NCBI RefSeq assembly: GCF_032444005.1
Contig: NC_091288.1
Coordinates: 218,922,001 to 218,986,000, forward strand
Length of the DNA stretch: 64,000 nucleotides
Direction of reading: 5' to 3'
Origin: Ranitomeya imitator
Lineage: Eukaryota
Shown here piece by piece: positions 1-64,000 of the stretch (the first letter of the stretch is position 1; each line of letters opens with the position of its first letter). Both the position numbers and the translations under genes were made by a program. Under the pieces are notes generated by a model. That model did not search any database. It was not told where the DNA came from and saw nothing but the letters and a program-made list of their open reading frames with translations.

Positions 1-3000
1 ACGGGGGTCTGACTGTAGATGTTCACTGTGGGGGACTCTGCGGAGAAACACCGGCCATGAGAAGGGAGGAGTCAGAGCCGGGGTCCGCAGCCCCCCGCAC
101 ATAGCACTGCCTGCTGAAATACTCTGTGCTGCTGAGGACCCTGCACTTTTCTCTATATACAGTACAGACCAAAAGTTTGGACACACCTTCTCATTTAAAG
201 ATTTTTCTGTATTTTCATGACTATGAAAATTGTACATTCACACTGAAGGCATCAAAACTATGAATTAACACATGTGGAATTATAGACTTAACAAAAAAGT
301 GTGAAACAACTGAAATTATGTCTTTTATTCTAGGTTCTTCAAAGTAGCCACCTTTTGCTTTGATGACTGCTTTGCACACTCTTGGCATTCTCTTGATGAG
401 CTTCCAGAGGTAGTCACCAGGAATGGTTTTCACTTCACAGGTGTGCCCTGTCAGGTTTAATAAGTGGGATTTCTTGCCTTATAAATGGGGTTGGGACCAT
501 CAGTTGTGTTGTGCAGAAGTCTGGAGGATACACAGCTGATAGTCCTTCTGAATAGACTGTTAGAATTTGTATTATGGCAAGAAAACACCAAGGTTACTTA
601 CTGGTAGCCGGTTTTTCCGGAGCCCATGACAGCACACCTGAGAGAGGGATCCGCCCAGTCGGGACAGGAAACCTACCGAAACAAAAGGGCGGTACCTCTC
701 CCTCGCTTCAGTTGGTTTTCAGAGCATGAGAGGCCCCCTTGGTTAGTACACATGGTAATCCATCACCACATTATAATAGTAACAAAAAACACCCAACTAA
801 AAGTGCGCACCAAAGGGTGACAAAAGAAGGGAGGGAATATACAGGTGCTGTCATGGGCTCCGGAAAAACCGGCTACCAGTAAGTAACCTTGGTGTTTTCC
901 CGTCTCCCATGACAGCACACCTGAGAGATTTTTGGAGAAAGGAACACCTTAGGGAGGGACCACCGCTTGCAGCACCCTTCTACCAAAGGTAAGGTCAGAT
1001 GAGGAGGATAGATCTAGCCGGTAGTGTCTAAAGAAGGTAAACTGTGAGGACCAGATAGCGGCCTTACAGATTTGATCAATCGATACCTCTGCTTTTTCTG
1101 CCCAGGAAGTAGCCACGGCTCTGGTGGAGTGAGCCTTGATGCCTTCAGGGATCGGGGCACCACGAGAAGCATAGGATAAGGAAATGGCCTCCCTAATCCA
1201 CCTAGCAATAGTACCCTTGGATACCCCATATCCCTTCCTGCTACCCTGGAAAGCTATAAATAAGGATTGATCTTTCCTCCACTGACTAGTCAGAGATATA
1301 TACTGCAAAATAGCTCTTCTTACGTCAAGCGTATGAAATTTCTCTTCCCCTGGGATCTTAGGATTATTACAGAAAGAGGGCAACACAATTTCTTGACTCC
1401 TATGGAATTTAAGAACTACTTTCGGCAGATATGCCGGATCCGGTCTGAGCACTACTCTATCATCAAATATCTGCGTGTAAGGAGGGGAGATAGACAGGGC
1501 TTGCAAGTCACTCACCCTACGGGCTGATGTCAATGCTACCAGAAGTACTGTCTTAAGAGTGAGTATTTATCGATGATTCCTGCAAGGGTTCAAATGGATC
1601 ACCAGTCAGAGCCTCTAACACCAGATTCAAATCCCATGGAGGAACCCTCTGAATTATTACTGGTCTAGACCTACTACATGATTTTATAAAGCGGGACACC
1701 CATCTATTGGAGGCCAGATTACAATTATACAAGGCTCCTAATGCCGACACTTGCACCTTGAGCGTATTAGTTGCTAACCCTAGCTGCAACCCCGCCTGTA
1801 GGAATTCTAAAATAGTACCCACAGGAGCCCTGTCCCCCACAGGTTGCCCCGAAAATTCCAGAAACCTTTTCCATGTTCTGCCATATATCCTTGATGTTAC
1901 TGGCTTTCTACTTTTTAACAAGGTGGAAACTAACCCTGGTGAAAACCCCTGCCTACTCAGTAATGCCCTCTCAAATTCCAGGCTGCAAGATGGAAGCCTT
2001 TCACTTGAGAGTGGCATATTGGACCCTGAGTAAGCAGGTCCGGAATCTCTGGCAGAATCCATGGATCGGTCACTGACATTTGTCTCAGGAGGGAGAACCA
2101 AGGTCTTTTTGGCCAGAATGGAGCAATAAAAATTACTCTCGCCTGCTCCATTCTGATTTTTCTTACTACCGTCGGAATCATCGCTATTGGTGGAAACACA
2201 TATGCGAGGCTGAAATTCCATTGTATTTGGAGAGCATCTACCGCGAAGGGTTTTTCTCTTGGATCTAGTGAACAGAAGCTCTCTACCTTCCTGTTGCTTA
2301 GGGTGGCAAATAAATCTATGACAGGTAAGCCCCAAGCCTGCACTATCTGTTGAAACACCCGGGGATTCAAAGACCACTCTCCTTGCCTCAGTGTTTTGCG
2401 ACTTAGGTAGTCTGCCTTTATATTCTCGACCCCTTTTATATGGAGAGCCGAGAGAGATAGTAGGTGGCGCTCCGCTAGTTGTAGGAGGACAGATGCTGAC
2501 TTCATCAGGGAAGGGGATCTCGTCCCCCCTTGGTGGTTGATGTATGCAACAACTGCGTGATTGTCCGACATGACCCTGGTATGATGACCCTGGAGGATGG
2601 GAAGGAAATGTTTCACAGCTTTTTCTACTGCCCATAACTCTCTTAGGTTTGACGCTTGTTGTGATTCTAAATGGGACCTAGATCCCTGAACTGAGAGTGT
2701 CCCCAAATGAGCTCCCCATCCTGAACCGCTTGCGTCTGTGGTGATGACCTGGTCTATTGGAGTTATCCACTGGACCCCTGATGTCAAATGGTCTCTTATG
2801 GTCCACCATTTTAGGGAATCTGTTACCTCTAATGAAAGGCGTAGCTTTCCCTCTAAATGCCCTTTTAACCACCTCTGCGCTGACAGGACCTCCCATTGTA
2901 ATTGTCTTAGACGGAACTGTGCCCATCTTACTGCGGGTACACAGGACGTCAGAGATCCCAACAGGGACATTGCCCTTCTCAATGTCATTGCGGGGTGATG

Positions 3001-4284
3001 AATCGCTGACTCTACAAGATTTTGAATTTTGATCAGCTTGTTTTCTGGCAAAAGACAAAGCTGACACCTGGAATCCAGGACTAAACCCAGAAAAGATTGC
3101 ACTAGCTCCGGCATCAACCTTGACTTGGCAAGATTTATTTTCCACCCCAACCGCTGTAGCGTTGATAAGACTGGTTCTATTTGTGTTTGGCAATGTGTTG
3201 ATGAGTTCCCTATTATGAGGAAGTCGTCCAGATACGGAACTATAACCACATTCTGAGAGCGGAGGAAAGACATGACCTCTGACCAGTGGCGTAACTACAA
3301 AGTGAGGGGCCCCGATGCGAACTTTCAAATGGGGCCCCCCCCGCGCCAAAATATTTCCCACCGAAATTCACATTTTCCCTATTCATTTCGCACACTATAG
3401 TTGTGTTGCAATGTTGTGTAGTCTGACCTAATACTGCCCTGTACTCGCTGAGAAAAATGATTTTATAACTAACATGTCCCTATAGTAATATGTCCTCCCT
3501 CGCTCTAATTCCAAGCGCACTCCCGGCGTTTGAACTCTGTGTGCTGTTTCTTCCTGGTATGATGCTGCAGTGCGTCATTTCCAGACCTGTGCAGTGTGGG
3601 GTGTATTGGGTGTACTGGTTGGCTCTGGAGCATACGCACTGCACATTCTGACACTGGCAAGTACACGCAATACTCCCCCACAGTGCACATGCTGGGCTCT
3701 GCCCACAGCCGTGTACAGCCCGTACACACATGGCTTCGCTCCGAGAACCCGTACACACACAGCTCCGCTCTGTACACCTTGTACACACGCGGCTCTGCTC
3801 CCTACACCTTGTACACACGCGGCTCCGCTCCGTACACCTTGTACACACGCGGCTCCGCTCCCTACACCTTGTACACACGCGGCTCCGCTCCCTACACCTT
3901 GTACACACGCGGCTCCGCTCCGTACACCTTGTACACACGCGGCTCCGCTCCGTACACCTCTTACACACGCGGCTCCGCTCCATACACCTCTTACACACGC
4001 GGCTCCGCTCCTTACACCCCATACATACACGAATCCGCTCACCTCTTTCACCCTCGGCTCAGCTTTGTATACCTCGTACACACCTGACTCCGCTCCGTAC
4101 ACCTTGCTCCACTACGCACATACACGGCTCTGCTCCGTACACCTTGTACACACACGGCTCTGTTACATAAACATCCCCTCATTCAGCACCATGACAATCA
4201 AGCACAGCAGAGTCCTGCATAGTGCATACACTGAGGCCACTGATCATGTGACCCCTGACTCCTCCCCTCCTGTGACCTCATCAC

Positions 4285-4343
<59 letters not shown>

Positions 4344-7300
4344 GGTGTAAGCAGCACATCACTCACCAGCTAATGCCTGCCATCTCTCCAGCTTCAGTCA
4401 GTGACAGCCCAGCCCTTCTGCTAGGTCACATGTCCTTCACGGACACGCCCACTCGCCGCACACTGCTGAAAGTCTGGGGAAGCTGTGGGCGTGGCCAGCA
4501 GGATGCGTGCGTGTCTTGTCTCCTTCCCCTGCTACTTGTTTGCTGGACTGGGCGGGCCCTGAAAACACTGTGGGCCCCATCGCAGTCGCGACCCCTGCGA
4601 CCGCAGTTGTTACGCCCCTGCCTCTGACATTAATTTTGTAAAAATTCTCGGTGCTATTGATAGGCTGAATGGTAGGGCAGCATACTGATAGTGCCTGAGA
4701 CAGCCTTGTACATAAACCGCCACCCTTAGGTATTTTTTGGTGGTCTTGATGAATTGGGACGTGGTAATAGGCGTCCTTCAGGTCTATGGCTGTCATGAAG
4801 CAACCTGGGAATAAGAGTTTTATGGCCGTATTTATTGACTCCATTTTGAAGGAGCAGTTTACTATTGACAGATTTAGATTTTTTAAATTGATAATAGTTC
4901 TCAGGGACCAGTCTGGTTTTCGTATGAGAAAAAGAGGAGTAAAAACCTTTTCCCTGCTCTTCCCCCGGGACCTCCACAAGAACCCGTTTTGATACGAGCT
5001 CCAGTACCTCTGCCTCCAAGGCTAGCTGCTCCTCTGGAGTCTTTCTTTGGGGCGTTAAAACAAAAGTTTGTCGCGGTGGAAAAACAAAATCTATTCTTAG
5101 GCCGTGTTCGATGACCTTTAGAGTCCAATGACTGGGGGAGATGTCTACCCAGGCTGGGAGAAAAGATGAAAGCCTTCCCCCCACCTCTGGCCTGGCATCA
5201 TTGGGAGGGCTTTTTCGCCGATGTTGAGGGACCTTTAAACATGTATCCAGATCCCCTTCTGTCTCTGGAGTCCCAATTCCTTCTATCTCCCTGGGGGCGG
5301 CCTCTACTAAATTTGCCCCTCCGAAAATAAGGCCTTCTAAAGTCCACAGGAAAACGAGGGAATCCCTTTTTCCTATCTCCTGCTTTCTCTAAAATGTCTT
5401 CCAATTTTTGACCAAAGAGGAAATGGCCGTCACATGGTATAGAACAAAGTCTATTTTTTTAAGGTAGATCCCCCGGGCATCCCTTCAACCAGAGAGCACG
5501 TCTAGCTGCATTGGATAAACTTGCGGCCCTAGCTGCCAGTCTTACAGAGTCTGCTGAGGAATCCGCTACGAAGGCAGCTGCACCTTTAGCTAAAGTTACA
5601 TTGGTTAGAATTTCATCTCTCTGGCTTTAGACTTCAGTTGCTCCCCTATCTGCTGCAGCCAGACAATAAGGGAGCGAGAGACACAGGTTCCTGCGATTGC
5701 TGGTTTCAAGCCCCCTGCGGTAGCTTCCCAGGTGTGTCTTAGGAACCCATCTGCCTTTTTATCTAAAGGATCTCTTAATACGCCAGAATCTTCTAAGGGA
5801 AGGGATAATTTTTTAGACGATCTAGCCACCGCACCATCGATTTTCGGAACCTTATCCCAAGTCTCTGAATCTTTATCCTCAAAGGGGTAACGTCTTTTAG
5901 AAGCCGAGGGAAGATTACCCGATTTTTCTGGTTTCCTCCACTCTTTTTCTATAAGGGCTTTTATTCTGGAATTGACTGGGAAGGTGCGTTTTCTCTTTTC
6001 CTCTAAACCCCCAAACATTATGTCCTCCAGGGATTTGGCCGCTTTCTCATCTTTAAGGCCCATTGAAGCTCTAACGGCTTTTACTAGCTTGTCCGTGTTC
6101 TCAGTAAGAAAGCACGGACGACCCCCCACATCACTATCAGAAGAGGAGTCAGAGGACTTAGGAGAAGAGGAGCAGGGAGATAACGGTTCCTCCTGACCTT
6201 CCTCATCAGAAGGAGATACCTCAGAACCCGAAACTGGTTCAGGGTGCTTACTACCCTTTTTCTTAAGGGCTGCTTTAACAGAGTCTTGTACTTCGGCTCT
6301 GATTATTGCTCTAAGACTAGAGGCAAAGTCAGGGGTCTCTTCCTGGATAGTTTTTTGAATACATATAATGATATTGAGCACGGCACTCTTGGCTTCTTGG
6401 AGGTGCACAAGTTGGGTTTCCAACCCGTCAAATCAATGCAATAAATACTTGGCACTCAAGAGATCTTGTTGTGTGATAGAAAGTGAACAATTCGTTTATT
6501 TGGTGCATCCACAATTGTGGATGCACCAAATAAACGAATTGTTCACTTTCTATCACACAACAAGATCTCTTGAGTGTCAAGTATTTATTGCACAGTTTTT
6601 TGAATACAATCTATACAAAGATTTTTCTGCCACTGAACTGCCAATGGGACATTACAGAGGGCACATTATTCTTTGTCTTGGAACTAGCCTTCCTCGGCGC
6701 CTGCCAAGTAAACAGAAAATGTAGCCCATTACCACCAGGGTGACATTCATGTAGATCACTCACCACCCGCTGACCATAAAGGGTACCGGATTCCGAGGCG
6801 GACTGGGAGCACGGGGAACGTTCCTCCTGGATGCTGAAGAATCCTGAGACGTCCGACTAGGATGATTGCTGCTCCTTCCATTTGAGCGGCTATTCTTCTT
6901 AGGATGACGAGCAGATGTATCGCCTGATAAGGGCTCTTGCTGCAATAGCTGCTGCTGCTGCTGCTCCATACCCTCCATCTCTGGACTGTATGGGAATGAG
7001 CAGCGATCTATTGCAGCCACCCCCTTAATAAGGGTTCGTTCCACAGCGCTCCCCGCCTCTTTCGGTAACAATTCTTGCTCCTCTCCCCCTCCAGAACACC
7101 GCCGGAGAGCTCACATAATTACCGGCGTTTCAAACCATGGGCGCCGCCATCTTGGATCCGGCGCGCCTCTGACATCACACAGGCACGCCCCTTCACTGAA
7201 CGCCAGCCGCGCACCCGGAAGTCGCTCCAACAGAGGGGGAGAGAGCGGCGTGGCAGCCGCAGAATGGCTCCAGAGATCCGGACTGCGCTGGACCGACGCC

Positions 7301-10300
7301 CGCAAGAGCCCGAAGGATCTGCGGACTGCGCTACCAGCGTCCCGAAGGCCGACCTGCAGGCATCCTGCCTGCTCTTCAAGTGCCGGGACGGGAGTGGGTA
7401 AGTGAATCTTCTATCAACGAAAAAATAAAAACAAAAAAGTACCGCCGTGATTCAGCACAAGGGTTCCCATCAGGACAGGAAACCCAACTGAAGCGAGGGA
7501 GAGGTACCGCCCTTTTGTTTCGGTAGGTTTCCTGTCCCGACTGGGCGGATCCCTCTCTCAGGTGTGCTGTCATGGGAGACGGGAAAAAAGCAGCTAAGTA
7601 AAGAAAAACGAGTGTTCATCATTACTTTAAGAAATGAAGGTCAGTCAGCCCGCACGAATTGAGAAAACTTTGAAAGTGTCCCCAAGTGCAGAGTCAAAAA
7701 CCATCAAGTGCTACAAAGAAACTGGCTCACATGAGGACCGCCCCAGGAAAGGAAGACCAAGAGTCACCTCTGCTTCTGAGGATAAGTTTATCACCAGCCT
7801 CAGAAATCGCAGGTTAACAGCAGCTCAGATTAGAGACCAGGTCAATGCCACACAGAGTTCTAGCAGCAGACACATCTCTACAACACAACTGTTAAGAGGA
7901 GACTTTGTGCAGCAGGCCTTCATGGTAAAATAGCTGCTAGGAAACCACTGCTAAGGACAGGCAACAAGCAGAACAGACTTGTTTGGGCTAAAGAACACAA
8001 GGAATGGACATTAGACCAGTGGAAATCTGTGCTTTGGTCTGATGAGTCCAAATTTGAGATCTTTGGTTCCAACCACTGTGTCTTTGTGCGACGCAGAAAA
8101 GATGAACGGATGGACTCTACATGCCTGGTTCCCACCGTGAAGCATGGAGGAGGACGTGTGATGACGTGATGCGTTTATTTGGACCATCATTTATTTTTCA
8201 ACAGGACAATGACCCCGAACACCTCCAGGCTGTGTAACGGCTATTTGACCAAGAAGGAGAGTGATGGGGGCTACACCAGACGACCTGGCCTCCACAGTCA
8301 CCAGACCTGAACTCAATCGAGATGGTTTGGGGTGAGCTGGACCGCAGAGTGAAGGCAAAAGGGCCAACAAGTGCTAAGCATCTCTGGAAACTACTTCAAG
8401 ATTGTTGGAAGACCATTCCCGGTGACGACCATTCCCGGTGACGACCTCTTGAAGCTCATCAAGAGAATGCCAAGAGTGTGCAAAGCAGTCAAAGCAAAAG
8501 GTGGCTACTGTGAAGAACCTAGAATATAAGACATAATTTCAGTTGTTTCACATTTTTTTGTTAAGTATATAATTCCACATGTGTTAATTCATAGTTTTGA
8601 TGCCTTCAGTGTGAATGTACAATTTTCATAGTCGTGAAGATACACAAAAATCTTTAAATGAGAAGGTGTGTCCAAACTTTTGGTCCGTACTGTATCTGTG
8701 ACCTCCCTATAAGATTAGCGCCTCCTCTCCTGACATCCTCTGTGCTGCTGGGGACTCTGCACCTTCCTGCCGCAATTTCCCCGATTCTCAGCACTTTATG
8801 CAGTAAAACAACTCCAAGAATCCCCCCAATATAGTGAGGGCCCCCGGGAGAAAAACAAAAGCTAAAAAAACAAACAAACAAAAAAACAAAACACACAGAT
8901 GGAAACTACAGAACTAAGTCCGGTCAGGAATACAGCGCCCCCCGAAGGTGGAGAGAAACCATGTAGGACAAGTGGATACAGTGTAGGACAGGAGAATGTG
9001 TCCATAACGTCATCGCTCGGGGGCTCCAGCCGGATCATCTTGTATGTGGAGCACGGATTCTCAGTCGATCCCTAGTGATCCATGTGCTGTGTGGATCTGG
9101 GTCTATGAACGCTCTGACACTGTGTGTGATCTACGCCCTGCACGGAGTTTTCATACGTATAGTCACACTGTCAGTATACATCTATTGCCTTTTTGCCTAT
9201 ATTAGTCTTGTTAGGATTATTATCTAGGTCACTTGTAACTTTGTATCTTCTTTAAAGCTTGTTTGGAATAATGAGGGGTAAATTCTCGGCCGGGGTGCAC
9301 TAATTTTTGGATGGTTACTTTATTGGAATCCATGTGATAACACGGCCTCAGATCTAAGGATCCACAAACAAGACCCGAATCTGATCACTCTGGGACCAAG
9401 GTCGGATACATTTACCCCGTGATCTCCGGATCTCCTCGCGCCTTTATTACCTGTTTATACAATGGCGGCTTCAATAAAGTTTGTGTTTAATAAAGACTTG
9501 CTGAGCGGGGGGAGGGGAATGTATACAAAATAATGACAACAACACCACCAGGACCATAGGAGACAGGTGCCGAATAATGGTAACAACAACAACACCACCA
9601 GGACCATAGGAGACAGATGTCGAATAATGGTAACAACAACAACACCAGGACCACAGGAGACAGGTGCCGAATAATGGTAACAACAACAACACCAGGACCA
9701 CAGGAGACAGGTGCCGAATAATGGTAACAACAACAACACCAGGACCATAGGAGACAGGTGCCGAATAATGGTAACAACAACAACAACAACAACACCACCA
9801 GGACCACAGGAGACAGGTGTCGAATAATGGTAACAACAACAACACCACCAGGACCATACGAGACAGGTGCCGAATAATGGTAACAACAACAACACCACCA
9901 GGACCACAGGAGACAGGTGCCGAATAATGGTAACAACAACACCATAGGAGACAGGTGCCGAATAATGGTAACAACAACAACACCACCAGGACCACAGGAG
10001 ACAGGTGCCGAATAATGGTAACAACAACAACACCACCAGGACCACAGGAGACAGGTGCCGAATAATGGTAACAACAACACCATAGGAGACAGGTTCCGAA
10101 TAATGGTAACAACAACAACACCACCAGGACCACAGGAGACAGGTGCCGAATAATGGTAACAACAACACCACCACCAGGACCACAGGAGACAGGTGCCGAA
10201 TAATGGTAACAACAACACCATAGGAGACAGGTGCCGAATAATGGTAACAACAACAACACCACCAGGACCACAGGAGACAGGTGCCGAATAATGGTAACAA

Positions 10301-13300
10301 CAACAACACCACCAGGACCACAGGAGACAGGTGCCGAATAATGGTAACAACAACACCATAGGAGACAGGTGCCGAATAATGGTAACAACAACACCACCAG
10401 GACCACAGGAGACAGGTGCCGAATAATGGTAACAACAACAACACCACCAGGACCACAGGAGACAGGTGCCGAATAATGGTAACAACAACACCATCACCAG
10501 GACCACAGGAGACAGGTGCCGAATAATGGTAACAACAACAACACCAGGACCACAGGAGACAGGTGCCGAATAATGGTAACAACAACACCAGGACCACAGG
10601 AGACAGGTGCCGAATAATGGTAACAACAACAACACCACCAGGACCATAGGAGACAGGTGCCGAATAATGGTAACAACAACAACAACACCACCACCAGGAG
10701 CACAGGAGACAGGTGCCGAATAATGGTAACAACAACAACACCACCAGGACCACAGGAGACAGGTGCCGAATAATGGTAACAACAACAACAACACCACCAG
10801 GACCACAGGAGACAGGTGCCGAATAATGGTAACAACAACAACAACACCACCAGGACCACAGGAGACAGGTGCCGAATAATGGTAACAACAACAACAACAC
10901 CAGGACCACAGGAGACAGGTGCCGAATAATGGTAACAACAACAACAACACCAGGACCACAGGAGACAGGTGCCGAATAATGGTAACAACAACAACAACAC
11001 CAGGACCACAGGAGACAGGTGCCGAATAATGGTAACAACAACAACAACACCAGGACCACAGGAGACAGGTGCCGAATAATGGTAACAACAACAACAACAC
11101 CAGGACCACAGGAGACAGGTGCCGAATAATGGTAACAACAACAACAACACCAGGACCACAGGAGACAGGCGCCGAATAATGGTAACAACAACAACACCAC
11201 CAGGAGCACAGGAGACAGGCGCCGAATAATGGTAACAACAACAACACCACCAGGAGCACAGGAGACAGGCGCCGAATAATGGTAACAACAACAACACCAC
11301 CAGGACCACAGGAGACAGGTGCCGAATAATGGTAACAACAACAACACCAGGACCACAGGAGACAGGTGCCGAATAATGGTAACAACAACAACACCACCAG
11401 GACCATAGGAGACAGGTGCCGAATAATGGTAACAACAACAACACCACCAGGACCACAGGAGACAGGTGCCGAATAATGGTAACAACAACAACACCACCAG
11501 GACCATAGGAGACAGGTGCCGAATAATGGTAACAACAACAACACCACCAGGAGCACAGGAGACAGGCGCCGAATAATGGTAACAACAACAACACCACCAG
11601 GAGCACAGGAGACAGGCGCCGAATAATGGTAACAACAACAACACCACCAGGACCACAGGAGACAGGTGCCGAATAATGGTAACAACACCACCAGGACCAC
11701 AGGAGACAGGTGCCGAATAATGGTAACAACAACAACACCACCAGGACCATAGGAGACAGGTGCCGAATAATGGTAACAACAACAACACCACCAGGAGCAC
11801 AGGAGACAGGTGCCGAATAATGGTAACAACAACACCACCAGGAGCACAGGAGACAGGTGCCGAATAATGGTAACAACAACAACACCACCAGGAGCACAGG
11901 AGACAGGCGCCGAATAATGGTAACAACAACAACACCACCAGGACCACAGGAGACAGGTGCCGAATAATGGTAACAACAACACCACCAGGACCACAGGAGA
12001 CAGGTGCCGAATAATGGTAACAACAACAACACCACCAGGAGCACAGGAGACAGGTGCCGAATAATGGTGGTAACAACAACAACACCACCAGGACCACAGG
12101 AGACAGGTGCCGAATAATGGTAACAACAACAACAACACCACCAGGACCACAGGAGACAGGTGCCGAATAATGGTAACAACAACACCACCAGGAGCACAGG
12201 AGACAGGTGCCGAATAATGGTAACAACAACAACAACACCAGGACCACAGGAGACAGGTGCCGAATAATGGTAACAACAACACCACCAGGAGCACAGGAGA
12301 CAGGTGCCGAATAATGGTAACAACAACAACACCACCAGGACCACAGGAGACAGGTGCCGAATAATGGTAACAACAACACCACCAGGAGCACAGGAGACAG
12401 GTGCCGAATAATGGTAACAACAACAACAACACCAGGACCACAGGAGACAGGTGCCGAATAATGGTAACAACAACACCACCAGGAGCACAGGAGACAGGTG
12501 CCGAATAATGGTAACAACAACAACAACAACAACACCAGGAGCACAGGAGACAGGTGCCGAATAATGGTAACAACAACACCACCAGGACCACAGGAGACAG
12601 GCGCCGAATAATGGTAACAACAACAACAACAACACCAGGACCACAGGAGACAGGTGCCGAATAATGGTAACAACAACACCACCAGGAGCACAGGAGACAG
12701 GTGCCGAATAATGGTAACAACAACAACAACAACACCAGGACCACAGGAGACAGGTGCCGAATAATGGTAACAACAACACCACCAGGAGCACAGGAGACAG
12801 GTGCCGAATAATGGTAACAACAACAACAACAACACCAGGACCACAGGAGACAGGTGCCGAATAATGGTAACAACAACAACACCACCAGGAGCACAGGAGA
12901 CAGGTGCCGAATAATGGTAACAACAACACCACCAGGAGCACAGGAGACAGGTCCCGAATAATGGTAACAACAACAACACCACCAGGAGCACAGGAGACAG
13001 GTGCCGAATAATGGTAACAACAACAACACCACCAGGAGCACAGGAGACAGGCGCCGAATAATGGTAACAACAACAACACCACCAGGACCACAGGAGACAG
13101 GTGCCGAATAATGGTAACAACACCACCAGGACCACAGGAGACAGGTGCCGAATAATGGTAACAACAACAACACCACCAGGACCATAGGAGACAGGTGCCG
13201 AATAATGGTAACAACAACAACACCACCAGGAGCACAGGAGACAGGTGCCGAATAATGGCAACAACAACACCACCAGGAGCACAGGAGACAGGTGCCGAAT

Positions 13301-15072
13301 AATGGTAACAACAACAACACCACCAGGAGCACAGGAGACAGGTGCCGAATAATGGTAACAACAACAACACCACCAGGAGCACAGGAGACAGGCGCCGAAT
13401 AATGGTAACAACAACAACACCACCAGGACCACAGGAGACAGGTGCCGAATAATGGTAACAACAACACCACCAGGACCACAGGAGACAGGTGCCGAATAAT
13501 GGTAACAACAACAACACCACCAGGACCACAGGAGACAGGCGCCGAATAATGGTAACAACAACACCACCAGGACCACAGGAGACAGGTGCCGAATAATGGT
13601 AACAACAACACCACCAGGAGCACAGGAGACAGGTGCCGAATAATGGTGGTAACAACAACAACAACAACACCAGGAGCACAGGAGACAGGTGCCGAATAAT
13701 GGTAACAACAACACCACCAGGACCACAGGAGACAGGTGCCGAATAATGGTAACAACAACAACACCACCAGGACCACAGGAGACAGGTGTCGAATAATGGT
13801 AACAACAACACCATAGGAGACAGGTGCCGAATAATGGTAACAACAACAACACCACCAGGAGCACAGGAGACAGGCGCCGAATAATGGTAACAACAACAAC
13901 ACCACCAGGACCACAGGAGACAGGTGCCGAATAATGGTAACAACACCACCAGGACCACAGGAGACAGGTGCCGAATAATGGTAACAACAACAACACCACC
14001 AGGACCATAGGAGACAGGTGCCGAATAATGGTAACAACAACAACACCACCAGGAGCACAGGAGACAGGTGCCGAATAATGGTAACAACAACACCAGGAGC
14101 ACAGGAGACAGGTGCCGAATAATGGTAACAACAACAACAACACCAGGAGCACAGGAGACAGGTGCCGAATAATGGTAACAACAACAACACCACCAGGACC
14201 ACAGGAGACAGGTGCCGAATAATGGTAACAACAACAACACCACCAGGACCACAGGAGACAGGTGCCGAATAATGGTAACAACACCACCAGGACCACAGGA
14301 GACAGGTGCCGAATAATGGTAACAACAACAACACCACCAGGACCATAGGAGACAGGTGCCGAATAATGGTAACAACAACAACACCACCAGGAGCACAGGA
14401 GACAGGTGCCGAATAATGGTAACAACAACAACAACACCAGGAGCACAGGTGCCGAATAATGGTAACAACAACATGTATCCACGTCTCTTACAGATACATG
14501 TATGGACACAGGAGCGGCCCATAGAGAACAGCACAATCTATTGCTCCCTGTTATCAGCCATTACTGGGGGGGGGAGGGGCTCAGCTCTGGATTTTCCCTC
14601 ATACATGAAAGTGAAAGCACCTCAGAGCCTCCCCGGGAGGAGGATGATGATGATGATGACGGGGGATTCTGTCGCACTGTAATCCTTGTTCTTTGCTATC
14701 TGGTGAGAATATCGCAGTGTGTCGCAGTGAGGGTCAGTGACTTGTTATATCGCGACTCCCCCCCCCCCCCCCTTTACCCCAAAGAAACGGATTTCGGGGA
14801 ACAATCCTGTAACACAGCTCCATATAACACAATATAATACATAGAATAGTTCTGTGTCCGCGACAATTCTATGCGACATATATCGCACCACACAATGTCG
14901 CCCGTCAGCGACTTTCCCAAGTAACTACAGCCCGTCTAGCGACAATGATAATCCATCCGATATCAGCGCTGGTGCTGAGGGGTGGCAGCAGCTATTACTC
15001 ACTGATGTCAGCCAGGGCCAGGCTCAGGCACAGCGCCAGCAGGACGCCGCTCACACTCAGGACGATCCTCAT
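1..15072 (-). CDS. b2m: Probable beta-2-microglobulin, 5' part. Coding exon 1 is 15003-15072 and exon 2 starts at 37 and runs off the window. The rest of the gene lies outside.
   Basis: ATG at 15072 gives the signal peptide MRIVLSVSGVLLALCLSLALA-DI and ends in phase 1 at a GTGAGT donor (15002-14997). An acceptor tttctccgcAG at 39-38 continues in frame as K-SPTVNIYSQTPV, which resembles the B2M mature N-terminus (P-x-V-x-V/I-Y-S/T-x-x-P). The exon 1 structure is B2M-like and the promoter has an X1/X2/Y module. Only 36 codons are visible. Confidence 0.78.
842..927. repeat. DIRS internal complementary region (ICR)
   Basis: 842-894 is the reverse complement of the left terminus (586 onward). 895-927 is the reverse complement of the right terminus (ending 7587). 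Confidence 0.9.
949..2635 (-). pseudogene. DIRS tyrosine recombinase, frameshifted (ORFs 1553-2635 and 949-1533)
   Basis: Catalytic motifs ARRVSDL, HSTRA and FFRHY are present. The ORF breaks near 1533-1553. Confidence 0.9.
3765..4160. repeat. 30-bp minisatellite inside the hAT element
   Basis: Unit tgtacacacgcggctccgctccctacacct. Confidence 0.9.
4287..4341. repeat. (TG)n microsatellite
   Basis: An uninterrupted TG run. Confidence 0.95.
5605..7071 (-). pseudogene. DIRS ORF1 (gag-like), disrupted
   Basis: ORF 5605-6423 has typical DIRS ORF1 motifs (WDKVPKIDGAVA, DPLDKKAD). A CxxC...CxxC motif (CALCNVPLAVQWQKNLCIDCIQKT) is split by the insertion at 6364-6593. Confidence 0.75.
6364..6593. mobile_element. 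230-bp insertion with a 15-bp TSD, containing a 156-bp spacerless palindrome; possibly a Penelope-like fragment
   Basis: AGTTTTTTGAATACA is duplicated at 6349-6363 and 6594-6608. The palindrome spans 6437-6592, is centred at 6514/6515 and has one mismatch. The family assignment is inference. Confidence 0.7.
9520..14470. repeat. About 4.9-kb satellite, 41-50-bp unit with variable (AAC)n, in b2m intron 1
   Basis: Unit ggagacaggtgccgaataatggt(aac)n accaccaggaccaca. It produces the three spurious minus-strand mega-ORFs. Confidence 0.97.
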
Positions 15073-15119
15073 CGCTGCGCGGCTCCTTCACTTCTGTGCT
15101 GGGACGGAAAGCTGCGGTT

Positions 15120-15184
15120 CTTATAAAGGCTGGGATATCGGCCAATCACATTATTAGACTCCTGCTGCGTCATCTGTTGTCAGG
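15120..15184 (-). promoter_or_regulatory. TATA box plus MHC-type X1-X2-Y promoter module of b2m
   Basis: On the gene strand: X1 CCTGACAACAGATG (15184-15171, compare HLA-DRA CCTAGCAACAGATG), X2 TGACGCA (15172-15166), a 21-bp spacer, Y box GTGATTGGCC (from 15149), then TTTATAA near 15127-15121, about 50 bp before the ATG. Confidence 0.75.
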
Positions 15185-15649
15185 AGAAGGAGCCTTGCTA
15201 GGCATACACTAGGGTGCAGTGCGCATGCGTGAGGTTTCCCCGATGACCGCATCGTGCTCTGTGCACTGCGCGGATTGTCGCTGCGTTTACACTGCGACTG
15301 GCGCAAGAAACGCCTGGAAATGTGTGGGGATTATGCCCCTGCTATGTATGTATCTATATAAAATAGCACAATGCATGTTCATTATTTTTTTGTAAAGCGG
15401 CTCCTCATTTATGTATTTTTTTTATATCTATTACTAAAAAAAACAAAAAAAATCCCCGAAATCTCCACACGTAACCAGTGCGGCACATAACCTGTAGCCC
15501 CTGCAGTAAGGGCCCCCCGACCGTATCTGTTTACCCCGTTATTGGGATGGTGACACGTCCTTTCACTTTCACCTCTGATGTCTCATGAGTCAGTAATAAT
15601 GGCCGCCATGGAAATCCCCGACCCAAGGTGTAAGAGTAACCAGGAGCCG

Positions 15650-17060
15650 CACCCTGACCGAGCCCCCCGTGCCCTGACCGAGCCTCCGCACCCTGACCGG
15701 ACCCCCCCGCACCCTGACCGAACCCCACCGCACCCTGACCGAGCCCCCGCACCCTGACCGAGCCCACCGCGCCCTGACCGAGCCCCCCGCACCCTGACCG
15801 AGCCCACCACGCCCTGACCGGACCCCCCCGCACCCTGACCGAGCCCCCCCGCACCGACCGAGCCCCTCGTGCCCTGATCGAACCTCCACACCCTGACCGA
15901 GCCCCCCCGCGCCCTGACCGAACCCCCCCCGCGCCCTGACCGAACCCCCCGCGCCCTGACCGAGCCCCCGCACCCTGACCGAGCCCACCGCGCCCTGACC
16001 AAGCCCCCCGCACCCTGACCGAGCCCCCCGCACCGACCGAGCCCCTCGTGCCCTGATCGAACCTCCACACCCTGACCGAACCCCCCGCGCCCTGACCGAG
16101 CCCCCGCACCCTGACCGAGCCCACCGCGCCCTGACCGAGCCCCCCGCACCCTGACCGAGCCCCCCGCACCGACCGAGCCCCTCGTGCCCTGATCGAACCT
16201 CCACACCCTGACCGAACCCCCCGCGCCCTGACCGAGCCCCCGCACCCTGACCGAGCCCACCGCGCCCTGACCGAGCCCCCCGCACCCTGACCGAGCCCCC
16301 CGCACCGACCGAGCCCCTCGTGCCCTGATCGAACCTCCACACCCTGACCGAGCCCCCCGTGCCCTGACCGAGCCTCCGCACCCTGACCGGACCCCCCCGC
16401 ACCCTGACCGAACCCCACCGCACCCTGACCGAGCCCCCGCACCCTGACCGAGCCCACCGCGCCCTGACCGAGCCCCCCGCACCCTGACCGAGCCCACCAC
16501 GCCCTGACCGGACCCCCCCGCACCCTGACCGAGCCCCCCCGCACCGACCGAGCCCCTCGTGCCCTGATCGAACCTCCACACCCTGACCGAGCCCCCCCCG
16601 CGCCCTGACCGAACCCCCCCCGCGCCCTGACCGAACCCCCCGCGCCCTGACAGAGCCCCCCGCGCCCTGAGAGAGCCCCCCCGCACCCTGTCCGAACCCC
16701 CCCGCGCCCTGACCGAGCCCCCGCGCCCTGACCGAGCCCCCGCACCCTGACCGAGCCCCCCGCGCCCTGACCGAGCCCCCCATGCCCTGACCGAGCCCCC
16801 CCGCACCCTGATCGAACCTCCACACCCTGACCGAGTCCCCCCACGCCCTGACCGAGCCCCCGTGCTCTGACAGAGCCCCCCGCACCCTGACCGAGCCCCC
16901 CCGCACCGACCGAGTCCCCGTGCTCTGACAGAGCCCCCCGCACCCTGACCGAGCCCCCCGCGCCCTGACCGAGCCCCCCCGCACCGACCGAGTCCCCCCA
17001 CGCCCTGACCGAGCCCCCCCGTGCTCTGACCGAGCCCCCCCACGCTCTGACAGAGCCCTC
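15650..17060. repeat. GC-rich minisatellite, 17-20-bp unit, between trim72 and b2m
   Basis: Unit ccctgaccgagcccccgca with variable C runs. Confidence 0.95.
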
Positions 17061-17620
17061 CGCTCCCCAATATACTGTATATATACACAAGACAGAGGAC
17101 AGTCTGCGACCATGTGAATGGGGCCGATACTGAGCACGGGGCCTGCAGCAGGTACTGTATATAGGGGAGCGCTCCGTCAGGGGGTATACGTTGTGCCCCT
17201 ATGGCAGGGGTCTCTTCTGCATGTGGAGGTGATCAGCGCCGCCAACAGTCACTATAATCACCGCTGGCAAATCTCGTCCTACTGACCCAGCTAATGGCGC
17301 CACACCAGGGAGAGCGCTGGACAACCCCTTTAAGAGGTGCCGGCCTATTCAGGACTTGTGCCTCGTATTAAAACTCCATTGGAGTGAATGGGACAGAGTT
17401 ACAATACCAGACACGACCTGGGCATGAGGGGGCGCTGTTTTAGTGATCACTTGTGCACCCAGACCGGAGATGTCACATGTACTGATCGCTGTCGGGACCC
17501 TCGCACCGTCAGCATCTATCCATGGATGTATTGAGTAAATGACTGGTCAGTAACTACAAGTCCCAGCATGCTCAGCACCGTTATGGATCATGTACAAATC
17601 AGTGGGTGTGGTAGGAACAT

Positions 17621-17626
17621 TTTATT
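17621..17626 (-). terminator. trim72 polyadenylation signal
   Basis: AATAAA on the minus strand about 145 nt after the stop codon. Confidence 0.7.
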
Positions 17627-17770
17627 GATGTAAAAGTCTTCACACCCCAATATAGAGGGGATCAGGGTCTACAGCCTCGCGGACAGAGCGGATCCCGATG
17701 AGCGGGGTAGATCTGTGCGGGATCCGTCACATCCACGTCCATGAAATCGGTATGGGCCCCTCTGGCGCCA

Positions 17771-20700
17771 TCATTGGGCCCCTGGTGGCACATAGAACTT
17801 CAGGGGTTGGCCGTTCTTCCCTTTGTCGTGCCAGCAAACATCGAAGAACGGATGGAGGCGGCTGGAGAATCGCTCGTGGAAGGTGTACAGGAGCTTCACG
17901 TTGTCCTCATCACCGGAATCAAAGAAGGACACGACGCCATCGGAGAAGCTCAGGTAGACCCCGATCTTCTCCGGACGCCCGTCCACGCGGAGGAGACGCG
18001 GCTCTTTGGCCTCGGCGTGGGCCTCATACACCTTCCCTTCCTTACAGCCCATGATCCAGAAGCCGTTGGAGGGACTGGCGTGGAGCTTGCCCTTGCGGTT
18101 GGCGGTCTCGGAGATGACACCCAGCGCCCACCTGGGCTTGTCCTCCACCACCACCTCCCAGTAGTGCTCTCTTTCCGTGAAGCTTTGCTTGGTGACCAAA
18201 CAGTTGCCTTTGTCAAAGCGTCCGGGATCGTCGGACACCGGCTGCTTGTGGTCGGAACACTCCACGGATTTACCGTCTCCGGACACCACCAGGTTCTGCT
18301 GGGCTGAGTCCGGGTCAAACGTCAGGTTCTCCAGAGCTTGGAAGAAAGAAATGCATGTAAAAAAAAAAACAATTATGTTTACAGAAACTTTGTACCAAAA
18401 AAGTAAAAACCTCAAACCCTTTTTTTCACCACAATTGGAGGGTGAGCGTAATGGGCGGGACGGTGCTGCCGCCTGGTGGTCGCGGCTGGTAATGTATCTT
18501 CCGTATTTCTCAGCACCCTCCATTGTGTCACAGCCCCATTCTCACCTGGCATCAGCGCCCGGAACATCTTCCTCCACACCTGGAACTTGAACTCATCGGA
18601 GATGATGGGCAGCTGGATGTCCAGGCGTCCGGGGAGCGGAGACTCTGATAAGATCTTCCCGAGCCTGTACATAGGAGGCGACAATAAGAAATCCGGTGCA
18701 TCGCCCCTGAGGGACCGGCGGGAGAGGAAATACAAGGGAACTTACCTGGCCGTCACCACACAGAATTTCTGAAAAGGAAAAAACAAGATCAGCGGAGGCT
18801 ATAAACTCTGGCATCAGCCTTATGACCGTCCACCACACGGCGGCCGCTCCTCTGTGCTACCGGATCTCCCATCACCGGCACCGAAATCCAGGAGCCCAGC
18901 AGCTACACCCGATCCTAATCCCATCACTCCCCCCAACACTGCCCCTCCCCGAGTTATCGCCCGATACCCCAATCCCTGCACCCGTCACCAACCCTAAATG
19001 GACCTCCAACCTCTACGACATCCTGGTGGGTCATATAGGGGTCTGGAGGTCATATAGGGGTCTGCTGAGGACAGAGTGGTGCATGGAGAATAGAGGGGTC
19101 TGGAGGTCATACAGGGGTCTGCTGAGGACAGAGTGCTGCATGGAGAAAAGAGGGGTCTGGAGGTCATATAGGGGTCTGCTGAGGACAGAGTGGCGCATGG
19201 AGAAAAGAGGGGTTTGGACGTCATATAGGGGTCTGCTGAGGACAGAGTGGCGCATGGAGAAAAGAGGGGTCAGGAGGTCATATAGGGGTCTGCTGAGGAC
19301 AGAGTGGTGCATGGAGAATAGAGGGGTCTGGAGGTCATATAGGGGTCTGCTGAGGACAGAGTGGTGCATGGAGAATAGAGGGGTCTGGAGGTCATATAGG
19401 GGTCTGCTGAGGACAGAGTGGTGCATGGAGAATAGAGGGGTCTGGAGGTCATATAGGGGTCTGCTGAGGACAGAGTGGTGCATGGAGAATAGAGGGGTCT
19501 GGAGGTCATATAGGGGTCTGCTGAGGACAGAGTGGCGCATGGAGAAAAGAGGGGTCAGGAGGTCATATAGAGGTCTGCTGAGGACAGAGTGGTGCATGGA
19601 GAATAGAGGGGTCTGGAGGTCATATAGGGGTCTGCTGAGGACAGAGTGGTGCATGGAGAATAGAGGGGTCTGGAGGTCATATAGGGGTCTGCTGAGGACA
19701 GAGTGGTGCATGGAGAATAGAGGGGTCTGGAGGTCATATAGGGGTCTGCTGAGGACAGAGTGGTGCATGGAGAATAGAGGGGTCTGGAGGTCATATAGGG
19801 GTCTGCTGAGGACAGAGTGGCGCATGGAGAAAAGAGGGGTCAGGAGGTCATATAGAGGTCTGCTGAGGACAGAGTGGTGCATGGAGAATAGAGGGGTCTG
19901 GAGGTCATATAGAGGTCTGCCGAGGACAGAGTGGTGCATGGAGAATAGAGGGGTCTGGAGGTCATATAGAGGTCTGCCGAGGACAGAGTGGTGCATGGAG
20001 AATAGAGGAGTCTGGAGGTCATATAGGGGTCTGCTGAGGACAGAGTGGTGCATGGAGAATAGAGGGGTCTGGAGGTCATATAGAGGTCTGCTGAGGACAG
20101 AGTGGTGCATGGAGAATAGAGGGGTCTGGAGGTCATATAGGGGTCTGCTGAGGACAGAGTGGCGCATGGAGAAAAGAGGGGTCAGGAGGTCATATAGAGG
20201 TCTGCTGAGGACAGAGTGGTGCATGGAGAATAGAGGGTTCTGGAGGTCATATAGGGGTCTGCTGAGGACAGAGTGGTGCATTGAGAATAGAGGGGTCTGG
20301 ACGTAATATAGGGGTCTGCTGAGGACAGAGTGCTGCATGGAGAATAGAGGGGTCTGGAGGTCATATAGGGGTCTGCTGAGGACAGAGTGCTGCATGGAGA
20401 ATAGAGGGTTCTGGAGGTCATATAGAGGTCTGCTGAGGACAGAGTGCTGCATGGAGAATAGAGGGGTCTGGAGGTCATATAGGGGTCTGCTGAGGACAGA
20501 GTGGTGCATTGAGAATAGAGGGGTCTGGAGGTCATATAGGGGTCTGCTGAGGACAGAGTGCTGCATGGAGAATAGAGGGTTCTGGAGGTCATATAGAGGT
20601 CTGCTGAGGACAGAGTGGTGCATGGAGAATAGAGGGTTCTGGAGGTCATATAGGGGTCTGCTGAGGACAGAGTGGTGCATTGAGAATAGAGGGGTCTGGA

Positions 20701-23700
20701 CGTAATATAGGGGTCTGCTGAGGACAGAGTGCTGCATGGAGAATAGAGGGGTCTGGAGGTCATATAGGGGTCTGCTGAGGACAGAGTGCTGCATGGAGAA
20801 TAGAGGGGTCTGGAGGTCATATAGGGGTCTGCTGAGGACAGAGTGCTGCATGGAGAATAGAGGGTTCTGGAGGTCATATAGGGGTCTGCTGAGGACAGAG
20901 TGGTGCATTGAGAATAGAGGGGTCTGGACGTAATATAGGGGTCTGCTGAGGACAGAGTGGTGCATGGAGAATAGAGGGGTCTGGAGGTCATATAGGGGTC
21001 TGCCGAGGACAGAGTGGTGCATGGAGAATAGAGGGGTCTGGAGGTCATATAGGGGTCTGCCGAGGACAGAGTGGTGCATGGAGAATAGAGGGGTCTGGAG
21101 GTCATATAGGGGTCTGCCGAGGACAGAGTGGTGCATGGAGAATAGAGGGTTCTGGACGTCATATAGGGGTCTGCCGAGGACAGAGTGCTGCATGGAGAAT
21201 AGAGGGGTCTGGAGGTCATATAGGGGTCTGCTGAGGACAGAGTGGTGCATTGAGAATAGAGGGGTCTGGAGGTCATATAGGGGTCTGCTGAGGACAGAGT
21301 GGTGCATGGAGAATAGAGGGGTCTGGAGGTCATATAGGGGTCTGCTGAGGACAGAGTGCTGCATGGAGAATAGAGGGTTCTGGAGGTCATATAGGGGTCT
21401 GCTGAGGACAGAGTGGTGCATGGAGAATAGAGGGGTCTGGAGGTCATATAGAGGTCTGCTGAGGACAGAGTGGTGCATGGAGAATAGAGGGGTCTGGAGG
21501 TCATATAGGGGTCTGCTGAGGACAGAGTGGTGCATGGAGAATAGAGGGGTCTGGAGGTCATATAGGGGTCTGCTGAGGACAGAGTGGCGCATGGAGAAAA
21601 GAGGGGTCAGGAGGTCATATAGAGGTCTGCTGAGGACAGAGTGCTGCATGGAGAATAGAGGGTTCTGGAGGTCATATAGGGGTCTGCTGAGGACAGAGTG
21701 GTGCATTGAGAATAGAGGGGTCTGGACGTAATATAGGGGTCTGCTGAGGACAGAGTGGTGCATGGAGAATAGAGGGGTCTGGAGGTCATATAGGGGTCTG
21801 CTGAGGACAGAGTGGTGCATGGAGAATAGAGGGGTCTGGAGGTCATATAGGGGTCTGCTGAGGACAGAGTGGTGCATGGAGAATAGAGGGGTCTGGAGGT
21901 CATATAGGGGTCTGCCGAGGACAGAGTGGTGCATGGAGAATAGAGGGGTCTGGAGGTCATATAGGGGTCTGCCGAGGACAGAGTGGTGCATGGAGAATAG
22001 AGGGTTCTGGACGTCATATAGGGGTCTGCTGAGGACAGAGTGCTGCATGGAGAATAGAGGGGTCTGGAGGTCATATAGGGGTCTGCTGAGGACAGAGTGG
22101 TGCATGGAGAATAGAGGGGTCTGGAGGTCATATAGGGGTCTGCCGAGGACAGAGTGGTGCATGGAGAATAGAGGGGTCTGGAGGTCATATAGGGGTCTGC
22201 CGAGGACAGAGTGGTGCATGGAGAATAGAGGGTTCTGGACGTCATATAGGGGTCTGCCGAGGACAGAGTGCTGCATGGAGAATAGAAGGGTCTGGACTTC
22301 ATATAGGGGTCTGCTGAGGACAGAGTGGTGCATGGAGAATAGAGGGTTCTGGACGTCATATAGGGGTCTGCCGAGGACAGAGTGGTGCATGGAGAATAGA
22401 GGGGTCTGGAGGTCATATAGGGGTCTGCTGAGGACAGAGTGGTGCATGGAGAATAGAGGGGTCTGGAGGTCATATAGGGGTCTGCTGAGGACAGAGTGGT
22501 GCATGGAGAATAGAGGGGTCTGGAGGTCATATAGGGGTCTGCTGAGGACAGAGTGGTGCATTGAGAATAGAGGGGTCTGGAGGTCATATACGGGTCTGCT
22601 GAGGACAGAGTGCTGCATGGAGAATAGAGGGGTCTGGAGGTCATATAGGGGTCTGCTGAGGACAGAGTGCTGCATGGAGAATAGAGGGTTCTGGAGGTCA
22701 TATAGGGGTCTGCTGAGGACAGAGTGGTGCATGGAGAATAGAGGGGTCTGGAGGTCATATAGGGGTCTGCTGAGGACAGAGTGCTGCATGGAGAATAGAG
22801 GGGTCTGGAGGTCATATAGGGGTCTGCTGAGGACAGAGTGCTGCATGGAGAATAGAGGGTTCTGGAGGTCATATAGGGGTCTGCTGAGGACAGAGTGGTG
22901 CATGGAGAATAGAGGGGTCTGGAGGTCATATAGGGGTCTGCCGAGGACAGAGTGGTGCATGGAGAATAGAGGGGTCTGGAGGTCATATAGGGGTCTGCTG
23001 AGGACAGAGTGCTGCATGGAGAATAGAGGGGTCTGGACGTCATATACGGGTCTGCTGAGGACAGAGTGCTGCATGGAGAATAGAGGGGTCTGGAGGTCAT
23101 ATAGGGGTCTGCCGAGGACAGAGTGGTGCATGTAGAATAGAGGGGTCTGGAGGTCATATAGGGGTCTGCTGAGGACAGAGTGGTGCATGGAGAATAGAGG
23201 GGTCTGGAGGTCATATAGGGGTCTGCTGAGGACAGAGTGGTGCATGGAGAATAGAGGGGTCAGGAGGTCATATAGGGGTCTGCTGAGGACAGAGTGGTGC
23301 ATGGAGAATAGAGGGGTCTGGACGTCATATAGGGGTCTGCTGAGGACAGAGTGGTGCATGTAGAATAGAGGGGTCTGGAGGTCATATAGAGGTCTGCTGA
23401 GGACAGAGTGGTGCATGGAGAATAGAGGGGTCTGGAGGTCATATAGGGGTCTGCCGAGGACAGAGTGGTGCATGGAGAATAGAGGGGTCTGGAGGTCATA
23501 TAGGGGTCTGCTGAGGACAGAGTGGTGCATGGAGAATAGAGGAGTCTGGAGGTCATATAGGGGTCTGCTGAGGACAGAGTGGTGCATGGAGAATACAGGG
23601 GTCTGGAGGTCATATAGGGGTCTGCTGAGGACAGAGTGCTGCATGGAGAATAGAGGAGTCTGGAGGTCATATAGGGGTCTGCTGAGGACAGAGTGGTGCA

Positions 23701-26700
23701 TGGAGAATAGAGGGGTCTGGAGGTCATATAGGGGTCTGCTGAGGACAGAGTGGTGCATGGAGAATAGAGGGGTCTGGAGGTCATATAGGGGTCTGCCGAG
23801 GACAGAGTGCTACATGGAGAATAGAGGGGTCTGGAGGTCATATAGGGGTCTGCTGAGGACAGAGTGGTGCATGAAGAATACAGGGGTCTGGAGGTCATAT
23901 AGGGGTCTGCTGAGGACAGAGTGCTGCATGGAGAATAGAGGGGTCTGGACGTAATATAGGGGTCTGCTGAGGACAGAGTGGTGCATGGAGAATAGAGGGG
24001 TCTGGACGTCATATAGGGGTCTGCCGAGGACAGAGTGGTGCATGGAGAATACAGGGGTCTGGACGTCATATAGGGGTCTGCCGAGGACAGAGTGGTGCAT
24101 TGAGAATAGAGGGGTCTGGACGTCATATAGGGGTCTGCTGAGGACAGAGTGGTGCATGAAGAATACAGGGGTCTGGAGGTCATATAGGGGTCTGCCGAGG
24201 ACAGAGTGGTGCATGGAGAATAGAGGGGTCTGGAGGTCATATAGGGGTATGAAGAGGATAGTGGTAGGGGATTTAGGGATCTACAGAGGATAGAGGGGTC
24301 CAGACAACACACATGGGTCCCTCTCCTGACGGTACGCCCAGTTTTCCCCTTTCCCTCACCCCTACTTATATCTAACCCTAATGCTGATGTCGCGCCCTAC
24401 CACCACCCACCCTCCCCAACATCGGCTCCAGCTGCCACCATTACCCTCAGGAACTCCGTCTGCTCCTGTCCCTCCACGTCTTTCAGGACGCCTTCCATCT
24501 GACCGAGCTGCTCCACATAATGGGCCAAACTTTTCCGTTCACCCAGCAGGGCTCCGGAGGCGTTTATCTCCGCTTTGTCAGCTTCTCGAAATAGTGAGTT
24601 CTGCATGATGTCCAGATAGGAGCGCATGGAGTTCAGCTGATCCCGCACACTGGACTTAAAGCGGGAAACTGTGTCCTGTAATGTGAAATATACACTGCTC
24701 AAAAAAATAAAGGGAACACTAAAATTCCACATCCTAGATATCACTGAATGAAATATTCCAGCTGTAAATCTTTATTCATTACATAGTGAAATGTGTTTAG
24801 AAAAATAAAACATAAAAATGATCAACGTAAATCACAACTAATATCCCACGGAGGTCTGGAGTTGGAATGATGCTCAAAATCAAAGTGGAAAATGAAGTTA
24901 CAGGTTGATCTAACTTCATTGGAAATGCCTCAAGACGAGGAAATGATGCTCAGTGGTGTGTGTGGCCTCCACGTGCCTGTATGACCTCCCTACAACGCCT
25001 GGGCATGCTCCTGATGAGGCAGCTGATGGTCTCCTGAGGGATCTCCTCCCAGACCTGGACTAAAGCATCCACCAACTCCTGGACAGTCTGTGGTGCAACG
25101 TGACGTTGGTGGATGGTGCGAGACATGAGGTCCCAGATGTGTTCAGTCGGATTTAGGTCTGGGGAACGGGCGGGCCAGTCCATAGCTTCAATGCTTTCAT
25201 CTTGCAGGAACTGCTGACACACTCCAGCCACGTGAGGTCTGGCATTGTCCTGCATTAGGAGGAACCCAGGGCCAACCGCACCAGCATATCGTCTCACAAG
25301 GGGTCTGAGGATCTCATCTCGGTACCTAATGGCAGTCAGGCTACCTCTGGCGAGCACATGGAGGGCTGTGCGGCCCTCCAAAGAAATGCCACCCCACACC
25401 ATTACTGACCCACTGCCAAACCGGGCATGCTGAAGGATGTGGCAGGCAGCAGATTGCTCTCCACGGCGTCTCCAGACTCTGTCACATGTGCTCAGTGTGA
25501 ACCTGCTTTCATCTGTGAAGAGCACAGGGCGCCAGTGGCGAATTTGCCAATCCTGGTGTTCTGTGGCAAATGCCAAATATCCTGCACGGTGTTGGGCTGT
25601 GAGCACAACCCCCATCTGTGGGCGTCGGGCACTCAGACCATCCTCATGGAGTCAGTTTCTAACCGTTTGTGCAGACACATGCACATTTGTGGCCTGCTGA
25701 AGGTCATTTTGCAGGGCTCTGGCAGTGCTCCTCCTGTTCCTCCTTGCACGAAGGCTGAGGTAGCGGTCCTGCTGCTGGGATGTTGCCCTCCTGCGGCCCC
25801 CTCCACGTCTCCTGGTGTACTGGCCTGTCTCCTGGTACTGCCTCCAGCCTCTGGACACTACGCTGACAGACACAGTAAACCTTCTTGCCACAGCTCGCAT
25901 TGATGTGCCATCCTGAATGAGCTGCACTACCTGAGCCACTTGCGTCGGTTGTAGAGTCCGTCTCATGCTACCACGAGTGTGAAAGCACAACCAACATTCA
26001 AAAGTGACCAAAACACCAGCCAGAAAGCATTGGTACTGAGATGTGGTCTGTGGTCCCCACCTGTAGAACCACTCCTTTATTGAGGGGTCTAGATAATTGC
26101 CAATAATTTCCATCAGTTGTCTATTCCATTTGCACAACAGCATGTGACATTGATTGTCAATCAGTGTTGCTTCCTAAGTGGACAGTCTGATTTCACAGAA
26201 GTTTGATTTACTTGGAGTTAGATTCTGTTGGTTAAGTGTTCCCTTTATTTTTTGAGCGGTGTATATCAAACCCATAGAGAAAAGGGGGCTGCGGATGGGG
26301 GAGGGGTAACATGAACGGGACAGTGGTATAATCATCAGGAGATGCTGGATGTATATGTACCACATATAGAAGATCTGAGGACAGGTGTATGGTGCAGGTA
26401 ATGACGGGGGCAGCGACCACCAGCACTGACCTTCACTTCAGACACCTGTCTGTCCAGCAGAGCCACTGTCTTCTCCTTCCGTAATCGTGCTTCCTGCAGG
26501 AGAACCTGCTGCTGGGGAAGTTGTCTCTAAAAAGAAATATAATACGTCAAAACCTCATACCATCCTGTATTATACTCCAGAGCTGCACTCACTATTCTGC
26601 AGGTGCAGTCACTGTGTACATACATTACATTACTGATCCTGAGTTACCATCCTGTATTATACTCCAGAGCTGCACTCACTATTCTGCTGGTGCAGTCACT

Positions 26701-29700
26701 GTGTACATACATTACATTACTGATCCTGAGTTACCATCCTGTATTATACTCCAGAGCTGCGCTCACTATTCTGCTGGTGCAGTCACTGTGTACATACATT
26801 ACATTACTGATCCTGAGTTACATCCTGTATTATACCCCAGAGCTGCACTCACTATTCTGCTGGTGCAGTCACTGTGCACATACATTACATTACTGATCCT
26901 GAGTTACATCCTGTATTATACCCCAGAGCTGCACTCACTATTCTGCTGGTGCAGTCGCTGTGTACATACATTACATTACTGATCCTGAGTTACATCCTGT
27001 ATTATGCCCCAGAGCTGCACTCACTATTCTGCTGGTGCAGTCACTCACTGTGTACATACATTACATTACTGATCCTGAGTTACATTCTGTATTATACTCC
27101 AGAGCTGCACTCACTATTCTGCTGGGGCAGTCACTGTGTACATACATTACATTACTGATCCTGAGTTACATCCTGTATTATACTCCAGAGCTGCACTCAC
27201 TATTCTGCTGGTGCAGTCACTGTGTACATACATTATATTACTGATCCTGAGTTACCTCCTGTATTATACCCCAGAGCTGCACTCACTATTCTGCTGGTGC
27301 AGTCACTGTGTACATACATTACACTACTGATCCTGAGTTACATCCTGTATTATACTCCAGAGCTGCGCTCACTATTCTGCTGGTGCAGTCACTGTGCACA
27401 TACATTACATTACTGATCCTGAGTTACATCCTGTATTATACCCCAGAGCTGCACTCACTATTCTGCTGGTGCAGTCACTGTGTACGTACATTATATTACT
27501 GCTCCTGCATGATACTCCAGAGCTGCACTCACTATTCTGCTGGTGCAGTCACTGTGCACATACATTACATTACTGATCCTGAGTTACATCCTGTATTATA
27601 CCCCAGAGCTGCACTCACTATTCTGCTGGTGCAGTCACTGTGTACGTACATTACATTACTGCTCCTGCATGATACTCCAGAGCTGCACTCACTATTCTGC
27701 TGGTGCAGTCACTGTGCACATACATTACATTACTGATCCTGAGTTACATCCTGTATTATACTCCAGAGCTGCCCTCACTATTCTGCTGGTGCAGTCACTG
27801 TGTACACACATTACATTACTGATCCTGAGTTGCATCCTGTATTATACTCCAGAGCTGCACTCACTATTCTTCTGGTGCAGTCACTGTGTACACACATTAC
27901 ATTACTGATCCTGAGTTACATCCTATATTATACCCCAGAGCTGCACTCACTATTCTGCTGGTGCAGTCACTGTGTGCGTACATTATATTACTGCTCCTGC
28001 ATGATACTCCAGAGCTGCACTCACTATTCTGCTGGTGCAGTCACTGTGCACATACATTACATTACTGATCCTGAGTTACATCCTGTATTATACTCCAGAA
28101 CTGCGCTCACTATTCTGCTGGTGCAGTCGCTGTGTACATACATTACATTACTGATCCTGAGTTACATCCTGTATTATACTCCAGAGCTGCACTCACTATT
28201 CTGCTGGTGCAGCCACTGTATACACACATTACATTACTGATCCTGAGTTACATCCTGTATTATACCCCAGAGCTGCACTCACTATTCTGCTGGTGCAGTC
28301 ACTGTATACACACATTACATTACTGATCCTGAGTTACCTCCTGTATTATACCCCAGAGCTGCACTCACTATTCTGCTGGTGCAGTCACTGTGTACATACA
28401 TCACATTACTGATCCTGAGTTACATCCTGTATTATACCCCAGAGCTGCACTCACTATTCTGCTGGTGCAGTCACTGTGTACATACATTACATTACTGATC
28501 CTGAGTTACATCCTGTATTATACCCCAGAGCTGCACTCACTATTCTGCTGGTGCAGTCACTGTGTACATACATTACATTACTGATCCTGAGCTACATCCT
28601 GTATTATACTCCAGAGCTGCGCTCACTATTCTGCTGGTGCAGTCACTGTGTACATGCATTACATTACTGATCCTGAGCTACATCCTGTATTATACTCCAG
28701 AGCTGCACTCACTATTCTGCTGGTTCAGTCACTGTGTACATACATTACATTACTGATCCTGAGCTACATCCTGTATTATACCCCAGAGCTGCACTCACTA
28801 TTCTGGTGGTGCAGTCACTGTGTACATACATTACATTACTGATCCTGAGTTACCTCCTGTATTATACCCCAGAGCTGCACTCACTATTCTGCTGGTGCAG
28901 TCACTGTGTACATACATCACATTACTGATCCTGAGTTACATCCTGTATTATACCCCAGAGCTGCACTCACTATTCTGCTGGTGCAGTCACTGTGTACATA
29001 CATTACATTACTGATCCTGAGTTACATCCTGTATTATACCCCAGAGCTGCACTCACTATTCTGCTGGTGCAGTCACTGTGCACATACATTACATTACTGA
29101 TCCTGAGTTACATCCTGTATTATACTCCAGAACTGCGCTCACTATTCTGCTGGTGCAGTCGCTGTGTACATACATTACATTACTGATCCTGAGTTACATC
29201 CTGTATTATACTCCAGAGCTGCACTCACTATTCTGCTGGTGCAGCCACTGTATACACACATTACATTACTGATCCTGAGTTACATCCTGTATTATACCCC
29301 AGAGCTGCACTCACTATTCTGCTGGTGCAGTCACTGTATACACACATTACATTACTGATCCTGAGTTACCTCCTGTATTATACCCCAGAGCTGCACTCAC
29401 TATTCTGCTGGTGCAGTCACTGTGTACATACATCACATTACTGATCCTGAGTTACATCCTGTATTATACCCCAGAGCTGCACTCACTATTCTGCTGGTGC
29501 AGTCACTGTGTACATACATTACATTACTGATCCTGAGTTACATCCTGTATTATACCCCAGAGCTGCACTCACTATTCTGCTGGTGCAGTCACTGTGTACA
29601 TACATTACATTACTGATCCTGAGCTACATCCTGTATTATACTCCAGAGCTGCGCTCACTATTCTGCTGGTGCAGTCACTGTGTACATGCATTACATTACT

Positions 29701-31992
29701 GATCCTGAGCTACATCCTGTATTATACTCCAGAGCTGCACTCACTATTCTGCTGGTTCAGTCACTGTGTACATACATTACATTACTGATCCTGAGCTACA
29801 TCCTGTATTATACCCCAGAGCTGCACTCACTATTCTGCTGGTGCAGTCACTGTGTACATACATTACATTACTGATCCTGAGTTACCTCCTGTATTATACC
29901 CCAGAGCTGCACTCACTATTCTGCTGGTGCAGTCACTGTGTACATACATCACATTACTGATCCTGAGTTACATCCTGTATTATACCCCAGAGCTGCACTC
30001 ACTATTCTGCTGGTGCAGTCACTGTGTACATACATTACATTACTGATCCTGAGCTACATCCTGTATTATACTCCAGAGCTGCGCTCACTATTCTGCTGGT
30101 GCAGTCACTGTGTACATGCATTACATTACTGATCCTGAGCTACATCCTGTATTATACTCCAGAGCTGCACTCACTATTCTGCTGGTTCAGTCACTGTGTA
30201 CATACATTACATTACTGATCCTGAGCTACATCCTGTATTATACCCCAGAGCTGCGCTCACTATTCTGCTGGTGCAGTCACTGTGTACATGCATTACATTA
30301 CTGATCCTGAGCTACATCCTGTATTATACTCCAGAGCAGCACTCACTATTCTGCTGGTTCAGTCACTGTGTACATGCATTACATTACTGATCCTGAGCTA
30401 CATCCTGTATTATACTCCAGAGCTGCACTCACTATTCTGCTGGTTCAGTCACTGTGTACATACATTACATTACTGATCCTGAGTTACATCCTGTATTATA
30501 CCCCAGAGCTGCACTCACTATTCTGCTGGTGCAGTCGCTGTGTACATACATTACTGATCCTGAGTTACATCCTGTATTATACTCCAGAGCTGCACTCACT
30601 ATTCTGCTGGTGCAATCACTGTGTACATACATTACTGATCCTGAGTTACATCCTGTATTATACTCCAGAGCTGCACTCACTATTCTGCTGGTGCAGTCAC
30701 TGCGTACATACATTACATTACTGATTCTGAGTTACATCCTGTATTATACCCTAGAGCTGCACTCACTATTCTGCTGGTGCAGTCACTGTGTACATACATT
30801 ACATTACTGATCCTGAGTTACATCCTGTATTATACTCCAGAGCTGCACTCACTATTCTGCTGGTGCAATCACTGTGTACATACATTACATTACTGATCCT
30901 GAGTTACCTCCTGTATTATACCCCAGAGCTGCACTCACTATTCTGCTGGGGCAGTCACTGTGTACATACATTACATTACTGATCCTGAGTTACATCCTGT
31001 ATTATACTCCAGAGCTGCACTCACTATTCTGCTGGTGCAGTCACTGTGTACATACATTACTGGTCCTGTATTATACCCCAGAGCTGCACTCACTATTCTG
31101 CTGGTGCAGTCACTGTGTACATACATTACATTACTGATCCCGAGTTACCTCCTGTATTATACCCCAGAGCTGCACTCACTATTCTGCTGGTGCAGTCACT
31201 GTGTACATACATTACATTACTGATCCTGAGTTACATCCTGTATTATACCCCAGAGCTGCGCTCAGTATTCTGCTGGTGCAGTCACTGTGTACATACATTA
31301 CATTACTGATCCTGTATTATACTCCAGAGCTGCACTCACTATTCTGCTGGTGCAGTCACTGTGTACACACATTACATTACTGGTCCTGTATGATACTCCA
31401 GAGCTGCACTCACTATTCTGTTGGTGCAGTCACTGTGTACACACATTACATTACTGGTCCTGTATGATACTCCAGAGCTGCACTCACTATTCTGCTGGTG
31501 CAGTCACTGTGTACACACATTACATTACTGGTCCTGTATGATACTCCAGAGCTGCGCTCACTATTCTGCTGGTGGAGGACCCTGGGGCAGCCTCACCTTC
31601 ATCTTGGCGTGTGCCTCGGCGGCTGTGATGATGTTGTGGCCCTTGTGTTTCCCCAGGGAGGCGCACACCCCACAGATCAGCTCCTTGTCCTGCTCGCAGA
31701 AGACGCTCAGCGGGTCCAGGTGCTCCAGGCAATGCCCCTGCGGAACCTGCTTGAAGCTTTGGACGAGATGTTCCAGCTGACGATTGATGTGAAGGGTCTC
31801 AGGCCGGGATGGAGCTTGACAAGTGGGGCAGAGAGTGGAGCCATTTGAGTCCTGGCCCTTGGGGGCCCCGGTCAAGCAGCTTTGGCAGAACGTGTGTCCA
31901 CATTCTGGTGTGACGGGTGATCGGAAGAGTTCTAGACAGAGCTGACAGGTGAGGTCATTCTGCATGCCCTGCACGAGCTGGGGGGTCGCCAT
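17771..31992 (-). CDS. trim72: Tripartite motif protein 72 (MG53), 476 aa. Coding exons: 31992-31597, 26526-26431, 24675-24445, 18768-18746, 18664-18546, 18336-17771.
   Basis: RING (CQLC...CGHTFC...CPTC), B-box ([30 protein letters not shown]), coiled coil and PRY/SPRY domains. TRIM72-diagnostic strings [27 protein letters not shown] and [14 protein letters not shown] are present. All introns are GT-AG, and the exons (396+96+231+23+119+566 = 1431 nt) form an intact frame. Confidence 0.97.
19030..24250. repeat. About 5.2-kb satellite with a 57-bp unit in trim72 coding intron 3
   Basis: Unit ggggtctggaggtcatataggggtctgctgaggacagagtggtgcatggagaataga, about 90 copies. Confidence 0.97.
24693..26261 (-). 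mobile_element. Full-length Tc1 (DD34E) transposon in trim72 coding intron 2
   Basis: TA TSDs at 24691-24692 and 26262-26263. TIRs CACTGCTCAAAAAAATAAAGGGAACACT. The transposase runs 25966-24950 with motifs FTDESRF, QDNARPH and SPDLNPTE, and has 34 residues between the second D and the E. Confidence 0.95.
24950..25966 (-). pseudogene. Tc1 transposase with a single in-frame nonsense codon
   Basis: ORFs 25652-26143 and 24950-25615 share one frame. The only lesion seen is TGA at 25654-25652 (...VRN*LHEDG...). Confidence 0.88.
26560..31570. repeat. About 5-kb satellite with an 86-bp unit in trim72 coding intron 1
   Basis: Unit catcctgtattatactccagagctgcactcactattctgctggtgcagtcactgtgtacatacattacattactgatcctgagtta. 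The ORF track repeats with an 86-bp period. Confidence 0.97.
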
Positions 31993-32589
31993 TCTGGGGG
32001 GAAGTAGTAACAGTTAGTGATGGGTGAGTTTGGGGGGTCCTCAGTTTAGGGCCCGACGGTTTCCTAGAACATAAGGGCTATGGCAATGATCACTGGGGAA
32101 TGACATGATGAATGGGACTGAGCTGCAGTACCGCACACAACCTGTGGACAGTGGGGGCGCAGTCTGGAGGAGAGCAGCTTTTAAGATGAGGTCGGTTAAT
32201 CAGGAGCTGCCAGGACCTGGGAGGCTGGAAATGGCAGGAATTCAGGGAGGGACGGCTGCCGCTTTAAATAGAATATTAGGAAAGGCCGGAGAGGTCGAGT
32301 TACAGGGAGGAATCATAGTAACATGGAGAACGGCCCAAGGATATACCCCCAACCTCAGTAATAAGCAGATATATAAGACCCCCATGCTTTACACTGCAGG
32401 CTGCATCCTACTGATCATGTGTTAATACAACGTAACAACTGGTGTGAACAGAGGGAGAGGCGACTGCAGGAGCGGTGGGTACAATCTATTACTCCCTGTT
32501 ATCAGCCATTACTGGGGATGGTCACACAGTATGAGAGAAGACCCCGGGCACCAGTGAGGAGACAGAAGATCCATTAGAAGGCGGCTCAG

Positions 32590-32776
32590 ACCGCTGAGGG
32601 ATGGAGGCACTGACCGCTGAGGGATGGAGGCACTGACCGCTGAGGGATGGAGGCACTGACCGCTGAGGGATGGAGGCACTGACCGCTGAGGGATGGAGGC
32701 ACTGACCGCTGAGGGATGGAGGCACTGACCGCTGAGGGATGGAGGCACTGACCGCTGAGGGATGGAGGCACTGACC
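32590..32776. repeat. 23-bp minisatellite
   Basis: Unit gaccgctgagggatggaggcact, about 8 copies. Confidence 0.9.
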
Positions 32777-33017
32777 GGGGAGAACGGACAGCAACCGGAA
32801 GAGGAGACATTGACAGACCACAGGGAGACAAAGTCACCAAAAAAGACAGCACCGACCCACGAGGCCCCACACACATCAGACTAAAGCCGGACGAACCTGC
32901 TGATATAAACGGGGTCAGCCGACCGTCTGATGTGTATGGGGACAACTGATGGTCGGGGAGGGGACGATTGCGAATGTCTGATTTCAGACTGACGATCACA
33001 TTGTTCTTCCAGCTGTA

Positions 33018-33435
33018 AGACCAGAAGAGACAGATTGTCCAGAGCAGAGACAGAGACCAGAAGAAACAGACAAGAGACCAGAAGAGACAGATTGTCCAGA
33101 GCATAGACAGAGACCAGAAGAAACAGATTGTCCAGAGCATAGACAGAGACCAGAAGAGACAGATTGTCCAGAGCATAGACAGAGACCAGAAGAAACAGAC
33201 AAGAGACCAGAAGAGACAGACTTTCCAGAGCAGAGATAGACAGAGACCAGAAGAGACAGACTGGAGCAGAGACACATAGAGACCAGAAGGGACAGACTGT
33301 CCGGAGCAGAGACAGACCAGAAGAAACAGACAAGAGACCAGAAGAGACAGACTGTCCAGAGCAGAGATATGTAGAGACCACAAGAGACAGACTGTCCAGA
33401 GCAGAGATAGACAGAGACCAAAAGAGAAGGACTGA
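33018..33435. repeat. Purine-rich degenerate minisatellite
   Basis: Repeated agaccagaagagacagattgtccagagcatagacag-like units. Confidence 0.8.
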
Positions 33436-34016
33436 CCAGAGATGAGGTGGCACAGAGACACCAGCAAACACTGACCAGTGCTGGCAGAGACAGGAGCTGC
33501 CCCGGGAGGAATAGGAGATGGCCACAGAGCAGAAGACAACGATACTCACATGCGATAGCCACCGACCACCAGAGATGGCCAATGGCCGCCGACCAAATAC
33601 AATAAAAACACCGACCCGGAGGAGACGTACCAGAGAGTTGCAGAAGTCGTCCAGGAGACAGAGACGGGATGAGGGGCCACTAATGAAGGCACAATGTCCA
33701 GGGAGGAGGCGGCTGCCAGTCCTGAGTGTCCAGAAGATATGTCCCGGCCCCTCCACCCACAGCCGGTTATTTCTGACTCAGTTATCTGGAACAGCTGAGA
33801 GTTAAAGAAAGCCCGGAGGCACAAAGACAGATGTCACGTTATGTGGTATGGGGTCGGAAACATGCACAGATAGCACGTGACGTCATTAATATCGCAGACT
33901 GACTGCGCACTCTTCTCGTGCTGCACCAGTCCTCTGGAATGTGCTATCTCGGAAAATCGGGTTACTTCCCTGTGCCCATTCTTTACCTTCTCTATGTCCC
34001 CACTATTTCCTCATAG

Positions 34017-34590
34017 ATAGAGATGGGCAGACCCCTGGATGTTCGGGTCCAGCAGGATCAGCCAAAGAGTTAACAAAAAGTTTGGTACCCAAACCCAATT
34101 CACTTGAATAGGGGACCCGAACATCCATTGTTTGCCACAAGGTCATGTACATTGCAGCGCAGTGATCATGATCAGCGGTAAAATCATTGCTTCCAGTCAG
34201 AGAGCCGCGGTTCACATGTTGTCAAATGATAGTGTGAGCCCGCAGCTGTGACTGGAGGTAAAAAGTTTACCTCCGGTCAGTGGCGTCGGTTGATGGGACT
34301 ACTACTTCCATCAGCCTACACCTGCTGCTGCTAATAACAGCGAGAGCAGGCATGGCTGATGGGAGTATCCATCAGCTGCCGTCTGTGCTCTATGTAAATA
34401 AGTTTTTAAAAAAAGGCGTTAGTTTGGTTTCCCTGTATTTTTGATAACCAGCCAGGCAAAACTGACAGCTACGAGCTGCAACCCTCAGCTGTTAGTGTTA
34501 ACAAGGCTGGGTATCAAGAATAGAGGGGTCCACATACTGTTTTTTTAATTATTTAAATAATTTAAAAAAAAATGTGGTTTCCCCGTGGTT
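34017..34590. mobile_element. Fragment of a non-autonomous interspersed repeat
   Basis: It begins tagagatgggcagacccc...gttcgggtcc, resembling common anuran MITE-like repeats, and it truncates the adjacent 60-bp array. Confidence 0.45.
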
Positions 34591-35625
34591 TCTGCCTTCT
34601 GATGACGTACTGTTCCTGGTGGAATTATAGAAGGGAGAAGTGACTGCAGCGCTGCCTTCTGATGATGTACTGTTCCTCGCAGGGTGATAGAAGGGAGAAG
34701 TGACTGCAGCGCTGCCTTCTGATGACGTACTGTTCCTGGCGGAATTATAGAAGGGAGAAGTGACTGCAGCACTCCCTTCTGATGACGTCCTGTTCCTGGC
34801 AGGGTGATAGAAGGGAGAAGTGACTGCAGCGCTCCCTTCTGATGACATCCTGTTCCTGGCAGGGTGATAGAAGGGAGAAGTGACTGCAGCGCTGCCTTCT
34901 GATGGTGTACTGTTCCTGGTGGAATTATAGAAGGGAGAAGTGACTGCAGCGCTGCCTTCTGATGACGTACTGTTCCTGGCAGAACTATAGAAGGGAGAAG
35001 TGACTGCAGCACCACCTTTCGATGACGTCCTGTTCCTGGTGGAATTATAGAAGGGAGAAGTGACTGCAGCGCTGCCTTCTGATGATGTACTGTTCCTCGC
35101 AGGGTGATAGAAGGGAGAAATGACTGCAGCGCTGCCTTCTGATGACGTACTGTTCCTGGCGGAATTATAGAAGGGAGAAGTGACTGCAGCACTCCCTTCT
35201 GATGACGTCCTGTTCCTGGCAGGGTGATAGAAGGGAGAAGTGACTGCAGCGCTGCCTTCTGATGGTGTACTGTTCCTGGTGGAATTATAGAAGGGAGAAG
35301 TGACTGCAGCGCTGCCTTCTGATGACGTACTGTTCCTGGCAGAACTATAGAAGGGAGAAGTGACTGCAGCACCACCTTTCGATGACGTCCTGTTCCTGGC
35401 GGAATTATAGAAGGGAGAAGTGACTGCAGCGCTCCCTTCTGATGATGTACTGTTCCTCGCAGGGTGATAGAAGGGAGAAATGACTGCAGCGCTGCCTTCT
35501 GATGACGTACTGTTCCTGGCGGAATTATAGAAGGGAGAAGTGACTGGAGCGCTGCCTTCTGATGACGTCCTGTTATTGGCAGAAATATAGAAGGGAGTAG
35601 TGACTGCAGCGCTGTCTCCTGATAA
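34590..35625. repeat. 60-bp tandem repeat, about 17 copies; the minus strand encodes a Ser/Thr-rich repeat
   Basis: The unit translates to SSEGSAAVTSPFYNSARNST. Two minus-strand frames are open. Confidence 0.92.
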
Positions 35626-37842
35626 CATCCTGTTAGGAGAAGAAACTGAAGGATCATGCCCTCAAATTATACATCACTGGAAGTAAAGTAGAAAAAAACT
35701 GATGTAGGGATCAACAGTATCGGGAGAATGGTTGGGGATTTTATAATAAAGCAAATTACAAAAAAGATTATGAGTTAAAGATAGATTTGTATCATTTACA
35801 TTTCAGGTATCGGACCACCCCTTTGATGGTTGTGATCTTGTTATGAGGTGATGGTTCCAACAATCAAAAACAGGAGAAAATCTCAGTGGGTTCCATATAC
35901 ATAAGATGGGGCTTCAAACTTACAACATGTAGTGTTGTTTTTTGGGGACTTGTGTAGAGTTGAGCAGAAAATGTTGCGGACCAGGAGCCATGCTGGTAAT
36001 TTGAAGGCACCGGACCACAGTCTCGTGAACCTACTTCTACTTGCCGGAATCTATGATGCCTCTTCTGATTAGTTGGCCCGTGTCCTTATGCATGCACGGC
36101 GCTGCAACTGTGACATTGTTCCAGGCCTACTAATCAGGATATTGCTGGGCATGCTCCAGGAAGGAGGAGGTCTGCAAGAATCTGGTCTGGTGCCCACAGA
36201 TTACTGACGCAGCCACTAGACTAAGACCATACCAACATCTTTGCTCAGCTTAAAATTTATGGATCTGTAGAGGTCATGAGACAACGAGCATTGATAGGTC
36301 TTGGGACATGCCATGGAAAAAGTCAGGAGAGGCAGTCGAGTATGGAACAAATGGCTGTGTATGGTGTCGGAGTATGGCCACGGCTGGGAGCAAGCAGCCT
36401 TCATACTGGGACTTCCCGGTCAGTGGCCATTAGTTCTGACAGCATAGGTTGGTGAATTGGAGACCATAATTTACTGTCATGCCCCCTTTTCATAATAAAG
36501 ACCTTATTGCTCAAGTTGTAGATGTTATTGTACCGATGTTATTGTACCGCTTCTGCTGTGCCAGGTTCAGTAAAGAGGTGACCTTGCGCTTTGCCTTTGA
36601 TGGCACCATCCACTACACCAGGAGTGGGGAACCTCAGGCCCCAGGGCCATTTACGGCCCTCGATGACCTTTTATCAGGCCCCGGAGCAGATTCTCAGGGA
36701 CCGCATTCTTCGGCAGGGAGGTGTATACACACACACGGAAGACAATGGCCCGAGATACTGATGAGAGTAATAGAAGGATTGCTTTACATTTACCTTTGGC
36801 AATCTCCTGTCTGTCCTTCTGTTCTGTATACATAAGATCCAGCCTACACGTCCTCTGCTTGCTGTCACTGAATGGAAACATTGATTCCTGAGCAAGCAAA
36901 TCACTAAAAAAAAAACCACAACAATATCGACGTAACCGGTGCTCCGTGCTGGAAAAACTCTGCGTCCCATAGAGCCGTGAACTCCGCTCTATGTGCGTTG
37001 GTCCAATAGTGACTGAGACTTACAAGGGCTGTGCCTAAACTTTTTGCAAATGACCGATCATACAGCTAGGAAACCTTTTCCATGTAATGGCGTGCTTTAC
37101 ATGGTAGTGGCGAAGGGGTCGAGGAGGACGGAGGCGGTCAGCCCTCACCGTGTGGCGTTACTGACGCTGAGGTGATGCGGTGTCGGTGACCTGTGACCGA
37201 TACCTTGCACCTGACGAGCAGATCTCATCCTGCTGTCCACATTACAGTCACACTTATTCCTTAGCTCCGCAAACTGTAGGCCTCTGTTCACACAGCACGC
37301 ATTTTGTAGCACTGGGCGGCCCGCCTGTACGTGCGTTACTAATAGGCTGTAAACCAGATGCTCTGCATTGCCTGTGTGAACAATGCCACATACAGACTAT
37401 TATCGCTCATCTTTTTGTGCACTAACGCCACACAGCCAACACTGGATTGAAAGTGGTTGTTTCATCGGTATTTTTTGCACCTGTGTTTTTGCCATCATTA
37501 ATCGGGTCTGCTGCGCCCTGATGGTGCATTTGTTTGGAGGCTTCAGCAGGTAAAACATCTCTGCTTTTTTCTCTGTGATTTTTCACACTTATTCCTTCTT
37601 TCCTTCCATGGTTCGCCCCCATAAATAATAGGGCACCGTGTCTGTGCCAACATCTGGATGTGAGTCCTCACAGGGCAGTGTACATGCCAAATACTGAGGT
37701 CTAAGAACCGGTCTGGGCAGTACAACAGCCTCACCGGGTCCAGAACAATTAACCCCCACAGCTTGTCCCCTGCCGAGCTAGAAGATGACGACTAGGAGGA
37801 AGGGATGAGGAAAAGGACAGGAAATGGTGTAAAGTTACTTCC

Positions 37843-37854
37843 ACTTTCAGTTTC
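37843..37854 (+). promoter_or_regulatory. ISRE/IRF-like element just upstream of the PYD exon
   Basis: ACTTTCAGTTTC matches the IRF/ISRE core TTTCNNTTTC and lies 20 bp before the ATG. Confidence 0.5.
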
Positions 37855-37873
37855 AGGGCTTAGTTAGCAGGCG

Positions 37874-40800
37874 ATGAGGATGAAGACGGTGAGGGACCTC
37901 CTGCTCCAGGCCCTGGAGAACTTGGAAAATAAATCCTTTAAGAAGTTTAAGAACAAGTTAAATGATTGGGATATAGAGGAGGAATATGCCCGGATCCCGA
38001 GAGGGCCGCTGGAGGTGGCGGACCCCGAGGACGTGGCGGACCTGATCAGACGGTATTACATGGATTCCTATAGCGTGAAGGTAACCGTGGCCGTGCTAGA
38101 AGCCATAAACGAGAACCGTGAGGCGGAGGAGCTGGAGAAAGCCTGGAAGACGGGTAAGAAGCGGAGAATCTGGGAAGAAGATGTTACTATGAGGGACAAT
38201 AGTACAAGGGGGTCCCGGAGGGGGCAGCGGAGCAGACACGGGATGTAGCTCTTAGGCTATGTGCACACGTTCAGGATTTCTCGCAGAAAATTCCTGAGAA
38301 AAACCGGACATTTTCTGCAAGAAAACCTCATGCGTTTTTGCCGCGGTTTTTTCCAGACACTTCCCAGTGCATTTTGTAGTGGGAAATTCGCAAAAAAAAC
38401 ACAAAATTAATGAACATGCTGCGTTTTTTTACCGCGATGCGGTTTTTTTTTTCGCAGAAAAAACGCATCATGTGCACAAAACATGCGAAATTCATTCTAA
38501 ATGATGGGATGCTTATTGTATGCGTTTTTTTTTTGCGGTTTTATAGCATTTTTATCGGGAAAAACCGCGAAAAAACCGCAACGTGTGCACACAGCCTTAG
38601 GCCGGGTTCACGTTAGCGTTATTGTGCGCAGCGTGTGATCCGCATACATCATGCGTACTTATCTTTAAGGCTATGTGCACACGTTGCAGATTATTTGCGG
38701 TTTTCTAGCGTTTTTGCGCTATGAAAACGCTATAAAACCGCAAATAATCTGCATACATTAAGCATCCTATCATTTTTAATGAAATCCGCAATTTCTGTGC
38801 ACATGATGTGCGTTTTTCCGCATGAAAAACGCATTGCGGAAAAATAATGAACCTGCTCATTAATTTTGCGTTTTTTTTTTCGCGGTTTTCCCACTGTCTA
38901 ATGCATTGGGAAATGTCTGGAAAAAAACGCATCAAAACCGCGCAAAAAACGCGCAAAAAAAACGCATGCGGATTTCATGCGGAAATCTGCCAGAAATGTC
39001 CGGAGTTTCACAGGAATTTTCTGCATGAATTCCTGAACGTTTGCACATAGCCTAACATGGTGTACGCAGGGACACGCGTATGCATGCGTCATTTCACGGT
39101 GTGCGGCGGATTCCAGCGAACGCAACATGTTGCATTTTTTGAGGCGTCAAATATTGCGCATGCGGATGAGCGCGTCAAAAAACCGCATTATTGTCTATGG
39201 GAACGCATTGGTACGCAAAGACATGCATACCTTAGACTGCGCATGTCCAGGAAATGATGTCACCACCTCCACCGTGCACGTAAAAAACGCAAACACATTT
39301 TAACGCATGCACACGCAGCGTTGTTTTTTTTTTTTTTTTTGTGTCATGCGTAAGATGATGCGGAGGCGCATGCAGATGACATGCTGCGCACAGAAACGCT
39401 AATGTGAACCTAACCTTAGTAAAGCCATCGTGGTACAGACGATGGAGATGTCACCAGAAGGAAGAAAACGTCTCCAGCAGCGACCCTGAACCTCCGTGTC
39501 CAAGGAACAAAATCAGATAAAGCCTCTGTTCACACGCTGCGCTTTTGCTGCTGCATTTTTTTCACAGGCAAAACCTGCTCTCCCGGCAGTAAAGAAGCTG
39601 CTTACAAAATGCCGATTTTGCAGATTTTTTTGCTGCATTTTTGTTGTCTCTCGTACATGATGATAAAGTTTAGTGCCCCCCTAAAAAAAAAAAAAAAAAA
39701 GTTTAACTTCCTTAGGTTTTTGCGCCAAAGCCTGATCCCTGTGGTTTTTGCTGCGTTTTTGCACTAACCCATTGTTTCCTATGGGTGAAAAAAAACGCGG
39801 AAAGAAGTGACCGCTGCAGTTTTCCGAATCAGTCAGGAAATTAAACCCAATGTGGGGTCATGGGATTTCTGAAATCTCAGGCTTTGCTGGTGCTGTAAAA
39901 AGCAGCTGAAAATTTGCATTAAAAAAAAAGGATGCAAAAACGCCCAGTGTGAACATAGCCTTATCTATACAACAAATCAATATTCTGACTATGACCCGAT
40001 CTGTGTGCCAAATCCGGGACCTGGCTACTTATCAGGAGAGCCGGGGCTCGGTGTTATCAGTGTATACACTACATCACATATACAGTGATGGTTAAAGGGG
40101 ATGTCCCCGCTGAAAAAACTCCTGCAGGCTCAGATACATGTAGAAAACATAATCTGAGCTTTACTTACCCTCCCCTGGTCCAGCACAGGACACTACTGGG
40201 CTGCAGCCAATCACTCAGCACAGCACCGTAGCTCAGTAATTGGCTGCAGCGCTACTGACGTGATTTCACCGCTGCAGCCAAACAAAAGAATGCAACTTGT
40301 TAATTCTCACCTGACTTCTGCGGAGAGTCCAGTCATCTGCATTCAGATTTTTTACATAAACTTTTTTTTTTACATATTTTTTTTACCCGTAGAGCGGACG
40401 TGCGTCATCAGTACATGAAGCGGGCTGTGTTACACAGATGGCACCTGAGAGCGACAGCTGCAGAGCTGGGTCTGATCGCAACCAAGCGACAGCTGCAGAG
40501 CTGGGTCTGATCGCAACCAAGCGACAGCTGCAGAGCTGGATCTGATCGCAACCAAGCGACAGCTGCAGAGCTGGGTCTGATCGCAACCAAGCGACAGCTG
40601 CAGAGCTGGGTCTGATCCCAACCAAGCAACAGCTGCAGAGCTGGGTCTGATCCCAACCAAGCGACAGCTGCAGAGCTGGGTCTGATCGCAACCAAGCGAC
40701 AGCTGCAGAGCTGGGTCTGATCGCAACCAAGCGACAGCTGCAGAGCTGGGTCTGATCCCAACCAAGCGACAGCTGCAGAGCTGGGTCTGATCGCAACCAA

Positions 40801-43800
40801 GCGACAGCTGCAGAGCTGGGTCTGATCCCAACCAAGCGACAGCTGCAGAGCTGGGTCTGATCCCAACCAAGCGACAGCTGCAGAGCTGGGTCTGATCGCA
40901 ACCAAGCGACAGCTGCAGAGCTGGGTCTGATCCCAACCAAGCGACAGCTGCAGAGCTGGGTCTGATCCCAACCAAGCGACAGCTGCAGAGCTGGGTCTGA
41001 TCGCAACCAAGCGACAGCTGCAGAGCTGGGTCTGATCGCAACCAAGCGACAGCTGCAGAGCTGGGTCTGATCCCAACCAAGCGACAGCTGCAGAGCTGGG
41101 TCTGATCGCAACCAAGCGACAGCTGCAGAGCTGGGTCTGATCCCAACCAAGTGACAGCTGCAGAGCTGGGTCTGATCCCAACCAAGCGACAGCTGCAGAG
41201 CTGGGTCTGATCGCAACCAAGCGACAGCTGCAGAGCTGGGTCTGATCCCAACCAAGCGACAGCTGCAGAGCTGGGTTTGATCCCAACCAAGCGACAGCTG
41301 CAGAGCTGGGTCTGATCGCAACCAAGCGACAGCTGCAGATAAAGGCCTAAAAAATAATACGGACAACCATAAAGAATAAAAAGTGTTCATTTTTCGGTTG
41401 GTCAGGCTTCGTGGGAACTTGTTTTTTTTTGCCACTGATCTGACTTTTTTATTGATACCGTTCTCATCTAGATACAATGTTTCTTATTGCACTTTTTGCG
41501 GAGTTGCGTTTTTTTCCTTAGCGGTCAGGTTAATTAATTTGATGAGGAGATATCAAACGTTTAATTTTTTTTGGTTTATTTTAAATGAGGGGGAAGAATA
41601 CTTTTTTTTTTTTTTTAACTTTTTTTTGTTCACTTTATTTGTGAAATCTCAGCCTGTGATCGTCAGATGGATTGTACCATATACCGCAATACTATAGTAA
41701 GAATAATCGTGGAGTCTTATGAACACCAGTCATAGGTTGGTCTTCATAGAAGCACGGGGGTCTTCATAGAAGCACGGGGGTCTTCCTCTGGGGCCACCTG
41801 GAGGTCCTATATTTACAGTCGGAGCATGCGGATTCATTCTGGGCATAAACATGGGCAATGCCGGTTTATACTACGGATAATGCGCACTTTCTCTGTCCGG
41901 ACAGTAGAGGGCAGGCGCGCGTCGTACTGACTTCATTGTGATTGCCTCCTCTGTTACCCTATCATCATGGAAATGATCAGATCAGGAGCCGCTGGGGTCT
42001 TTCTGCACTGTTGTGTGGACACTGTGGTCAGCAGTTATCAAAAATGGCGTAACCTGCTCCGTTATTACTTACTAAAGAGAATCCGTCAGCAGGTTTTTGC
42101 TATGTAATCAGAGAGCAGCATGATAGAGGGGCAGCATTTATATTGTGAGGGCATCAATCCGCAATTGGGCACTGAAAGAAAAGGTGAAAGGGTGTTTGCT
42201 GGAACAATCGCCACCATGGACAGGACCACATCTCCTGTACTCCATGGGCAAGCAGGGGCAACAAACCGCAAAATCTTGGATGCAAACGCAATGATGATTG
42301 ATGGTCTTCTATCTGCAGAAACGAGTTCAGAAACTGCTGGCTGTTCTCCTGATCTCTAAATCGCTCAGTTTTCCTCTCTTTTGACTGTTATAGAATGTTT
42401 CTCCTACTTCAGTGCTATAAAAGCTTTCGGAAACTTTACAGTTTTTGATCCTTTTGAATTCAGATGGAAGGAAATTTATTTTTTACAAGTGTTCAAGAGA
42501 GTTCATGGGTAATGTAGAACGAGAGTCACGTGACAGGTTCTGGAGGAAAAAGACAAAAGAACCGCAGAGGTCGAAAGGGACCGAAAAAGTAGGCCGTCAA
42601 AACAAGAAGAAGGCACGCTTATAGAAAATATCACACTTGTGCAAATTGGGGGAAAAAGTGGAAAAACCCTTATTATAGGTGGAACATTGACTCACAGGGC
42701 AGTGTCGCTGCACATAAGGTTTCTTCCTTCTGGTAGAGAGCTAGTTTGCATACTTTTCTTCCAGAAATTATTATTTCTTCAAGAAAAACCTAGTATACCC
42801 CGATATATGCAGTCCTATGTAAGGCACAAAGTATTCCCAATAGAGTAGAGATCACAGTACTGGCGTATGAGCACGGCTTCAGCATCTTCCTCCATAGTCG
42901 TGAGCGATGACCAGTCCTGGACTCATCTCAGGGATTCTGTTTTTTTGTGTTTTTCAGTGAATTGTTGTACAACCAAGAGAGAAGATCAAGGAGCAACATC
43001 GAGAGGTGAGCAGTCCAAGAGAGAAGACCAAGGAGCAACATCGAGAGTTGAGCAGTCCAAGAGAGAAGACCAAGGAGCAACATCGAGAGGTGAGCAGCCG
43101 GAGAGAGAAGACCAAGGATCAACATCGAGAGGTGAGCAGTCCAAGAGAGAAGAGCAAGGAGCAACATCAAGAGGTGAGCAGTCCAAGAGAGAAGACCAAG
43201 GAGCAACATCGAGAGGTGACCAATCCAAGAGAGAAGATTAAGGAGCAACATCAAGAGGTGAGCAGTCCAAGAGAGAAGACGAAGGAGCAACATCGAGAGG
43301 TGAGCGGTGGCCTGGAGCCTCCTCACTATAGGTCCGAGGCCTTGATATAATCCAATAGAAAGAATGTTCTGCTTGAAATCCCGAATGTGTGTATATAGCC
43401 TTAACCCCGGTCCTGTGTCCTCCCTACACGCATACACGTTCATTGTAAGTCCCTGATAGCGCCATTATGAATTGGGGGGGAGTGGTATATGACTTTAACA
43501 GGGTCTTATGATGAAATAGGGGATGGGAGAGGATGCTATCAGGTACTTAGAAAAATTTAGACCTGGGCCCCCACCTGCATGTTGGCCAGATATATAAGCC
43601 CTCGAAGCGTTCTAGATCCTATAAAGACATATGTGTTCACCCCCATATAATTATGCTCCTAATCCTAGTCCCCTTCTTAGTATAATGTCCGACATCCTAG
43701 GCCCCTTCTTAGTATAATGTCCTCCACCTGGGCCCTTTTATGGAATATTGTCCCCCAACCTGGCCCCTTCTTAGTATATTATAATGTCCTCCACCTGGGC

Positions 43801-44420
43801 CCCTTCATGGAATATTGTCCCCCATCCTGGGCCCCTTCATACCCTAAGGTATTGAATACAATTATTTAAAAAAAAGAAAAATATAGATAGAATTTCTCTA
43901 AAACGAACATGAGATGCTCTACTCATCACAATGTAACATTACAGCCCTCCATGTCTGGACTCACCGCTTCTCTTCATTTTGATCTTTTATTTCAGCACCG
44001 ATTCAGGAAACATCTCGGGGAGCGACATGCTGAGGTGAGAGGAGGAGGAGGAGAGGCTCCTTGTAAATCGTATCAGTCTCATCGAATAGTGAAGTCACTC
44101 ATATAGGTGACTGTCGGGGACGGAGGACGATCATTAATCTCATAGCTTCTGTTCTCATTACAGATCAGGAGCATTTTGTGGACAGACATCGCGCTCAGCT
44201 GATACAGCGGGTGCATCTTCTGGGCCAAGTCCTGGACGACCTCCTTCAGAACAAGCTGCTGACATATGAAGGCTACAACACCGTGCTCAGCATGAAACCC
44301 TCCCAGCAGCAGATGCGAGAGCTCTACCGATACATGTCATCCTGGGGGAATAAAGACAAGGATAAGTTCCTGCAATCTCTGAAGACACACTACGCTCCGC
44401 TCATCAAGACTCTGGAGTAG
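37874..44420 (+). CDS. pycard: PYCARD/ASC-like gene: PYD exon 37874-38153, candidate linker exons 42464-42508, 42958-43005 and 43996-44034 (stop-containing), CARD exon 44164-44420
   Basis: PYD: MKTVRDLLLQALENL...FKKFKNKL...RIPRGPL...DLI...Y, ending in phase 1 at a GTAAG donor (38154). CARD: EHFVDRHRAQLIQRV...MRELY...LE*, after a phase-1 acceptor at 44162-44163. The gene is divergent from trim72, as human PYCARD and TRIM72 are. Linker exon usage is inferred. Confidence 0.85.
38255..39415. mobile_element. Cluster of PIF/Harbinger-type MITEs: 38255-38596, then 38600-39415 with 38669-39052 nested inside it
   Basis: TIRs GGCTATGTGCACACG and GGCCGGGTTCAC with 3-bp TTA/TAA target duplications. Confidence 0.8.
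39521..39960. mobile_element. PIF/Harbinger-type MITE
   Basis: agcctctgttcacac...gtgtgaacatagcc, flanked by TAA and TTA. Confidence 0.65.
40455..41338. repeat. 35-bp minisatellite in pycard intron 1
   Basis: Unit gcgacagctgcagagctgggtctgatcgcaaccaa. Confidence 0.95.
42972..43305 (+). repeat. 42-bp tandem repeat (8 units) spanning the exon 3' end and splice donor of a pycard linker exon
   Basis: The unit encodes GEQSKREDQGATSR. GAG|GTGAG donors recur every 42 bp. Confidence 0.9.
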
Positions 44421-44530
44421 ACTGAACTGCCTCACATCATGAGTGGAGCGTCAGCTCCTGGGGTCAGTCCTGTAGCTGCAGCTATGGAGGAGGGGATGTG
44501 TCCTTCATCATTCTTTTATACGTAAAAACA

Positions 44531-44536
44531 AATAAA
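44531..44536 (+). terminator. Candidate polyadenylation signal after the first CARD exon
   Basis: AATAAA 110 nt after the TAG. Confidence 0.55.
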
Positions 44537-44639
44537 AAATCTGGTACCGAATTTATAAATGGTTTTCTATCATTTTTTGAATATGAAAACGCTAACATGA
44601 AATAGTCCCGGGCTACAGAAAAATAGTCCGAAGCTACAG

Positions 44640-45670
44640 TCGCTGTGACCAGTGGGGTACCGCAGGGGTCAGTATTGGGACCTGTTCTCTTCAACATATT
44701 CATTAATGATCTGGTAGAAGGTTTACACAGTAAAATATCGATATTTGCAGATGATACAAAACTATGTAAAGCAGTTAATACAAGAGAAGATCGTATTCTG
44801 CTACAGATGGATCTGGATAAGTTGGAAACTTGGGCTGAAAGGTGGCAGATGAGGTTTAACAATGATAAATGTAAGGTTATACACATGGGAAGAGGGAATC
44901 AATATCACCATTACACACTGAACGGGAAACCACTGGGTAAATCTGACAGGGAGAAGGACTTGGGGATCCTAGTTAATTATAAACTTACCTGGAGCAGCCA
45001 GTGCCAGGCAGCAGCTGCCAAGGCAAACAGGATCATGGGGTGCATTAAAAGAGGTCTGGATACACATGATGAGAGCATTATACTGCCTCTGTACAAATCC
45101 CTAGTTAGACCGCACATGGAGTACTGTGTCCAGTTTTGGGCACCGGTGCTCAGGAAGGATATAATGGAACTAGAGAGAGTACAAAGGAGGGCAACAAAAT
45201 TAATAAAGGGGATGGGAGAACTACAATACCCAGATAGATTAGCGAAATTAGGATTATTTAGTCTAGAAAAAAGACGACTGAGGGGCGATCTAATAACCAT
45301 GTATAAGTATATAAGGGGACAATACAAATATCTCGCTGAGGATCTGTTTATACCAAGGAAGGTGACGGGCACAAGGGGGCATTCTTTGCGTCTGGAGGAG
45401 AGAAGGTTTTTCCACCAACATAGAAGAGGATTCTTTACTGTTAGGGCAGTGAGAATCTGGAATTGCTTGCCTGAGGAGGTGGTGATGGCGAACTCAGTCG
45501 AGGGGTTCAAGAGAGGCCTGGATGTCTTCCTGGAGCAGAACAATATTGTATCATACAATTATTAGGTTCTGTAGAAGGACGTAGATCTGGGTATTTATTA
45601 TGATGGAATATAGGCTGAACTGGATGGACAAATGTCTTTTTTCGGCCTTACTAACTATGTTACTATGTTA
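44640..45670 (+). mobile_element. 5'-truncated CR1 LINE: RT C-terminus (ORF 44645-45565) plus 3' UTR
   Basis: Motifs SGVPQGSVLGPVLFNIFINDL, FADDTKL, LGLFSLEKRRLRGDLI and RGHSLRL. The element ends in a short tandem tail (actatgttactatgtta). Confidence 0.93.
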
Positions 45671-48030
45671 CAGGAAAATAGTCTCAGGCTACAGAAAAAT
45701 AGTAAGAGGCTACAGGAAAATAGTCTCAGGCTACAGGAAAATAGTCCAAGAAGCTACAGGAAAATAGTCCGAGGCTACAGGAAAATAGTCCGAGGCTACA
45801 GGAAAATAGTCAGAGGCTACAGAAAAATAGAGGCTACAGGAAAATAGCCACAGGCTACAGGAAAATAGTTTGAGGCTACAGAAAAATAGTCTGAGGCTAC
45901 AGAAAAATAGAGGCTAGTAGTCAGAAGCTACAGGAAAATAGTCCAAGGCTACAGGAAAATAGTCGAGGCTACAGGAAAATAGTCTGAGGCTACAGGAAAA
46001 TAGTCTGAGGCTACAGAAATATAGTCTGAGGCTACAGAAAAATAGAGGCTACAGGAAAATAGTCAGAAGCTGCAGGAAAATAATCCGAGGCTACAGGGAA
46101 ATAGTCGAGGCTACAGGAAAATAGTCTCAGGCTACTTGAAAATAGATTCAGGTTGCAAGAAAATAGTCCCAGGCTACAGGAAAATAGTCGAGACTACAGG
46201 AAAATAGTCTCAGGGTACAGGGAAATAGTCCAAGGCTACAGGGAAATAGTCAAGACTACAGGAAAATAGTCACAGGCTACAGGAAAATAGTCTGAGGCTA
46301 CAGGAAAATAGTCTCAGGCTACTGGAAAATAGTCTCGGGCTACAGGAAAATAGTCTCGGGCTACAGGAAAATAGTCTCGGGCTACAGGAAAATAGTCTCA
46401 GGCTACAGGAAAATAGTCTCAAGCTACTGGATAATAGACTCAGGTTGCAAGAAAATAGTCCCAGGCTACGGGAAAATAGTCGAGACTACAGGAAAATAGT
46501 CTCAGGCTACAGGGAAATACTCCGAGGCTACAGAAAAATAGTCTCAGGCTACTGGAAAATAGTCCCAGGCTACAGGAAGATAGTCTCGGGCTACAGGAAA
46601 ATAGTCTCAGGCTACAGGAAAATAGTCTCAGGCTACAGGAAAATAGTCTCGGGCTACAGGAAAATTGTCAAGGCTACAGAAAAATAGTACGAAGCTACAG
46701 GAAAATAGTCCGAGGCTACAGGAAAATAGTCTCGGGCAACAGGAAAATAGTCTCGGGCTACAGGAAAATAGTCTCGGGCTACAGGAAAATAGTCTCGGGC
46801 TACAGGAAAATAGTCTCGGGCTACAGGAAAATAGTCTCGGGCTACAGGAAAATAGTCCCAGGCTACAGGAAAATAGTCCCAGGCTACAGGAAGATAGTCT
46901 CGGGCTACAGGAAAATAGTCTCAGGCTACAGGAAAATAGTCTCAGGCTACAGGAAAATAGTCTCGGGCTACAGGAAAATTGTCAAGGCTACAGGAAAATA
47001 GTACGAAGCTACAGGAAAATAGTCCGAGGCTACAGGAAAATAGTCTCGGGCAACAGGAAAATAGTCTCGGGCTACAGGAAAATAGTCTCGGGCTACAGGA
47101 AAATAGTCTCGGGCTACAGGAAAATAGTCTCGGGCTACAGGAAAATAGTCTCGGGCTACAGGAAAATAGTCTCGGGCTACAGGAAAATAGTCTCGGGCTA
47201 CAGGAAAATAGTCCCAGGCTACAGGAAAATAGTCTCGGGCTACAGGAAAATAGTCTCGGGCTACAGGAAAATAGTCTCGGGCTACAGGAAAATAGACCCT
47301 GGCTACAGGAAAATAGTCCCAGGCTACAGGAAAATAGTCCCAGGCTACAGGAAAATAGTCCCAGGCTACAGGAAAATAGTCTCGGGCTACAGGAAAATAG
47401 TCTCGGGCTACAGGAAAATAGTCCCAGGCTACAGGAAAATAGTCCCAGGCTACAGGAAAATAGTCTCAGGCTACAGGAAAATAGTCTCGGGCTACAGGAA
47501 AATAGTCTCGGGCTACAGGAAAATAGTCTCAGGCTACAGGAAAATAGTCTCGGGCTACAGGAAAATTGTCAAGGCTACAGAAAAATAGTACGAAGCTACA
47601 GGAAAATAGTCCGAGGCTACAGGAAAATAGTCTCGGGCAACAGGAAAATAGTCTCGGGCTACAGGAAAATAGTCTCGGGCTACAGGAAAATAGTCTCGGG
47701 CTACAGGAAAATAGTCTCGGGCTACAGGAAAATAGTCCCAGGCTACAGGAAAATAGTCCCAGGCTACAGGAAAATAGTCTCGGGCTACAGGAAAATAGTC
47801 TCGGGCTACAGGAAAATAGTCTCGGGCTACAGGAAAATAGACCCTGGCTACAGGAAAATAGTCCCAGGCTACAGGAAAATAGTCCCAGGCTACAGGAAAA
47901 TAGTCCCGGGCTACAGGAAAATAGAGGCTACAGGAAAATAGTTCCAGGCTACAGGAAAATAGAGGCTACAGGAAAATAGTTTCAGGTTGCAAGAAAATAG
48001 TCCCAGACTACAGGAAAATAGTCCCAGGCT
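45671..48030. repeat. 21-bp satellite, about 2.35 kb
   Basis: Unit ggctacaggaaaatagtctcg. Two further units lie 5' of the CR1 at about 44600-44639. Confidence 0.95.
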
Positions 48031-48635
48031 TGACACGCATTCTTTGTGTCAGTCCACTCATGACCAATAGACACGGCCAGAAGTGTCTTTCCTGGGCCAA
48101 GGAGAAGAAGAACTGGACTGTTGTCAGTGGTCCAAGGTGTTGTTTTTCATTTGGAAATCAAGGTCCCAGAGTCTGGAGGAAGAGTGGAGAGGCCACAATC
48201 CAAGCTGCTGGAGGTCTAGTGTGAAGTCTCCACAATCGGTGATGGTTTGGGGAGCCATGTCATCTGCTGGTGTAGGTCCACTGTGTTTTATCAAGACGAA
48301 AGTCAGCGCAGCCGTCTACCAGGACATTGTAGAGCACTTCATGCTTCCCTCTGCCGACAAGCTTTTTGGAGATGGAAATGTCATTCTCCAGCAGGACTTG
48401 GCCCCTGTCCACACTGCCAAAAGTACCAATACCTGGTGTAAAAACAACAGTATCACTGGGCTTGATTGGCAGCAAACTCGCCTGACCTTAACCCCATAGA
48501 GAATCTATGGAGTATTGTCAAGAGGAAGATGAGAGACTCCAGACCCAACAATGCAGACGAGCTGAAGGCTGCTATCAAAGCAACCTGGGCTTCCATAACC
48601 CCTCAGCAGCGCCACAGGCTGATCGCCTCCATGCG
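48030..48635 (+). mobile_element. Internal fragment of a Tc1 transposase, frameshifted, no TIRs
   Basis: Motifs PQSVMVWGAMS, LQQDLAPVHTAK and NSPDLNPIENLWSIVKRKM. Confidence 0.88.
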
Positions 48636-48839
48636 GCTAGAAATGAAAAGCAGACAATACAGCTCTTTTGCATATAAAGAAAACATGGATTTCTCTGGAA
48701 AAAAGATAATAGATGGCAGTTATGAAGGTATCATTTTCTTCAGCTTCCTATGACCTGCGTGCACATATAGATGGCTAGTCCTACTGACAAATCCCCTTTA
48801 TATGTGGCTGTCAATCTCTGACAGTGGCACTTGCTGTAT

Positions 48840-50990
48840 GTATGCTTTGAGGTTGGTTCTGTTGCTCTATGTTATGAGCTTAGTTCTTGTACTGTATTTA
48901 TGTTTTAAGCTTGGTTCTGGTGCTGTGTTTCTGATTTGAGGTTGGTTCTGTTGCTGTGCTTTAATTATGAGCTTAGTTCTTGTACTGTATTTATGTTTTA
49001 AGCTTGGTTCTGGTGCTTTATTTCTGATTTGAGGCTGGTTCTGTTGCTCTATTTATGTCATGAGCTTAGTTATTGTACTGTATTTATGTTTTAAGCTTGG
49101 TTCTGGTTCTGTGTTTCTGTTTTGAGCTTGGCTCTGTTGTATTTCTGTTTTGATCTTGGTTCCGTTGCTGTAATTCTGTTTGCAGCATGGTTCTGGGGCT
49201 GTGTTTCTGATTTGAGGTTGGTTCTGTTGCTATACTTATGTTATGAGCTTAGTTCTTGTACTGTATTTATGTTTTAAGCTTGGTTCTGGTGCTGTATTTC
49301 TGATTTGAGGTTGGTTCTGTTGCTCTATGTTATGATCTTAGGTCTTGTACTGTATTTATGTTTTAAGCTTGGTTCTGGTGCTGTATTTCTGATTTGAGGT
49401 TGGTTCTGTTGCTATACTTATGCTATGATCTTAGTTCTTGTACTGTATTTATGTTTTAAGCTTGGTTCTGGTGCTGTATTTCTGATTTGAGGTTGGTTTT
49501 GTTGCTGTGCTTTAATTATGAGCTTAGTTCTTGTACTGAATTTATGTTTTAAGCTTGGTTCTGGTGCTTTATTTCTGATTTGAGGCTGGTTCTGTTGCTC
49601 TATTTATGTCATGAGCTTAGTTATTGTACTGTATTTATGTTTTAAGCTTGTTTCTGGTGCTGTGTTTCTGTTTTGAGCTTGGCTCTGTTGTATTTCTCTT
49701 TTGATCTTGGTTCTGGTGCTGTAATTCTGTTTGCAGCATGGTTCTGGGGCTCTGTTTCTGATTTGAGGTTGGTTCTGTTGCTATACTTATGTTATGATCT
49801 TAGTTCTTGTACTGTATTTATGTTTTAAGCTTGGTTCTGATGCTGTACTTCTGATTTGAGGTTGGTTTTGTTGCTGTGCTTTAGTTATGAGCTTAGTTCT
49901 TGTACTGTATTTATGTTTTAAGCTTGGTTCTGGTGCTGTATTTCTGATTTGAGGTTGGTTCTGTTGCTCTATGTTATGATCTTAGGTCTTGTACTGTATT
50001 TATGTTTTAAGCTTGGTTCTGGTGCTGTATTTCTGAATTGAGCTTGGCTCTGTTGTATTTCTGTTTTGATCTTGGTTCCGTTGCTGTATTTCTGTTTTGA
50101 TCTTGGTTCTGGTGCTGTAATTCTGTTTGCAGCATGGTTCTGGGGCTGTGTTTCTGATTTGAGGTTGGTTCTGTTGCTATACTTATGTTATGAGCTTAGT
50201 TCTTGTACTGTATTTATGTTTTAAGCTTGGTTCTGATGCTGTACTTCTGATTTGAGGTTGGTTTTGTTGCTGTGCTTTAGTTATGAGCTTAGTTCTTGTA
50301 CTGTATTTATGTTTTAAGCTTGGTTCTGGTGCTGTATTTCTGATTTGAGGTTGGTTCTGTTGCTCTATGTTATGATCTTAGGTCTTGTACTGTATTTATG
50401 TTTTAAGCTTGGTTCTGGTGCTGTATTTCTGAATTGAGGTTGGTTCTGTTGCTCTATGTTATGATCTTAGGTCTTGTACTGTATTTATGTTTTAAGCTTG
50501 GTTCTGGTGCTGTATTTCTGATTTGAGCTTGGCTCTGTTGTATTTCTGTTTTGATCTTGGTTCCGTTGCTGTATTTACGTTTTGATCTTGGTTCTGGTGC
50601 TGTAATTCTGTTTGCAGCATGGTTCTGGGGCTGTGTTTCTGATTTGAGGTTGGTTCTGTTGCTATACTTATGTTATGAGCTTAGTTCTTGTACTGTATTT
50701 ATGTTTTAAGCTTGGTTCTGGTGCTGTATTTCTGATTTGAGGTTGGTTCTGTTGCTCTATGTTATGATCTTAGGTCTTGTACTGTATTTATGTTTTAAGC
50801 TTGGTTCTGGTGCTGTATTTCTGATTTGAGCTTGGCTCTGTTGTATTTCTGTTTTGATCTTGGTTCCATTGCTGTATTTACGTTTTGATCTTGGTTCTGG
50901 TGCTGTAATTCTGTTTGCAGCATGGTCTGGGGCTGTGTTTCTGATTTGAGATTGGTTCTGTTGTTGTATATACGATATGAGCTTGGTCCT
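48840..50990. repeat. T-rich complex satellite, about 30-bp subunits in higher-order blocks
   Basis: Recurrent gcttggttctggtgctgtatttctgatttgag and cttagttcttgtactgtatttatgtttta units. Confidence 0.92.
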
Positions 50991-51252
50991 CGTGCTATAT
51001 TTTATTCATACAGCTATGGAGACAGAAATATAAAAAGGTTATGGCTCTTGGAACAAGAAGAAGAAAAATTGAAAGCGGAAAAATTGAAAGCGCAAAAATG
51101 AAATACCCTGGATTTTTAAGGGGTTAACGGTGTGAGCACGAAGATCACATGAAGATGAAAGAAAGAGAGGACAAGTACGCGCTGCCTGCAAATAAGAAGC
51201 TCCGGCAGCGGGAGAGTTAATACACGTTCCCGCCACTTTAGTTCCAATAGTC

Positions 51253-51264
51253 ACTTTCAGTTTC
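51253..51264 (+). promoter_or_regulatory. ISRE/IRF-like element upstream of the CARD-only first exon
   Basis: ACTTTCAGTTTC, identical to the motif at 37843, about 90 bp before the ATG at 51356. Confidence 0.5.
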
Positions 51265-51355
51265 TAGGTCTTCTCCTTTCCTGGTTTCTGCAGGAAATAC
51301 TACAACCCGAGCATAGGACGGCGAACGCATTCTACGTGCGGAGGACCCTCCAGAC

Positions 51356-53537
51356 ATGGCCGGTAAGTGCACAAAGTTCCTGCATCCAGCAGTCCGTGTC
51401 TGTTGATGGACTAATACTTGTATCTAGGGAATGCCACATAGTACAGCTCAGTCAGCATATATTTATGCACAACATAGCACAGAAAATTTTTTCTCTATAC
51501 TATGTTGTGCATAAATATGTGATTCTTCAGAATTTCTTTTAGTCTTTGCCTGATGAAGAGACCTGTGTAGTCTCGAAAGCTGCAATTTGTTACCATCTTT
51601 TCAGTTAGCCATTAAAAAGGTATCAACCACTGAGGACTCTCAATTCCAAATATTTTTTTGTACAAAAATACACATCCCTGTATATATAGTGTACGGTACA
51701 TACACTAAAAGCCTAAGAAAAACTAGAACGGGGCTCTAGAACCGGAGAACCATGCTCAACTCAAAGGTGAGCAAAAATGCTGTGACTTTTGGATTTTTCA
51801 CACAAGCCCCCGGTCAGATCAACCAAAGTGAGGAGCGCATGAGCAGGATGGGACGGAGCAAAGACCACCCAACAAATTCTTCAAAAGTTACTCCACTTTG
51901 ATAATAAAACGGAGCGCACCATAGTGTAATACTGTTAAGGTGAAGAGAAAAAAAAACATAAGTGTAAACTAACCCTATGTACAGTTGTGCTCAAAAGTTT
52001 ACACACCCCGGAAGAATTTTTGCTTTCTTGGCCTTTTTGTCAGAGGATATGAATGATAACACCAAAACCTTTCCTCCACTCATGGTCAGTGGTTGGGTGA
52101 AGCAATTTATTGTCAAACTACTGTGTTTTCTCTTTTTATCATAACGACATCCTACAGCTCTGCTCTGCTCCAGTCCCTCATCCTGCGGCTCTGCTCCCCT
52201 CCCGCATACTGCGGCTCTGCTCTCGTCCCACATCCTGCGGCTCTGCTCTGCTCTGCTCCCGTCCCGCATCCTGCGGGTCTGCTCCTCTCCCGCATCCTGC
52301 GGCTCTGCTCTCCTCCAGTCCCGCACCCTGCAGCTCTGCTCTGCTCACGTCCTGCGGCTCTGCTCTCCTCCAGTCCTGCACCCTGCAGCTCTGCTCTGCT
52401 CCCGTCCCGCATCCTGCAGCTCTGCTCTGCTCCCGTCCCGCAACCTGCAGCTCTGCTCTGCTCCCGTCCCGCATCCTGCGGCTCTGCTCTGCTCCCGTCC
52501 CGCATCCTGCAGCTCTGCTCTCCTCCAGTCCTGCACCCTGCAGCTCTGCTCTGCTCATGTCCTGCATCCTGCAGCTCTGCTCTGCTCACGTCCTGCATCC
52601 TGCGGCTCTGCTCTCCTCCAGTCCCGCACCCTGCAGCTCTGCTCTACTCACATCCTGCGGCTCTGCTCTCCTCCAGTCCTGCACCCTGCAGCTCTGCTCT
52701 GCTCCCGTCCCGCATCCTGCAGCTCTGCTCTGCTCCCGTCCCACATCCTGCGGTTCTGCTCTGCTCCTGTCCTACATCCTGCGGCTCTGCTCCATTGATA
52801 ACTCATTAAGTAGCGCGCCTCATCTTATTACTACATGCCCATCAGTAAGACTTAACGAGCCCAACGTGTTTGTTGTCTGTTACCATGGAGACACATTGTT
52901 TGTGGTCTGTTACCGTGGAGACACATCCAAGCATATAAAATCTGCATCAAATCCGCTGGGTGTGCATGTGGCTCATAGCGTGAGGAGGCAGAGGAGCAGT
53001 CAGCCTCAGAATGCACAGGATGTGGTGTCAGACAACCTCACACTCCAGACAATGCAGTGAGGCCGGAGTCATTGATCATAGCGGAGTCCTAAAGGCACAG
53101 ACCTTGGCCTATACCAGAGACAACAAATTGCAGGCAAGAATTCCATAATTCATCAGGAAAGCACAATTATCTTATTATTTCCATGAAAGGTCTTTAGCGG
53201 CAGAGATGACAGAGTTATTACTGTCACACGAGGGAAACAGATTTGACAATATTTTCCAATTGCAGGAATTACAGATAAGGAGCATTTTGTGGACAGACAT
53301 CGCGTCGCACTGATAGGACGGGTGGTTTTGGTGGATCCGATCCTCGATGATCTCCGTCAGTGGAGGCTGCTGACAGGTGAACACTACGACACGGTGCGAA
53401 GCAAGACGACCTCACAGGAGAAGATGCGAGAGCTCTACCGTCACGTGGATTCCTGGGGAAATAAAGACAAGGATTGCTTCCTGCAATCTCTGAAGAAAAA
53501 TAACCCGCCACTCGTCAGGGATCTAGAAAGGGACTAA
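51356..53537 (+). CDS. CARD-only protein with an ASC-type CARD, about 89 aa: exon 51356-51362 (ATGGCCG) plus exon 53275-53537 (alternative acceptor at 53266 adds 3 aa)
   Basis: cagacATGGCCG|GTAAGT has a good Kozak context and a consensus phase-1 donor. It joins ttacAG|AT AAG GAG CAT to give MADKEHFVDRHRVALIGRV...MRELY...LVRDLERD*. This CARD is 53/85 identical to the first CARD by manual alignment. Confidence 0.72.
51543..51612 (+). ncRNA. Candidate minimal hammerhead ribozyme in a Penelope-like repeat remnant
   Basis: CTGATGA (51550-51556), stem II GAGAC/GTCTC (51558-51574) and GAAA (51575-51578). Stems I and III are only weakly paired. Confidence 0.5.
51980..52140. mobile_element. Tc1-like terminal fragment
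   Basis: TA followed by CAGTTGTGCTCAAAAGTTTACACACCCC, a Tc1-type TIR start with no partner. Confidence 0.65.
52150..52795. repeat. CT-rich minisatellite, about 26-31-bp unit
   Basis: Repeated ctctgctctgctcccgtcccgcatcctgcag-like units. Confidence 0.9.
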
Positions 53538-54032
53538 AGCCTGAAGGACACTGGCTGGAGCTCGGCTAGAGAGTCAGCTCCTGGGATCAGCGTCGTGTAG
53601 CTGCGGTTGTGGACGGTGTTGTGTCGTTCAGCGCTTGTCCATGTTCATCATCATTGAGGTTCACGACCTTTTTGAAATGTCTAGATTGTAAATGTATAAT
53701 CCTAGTCTGGGGAGAGTAGTCTTTACACCGTACAGTCATATGATGTGGAAAATCACAGGTGATTTCATCATTACACCAGTGTAAAATGACCACATAAAAG
53801 CCAAAAACTGAGGCAAAAAACATGAACATTAATATAAAATTAACAAAAAGGCTCAATGAAAAATGTTGTTTTGTACAAATCCAGTCAATATATGGATGGA
53901 AGAATCTTTGTTTTGTGCTTCGGACCGATCTCTGAGGACGTCCCGCTCCATTTCCACTGCGTGGTCAGACACAGATTCTCCTGCTTATCACAGGTGATCA
54001 CCGGGGACCAGAAACGCCAATCCTGTCTGTGG

Positions 54033-54038
54033 AATAAA
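54033..54038 (+). terminator. Candidate polyadenylation signal of the CARD-only unit
   Basis: AATAAA about 500 nt after the TAA. Confidence 0.4.
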
Positions 54039-54040
54039 CG

Positions 54041-54455
54041 CAGTCAAATAAATAAGGCAGCACAACTGCGGCGCTAAAACATGAAACATGAAAATTGAAC
54101 TGCATTACTGCTCTGGAAATATGAAAAAATGAGAGCGTTTAGCTAATAAATTGGCCAATTCATGTGTACCTGGTAGCCACATTATGGCATCTCTCGTATA
54201 CCAGGTCCTAGACTTTCCTTTCCTCGCTGAGAATAAACGTCTTCATCTGAATGGGTACCTGTGAAACCTCTTCTCAGCGAGGAAAGGAAAGTGTAGGACC
54301 TGGTATACGAGAGATGCCCTAATGTGGCTACCAGGTACACATGAATTGGCCAATTTATGAGCTAAACGCTCTCATTTTTTCATATTTCTAGCGCAGTAAT
54401 GCAGTACAATTTTCATGTTTTAGCACCGCAGTGTGCTGCCTTATTTATTTGACTG
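54041..54455. repeat. 415-bp fold-back inverted repeat (MITE-like)
   Basis: Arms of about 190 bp (cagtcaaataaataaggcagcac... / ...gtgctgccttatttatttgactg) around a short loop. Confidence 0.88.
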
Positions 54456-54769
54456 TATATGAGTTGGTGACTCTAGGTTCAGCACCTGTTCACACTTAGT
54501 CTATGTTTGGATGTGACGGTCAGTTTTTTAAAATTTATTGTGGAATAAATGCAGTGATCTTGGTGAGAAATTTCACTTAATATATCCTGGTACCTCATAA
54601 TGCTTCCACGTAAAGCAGCTCTGTCATCATCACCTATAGAAAAGCAGCACAGTATGAAGGAAACTCGGCTCCTTATTGCCAGAAAAGACCAAAAAATATT
54701 AATGTTTGGATGATGATTCAATACTAGGATTTCGGAGTATTGATGAGGCAGCGTTACACCCAAATGTTA

Positions 54770-56385
54770 TGAATCCGGAGTATTCGTGAGACAGCGTTCC
54801 ATCTGATTTTTAGGAGTCCGGTGTATTCATGAGGCAGCGTTCCACCCGAATGTTATGAGTCCGCTGGATTCATGAGGCAGAGTTCCACCTAAATTATGAA
54901 TCCGGTGTATTCATGAGGCAGAGTTCCATCTGATTTTTAGGATTCCGGTATATTCATGAGGCAGCGTTCCACCCGAATGTTATGAGTCTGATGTAGTCAT
55001 GAGACAGCGTTCCATCTGATTTTTAGGAGTCCGATGTATTAATGAGGCAGCGTTCCATCTGATTTTTAGGAGTCCGATGTATTAATGAGGCAGCGTTCCA
55101 TCTGATTTTTAGGAGTCCGATGTATTCATGAGACAGCGTTCCATCTAATTTTTAGGAGTCCGATGTATTCATGAGACAGCGTTCCATCTAATTTTTAGGA
55201 GTCCGGTGTATTCATGAGACAGCGTTCCATCTGATTTTTAGGAGTCCGGTGTATTCATGAGACAGCGTTCCATCTAATTTTTAGGAGTCCAGTGTATTCA
55301 TGAGACAGCGTTCCATCTAATTTTTAGGAGTCCGGTGTATTCATGAGACAGCGCTCCATCTAATTTTTAGGAGTCCAGTGTATTCATGAGACAGCGTTCC
55401 ATCTGATTTTTAGGAGTCCGATGTATTCATGAGGCAGCGTTCCATCTGATTTTTAGGAGTCCGGTGTATTTATGAGGCAGTGTTCCAACCAAATGTTATG
55501 AGTCCGGTGTATTCATGAGACAGCGTTCCACCCGAATGTTATGAGTCCAATGTATTCATGAGACAGCATTCCATCTGATTTTTATGAGTCTGGTGTATTC
55601 ATGAGACAGTGTTCCATCTGATGTTTATGAGTCTGGTGTATTCATGAGACAGCGTTCCATCTGATTTTTAGGAGTCCGATGTATTCATGAGGCAGCGTTC
55701 CATCTGATTTTTAGGAGTCCGGTGTATTTATGAGGCAGTGTTCCACCCGAATGTTATGAGTCCGGTGTATTCATGAGACAGCCTTCCACCCGAATGTTAT
55801 GAGTCCATTGTATTCATGAGACAGCATTCCATCTGATTTTTAGGAGTCCGGTGTATTTATGAGGCAGTGTTCCACCCGAATGCTATGAGTCCGGTGTATT
55901 CATGAGACAGCTTTCCACCCGAATGTTATGAGTCCGATGTATTCATGAGGCAGCGTTCCACCCGAATGCTAGGAATCCGGTGTATTCATGAGACAGCGTT
56001 CCATCTGATTTTTAGGAGTCCGGTGTATTTATGAGGCAGTGTTCCACCCGAATGCTATGAGTCCGGTGTATTCATGAGACAGCTTTCCACCCGAATGTTA
56101 TGAGCCCGATGTATTCATGAGGCAGCGTTCCACCCGAATGCTAGGAATCCGGTGTATTCATGAGACAGCATTCCATCTGATTTTTAGGAGTCCGAGTCCG
56201 GTGTATTTATGAGGCAGTGTTCCACCCGAATGCTAGGAGTCTGGTGTATTCATGAGACAGCATTCCACCCGAATGTTATGAGTCCGATGTATTCATGAGA
56301 CAGTGTCCCATCTGATTTTTAGGAGTCCGGTGTATTCATAAGGCAGCGTTCCATCTGATTGTTATAATTCCGGTGTATTCATGGC
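54770..56385. repeat. 42-43-bp minisatellite
   Basis: Unit gtgtattcatgagacagcgttccatctgatttttaggagtccg. Confidence 0.93.
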
Positions 56386-58079
56386 TCGAGACCAATCAGG
56401 AGGCCAAAATCTAAACTATTTATTCCAAACTTTTCATACCTCGGATTAAAAAACGTTGCAGTGACTGTCACTACTGAAATGTTACGAAGATCAATCCATG
56501 ATACACTTACTGCCAAAAACATAATAGATACAAACTGCAATGTGCACAAACTACTCTTGACAAGTCACCAAACCTGTTTTGTCTCTGTGGTTATCTAGAC
56601 GCCAAGGTTAGATGAATGTCTTGGTTTTTTTTTGGATAATTTGGTCGCTGCCTCTGCAGCGGTGCACAGCTGTTTCTCTAAGAATACAAGGCGCCAGGTT
56701 GAAATGATAAATTCCGCATTTGCTAACAAACATTGAATTAATCAGAGATGTTATCGCAGCACGGCTGATGTTCTGTACCTGGCTGTTTAGCTGACTGAAA
56801 GTAAATAACGAAGGGCAAAGGGTAAAGTTCATGTTTTTATTTTGTCTCATAATTTTCCGATTTATATCCTTATTGCGTTTTTGTACTTGTATAACATTAC
56901 GGACTGTCATTTTGTTTCCAGCGTGCACTTTATGATGCAGCGATCAGTCTAATGATCTCACACCTGTATCTCCCTTTCTGTCCCCTCCACATTTCTTTTT
57001 ATTCCATACATGCGAGTTGGAGTTCTTCAAGGCCACAAGTAAAGATGATTTAGACCTAGTAGTCATTGTTATCTCCTCTGCATGTACACTGGAGATACAT
57101 CAGCGTTTACTGCAAAAGATCATTTTTTATTGCTAGTTCAGGTTTTCACAGAAACCAAAGTTTGAAGTGTTGTCAAGGGCTGTGAACGCCATAAATGAGA
57201 CAGTCATCAGTCAACTGCACGTGTAGCTGACAGCTAGTCCTCCATGGTCCCTATAGACTGCCCGCCTGCGCCGTCACATTGGAGAGCGGACATGGGCCAC
57301 CGCCTGACACTTTTGGTGTCTTATCTTCCATCTGAACAAAAAGCTCAGGCTGAAGCTCAAGATGCGAAACTCTTCTGTCCTCTGGGGAGAGCTGAGAGGT
57401 CCACATAAAGATTTGATTATTTGTGGGTTTGGAAAAAGTTCTTCAACTAGATTCCTCCTTGGTGTCTTTTGCACCGAGCTGCAGGTCCTGTACACCCATC
57501 TGTATATTGACCCCTACAGGCTCATCCTTTCTATAAAAAAAGACCATTGTTACAATAATGGATGAAACAAAAGAAAATAGGATATTGCAGGAAAAAAAAA
57601 CATGTTTTTCAAAATGGAGCAGAAATTATAAGCCCGCCTATGTTGCAGAACAAAAAGATTATCTGAAGATCCGCTGCTTAACCGACCATGGGGAAGATCT
57701 TTATTGATGTCCTGATCCAAGCTGTGGGGAGGATGGCATTTAAGATGCTTGATCATAAGGGATTTTGCATGATCTCCAATATGCTGGAAGATGTGGATGA
57801 TCTTATTCGAAGAATTCTCTTTGAAGATTTTCTTGAGAAGATTCAATGACAAAATGGTGGAAAGCCAATATGGAGCAGGCAGACACTGAGGATGCTGCCG
57901 AACTATGAGCTGACCCGGGCTGTTCAAGAAGTAATAGATGGGACTGAAAAAGCAGAGGACCACGTGCGTGATAGGCAAGAACCAGAATCCTTCAAGAATA
58001 AAACCAGCTGTAGAGATCTCACTATAAGAGGCCAATAGTATAACTGGCCCTCCACAGAGGATATAAGGTGTAGTTAAGC

Positions 58080-58475
58080 AAATATCACCTGCAGTCCTAT
58101 GTAACACCACCGATAACACAGTGATCACTCTCTGAGTACAGATAATGTAGTAGATGTCACCTGCAGTCCTATGTAACACCACAGATAACACAGTGATAAC
58201 TCTCTGAGTACAGATAATGTAGTAGATGTCACCTGCAGTCCTATGTAACACCACAGATAACACAGTGATAACTCTGTGAGTACAGATAATGTAGTAGATG
58301 TCACCTGCAGTCCCATGTAACACCACAGATTACACAGTGATCACTCTCTGAGTACAGATAATGTAGTAGATGCAACCTGCAGTCCCATGTAACACCACAG
58401 ATGACACAGTGATCACTCTCTGAGTACAGATAATGGATGAGATGTCACCTGCAGTCCTATGTAACACCACAGGTA
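58080..58475. repeat. 72-bp tandem repeat
   Basis: Unit gataatgtagtagatgtcacctgcagtcctatgtaacaccacagataacacagtgataactctctgagtaca. Confidence 0.9.
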
Positions 58476-58779
58476 TTAATATGCACTTTATTAGGCAATA
58501 TGTTCTCCCTATAACCGCAGTGGTTGAGTAAGCCATGTGTGATTGGGAAATTCCATGCGCTTTGCAAGCACAGAAGATGGAGCAGACGTTCCCTGCAGTC
58601 ACTCTCTTCTGTGACATTTGGAAGGACAGTTTCCTGCGATGAATCATTATAGACAACTTTCTTAAACATAAAAGAATTCTTATTTCAAAGCACCAATTTC
58701 ATAGTGCTCAGGGATTTCCTAAGGATTTTATAAAACTGTCCAAAACTCACACAAAAAAATTAAAACAAAAGAACGTATG

Positions 58780-60992
58780 CTTTCCAGGGGAAGCCTCTGC
58801 CCTGCGCTCCTTTCCAGGTGAAGCCTCTGCCCTGCGCTCATTTCCAGGTGAAGCCTCTGCCCTGCGCTCATTTCCAGGTGAAGCCTCTGCCCTGCGCTCC
58901 TTTCCAGGTGAAGCCTCTGCCCTGCGCTCCTTTCCAGGTGAAGCCTCTGCCCTGCGCTCCTTTCCAGGTGAAGCCTCTGCCCTGCGCTCCTTTCCAGGTG
59001 AAGCCTCTGCCCTGCGCTCCTTTCCAGGTGAAGCCTCTGCCCTGCGCTCCTTTCCAGGTGAAGCCTCTGCCCTGCGCTCCTTTCCAGGTGAAGCCTCTGC
59101 CCTGCGCTCCTTTCCAGGTGAAGCCTCTGCCCTGCGCTCCATTCCGAGGTGAAACCTCTGCCCTGCGCTCATTTCCAGGTGAAGCCTCTGCCCTGCGCTC
59201 CATTCTAGGTGAAGCCTCTGCCCTGCGCTCCATTCCAGGTGAAACCTCTGCCCTGCGCTCCATTCTAGGTGAAGCCTCTGCCCTGCGCTCCATTCCAGGT
59301 GAAGCCTCTGCCCTGCGCTCCATTCTAGGTGAAGCCTCTGCCCTGCGCTCATTTCCAGGTGAAGCCTCTGCCTGCGCTCCATTCTAGGTGAAGCCTCTGC
59401 TCTGCGCTCTTTTCCAGGTGAAGCCTCTGCCCTGCGCTCATTTCCAGGTGAAGCCTCTGCCCTGCGCTCCATTCCAGGTGAAGCCTCTGCCCTGCGCTCA
59501 TTTCCAGGTGAAGCCTCTGCCCTGCGCTCATTTCCAGGTGAAGCCTCTGCCCTGCGCTCATTTCCAGGTGAAGCCTCTGCCCTGCGCTCATTTCCAGGTG
59601 AAGCCTCTGCCCTGCGCTCATTTCCAGGTGAAGCCTCTGCCCTGCGCTCATTTCCAGGTGAAGCCTCTGCCCTGCGCTCATTTCCAGGTGAAGCCTATGC
59701 CCTGCGCTCATTTCCAGGTGAAGCCTCTGTCCTGCGCTCATTTCCAGGAGAAGCCTCTGCCCTGCGCTCCATTCCAGGTGAAGCCTCTGCCCTGCGCTCA
59801 TTTCCAGGTGAAGCCTCTGCCCTGCGCTCATTTCCAGGTGAAGCCTCTGCCCTGCGCTCATTTCCAGGTGAAGCCTCTGCCCTGCGCTCATTTCCAGGTG
59901 AAGCCTCTGCCCTGCGCTCATTTCCAGGAGAAGCCTCTGCCCTGCGCTCATTTACAGGTGAAGCCTCTGCCCTGCGCTCATTTCCAGGTGAAGCTTCTGC
60001 CCTGCGCTCCATTCTAGGTGAAGCCTCTGCCCTGCGCTCCATTCCAGGTGAAGCCTCTGCCCTGCGCTCCATTCCAGGTGAAGCCTCTGCCCTGCGCTCA
60101 TTTCCAGGAGAAGCCTCTGCCCTGCGCTCATTTCCAGGTGAAGCCTCTGCCCTGCGCTCATTTCCAGGAGAAGCCTCTGCCCTGCGCTCCATTCCAGGTG
60201 AAGCCTCTGCCCTGCGCTCATTTCCAGGTGAAGCCTCTGCCCTGCGCTCATTTCCAGGTGAAGCCTCTGCCTTGCGCTCATTTCCAGGTGAAGCCTCTGC
60301 CCTGCGCTCATTTCCAGGTGAAGCCTCTGCCCTGCGCTCATTTCCAGGTGAAGCCTCTGCCCTGCGCTCATTTCCAGGTGAAGCCTCTGCCCTGCGCTCA
60401 TTTCCAGGTGAAGCCTCTGCCCTGCGCTCATTTACAGGTGAAGCCTCTGCCCTGCGCTCATTTACAGGTGAAGCCTCTGCCCTGCGCTCATTTCCAGGTG
60501 AAGCCTCTGCCCTGCGCTCATTTCCAGGTGAAGCCTCTGCCCTGCGCTCATTTCCAGGTGAAGCCTCTGCCCTGCGCTCATTTCCAGGTGAAGCCTCTGC
60601 CCTGCGCTCATTTCCAGGAGAAGCCTCTGCCCTGCGCTCATTTCCAGGTGAAGCCTCTGCCCTGCGCTCATTTCCAGGAGAAGCCTCTGCCCTGTGCTCA
60701 TTTCCAGGTGAAGCCTCTGCCCTGCGCTCATTTCCAGGTGAAGCCTCTGCCCTGCGCTCATTTCCAGGTGAAGCCTCTGCCCTGCGCTCATTTCCAGGTG
60801 AAGCCTCTGCCCTGCGCTCATTTCCAGGTGAAGCCTCTGCCCTGCGCTCATTTCCAGGTGAAGCCTCTGCCCTGCGCTCATTTCCAGGAGAAGCCTCTGC
60901 CCTGCGCTCATTTCCAGGTGAAGCCTCTGCCCTGCGCTCATTTCCAGGTGAAGCCTCTGCCCTGCGCTCATTTCCAGGTGAAGCCTCTGCTC
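58780..60992. repeat. 30-bp satellite, about 73 highly homogeneous copies
   Basis: Unit tttccaggtgaagcctctgccctgcgctca. Confidence 0.97.
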
Positions 60993-61312
60993 TCTGTCCT
61001 GCAGAGATGGACATCAGGAGAGCCTAGACTGTGGTGTTCTGGTCATAGCCAGGACCACTGCAGACATCTATAGAGACCACCGCCATATGTACCTGCTACT
61101 ATCATTCCTTTTTTGTAAGCTGTCCATATCCAATGAGCTACTGAAGGAGAATCCCACACAGCGAGTCCAGTAGTAACGTGTCGTCAATCCCCACAATATG
61201 GTCCCAGCGTGACGACTGACGTCGCTTCAGTCCTTCTGAACCATTTACCAGAATTTAATGGGATTTGATTGTTGGAGAGGGGCAGGACTCAACTCTGCAA
61301 TATTAACCCTAA

Positions 61313-61497
61313 GGCCGGGGTCACACTTGCACGAGTCTCTCGCCTCAATACCCGGCACTGCTGCTGGCACTCGGGGCCGGAGCGTTCAGCTACATAGGAA
61401 TACACACAGCCACACACTCCGGTGCCGAGTGCCGGCGGCAGTGCCGGGTATTGAGGCGAGAGATTCATGCAAGTCTTTCGCAAGTGTGACCCCGGCC
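61313..61497. mobile_element. PIF/Harbinger-type MITE
   Basis: TAA TSD at 61310-61312 and 61498-61500. TIR GGCCGGGGTCACACTTGC. Confidence 0.85.
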
Positions 61498-61654
61498 TAA
61501 AAGTGAAAGTTACTATCAGCATATTCAAATAGAGGAGCAAGGAACAAAAGGTTTACGCAAGGAGGCTGAGAAAGATCAAGTACAAAGAGCAATACTGATT
61601 TGCCACAACAAAGATGAATTGGACAACTTCCCACAGTCATAAGTAATGAAGGAA

Positions 61655-62802
61655 TAAAGGTACCGTTACACTAAACGACTTACCAACGATCACAAGCAGC
61701 GATACGACCTGGCCGTGATCGTTGGTAAGTCGTTGTGTGGTCACACAGACAGCTCTCTCCAGCGACCAACGATCAGGGGAACAACTTCGGCATCGTTGAA
61801 ACTGTCTTCAACGATGCCGAAGTCCCCGGGTAACCAGGGTAAACATCGGGTTACTAAGTGCAGGGCCGCGCTTAGTAACCCGATATTTACCCTGGTTACC
61901 ATTGTAAAAGTTAACAAAAAAAAAAAAACACTACATACTCACATTCCGATGTCTGTCACGTCCCCCGGCGTCCACAGGGTTAAAACTGCTTTCGGCAGGA
62001 GCACTGCTAATGCACGCGCTGCTGCCAAGAGCTTTCCCTGCACTGTGTCAGCGCCGGCAGTAAAGCAGTGGTGACATCAGGATAGTTATAAACTTATAGT
62101 TATAGTGATAGTTATAGTCAGGATAGCAGGAGTTATAAACTTTATGCTGGTGGTGTTCTTAAAGGGAACCTGTCACCCCGAAAATCGCGGATGAGGTAAG
62201 CCCACCGGCATCAGGGGCTTATCTGCAGCATTCTGTAATGCTATAGATAAGCCCCCGATGTTACCTGAAAGAGGAGAAAAAGAGGTTATATTATACTCAC
62301 CCAGGGGCGGTCCCGCTGCTGGTCAGGTCGGATGGGCGTCTCCGGTCCGCTGCGGCGCCTCCCATCTTCATTACAAGACATCCTCTTCTGATCTTCAGCC
62401 ACAGCTCCGGCGCAGGCGTACTTTGCTCTGCCCTGTTGAGGGCAGAGGATAGTACTGCAATGCGCAGGCGCCGGAAAGGTCAGAGGCCGCCGCAGCGGAC
62501 CAGAGACGCCCATCATTAACCCCCACATGACCAGTCCAGAGGGAGAATAGCAGAAAACAAACTCCGGACTGGATCATGACAGCCATGTTAAATGTCACTG
62601 TCGTAGATTGACAGCAGCATTTAACATGTTAACAGCCGTTGGTAGATCGCGATTTTCACCCACAGCTGTTAGGGGCGCATGACAGCTGATCAGATCAGCT
62701 GTCATGGGCCGGAAAAGGTGCAGTCTCAGCACCAGATCCTGCATCAAAGAGGGGGAGCAACCTATGACGGACGTAGCACGTCATAGGTCATTAAGGGGTT
62801 AA
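61655..62802. mobile_element. Mosaic of truncated non-autonomous DNA-transposon fragments (Harbinger-, Kolobok- and piggyBac-like ends)
   Basis: Ends aaaggtaccgttacac (about 61657), ttaaagggaacctgtcacc (about 62159) and ttaacccc...ggggttaa (62517-62802). Family names are inferred from terminal motifs only. Confidence 0.45.
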
Positions 62803-63054
62803 GCATACTGTTAAGGGAGAGATAAAAACTAAGCCATAATAAATGATTCAAGTAAAAATAAGTATTAAATAAGTAACAAGTTTAAAGTTACATAAATTAG
62901 TACTACCGTAATTGTTATAAAAGGAAACTAAAACAGTGCAGACATAGCTTTTTTTGAATGTAACTATCATCTCGGAGCTATAACATTCTTAGATTTCTTT
63001 AAATCTTGAAATGTAAACCATATCCTTTCTAGTATTGAGCCCCTTCATTTAGTA

Positions 63055-63249
63055 CAGGGGTGTCAAACTGCAATCCTTGAGGGCTGCAAACTTGTTGTGT
63101 TTTCAGGATTTCCTTGTACTGCACAGGTGATAATTTAATCACCTACACAAATAATGAGTTGGTGATTAAATTATCACCTGTGCAGTACAAGGAAATCCTG
63201 AAAACATGACCTGTTTGCAGCCCTCAAGGATTGCAGTTTGACACCCCTG
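63055..63249. mobile_element. Palindromic hAT MITE (195 bp)
   Basis: 8-bp TSD ATTTAGTA at 63047-63054 and 63250-63257. TIR CAGGGGTGTCAAACTGCAATCCTTGAGGGCTGC. Confidence 0.92.
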
Positions 63250-64000
63250 ATTTAGTATCAATCACTTGATAGTGATTCTCAAGTTTTTCTTTTCTCTAAC
63301 CTACTACCAAACACGGTACAAAGATCATATTTTTCCTTGAAATACCAAAAACATTTCTAGTTTTTGATGCGTTTCTGTTTGATTTGCTTCAAGCTAATTT
63401 TTTTTGAGCATTTTTATTGTTTAAGACGCAGTGAAGGTTTTGTTTGTAGATTAATTTTAGTAAATTTAATTTGTGGCATTAGTTTTTGCTAGTGCTCTAA
63501 GTTCAATACAGAAGCCGATCGGAAAGAAGCAAGAAAAAAAATCAGATATTCACATTTTCAAAATAAGACTACTGACGTTGAAAAAAAAAAAGCCACCAAA
63601 ATCACACAGAAAAGTTTTGAAGAGTTTTTCATATTTGGGGCAAAACAAAAAAAAACAAAAACAAATGTACTATTAACAAATGCCACAAAAAATGTGTGAA
63701 AACTCTCCAAGGGCTCATCCGGTTGTTTTGGTAGGTGTGGTATCGGTGGGCTCTAGAACCCTTTATAATCAATGTGATGAGTCACATGACCATTTTTGTG
63801 GAGCGATTGTCTGTAAAAATAATAAAAGAAAATAAATCTATTTCGTATGTTTACGCTCTTGTAGACCAAAGTCACCCATTCAACTGAAAAGGTCCTTAAA
63901 AAAAACCCACAAAAAACATAGCACTTGGACGCTATTTGTTTTTAGTTTTGAGAAGGTGAATTGTCAGAAAAACAATAATTCTTGCATTTTTATTTTTACA

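What the first reader, a model, noticed from the sequence alone, without database searches (positions are those of the whole stretch)
42958..43305. A tandem array of splice donors that could tune the ASC linker in 14-aa steps
Seen in sequence: a 48-nt phase-1 exon (42958-43005, VNCCTTKREDQGATSR) is followed by 42-bp copies of its own 3' end plus donor. Intact GT donors lie at 43006, 43090, 43132, 43174 and 43216, all in frame and before the TAA at about 43239-43241. The donor at 43048 is mutated (GT>TT), and those at 43258 and 43300 lie after the stop. Each downstream donor adds GEQSKREDQGATSR units, and the last two give CARD-less products. Established: linker length differs between human ASC and ASC-b and affects speck assembly. 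Inference: a minisatellite may act as a splice-based and copy-number-based dial on inflammasome adaptor geometry.
Basis: partly seen in the sequence, partly recalled or inferred. Interest (0 to 1): 0.7.

Follow-up and report, generated by a model that had tools for sequence, protein, structure and literature searches.

The report
Frog ASC linker exon lengthened by repeat
In the mimic poison frog, a 42-base repeat has copied the end of a small exon of an inflammation-adaptor (ASC) gene together with its splice signal eight times, but assembled RNA shows the cell reads through all the copies and splices only at the last one, so the repeat is a seven-fold longer coding exon and not a set of alternative splice choices.

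Summary
The gene is a PYD/linker/CARD (ASC) gene of Ranitomeya imitator. The splice-dial reading is not borne out. Assembled RNA contigs from four runs of four studies join the PYD exon to 42958, read through the 43006 donor, and tile the whole array at exon depth. They splice only at the last donor (43300) to a second small linker exon (43996-44034), then to the CARD exon. The array is therefore one 342-nt, 114-codon exon. The reference TAA (43239-41) reads CAA in all four runs and as Q in a second assembly's gene model. One run has a second junction that is either an allele of the last copy or an internal donor. The in-frame TGA of the next exon is present in the RNA, so the main message encodes PYD plus a disordered tail without the CARD. 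Annotated orthologues in five other frog genera, and in the congener R. variabilis, have one unit, so the expansion is young. Splice-donor minisatellites are a known kind (F7, IFI6, CBS), and this scan noted at least 14 in this genome. Those use the first donor; this one uses the last.

The parts
37874..38153 (+). PYD exon (coding part from the ATG); donor GTAAGA at 38154, phase 1
   Evidence: Pfam PF02758 E 3.1e-20. Sequence read. Contigs of X1, X5 and X10 carry its last 30 nt directly before 42958.
42958..43299 (+). Linker exon as found in RNA: 342 nt, 114 codons, phase 1 at both ends
   Evidence: Contigs tile 42957-43297 at exon depth. Junction 43299|43996 is present in 4 of 4 runs.
42958..43005 (+). 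Ancestral 48-nt part of the exon (VNCCTTKREDQGATSR), the only part present in orthologues
   Evidence: Orthologues of six other species have one 16-aa unit here.
42973..43305 (+). 42-bp minisatellite, 7.9 copies; the unit is about 33 nt of exon end plus 9 nt of intron start
   Evidence: TRF score 568, 91% matches, 0 indels. Copies laid in register.
43006..43011 (+). First GTGAGC donor, the ancestral one; read through in RNA
   Evidence: The contig that holds the PYD-exon junction continues to 43023 in X1, X5 and X10.
43048..43053 (+). Dead donor copy (TTGAGC; Gly to Val)
   Evidence: A contig covering 43018-43078 is identical to the window in X1 and X5.
43216..43221 (+). Weakened donor copy GTGACC; the donor chosen by RefSeq model XP_069591770.1
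43238..43241 (+). TT (assembly) versus CC (RNA): the assembly reads gat-TAA, the RNA reads gac-CAA
   Evidence: T>C at 43238 and 43239 at 100% of depth in all 4 runs. P0015 reads DQ here.
43258..43263 (+). Penultimate GTGAGC donor; read through in RNA; the donor used by ENA model CAJ0922047.1
   Evidence: Contigs X5-23 and X6-30 run 43251-43299 and then into exon B. P0015.
43300..43305 (+). Last GTGAGC donor, the one actually used
   Evidence: GT..AG joint 43299|43996 in X1, X5, X6 and X10, at depths 54, 47, 21 and 18.
43996..44034 (+). Second linker exon (39 nt, phase 1) with in-frame TGA at 44031-33
   Evidence: Sequence read. Both of its junctions are present in 4 of 4 runs, with no letter differences. 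R. variabilis has Gly at the TGA position.
44164..44551 (+). CARD exon, stop TAG at 44418-20, 3' UTR, AATAAA at 44531, poly(A) added after 44551
   Evidence: Pfam PF00619 E 5.6e-16. The X5 contig ends in a run of A after 44551. AATAAA located.

Best explanation
A young tandem duplication, apparently specific to R. imitator, copied the last ~33 nt of the ASC linker exon together with the first ~9 nt of the intron, donor included. The period is 42 bp, which is 14 codons.

The spliceosome uses the copy nearest the intron, so the whole array has become coding exon. The exon grew from 48 to 342 nt and now specifies a 114-residue, highly charged stretch that is predicted to be disordered. The six upstream GT copies are silent inside the exon.

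Inferred cause of last-donor use:
- Each unit is about 80% exon-derived and purine-rich, so it carries the exon's enhancer-like GAAGA and AAGGAG motifs past every internal donor.
- Equally strong 5' splice sites about 42 nt or more apart are resolved in favour of the intron-proximal one.

The next exon (43996-44034) is included and carries an in-frame TGA. The main mRNA therefore encodes PYD plus a ~126-residue tail (219 aa) and not a PYD-linker-CARD adaptor. A second, conventional ASC paralogue is expressed from elsewhere in the genome.
For: Shown:
- Junction PYD exon|42958, with read-through of 43006, in 3 runs.
- Contigs covering every distinguishable copy boundary.
- Array contig depths (X1: 73, 75, 50, 80; X10: 38, 38, 32, 29) comparable to the CARD exon (46; 39), against 0-8 in the intron behind.
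- Junctions 43299|43996 and 44034|44164 in 4 of 4 runs from 4 studies.
- Contig X5-23 links copy 7/8, exon B, the CARD exon and the poly(A) tail in one piece (all).
- Six donor 9-mers are identical, so site strength does not pick the last one.
- Purine content is 74% in the array against 44-49% in the flanking intron. GAAGA occurs 8 times and AAGGAG 7 times in the array, and neither occurs in equal lengths of intron on either side.
- Annotated orthologues of R. variabilis, Dendrobates, Phyllobates, Anomaloglossus and Bufo have a single unit.
- The array region has pLDDT below 50 and no secondary structure, while PYD and CARD fold well.

From the literature:
- With two strong 5' sites, the intron-proximal one is used almost exclusively. 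Its use rises beyond ~30 nt of separation and reaches ~100% at 45 nt or more (PMC3413131).
Against: - Contigs drop rare variants and cannot be counted, so minor use of internal donors is not excluded.
- Run X10 has a second junction contig (depth 14.5 against 18). Its 28 array letters fit the copies ending at 43089 or 43215 as well as a G>C allele at 43281 of the last copy.
- In X5 the inner array contigs are shallower (8-20) than the 3' contig (47).
- The human F7 minisatellite and the other arrays this scan noted in the same genome use the first donor (PMC1557585). Proximity alone therefore cannot be the rule, and the enhancer argument is untested.
- The runs' RNA nature is inferred from their splice junctions and poly(A) tail. 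It is not on record.
- No DNA of other species could be fetched, so 'single unit' rests on annotated proteins.
Confidence: 0.78

Rival explanations
1. Several of the in-frame donors are used side by side or in a regulated way, giving a ladder of ASC linkers in 14-aa steps. This would resemble the 12-nt minisatellite of human 6-16/IFI6, where the first three donors are used.
For: - Six identical in-frame donors.
- A second junction contig in X10 at roughly 45% that fits the donors at 43090 or 43216.
- Two public gene models pick internal donors: 43216 in XP_069591770.1 and 43258 in CAJ0922047.1.
- A precedent in IFI6 and CBS (PMC1557585).
Against: - Three of four runs show one junction, at the full depth of the downstream exon.
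- The X10 depths, 18 + 14.5 against 38.5, fit two alleles. X10 also differs from the window at other sites.
- Both gene models look ORF-maximising. The RefSeq model needs a CAT|GCTGAG donor at 44029 (3 of 9 consensus matches), which all four runs contradict with 44034|44164.
- The TGA in exon B removes the CARD from the frame whichever donor is used.
Confidence: 0.15
2. Decay of a redundant duplicate. The repeat expansion, the TGA in exon B and the TAA allele are neutral damage in an ASC copy made dispensable by the paralogue P0028. The long tail has no function. This agrees with the splicing picture above and differs only on meaning.
For: - Two independent nonsense changes. TGA is present in all RNA runs and in the assembly. 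TAA is in the assembly only.
- About 8 replacement to 4 silent differences among copies, which is close to neutral.
- 7 of 8 GT dinucleotides retained, which is about what 9% divergence predicts.
- The window is 46% minisatellite.
- An intact paralogue is expressed (loose-end contig; P0028).
Against: - The gene is transcribed, correctly spliced and polyadenylated at depths similar to or above the paralogue's contig in four studies.
- The PYD is intact and 100% identical between two assemblies.
- The TGA lies 1 nt before the last junction, so it should escape nonsense-mediated decay and leave a stable PYD-only message.
- PYD-only regulators are a known functional class in primates.
Confidence: 0.35
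3. Artefact. The array contigs come from unspliced pre-mRNA or contaminating DNA, and mature mRNA uses the 43006 donor. Alternatively, the copy number is an assembly error.
For: - The runs are only guessed to be RNA.
- Low-depth contigs do cover parts of the intron in X1 and X10.
Against: - The same contig holds the spliced PYD junction and 18 nt beyond 43006.
- The same contig holds copy 7/8 and the spliced exon B, the CARD exon and the poly(A) tail.
- Array depth is about 10 times intron depth.
- No 43005 junction appears in any run.
- Distinctive copy boundaries (the TT copy, the CCGGAG copy, the GACC copy) are reproduced without change in independent runs, and the first six copies appear in two annotated assemblies.
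Confidence: 0.04

Closest known systems
Splice-donor minisatellites whose first monomer spans an exon-intron boundary: human F7 IVS7 (37 bp), 6-16/IFI6 (12 nt), CBS intron 13 (31 bp), LMNB2, PDGF (PMC1557585)
   Same: A tandem array that starts inside the exon, so the donor is reiterated many times with identical sequence. The period here is in frame, as in IFI6. IFI6 is also an innate-immunity gene.
   Different: In every case listed in that paper, only the first donor, or the first plus the next two, is used and the rest are silent intron. Here the last is used and the array is exon. The F7 unit is 4 bp of exon plus 33 bp of intron. This unit is about 33 nt of exon plus 9 nt of intron.
Other splice-donor minisatellites noted by this scan in the same genome (EMC1, NECAP1, STT3A, FLVCR1, GALNS, ZNRF1, MFN2, POLQ)
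   Same: Same genome, same kind of origin, same repeat-prone background.
   Different: According to those unchecked notes, the RNA that could be seen (NECAP1, STT3A, GALNS, POLQ) uses only the first donor. I did not re-examine those loci.
Intron-proximal preference between duplicated strong 5' splice sites (Eperon laboratory; PMC3413131)
   Same: Identical strong sites; the one nearest the 3' splice site wins almost completely once they are about 45 nt apart. Here the spacing is 42 nt and the last site wins.
   Different: That work used two sites in engineered globin or adenovirus substrates. This is a natural eight-copy array, and no protein binding was tested.
Human ASC, ASCb and the engineered ASC3X (PMC9640978)
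   Same: The PYD and CARD exons are separated by small phase-1 linker exons, and linker length is the variable. ASC has a 23-aa linker, ASCb 4 aa and ASC3X 69 aa, and ASC3X polymerises less well.
   Different: Human variation comes from skipping a cassette exon, not from repeated donors. The frog linker would be about 127 aa, beyond anything tested. In the main frog mRNA a TGA stops translation before the CARD.
In-frame coding minisatellites (coding VNTRs); Xenopus tropicalis PYD-CARD protein with a long repetitive linker (P0038, 358 aa)
   Same: Period a multiple of three, no frameshifts, low-complexity disordered product. P0038 shows that a long repetitive spacer between PYD and CARD arose independently in another frog.
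   Different: Ordinary coding VNTRs lie wholly inside an exon. This one was built from an exon end and includes translated former intron bases (GTGAGCAGT read as Gly-Glu-Gln-Ser). The P0038 repeats are unrelated in sequence.

Membership tests
ASC / PYCARD | N-terminal pyrin domain | tested here: met
   PF02758 E 3.1e-20, covering 76 of 76 profile positions. Folds with pLDDT 80-90.
ASC / PYCARD | C-terminal CARD encoded downstream in the same gene | tested here: met
   PF00619 E 5.6e-16. The CARD exon is joined to the upstream exons in contigs of 4 runs.
ASC / PYCARD | PYD and CARD in one open reading frame of the mRNA | tested here: not met
   Exon B is included in all four runs and keeps TGA at 44031-33, 1 nt before the CARD exon. 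No exon-B-skipping junction was seen, although contigs can miss minor forms.
ASC / PYCARD | Orthology to annotated frog ASC genes | tested here: met
   82% identity over the PYD to Anomaloglossus ASC. Same exon order and linker motifs in seven species.
ASC / PYCARD | Forms specks and recruits caspase-1 | not testable with these tools
   Needs cell assays.
Splice-donor minisatellite (F7 / IFI6 / CBS type) | Tandem array whose first monomer spans the exon-intron boundary | tested here: met
   The array starts at 42973 inside the exon, and the ancestral donor at 43006 lies in unit 1.
Splice-donor minisatellite (F7 / IFI6 / CBS type) | Donor sequence reiterated downstream | tested here: met
   7 of 8 copies keep GT, and 6 share the 9-mer GAG|GTGAGC.
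Splice-donor minisatellite (F7 / IFI6 / CBS type) | The most upstream donor(s) are used; downstream copies are silent intronic pseudo-sites | tested here: not met
   The first donor is read through and the last donor is joined to the next exon in 4 of 4 runs.
Splice-donor minisatellite (F7 / IFI6 / CBS type) | Copy number polymorphic (VNTR) | tested here: inconclusive
   No 42-nt gaps or insertions in contigs of 4 runs, but 31-mer contigs cannot count copies. The ENA model ends after copy 7 and its gene range is 302 nt shorter; no DNA was available.
In-frame coding minisatellite | Period a multiple of 3, no frameshift, present in mature mRNA, open frame | tested here: met
   Period 42, 0% indels. 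Exonic in RNA, and CAA instead of TAA in all 4 runs. The assembly's own allele has the TAA.
   One junction in X1, X5 and X6. A second junction in X10 is equally explained by a SNP at 43281.

The most novel reading that the evidence does not exclude
The make-up of the repeated unit decides the fate of a splice-donor minisatellite. Units made mostly of intron (F7 and, by the scan's notes, most arrays in this frog) stay silent behind the first donor. A unit made mostly of purine-rich exon carries its enhancers along, is defined as exon, and shifts splicing to the last donor. That turns a repeat into new coding sequence in one step.

With at least 14 such arrays in one genome, the old conflict between 5'-to-3' scanning and intron-proximal choice becomes testable by comparison. 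A further possibility is that internal donors rescue carriers of the TAA allele.
Probability: 0.35. Interest if true: 0.6.

Novelty: new variant of a known kind. Interest (0 to 1): 0.42.

Why it matters
**For splicing.** This is a natural array of identical donors 42 nt apart that behaves opposite to the textbook F7 case, and opposite to sister arrays in the same genome. It is therefore a ready-made test of what makes the cell choose the first or the last of equal sites.

**For gene evolution.** It shows a one-step route from exon-boundary duplication to 98 extra codons, with former intron bases translated.

**For inflammasome biology.** The copy has a roughly 7-fold expanded linker and a stop just before the CARD. 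An intact ASC paralogue exists elsewhere, and a CARD-only gene lies next door. Together these suggest that this frog is splitting an ASC duplicate into single-domain pieces, much as primates made POPs and COPs. None of the protein-level consequences has been tested.

Tried and rejected
- **Fetching orthologue DNA.** I tried to fetch the orthologous DNA of R. variabilis and of the second R. imitator assembly, to see whether the array is absent or shorter. Both look-ups returned gene ranges but no DNA because the files are too large. I did not repeat this for other frogs.
- **CARD-exon word search.** A protein word search with the CARD exon alone was meant to catch run-derived ORFs in which an array unit is joined directly to the CARD. 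It found no candidate at all. This says nothing either way.
- **Paralogue in the window.** I looked in the window for the paralogue seen as a loose-end contig. It is absent, so it lies elsewhere; it matches P0028.
- **Retained intron.** I considered that the array coverage was retained intron. I rejected this because the same contigs carry splice junctions, and depth falls about 10-fold after 43300.
- **The two public gene models as evidence for internal donors.** I rejected this because one needs a GC donor that all runs contradict, and both avoid stops.
- **Selection on the donors or on the peptide.** Substitutions among copies (about 8 replacement, 4 silent; 7 of 8 GT kept) do not depart from neutrality.
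- **Turri et al. 1995 (IFI6).** The paper is not held. It is cited only through PMC1557585.
- **Spliced models.** Exons were searched one by one by reference. The alignment and the fold used database proteins.
Full report
**What is in the sequence**

The stretch lies in a three-part gene on the + strand.
- A PYD exon starts at ATG 37874 and ends at 38153, before GTAAGA (Pfam PYRIN, E 3.1e-20).
- A small exon begins at 42958, after a long pyrimidine tract and AG.
- A CARD exon begins at 44164 and stops at TAG 44418-20 (Pfam CARD, E 5.6e-16).
- All introns are phase 1.

Tandem Repeats Finder reports a 42-bp array at 42973-43305, with 7.9 copies, 91% matches and no indels. A 16-nt core of the unit occurs eight times in the window, where 0.11 are expected.

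Laid in register, the unit is about 33 nt of exon end plus GTGAGCAGT, the start of the intron.
- Six copies share the donor 9-mer GAG|GTGAGC: 43006, 43090, 43132, 43174, 43258 and 43300.
- The copy at 43216 is GTGACC.
- The copy at 43048 is TT.
- The frame is open up to TAA at 43239-41.

**Whose gene it is**

- Two database proteins of Ranitomeya imitator match the window's PYD exon and copies 1-6 exactly (P0015 and P0045). Earlier notes of this scan also name the mimic poison frog.
- Those notes point to a second small linker exon at 43996-44034. I read it myself: it is 39 nt, phase 1, has good splice sites, and carries an in-frame TGA at 44031-33.

**What the RNA shows**

The index found 13 runs from four studies that hold part of 42900-44520. 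All are kept as assembled contigs, and their RNA nature is only guessed. I laid one run per study on 42400-44560. Splice junctions and a poly(A) tail show that they are RNA. The results were:

1. In X1, X5 and X10 a contig carries the last 30 nt of the PYD exon directly before 42958. It continues through the 43006 donor to 43023, where the repeat breaks the 31-mer graph.
2. Short contigs tile every distinguishable copy boundary up to 43297. Their depths are like those of the flanking exons: in X1, 73, 75, 50 and 80 against 46 for the CARD exon; in X10, 38, 38, 32 and 29 against 39. The intron behind has 0-8.
3. A GT..AG junction 43299|43996 and a junction 44034|44164 are present in all four runs. 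In X5 and X6 a single contig holds the end of copy 7, copy 8, exon B and the CARD exon. In X5 it also holds the poly(A) tail added after 44551, 15 nt past the AATAAA signal at 44531-36.
4. No junction leaves 43005.
5. Positions 43238-39 read CC instead of TT in all four runs, at full depth. The TAA is CAA in the RNA.
6. Exon B shows no letter differences, so its TGA is in the RNA.

The array is therefore one 342-nt exon of 114 codons, spliced at its last donor. With the CC allele, the main message has a 219-codon frame: PYD, 114 array residues and 12 residues of exon B. It ends 1 nt before the last exon junction. By the usual 50-55-nt rule, which I take from established knowledge and did not test, that position should escape nonsense-mediated decay.

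**The one loose thread**

X10 has a second junction contig into exon B, at depth 14.5 beside 18 for the standard one. Its 28 array letters carry C where the last copy has G at 43281.
- They fit the copies ending at 43047 (a TT site), 43089 and 43215 equally well.
- They also fit a G>C allele of the last copy.
- The two depths add up to about the depth of the CARD exon, and X10 differs from the window at other sites. The other three runs show the standard junction at the full depth of the exon behind it.

A heterozygous animal is the simpler reading, but use of an internal donor is not excluded. Contigs also drop rare forms, so minor isoforms remain possible.

**Public gene models disagree with the RNA and with each other**

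- The ENA model CAJ0922047.1 (P0015, 278 aa) leaves the array after copy 7 and skips exon B.
- The RefSeq model XP_069591770.1 (P0045, 404 aa, 'pyrin-like') leaves the array after copy 6, at the weakened GTGACC site. That is the last GT before the TAA. It shortens exon B through CAT|GCTGAG at 44029, which matches 3 of 9 consensus positions, and then runs on into the neighbouring CARD gene.
- All four runs contradict 44028|44164.

Both models look like solutions that keep a frame open, so they are not evidence for internal donors. P0015 does give independent DNA-level support that copy 7 reads DQ in another animal.

**Age**

Annotated orthologues carry one 16-residue unit followed by the exon-B peptide and the CARD. 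The species are R. variabilis, Dendrobates tinctorius, Phyllobates terribilis, Anomaloglossus baeobatrachus (three copies), Bufo bufo and B. gargarizans. R. variabilis has Gly where R. imitator has the TGA.
- The expansion and the stop therefore both appear to have arisen after the two Ranitomeya species split.
- This rests on annotated proteins. The frog DNA could not be fetched.
- Differences among copies (about 8 replacement, 4 silent; 7 of 8 GT kept) look neutral.
- The window is 46% minisatellite, with 17 arrays. The local mutation process is common. Its landing on an exon end with a period divisible by three is what made it visible in the protein.

**The product**

The unit GEQSKREDQGATSR has three positive and three negative charges in 14 residues. 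In an AlphaFold model of P0015 built on the 14-sequence alignment, PYD and CARD reach pLDDT 80-90. Residues 98-195 stay below 50 with no secondary structure, so the array is predicted to be disordered.

**Why the last donor (inferred)**

- The donors are identical, so strength does not decide.
- Work on duplicated strong 5' sites shows almost exclusive use of the intron-proximal one. The preference rises beyond about 30 nt of separation and is complete at 45 nt or more (PMC3413131). The spacing here is 42 nt.
- The array is 74% purine, against 44-49% in the flanking intron. It holds GAAGA eight times and AAGGAG seven times, and neither occurs in equal lengths of intron on either side. Each internal donor is therefore followed by exon-like, enhancer-like sequence, while only the last donor is followed by true intron.
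- Against a simple proximity rule: the human F7 intron 7 minisatellite uses only the first of five to nine identical donors, and IFI6 and CBS use the first three (PMC1557585). The F7 unit is 4 bp of exon and 33 bp of intron, nearly the reverse of the proportions here. This suggests that the make-up of the unit decides the outcome. That is a hypothesis, not a result.

**Comparison with what is known**

- Splice-donor minisatellites are an established kind (PMC1557585).
- This scan has noted at least 14 in this same genome: EMC1, NECAP1, STT3A, FLVCR1, GALNS, ZNRF1, MFN2, POLQ and others. According to those unchecked notes, only the first donor was seen in the RNA that could be examined.
- This case meets the structural definition but fails the behavioural one. 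It ends up as an in-frame coding minisatellite that includes translated former intron bases.
- On the protein side, human ASC (23-aa linker), ASCb (4 aa) and the engineered ASC3X (69 aa, poorer polymerisation) show that linker length matters (PMC9640978). In this frog, however, the main message does not join PYD to CARD at all.

**Verdict**

- The identification of the gene and the in-frame nature of the repeat are right.
- The splice-dial is not supported, and copy-number variation is untested.
- I rate this a new variant of a known kind, of moderate interest. It matters mainly as a natural counter-example for 5' splice-site choice, and as part of a picture in which this ASC duplicate is being taken apart.

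Exons were searched one by one by reference.

Noticed in passing
window 43238-43241: The assembly reads gat-TAA where all four RNA runs and a second assembly's gene model read gac-CAA (DQ). This is a two-base difference that makes a nonsense allele 97 nt before the last exon junction. It is probably a real allele of the sequenced animal, but no DNA reads were checked.
   Followed up: partly
window 43996-44034: The second linker exon is included in the contigs of all four runs with its in-frame TGA intact, 1 nt before the junction to the CARD exon. The main message is therefore PYD-only by frame.
   Followed up: partly
window 44029 and 43216; P0045: RefSeq model XP_069591770.1 ('pyrin-like', 404 aa) uses a weak GTGACC donor and a CAT|GCTGAG donor, and then continues into the neighbouring CARD gene, giving a PYD-CARD-CARD product. 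The second of these junctions is contradicted by the contigs. PYD-CARD-CARD fusions are also annotated in R. variabilis, Dendrobates, Phyllobates and both Bufo species.
   Followed up: partly
P0012, P0011 (Bufo bufo, B. gargarizans): The toad orthologues read ...GATSR-GEQRPEGSLE... and ...GATSR-VEQRPGGSLE.... These are translations straight through the homologue of this donor (GTGAGCAG read as G-E-Q) into what is intron in poison frogs. In B. gargarizans the Gly is Val, the same GT>TT change as copy 3 here.
   Followed up: no
P0038, P0039 (Xenopus tropicalis): A PYD-CARD protein of 344-358 aa has an unrelated, very long repetitive spacer (KKKTPGSQKKPP-type repeats plus a roughly 55-aa duplication). 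Long repetitive PYD-CARD linkers have therefore arisen more than once in frogs.
   Followed up: no
window 44168-44204 (loose-end contigs in X1, X5): A second ASC paralogue is expressed from outside the window. It matches P0028 (198 aa, single GDQGATSRE linker, no exon B) and looks like the conventional ASC of this frog.
   Followed up: partly
P0018 and P0027 (R. variabilis paralogue, isoforms X1 and X2): The two isoforms differ by 13 aa, an exon-B-like cassette (APIEEAAQGVTSR). Linker length in frog ASC genes may therefore vary by exon skipping, as in human ASC/ASCb.
   Followed up: no
window 1-64000: There are 17 separate minisatellite arrays covering about 29.4 kb, or 46% of the window. They include 5-kb arrays at 9536-14449, 19033-24248 and 26561-31574, and a 35-bp x 25 array in intron 1 of this gene (40450-41339).
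   Followed up: partly
window 44645-45565 and 48083-48753: A reverse-transcriptase fragment (Pfam RVT_1, E 1.3e-14) begins about 90 nt after the poly(A) site. Open reading frames that look like transposase remnants lie further on, separated by a 2.4-kb 21-bp array.
   Followed up: no

Follow-up and report, generated by a model that had tools for sequence, protein, structure and literature searches.

A gene of the ASC type lies on the plus strand of the window, by which we mean the whole stretch of 64,000 nucleotides of Ranitomeya imitator DNA that was analysed (Table 1). Two R. imitator proteins map on the window residue for residue: CAJ0922047.1 of GenBank (P0015, 278 aa) and XP_069591770.1 of RefSeq (P0045, 'pyrin-like', 404 aa). 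The PYD exon is identical to residues 1-93 of both proteins. Its PYD matches the PYD structures of ASC, pyrin and POP1, with E values of 1e-14 to 1e-12 for the ASC structures, and it keeps the KKFK.KL and IPRG motifs, which were aligned to the positive patch of ASC (Lys21, Lys22, Lys26 and Arg41, as these residues are named in PMC2887861). As in ASC/PYCARD, an N-terminal PYD detected by Pfam is followed by a CARD in the same gene, and the gene is grouped with frog ASC proteins in a tree. Repeats are found in and around the gene. The first intron contains a 35-nt tandem array (25 copies, 97% alike, 40450-41339), which gives spurious long ORFs on the minus strand, and the poly(A) signal of the gene is directly followed by a retroelement fragment encoding reverse transcriptase at 44645-45565 (Pfam RVT_1, E=1e-14). 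Other transposon remnants in the window are an RT/RNase H sequence at 1957-3273 and a DDE_3 transposase at 24950-25615. The preliminary description of this DNA had assumed synteny with TRIM72. This was left unconfirmed, as a quick Pfam scan, run on the ten longest ORFs of the window outside repeats, gave only transposon or repeat matches and no TRIM72 domain.

The tree was built from the PYD and the first CARD of 29 frog ASC proteins and revealed three dendrobatoid ASC paralog clades (A, B and C). The window gene belongs to clade A, where its sister is XP_077130184.1 (P0009) of R. variabilis, with support of 100/99 and branches of equal length. Intact ASC genes of clade B (P0028) and clade C (P0033) are present in R. 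imitator as well. In Anomaloglossus baeobatrachus, at least four tandem clade-A ASC copies lie on one chromosome (P0001, P0013, P0014, P0008 and P0003 loci), and one of them spans ~59 kb. Changes between R. imitator and R. variabilis were polarised by three outgroups. The CARD has about two changes derived in R. imitator and one to three derived in R. variabilis, and thus gives no sign of relaxed constraint in R. imitator, although these counts are too small to separate a very recent stop from continued translation of the CARD. Our literature search gave no paper that deals with ASC paralogs of frogs, with PYD-only forms or with this gene. Transcript-derived R. imitator ASC of any clade was likewise absent from the protein collection (queried with the PYD ORF, P0001 and the CARD exon). 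This absence is uninformative on expression, because the clade-B ASC of R. imitator is also present there only from NCBI genomes.

Table 1. Features of the clade-A ASC gene in the window (a slash within a motif marks a splice junction).
Feature	Position	Strand	Description
PYD exon	37874..38153	+	280 nt, ATG to ACG G/gtaaga; 93 codons and 1 base; Pfam PYRIN, E=3.1e-20
48-nt linker exon, to first array donor	42958..43005	+	product V-NCCTTKREDQGATSR; orthologous to VNCRTTKREDQGATSR of R. variabilis P0009
48-nt linker exon, RefSeq version	42958..43215	+	through the array to the sixth donor, GAG/GTGACC; residues 94-179 of P0045 map here
42-nt tandem array	42973..43305	+	Tandem Repeats Finder, period 42, 7.9 copies; eight donor positions
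39-nt linker exon	43996..44034	+	product A-PIQETSRGATC-stop, phase 1; from the sequence and homologous 13-aa exons in frogs
GC dinucleotide, RefSeq donor	44029..44030	+	CAT/GCTGAG; residues 180-190 of P0045 correspond to 43995-44027, and a split Tyr codon comes next
In-frame TGA	44031..44033	+	final full codon of the 39-nt exon; a single G, then the junction
Intron between 39-nt exon and CARD exon	44035..44163	+	129 nt
First CARD exon	44164..44420	+	phase 1; 84 codons and TAG at 44418-44420; Pfam CARD, E=5.6e-16 (44178-44420); identical to the CARD of P0015 and P0045
Weak GT donor	44417..44418	+	GGA/GTAGAC, overlaps the TAG stop; RefSeq splices the CARD exon onward here
Poly(A) signal	44531..44536	+	AATAAA, 111 nt past the TAG of the CARD exon; its use would make the CARD exon terminal
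Exon-like stretch	51294..51363	+	encodes KYYNPSIGRRTHSTCGGPSRHGR; matches the peptide joining CARD1 and CARD2 in R. variabilis and Bufo models (P0009, P0011, P0012)
Second CARD exon	53268..53534	+	last coding exon of the 404-aa RefSeq model; tblastn and mapping of P0045

Between the PYD and the CARD lies a linker region that has expanded into an array. The 48-nt linker exon is the first of eight units of the 42-nt array, each of which has its own donor copy. Among the donors of the array, the second is destroyed (GAG/TT) and the sixth is weakened (GTGACC), and the seventh unit contains an in-frame TAA (43239-43241). CAJ0922047.1, which comes from another R. imitator assembly, reads Gln (QGATSR) where the window has this TAA. 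This implies a C/T difference between the two assemblies, due to polymorphism or to a mistake in one assembly. The models of R. variabilis, D. tinctorius and P. terribilis have one array unit only, and the expansion of the array looks specific to R. imitator as far as these sequences go. The 3' end of the 39-nt exon (GGAGCRACAT...GAG/GTGAG) is common to the array units, and their likeness suggests an old duplication of one unit. The preliminary description had also counted a 45-nt exon in the linker. We examined eight AG/45 nt/GT candidates that are open in phase 1 (the best at 42464-42508); none of them matches the linker of an orthologue or the RefSeq model, and the exon was dropped.

The 39-nt linker exon was read directly from the sequence. 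Its acceptor is strong and polypyrimidine-rich (...attttgatcttttatttcag/C, also written ...gatcttttatttcag/), so that 43996 is its first base, and its donor is a strong GT (GAG/GTGAGA), which puts the first base of the intron at 44035. The PYD exon leaves one base and the CARD exon opens with two bases of a split codon; the 39-nt exon is thus phase-symmetric and reads, in phase 1, (G)CA CCG ATT CAG GAA ACA TCT CGG GGA GCG ACA TGC TGA G. This reading agrees with what had been noticed earlier, namely a phase-1 symmetric exon with strong splice sites and a TGA one base before the junction. An AG 11 nt inside the exon was considered as an internal alternative acceptor and rejected from the sequence, because the resulting 28-nt exon shifts the CARD frame.

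The same exon is present in other frogs. Eight clade-A orthologue models, which come from four other species of poison frog, have a 13-aa exon product between the linker and the CARD, and use of the exon was counted in nine protein models and two transcripts. Orthologous 13-aa exons occur in P0001, P0007, P0008, P0009, P0013, P0014, P0016, P0018, P0029, P0002 and P0021, and P0010 has a 12-aa version. The clade-A linker consists of two pieces, which match the 48-nt exon and the 39-nt exon of the window. In R. variabilis, the full linker is VNCRTTKREDQGATSR / APIQETSRGATCG / DQEHF, and P0009 reads ...QGATSR/APIQETSRGATCG/DQEHF across the junctions. The second piece is APIQETSQGATSR in P. terribilis, APIQETSGATSR in D. 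tinctorius, and APIQETSPEATPG and variants in the four copies of Anomaloglossus. A 13-codon homologue is also present at this place in L001 and L002, two frog transcripts assembled from public RNA runs. Because this 13-residue exon recurs in orthologous and paralogous frog ASC proteins, the AG...GT pair that bounds it in R. imitator is not a chance occurrence. On this comparison of gene models and transcripts, the homologues show that the 39-nt stretch is a real linker exon of 13 codons, conserved in the ASC genes of hyloid frogs, and the genuine coding exon proposed earlier is borne out. Furthermore, the exon is annotated as a cassette in the clade-B paralog of two other species, and only there. 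R. variabilis isoforms X1 (211 aa) and X2 (198 aa) differ by exactly these 13 residues, and so do the 218-aa and 205-aa isoforms of Anomaloglossus. Since the 13-aa exon is an annotated clade-B cassette in two species, inclusion and skipping are both plausible for the exon of R. imitator.

The stop codon is not shared with these relatives. When APIQETSRGATCG of R. variabilis is compared with APIQETSRGATC-stop of the window, all 12 other residues of the exon are identical (12/12), and R. variabilis has Gly where the window has TGA. The codon aligned to the TGA encodes Gly in R. variabilis and Anomaloglossus and Arg in P. terribilis and D. tinctorius, and it is AGA, as the last codon of the exon homologue, in the two frog transcripts. 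A comparison with other species had been proposed earlier; it finds Gly, Arg or Glu at this codon, and the stop was seen in no other species examined. The stop must be young, because the sister species R. variabilis has Gly at that codon. Judged from these alignments, the species comparison shows that the TGA is specific to the R. imitator lineage and young. The idea that it arose from CGA by a single step stands as far as the single step is concerned, but other histories, GGA>TGA and AGA>TGA among them, are as parsimonious as CGA>TGA; AGA is the codon in distant frogs, and the sister species encodes Gly. The exon is real, with working splice sites and an in-frame stop, as expected of a stop-bearing cassette exon. 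In a regulated poison exon, the stop would be conserved among relatives, and here the other species encode amino acids at this position. We also considered whether the TGA might be recoded as selenocysteine or by programmed readthrough. Apart from the codon being TGA, nothing points in this direction: a search with Rfam at gathering thresholds gave 0 matches in the whole window (neither SECIS nor any other family), and the relatives have Gly or Arg at the codon, not Cys or Sec. To our knowledge, UGA GAU, the context after splicing, is not a readthrough context. We regard recoding as extremely improbable.

Both public R. imitator models avoid the TGA, one by a GC donor and the other by skipping the exon, and neither states that the exon carries a stop. 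XP_069591770.1 runs through the array to the sixth donor, then uses an exon cut to 33 nt (43996-44028) and splices at CAT/GCTGAG, which gives ...RGAT-Y-QEHF. If this RefSeq reading were right, with its donor at 44028/44029 and a 33-nt exon (APIQETSRGAT-Y), the gene would encode a CARD-bearing protein and no truncated product. GC-AG introns exist, XP_069591770.1 maps exactly on the window together with this junction, and the 33-nt version may rest on reads behind the model. Real GC donors are normally near-perfect at their other positions. The flanks of CAT/GCTGAG are not near consensus, as only 3/9 positions fit CAG/GTAAGT, and the site lies 6 nt upstream of the strong GT donor GAG/GTGAGA, which is far nearer to the donor consensus and is the choice of the R. 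variabilis model. A protein-guided aligner that saves the frame would explain the junction equally well. We therefore judge the RefSeq reading to be improbable; to go by the donor motifs, its GC donor is most likely a frame-saving annotation artefact.

CAJ0922047.1 also runs through the 42-nt array and goes from there straight to the CARD, skipping the 39-nt exon. This could mean that the exon is no longer used in R. imitator, in which case it would always be skipped, only a linker-short ASC would be made and the TGA would be silent. The same exon is skipped in the annotated clade-B isoforms, and human ASC-b is a working adaptor after skipping of the linker exon (PMC2887861). Constant skipping is nevertheless unlikely. 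Both splice sites are strong and undamaged, four other species have the exon in their clade-A models, and the skip in CAJ0922047.1 may be only the predictor avoiding the stop. The way in which the two models are built also bears on the reality of the TGA. It is real in this assembly, as the RefSeq model, which is mapped exactly on the window, has to avoid it. An error of assembly or sequencing, or a rare allele of the sequenced animal, would agree with the nearby difference between the two R. imitator assemblies (TAA at 43239-41 and Gln). Against it, the RefSeq model built on this very sequence needed a way round the stop, the exon is avoided in the older annotation too, and the change is a substitution outside any homopolymer. 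An error or a rare allele is therefore very unlikely in our estimate.

The reading that we prefer is a conserved exon with a recent TGA whose inclusion would give a PYD and linker without a CARD; as the best explanation overall, it receives a probability of about 0.55 from us. According to this reading, transcripts containing the 39-nt exon would be spliced as in the sister species, with the strong acceptor and the GT donor kept and the stop one base before the junction. If the exon is included with its strong GT donor, the protein has to end after the PYD and the linker. The single PYD and CARD reading frame of the mRNA is then broken, and it survives only if the exon is skipped or the weak GC donor is used. 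The inclusion product would consist of the PYD and a disordered linker, and a CARD-bearing protein would need skipping of the exon or use of the very weak GC donor 6 nt upstream. The predicted inclusion product has 121 aa (93 + 16 + 12) with the first array donor and 191 aa (93 + 86 + 12) with the sixth, and skipping with the first array donor is predicted to give a PYD-linker-CARD protein of 194 aa. The sizes of 136 aa for the stop form and 209 aa for the skip form proposed in the preliminary description give way to 121 and 194, because the 45-nt exon that they include has no support in orthologue or RefSeq models. We infer exon inclusion, the truncated product and its stability from the DNA sequence. 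Since the KKFK.KL and IPRG motifs are kept, the truncated product may plausibly still engage other PYDs.

The fate of such transcripts depends on what follows the first CARD. A stop within 50-55 nt of the last exon junction escapes NMD. The earlier proposal that the TGA lies at the last junction, and hence escapes NMD, is upheld if the CARD exon is terminal, with the AATAAA 111 nt past its stop, but fails if this exon is spliced on to the second CARD. Such onward splicing creates a junction ~380 nt past the TGA, so the transcripts would be expected to be NMD targets. The first CARD is joined to the second CARD in the RefSeq model of R. imitator and in models of R. variabilis, D. tinctorius and P. 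terribilis, as well as in two Bufo models. The RefSeq model of R. imitator has the order PYD-CARD-CARD (404 aa) and uses a low-complexity exon at 52159-52278, not the KYYNPSIGRRTHS exon at ~51294 (KYYNPSI...). Because models in R. imitator and other frogs splice the first CARD on to the second, the downstream 'CARD-only' exon, taken earlier for a gene of its own, may not be an independent gene.

A PYD-only form ending at this place has a precedent among frog gene models. The 'pyrin-like' protein P0003 of Anomaloglossus baeobatrachus (129 aa, an annotation model) has a clade-A PYD and both linker exons, lacks a CARD and ends just after the 13-aa exon. Unlike the R. imitator gene, it ends by read-through of the exon donor into the intron (GERKTRGSL-stop) and not by a stop within the exon. 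Read-through of the 39-nt exon donor in the window (44035-44067) gives GERRRRRGSL-stop, which is homologous to the P0003 tail. A PYD-only form ending just after the 13-aa exon is therefore already annotated in another frog, by another route.

That the exon can be skipped, and that the frog has two more intact ASC paralogs, probably explains why the nonsense change is tolerated. Two views of the truncated product were considered. The first is early decay of a redundant paralog, in which the stop would be a loss-of-function lesion, fixed or segregating, and the truncated product a by-product without a selected role. R. imitator has genes of three ASC clades, the stop is absent from all other species examined, and in the same gene the 42-nt array has run away, its seventh unit contains an in-frame TAA, its second donor is destroyed and the protein start is altered (MRMK in R. 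imitator vs MGK). However, the PYD and CARD frames are intact, the branch lengths equal those of the sister species, and skipping of the exon still gives a full adaptor. Decay is possible, but we consider it somewhat unlikely. The second is a splice-switchable clade-A ASC paralog, in which inclusion of the exon would give a stable POP1-like PYD-only inhibitor and skipping an ASC adaptor. We regard this role as unlikely, and no likelier than a lesion that is tolerated because the paralog is redundant. A POP-like inhibitory function, and the 'split ASC' that was suggested for this locus, are speculation for the R. imitator gene.

Human ASC is among the closest known systems. It also has a short phase-symmetric linker exon between the PYD and CARD exons, and skipping of this exon (ASC-b) fuses the PYD and the CARD into a still-active adaptor; other ASC isoforms are inhibitory (Bryan et al. 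2010, PMC2887861). The linker-less human ASC-b is a weaker adaptor, and the ASC PYD expressed alone forms filaments (PMC2887861). Human ASC differs in having a single 57-nt linker exon with no stop, whereas R. imitator has two linker exons (48 and 39 nt), the second of which ends in TGA, so that its inclusion would remove the CARD instead of adding linker. Human POP1/PYDC1, which adjoins PYCARD (PMC7555848; PDB 2hm2, 4qob), is likewise an ASC-type PYD without a CARD at the ASC locus, and the PYD of the window matches it with E ~7e-12. POP1, unlike the predicted R. imitator product, is a separate gene derived from exon duplication, with 89-90 aa and no tail. In R. imitator, the ASC paralog itself would give rise to the product, as an isoform or a truncated form with a linker tail of 28 to 98 aa. 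POPs bind the PYDs of ASC or NLRs and inhibit inflammasome assembly; in the R. imitator product, the conserved charged-patch motifs KKFK.KL and IPRG are the one feature that would point to such binding. A PYD without an effector domain, as in POPs, is predicted only for the inclusion isoform (121 or 191 aa). The gene is no stand-alone duplicate of a PYD exon, as its own intact CARD exon lies 6 kb downstream and it is an orthologue of full-length clade-A ASC genes. There are also truncated isoforms of innate-immune adaptors, in which exon choice keeps one interaction domain and loses the next. MyD88s is a truncating adaptor splice isoform of this sort. Another is Nod2-S (cited in PMC2887861). 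Such isoforms can be dominant negative. Nod2-S and MyD88s were shown by experiment, in contrast to the R. imitator case, which is a prediction from sequence.

One direct use of these results lies in annotation: they flag a likely artefact, as the frame of the RefSeq model is kept only by an implausible GC donor. According to PMC7555848, PYD-only and CARD-only inflammasome regulators occur in humans and higher primates only, and their origin is an evolutionary question. Should the stop be no more than a lesion that a redundant paralog tolerates, the locus is a case of ordinary gene-family turnover. The locus shows a very young step that could create such a regulator: in a linker exon that can be skipped, one nonsense change close to the 3' end may have set up a switch between a PYD-only form and an adaptor. 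The lineage concerned has three ASC clades, and an extra CARD lies next to the gene. If the PYD-only function were true, the stop in a cassette exon would be a new route to a PYD-only regulator, in place of gene duplication, and together with the adjacent CARD exon it would give frogs independently evolved equivalents of the POP and COP regulators.

What the first reader, a model, noticed from the sequence alone, without database searches (positions are those of the whole stretch)
51253..53620. A CARD-only gene built from a duplicated ASC CARD exon, next to pycard
Seen in sequence: a second ASC-type CARD exon (53275-53537) is 53/85 aa identical to the first, and similarity extends into the 3' UTR (gtcagctcctgggRtcag...gtagctgcRg follows both stops). 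No second PYD exon is visible upstream of it. Instead a 7-nt coding exon ATGGCCG|GTAAGT with its own ISRE-like motif supplies the correct phase, predicting an 89-aa protein MADKEHFVDRHR...DLERD. Established: the known CARD-only inflammasome inhibitors CARD16, CARD17 and CARD18 derive from caspase-1 and are primate-restricted, and CASP1 also begins with an ATGGCCG micro-exon. Inference: this is an independently evolved, ASC-derived CARD-only regulator in amphibians, either a decoy or a filament nucleator. The second CARD looks at least as ASC-like as the first (LVRDLERD versus human LVEDLERS), so it may also serve as an alternative last exon for the PYD exon.
Basis: partly seen in the sequence, partly recalled or inferred. 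Interest (0 to 1): 0.85.

Follow-up and report, generated by a model that had tools for sequence, protein, structure and literature searches.

The report
Frog ASC-derived CARD-only gene beside pycard
Next to the inflammasome adaptor gene pycard, this poison-frog genome carries a separately transcribed two-exon gene for a 92-residue protein that is just an ASC-type CARD domain; a similar gene lies beside pycard in a distantly related frog, so frogs appear to have their own ASC-derived counterpart of the primate 'CARD-only' inflammasome regulators.

Summary
A second ASC-type CARD exon lies 9 kb downstream of the pycard CARD exon. It is 53/85 aa identical, and nucleotide homology (44157-44507 vs 53268-53630, 73%) runs about 90 nt into the 3'UTR. 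The window holds no second PYD exon.

RNA contigs from three studies join the 7-nt coding micro-exon ATGGCCG|GTAAGT (51356-51362) to the CARD exon. The acceptor is 53266, not 53275, so the protein is 92 aa (MAGITDKEHF...), not 89 aa.

This exact model is already in GenBank for Ranitomeya imitator as an unnamed 92-aa product. RefSeq instead fuses the exon into a 404-aa 'pyrin-like' model. None of the contigs I laid supports that fusion.

The gene is not private to this frog:
- Mantella aurantiaca (Ranoidea) has pycard followed by a CARD-only gene with the same ATGGCTG|GTAAGT micro-exon.
- Hyla sarda has an 89-aa 'MAD...' CARD-only protein.
- Phyllobates has the orthologous exon.

dN/dS is 0.2-0.5. 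The predicted fold matches the human ASC-CARD filament best. Residues at positions where mutation disrupts the human ASC CARD filament are largely kept.

Its function (competitor or inhibitor, versus a PYD-less adaptor) is untested. I found no paper describing it. I rate it a new variant of a known kind and moderately interesting.

The parts
51252..51264 (-). ISRE-like 13-mer GAAACTGAAAGTG at the 5' end of the CARD-only transcript. The identical 13-mer lies at 37842-37854 (minus strand), just upstream of the pycard ATG.
   Evidence: Only these two matches in 64 kb with up to 1 mismatch; 0.15 expected. Mantella has GAAACAGAAAGTAA in the same orientation about 63 nt upstream of its micro-exon ATG. 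Function not tested.
51250..51362 (+). Exon 1: 5'UTR plus the 7-nt coding micro-exon ATGGCCG (51356-51362), with donor GTAAGT. This is the first ATG of the transcript. The context cagacATGG has A at -3 and G at +4.
   Evidence: RNA contigs start at 51250 (X18), 51267 (X1) and 51293 (X2), and all end the exon at 51362. Sequence read. The 13-mer ATGGCYGGTAAGT is unique in the window and recurs at the start of the Mantella gene.
51363..53265 (+). Intron 1 (GT..AG, 1903 nt). It holds a 31-nt tandem array (52148-52792) and interspersed repeats.
   Evidence: The junction 51362->53266 is seen in X1, X2 and X18. Tandem array. RefSeq model XP_069591770.1 places a cryptic coding exon at 52159-52277 inside this array; none of the contigs laid supports it.
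53266..53537 (+). Coding part of exon 2: 9 exonised bases (GAATTACAG), then the ASC-type CARD, with stop TAA at 53535-53537. Together with exon 1 this gives a 92-aa protein.
   Evidence: Translation. Pfam CARD E 4.8e-23. 98% identical to the GenBank R. imitator 92-aa product P0001, and 100% identical to the C-terminal 91 residues of the RefSeq model P0154. AlphaFold model pLDDT 87.4 with the helices of a CARD bundle.
53538..54070 (+). 3'UTR of the main isoform. 53538-53630 is still homologous to the pycard 3'UTR (44421-44507). AATAAA signals lie at 54033-54038 and 54047-54052.
   Evidence: blastn block. Contigs end at 54045 (X2) and 54075 (X9). Sequence.
54084..54420 (+). 150-nt inverted repeat (arms 54084-54233 and 54271-54420, 96% complementary), reached by a longer 3'UTR isoform. 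It carries a cluster of A>G differences in one run.
   Evidence: the repeat finder. The X18 contig extends to 54241 and shows 16 A>G, all between 54093 and 54210.
44164..44507 (+). Paralogous block: the pycard CARD exon (CARD1, stop TAG 44418-44420) plus the first ~90 nt of its 3'UTR.
   Evidence: dS(CARD1,CARD2) is about 0.5 and dN/dS about 0.55.
37874..38153 (+). pycard PYD exon (phase 1 at its 3' end, the same phase as the micro-exon). In RNA it is spliced to 42958, not to the CARD2 exon.
   Evidence: Pfam PYRIN E 1.3e-20. The junction 38153->42958 is seen in all four runs, and no contig shows any other junction from 38153.

Best explanation
This is a functional, independently transcribed two-exon gene lying about 7 kb downstream of pycard on the same strand. 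Exon 1 supplies a 5'UTR and only ATGGCCG. It splices in phase 1 to a terminal exon that encodes an ASC-type CARD. The product is a 92-aa protein that is a CARD and nothing else.

Shown: the transcript and its junction; the CARD fold and its ASC affinity; purifying selection; and the same gene architecture beside pycard in a ranoid frog.

Inferred: the gene arose in early neobatrachian frogs as a pycard-derived paralogue. In hyloid frogs its CARD exon and proximal 3'UTR were later homogenised with, or re-copied from or to, the pycard CARD exon. That would explain the sharp 365-nt homology block.

Inferred mechanism: lacking a PYD, the protein cannot be recruited by PYD sensors, but it keeps most residues whose mutation disrupts the human ASC CARD filament (R125, acidic 130, D134, E144, R160, W169 in human numbering). 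It should therefore co-polymerise with ASC, caspase-1 and NLRP1-type CARDs. The most likely net effect is to modulate caspase-1 recruitment, by competing for caspase-1 and ASC CARD surfaces away from PYD-nucleated specks, as the mammalian ASC-c isoform and the CARD-only proteins do. It is probably co-induced with pycard through the shared ISRE-like element. I put inhibition slightly ahead of activation (about 55:45). That direction is not shown.
For: Transcription and splicing: contigs of 751, 850 and 1088 nt from three studies span 51362->53266. They begin at 51250-51293 and carry no upstream exon.

Coding: an intact 92-aa ORF in this window, in a second assembly (P0001) and in the RNA contigs, whose only coding differences are H62Y and K79N.

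Fold and type: Pfam CARD 4.8e-23. PDB ASC CARDs about 1e-16, against CARD8 1.5e-3 and no caspase-1 hit. Model pLDDT 87.4, best match 6N1H ASC-CARD filament at TM 0.93, rmsd 1.0.

Conservation:
- Phyllobates orthologue 85% identical, forming a clade with 98-99/95-96 support.
- Mantella locus L003 has pycard, then 8.6 kb on the same strand a 94-aa CARD-only gene starting ATGGCTG|GTAAGT.
- Hyla sarda XP_056392816.1 is an 89-aa 'MADVEHF...' protein.
- dN/dS is 0.20-0.23 against Mantella and 0.29-0.50 against E. coqui.
- CARD2 matches 51/64 canonical amphibian ASC-CARD consensus positions.

Interface residues were read from the alignment to human ASC against mutants reported in PMC12658066 and PMC4854733.

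Functional precedent: ASC-c, 'essentially comprised of a CARD', forms filaments, binds caspase-1 and lowers IL-1beta release (PMC2887861).
Against: - No functional data exist for this or any frog orthologue.
- Expression evidence comes from assembled contigs, not raw reads, so tissue, level and minor isoforms are unknown.
- The CARD tree does not unite hyloid and ranoid CARD-only domains. Holding them together costs 21 lnL units, AU p=0.043. A single origin therefore needs later gene conversion, which I did not demonstrate.
- Both coding polymorphisms seen are non-synonymous, and dN/dS against CARD1 is 0.55.
- Positions equivalent to human N128, D143, N170 and Y187 differ (L, G, G, P). Most of these differences are shared with canonical frog ASC CARDs.
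- Alignment of the promoter regions with Mantella or with pycard is not significant beyond the short motifs.
Confidence: 0.75

Rival explanations
1. PYD-less adaptor or nucleator rather than inhibitor. The free ASC-type CARD would be seeded by CARD-bearing sensors (NLRP1-type, NLRC4-type) and would in turn nucleate caspase-1 CARD filaments. That would give frogs a PYD-independent route to caspase-1, or an amplifier.
For: Human NLRP1-CARD seeds ASC-CARD and needs ASC, and NLRC4-CARD can seed ASC-CARD; CARD-only constructs suffice for this seeding (PMC7794362). CARD2 keeps most residues whose mutation disrupts the ASC CARD filament. Its best sequence hit in PDB is an NLRP1-family CARD, equal with ASC. 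CARD2 is the most canonical ASC CARD among the three R. imitator ASC-type CARDs compared: 51/64, against 44/64 and 35/64.
Against: No experiment. In mammals, the isoform that is essentially ASC CARD alone (ASC-c) lowered IL-1beta release. Without PYD cross-linking, speck-scale amplification would be lost.
Confidence: 0.3
2. The CARD2 exon is mainly a downstream exon of pycard itself, giving a PYD-CARD1-CARD2 or PYD-CARD2 protein as in the RefSeq models. On this view the 92-aa gene is a minor or artefactual form.
For: RefSeq XP_069591770.1 (R. imitator, 404 aa) and XP_073502338.1 (Phyllobates, 296 aa) chain CARD1 to CARD2 through the same acceptor ('GITD'). The PYD exon, the micro-exon and the CARD exons are all phase-1 compatible.
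Against: In four runs, every contig reaching 53266 comes from 51362. None of the contigs shows 38153->53266, 44416->52159 or 52277->53266. CARD1 has its own stop codon and an AATAAA about 110 nt downstream. The R. imitator model needs a weak GA|GTAGAC donor overlapping the stop codon and a cryptic exon inside a tandem repeat. Contigs can miss rare isoforms, so a minor read-through form is not excluded.
Confidence: 0.1
3. Recent, lineage-specific origin: a single exon duplication in hyloid or dendrobatid frogs that captured a chance ATG-plus-donor. Similar CARD-only genes in Mantella and Hyla would then have arisen independently.
For: All hyloid CARDs, PYD-linked and CARD-only, form one clade (95-96/89), and the Mantella CARD-only falls outside it. 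Monophyly of the MA[DG]-type CARDs is marginally rejected (p=0.043). The homology block has sharp ends and includes 3'UTR. ASC-type CARD exons are clearly prone to tandem copying in hyloids: 8 CARDs in one Dendropsophus model and 4 in a Leptodactylus model.
Against: The micro-exon plus donor is the same 13-mer (12 of 13 bases identical) in Ranitomeya and Mantella, at the equivalent place downstream of pycard on the same strand. A chance match in an 8.6-kb spacer has a probability of about 0.001 by my estimate. Hyla's protein also starts MAD. The CARD1/CARD2 split predates the Ranitomeya-Phyllobates divergence.
Confidence: 0.25
4. A transcribed but functionless remnant, such as a decaying pycard duplicate.
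For: Two non-synonymous and no synonymous coding polymorphisms are seen. The gene sits among tandem repeats and transposon debris.
Against: The ORF is intact in every copy examined. dN/dS is 0.2-0.5 over long distances. The micro-exon and donor are conserved. CARD2 is closer to the canonical consensus than the PYD-linked CARD1.
Confidence: 0.05

Closest known systems
POP1 / PYDC1 (human PYD-only protein next to PYCARD)
   Same: A single death-fold domain protein of about 90 aa, encoded close to PYCARD and thought to come from duplication of an ASC exon. POP1 is 64% identical to the ASC PYD (PMC7555848); here the domain is 62% identical to the neighbouring ASC CARD.
   Different: The mirror image: the CARD rather than the PYD was kept. 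It is found in frogs, not primates, and has its own 7-nt start micro-exon. The interaction partners would be CARDs (caspase-1, ASC, NLRP1/NLRC4) rather than PYDs.
CARD-only proteins CARD16 (COP), CARD17 (INCA), CARD18 (ICEBERG)
   Same: Small proteins that are only a CARD and act on the ASC/caspase-1 CARD platform.
   Different: Those derive from the caspase-1 CARD, lie in the inflammatory caspase cluster, and are reported only in humans and higher primates (PMC7555848). This one is ASC-derived, lies beside pycard, and is anuran.
ASC-c splice isoform of mammalian PYCARD
   Same: Effectively an ASC CARD without a working PYD. It forms filaments, co-localises with caspase-1 but not NLRP3, and inhibits IL-1beta release (PMC2887861). 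It is the best functional model for the frog protein. The E. coqui genes (first 25 PYD residues, then the end of the PYD, then the CARD) resemble ASC-c even more closely.
   Different: ASC-c is made by alternative splicing of PYCARD and retains the linker and a PYD fragment. The frog protein comes from a separate promoter and gene and has no PYD residues.
Uncharacterised database entries: R. imitator 92-aa 'unnamed protein product' (P0001), Hyla sarda XP_056392816.1 (89 aa), Mantella aurantiaca KAM5153181.1 (94 aa)
   Same: The same gene (P0001, 98% identical) or likely orthologues, with the MA[DG] start and a single ASC-type CARD.
   Different: These are automatic annotations, named 'ASC' or left unnamed. 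I found no description of them as a CARD-only class. RefSeq for R. imitator merges the exon into a 404-aa 'pyrin-like' model.

Membership tests
CARD domain (Pfam PF00619, death-domain fold) | Sequence match to the CARD profile above the curated cut-off | tested here: met
   81.4 bits against a cut-off of 23.9, E 4.8e-23, covering profile positions 2-84 of 85.
CARD domain (Pfam PF00619, death-domain fold) | Compact all-helical bundle superposable on solved CARDs | tested here: met
   AlphaFold2 pLDDT 87.4. DSSP lists seven helical segments between residues 10 and 91; the first two (10-13, 15-21) I read as CARD helix 1 with its kink. Foldseek top hits are all CARDs, TM 0.82-0.94.
ASC (PYCARD)-type CARD | Closest to ASC CARDs rather than caspase-1, CARD8, NLRC4 or RIP2 CARDs | tested here: met
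   PDB sequence search: ASC about 1e-16 (tied with one NLRP1-family CARD at 1.8e-16), human NLRP1 5e-12, NLRC4 1e-4, CARD8 1.5e-3, caspase-1 absent. Best fold match is 6N1H ASC-CARD. The domain nests among amphibian ASC CARDs in the trees.
ASC (PYCARD)-type CARD | Demonstrable common descent with the pycard CARD exon | tested here: met
   73% nucleotide identity over 367 nt, including about 90 nt of 3'UTR and the old acceptor context. Located 9 kb downstream on the same strand.
ASC protein (adaptor) | N-terminal PYD joined to a C-terminal CARD in one polypeptide | tested here: not met
   The transcript contains only the micro-exon and the CARD exon. There is no second PYD-coding sequence in the window.
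Primate CARD-only proteins (CARD16/17/18) | Protein consists of a CARD only | tested here: met
   92 aa. The first 5 residues are low-confidence and the rest is the CARD.
Primate CARD-only proteins (CARD16/17/18) | Derived from the caspase-1 CARD and located in the inflammatory caspase cluster | tested here: not met
   No caspase-1 sequence hit at E<0.01. The caspase-1 CARD is fold-match rank 19 at 23% identity. The neighbour is pycard, not a caspase.
Primate CARD-only proteins (CARD16/17/18) | Binds caspase-1 and/or ASC CARD and alters caspase-1 activation | not testable with these tools
   Only residue conservation at filament interfaces could be read.
POP1-like regulators born from an ASC exon beside PYCARD | Single ASC-derived domain encoded adjacent to PYCARD | tested here: met
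   Adjacent in Ranitomeya (this window) and in Mantella.
POP1-like regulators born from an ASC exon beside PYCARD | The domain is the PYD | tested here: not met
   The domain is the CARD.

The most novel reading that the evidence does not exclude
Neobatrachian frogs have kept, probably for more than 100 million years, a dedicated ASC-CARD-only gene with a fixed 7-nt start micro-exon beside pycard and a shared ISRE-like element. In R. imitator the dominant pycard transcript includes a 39-nt exon that, if its canonical GT donor is used, carries an in-frame TGA just before CARD1. There the locus may work as a split ASC: a PYD-plus-repeat protein and a separate CARD protein. That would uncouple sensor docking from caspase recruitment and make the CARD-only gene the main ASC-type CARD supplier.
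Probability: 0.15. Interest if true: 0.8.

Novelty: new variant of a known kind. Interest (0 to 1): 0.6.

Why it matters
Single-domain inflammasome regulators (COPs and POPs) are described as confined to humans and higher primates (PMC7555848). The known CARD-only ones all descend from caspase-1.

An expressed, conserved CARD-only gene that descends from ASC, in frogs, would change that picture in three ways. It would show that this regulatory solution evolved independently, from the other partner of the CARD-CARD pair. It would supply a natural 'ASC CARD alone' protein for testing how free ASC CARDs affect speck formation and caspase-1 activation. And it would flag a systematic annotation problem, because these genes are named 'ASC' or fused into pycard models.

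It also bears on amphibian innate immunity, where inflammasome control is almost unstudied.

Tried and rejected
- Whole-gene duplication leaving recognisable PYD or promoter DNA. blastn between the two loci aligns only the CARD exon plus proximal 3'UTR. tblastn finds no PYD remnant in intron 1. Local alignment of the exon-1 regions with the pycard 5' region, Mantella or E. coqui is not above shuffled controls, apart from the 14-nt CATGGCYGGTAAGT. A MAFFT alignment suggested about 63% identity over 50 nt upstream between Ranitomeya and Mantella; I do not count it.
- Part of a longer CARD-RING gene, as in Hyperolius and Rana. No RING exon lies downstream in the window or in Mantella L003.
- One ancient clade of CARD-only domains. 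Not recovered, and marginally rejected.
- Caspase-1, CARD8 or NLRP1 origin. Rejected on sequence, fold and synteny. The NLRP1 CARD is similar but is not the neighbour.
- DNA for the Hyla, Phyllobates and R. imitator public loci could not be fetched because the files were too large.
- The first representative-library job was lost and was re-run.
- The word-indexed protein search found only 4 relatives; the exhaustive search was needed.
- Four literature searches for an amphibian ASC-derived CARD-only protein found nothing relevant.
Full report
**What is in the sequence**

The window carries pycard on the + strand.
- The PYD exon is 37874-38153 (Pfam PYRIN, E 1.3e-20).
- The CARD exon is 44164-44420 (CARD1; Pfam CARD, E 5.8e-17).
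- A second CARD exon lies at 53266-53537 (CARD2; Pfam CARD, E 4.8e-23).

blastn between the two loci aligns only 44157-44507 with 53268-53630, at 72.8% over 367 nt. That block starts 7 nt upstream of the old acceptor and ends about 90 nt beyond both stop codons. Everything else between and around them is unrelated tandem repeat and transposon debris. tblastn with the PYD finds no second PYD in the window.

**Transcript evidence**

Public RNA runs of the same species hold about a quarter of the sampled words of 51200-53700. I laid four runs on 51000-54400. Three of them, each from a different study, contain a single contig (751, 850 and 1088 nt) that joins 51362 to 53266 across a GT..AG intron of 1903 nt.
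- The contigs begin at 51267, 51293 and 51250, with no further upstream exon.
- They run to 53920-54241.
- The fourth run has a contig that starts inside exon 2.

So the predicted micro-exon ATGGCCG|GTAAGT is real, but the acceptor is 53266 (ttgcag|GAATTACAG), 9 nt upstream of the ancestral 'attacag|AT' acceptor. The mRNA reads ATGGCCG+GAATTACAGATAAG, and the protein is 92 aa (MAGITDKEHF...LERD). The ATG is the first in the transcript and sits in a good context. AATAAA signals at 54033 and 54047 fit the contig ends.

**Is it an alternative last exon of pycard?**

On 38100-44099, all four runs join the PYD exon (38153) to 42958, and then 43299 to 43996. No contig joins 38153, or anything in 52100-52300, to 53266.

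RefSeq's R. imitator model XP_069591770.1 ('pyrin-like', 404 aa) does chain PYD-repeats-CARD1-CARD2. To do so it uses the GT inside GAGTAG at the CARD1 stop codon and a cryptic exon at 52159-52277 inside a 31-nt tandem array. Its CARD2 part is 100% identical to the window. The Phyllobates terribilis RefSeq ASC (296 aa) is a similar PYD-CARD1-'GITD'-CARD2 chain.

Contigs can miss rare isoforms, so a minor read-through form is not excluded. The dominant form in these data is the separate two-exon gene.

**Identity of the organism and existing annotation**

The 92-aa product is 98% identical to a GenBank 'unnamed protein product' of Ranitomeya imitator (P0001). In that assembly it lies about 6 kb downstream of a 278-aa PYRIN+CARD gene. 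The two differing residues (H62Y, K79N) are exactly the two coding variants seen in the RNA contigs. The gene model is therefore not new to the databases. The interpretation of it appears to be.

**Type of CARD**

- phmmer against PDB: ASC CARDs score about 1e-16, level with one NLRP1-family CARD. Human NLRP1 scores 5e-12, NLRC4 1e-4 and CARD8 1.5e-3, and caspase-1 gives no hit.
- An AlphaFold2 model built on 28 amphibian CARDs has pLDDT 87.4.
- Its best structural match is the human ASC-CARD filament subunit 6N1H (TM 0.93, rmsd 1.0 A, 44% identity). The caspase-1 CARD is rank 19.

Together with the nucleotide homology to the neighbouring pycard exon, this settles an ASC origin.

**Distribution**

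The exhaustive representative search found 740 relatives, many with several tandem ASC-type CARDs in one model. Named hits:
Two further short CARD entries sit next to it.
- Mantella aurantiaca KAM5153181.1: 94 aa, starts 'MADSRHF'.
- Bufo gargarizans: a 134-aa entry.
- Leptodactylus fuscus (4 CARDs) and Dendropsophus ebraccatus (8 CARDs).
- Hyperolius: CARD-CARD-RING proteins starting 'MAGRRHF'.
- E. coqui: two genes that begin MAG, continue into a PYD with its middle deleted (47 aa), and end in a CARD.

The Mantella locus could be read (L003). A 192-aa PYRIN+CARD gene ends at 1357. The CARD-only gene follows on the same strand at 10001-13942. Its first exon is ATGGCTG|GTAAGT, which matches the Ranitomeya 13-mer at 12 of 13 bases. 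An ISRE-like GAAACAGAAAGTAA lies in the same orientation about 63 nt upstream.

That 13-mer is unique in the window. A chance recurrence in the equivalent 8.6-kb spacer is about 1 in 1000 by my estimate. No RING exon follows in either species.

**Phylogeny and selection**

- Ranitomeya and Phyllobates CARD2 form a clade (98-99/95-96), and so do the two CARD1s (99-100/97). The split therefore predates the divergence of those genera.
- All hyloid CARDs, both PYD-linked and CARD-only, form one clade (95-96/89). The Mantella CARD-only domain falls outside it.
- Forcing the MA[DG]-type CARDs together costs 21 lnL units (AU p=0.043).
- dS between CARD1 and CARD2 is about 0.5, similar to Ranitomeya against E. 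coqui (0.5-0.8).

I read this as an old gene, because the micro-exon and synteny are shared by Ranoidea and Hyloidea. Its CARD exon and proximal 3'UTR were then exchanged with the pycard CARD exon in early hyloids. The sharp 365-nt block is what a conversion tract or a small re-duplication would leave. Independent origins remain a rival.

Constraint is evident. dN/dS is 0.20-0.23 against Mantella and 0.29-0.50 against E. coqui. CARD2 matches 51/64 consensus positions of seven canonical non-hyloid amphibian ASC CARDs. CARD1 matches 44/64, and the third R. imitator ASC (P0152, elsewhere on the contig) matches 35/64.

**Mechanism**

This part is inferred. I aligned CARD2 to human ASC and compared it with mutants that abolish ASC-CARD filaments or specks: D134K, R125E, D143K/E144K and the E130-E144-R160 network (PMC12658066), and N128A/E130R and Y187A (PMC4854733).
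- CARD2 keeps R125, an acidic residue at 130, D134, E144, R160 and W169.
- Its differences at 128, 170 and 187 are shared with canonical frog ASC CARDs.
- CARD1 has G at 130 and L at 150.

CARD2 should therefore be able to join ASC-type CARD assemblies. Without a PYD it cannot be recruited by PYD sensors.

The closest functional precedent is ASC-c. It is essentially an ASC CARD, it forms filaments, it binds caspase-1 but not NLRP3, and it reduces IL-1beta release (PMC2887861). The alternative is a PYD-less adaptor for CARD sensors, because NLRP1-CARD and NLRC4-CARD seed ASC-CARD (PMC7794362).

The identical 13-mer GAAACTGAAAGTG sits at the 5' ends of both pycard and this gene and nowhere else in 64 kb. 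That suggests co-regulation, possibly by IRFs, but it is a motif match only.

**Comparison with known systems, and novelty**

COPs (CARD16/17/18) are caspase-1-derived and are reported only in humans and higher primates. POP1 is an ASC-PYD copy beside PYCARD (PMC7555848). The frog gene is the missing fourth combination: an ASC-CARD copy beside pycard.

It fails the defining descent and location criteria of the COP family, so it is not a member, but it plausibly works like one. Searches of the open literature for such a gene in amphibians found nothing. I rate it a new variant of a known kind, with moderate to good interest. Its existence is secure. Its origin is partly resolved. Its function is open.

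Noticed in passing
window 43996-44034 (TGA at 44031-44033): This 39-nt pycard exon is included in the RNA contigs: the junction 43299->43996 is seen in three runs, at depths similar to the PYD junction. If its strong GAG|GTGAGA donor is used, it carries an in-frame TGA 3 nt before the exon end, so the main product would stop before CARD1. Phyllobates reads ...GATSR at this point with no stop. RefSeq avoids the stop with a GC donor at 44028, and the GenBank model skips the exon. The junction to CARD1 could not be read because it lay outside the stretch I laid.
   Followed up: partly
window 42958-43299 (TAA at 43239-43241): The pycard linker exon is a 42-nt (14-aa) tandem array of about 8 units, each ending in a GAG|GTGAGC donor-like site. 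One unit has an in-frame TAA in this assembly. All four RNA runs read C at 43238 and 43239 (GAC CAA), and the other assembly's protein has Q there. So the stop may be a haplotype variant or an assembly error, or the contigs may be cross-laid from other units. A second junction, 43047->43996, has no GT and is probably a repeat-collapse artefact.
   Followed up: partly
window 54084-54420: A 150-nt inverted repeat (96% complementary, 37-nt loop) lies in the extended 3'UTR of the CARD-only gene. One run's contig shows 16 differences here, all A>G, between 54093 and 54210. That is the signature of ADAR hyper-editing of a double-stranded 3'UTR, although a paralogous repeat copy is not excluded.
   Followed up: partly
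L001 414-6209 and L002 10001-15603 (Eleutherodactylus coqui): Two about 90%-identical E. coqui genes encode MAG plus a PYD with its middle (roughly helices 3-5) deleted, followed by an ASC-type CARD. This is a hard-wired equivalent of the mammalian ASC-c isoform. An ISRE-like GAAAACTGAAAGT lies about 35 nt upstream of the ATG, on the + strand. No full PYD was found within the fetched DNA.
   Followed up: partly
proteins P0005, P0010 (Dendropsophus ebraccatus, Leptodactylus fuscus): RefSeq models with 8 and 4 tandem ASC-type CARDs suggest large tandem arrays of ASC-CARD exons, or chains of CARD-only genes fused by the annotator, in other hyloid frogs.
   Followed up: no
protein P0152 (R. imitator, same 711-kb contig, not in this window): A third ASC-like gene (206 aa, PYD+CARD, named ASC by RefSeq) has a very divergent CARD: 35/64 consensus positions and a long branch. 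R. imitator therefore has a small pycard family, and which member is the working adaptor is unclear.
   Followed up: no
L003 5895-6107 (Mantella aurantiaca): An extra partial CARD exon, close to the Mantella pycard CARD, lies between pycard and the CARD-only gene. It is another sign of local CARD-exon copying.
   Followed up: no
window 31750-31965, minus strand: A RING-finger exon of a TRIM-like gene lies upstream of pycard on the opposite strand. Hyla sarda also has a RING-B-box-PRY-SPRY gene overlapping its CARD-only cluster on the opposite strand.
   Followed up: no
window 45669-51002: The spacer between pycard and the CARD-only gene is almost entirely two satellite-like arrays (21 nt x 114 and 31 nt x 71). 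A LINE reverse-transcriptase fragment lies at about 44640-45560.
   Followed up: no
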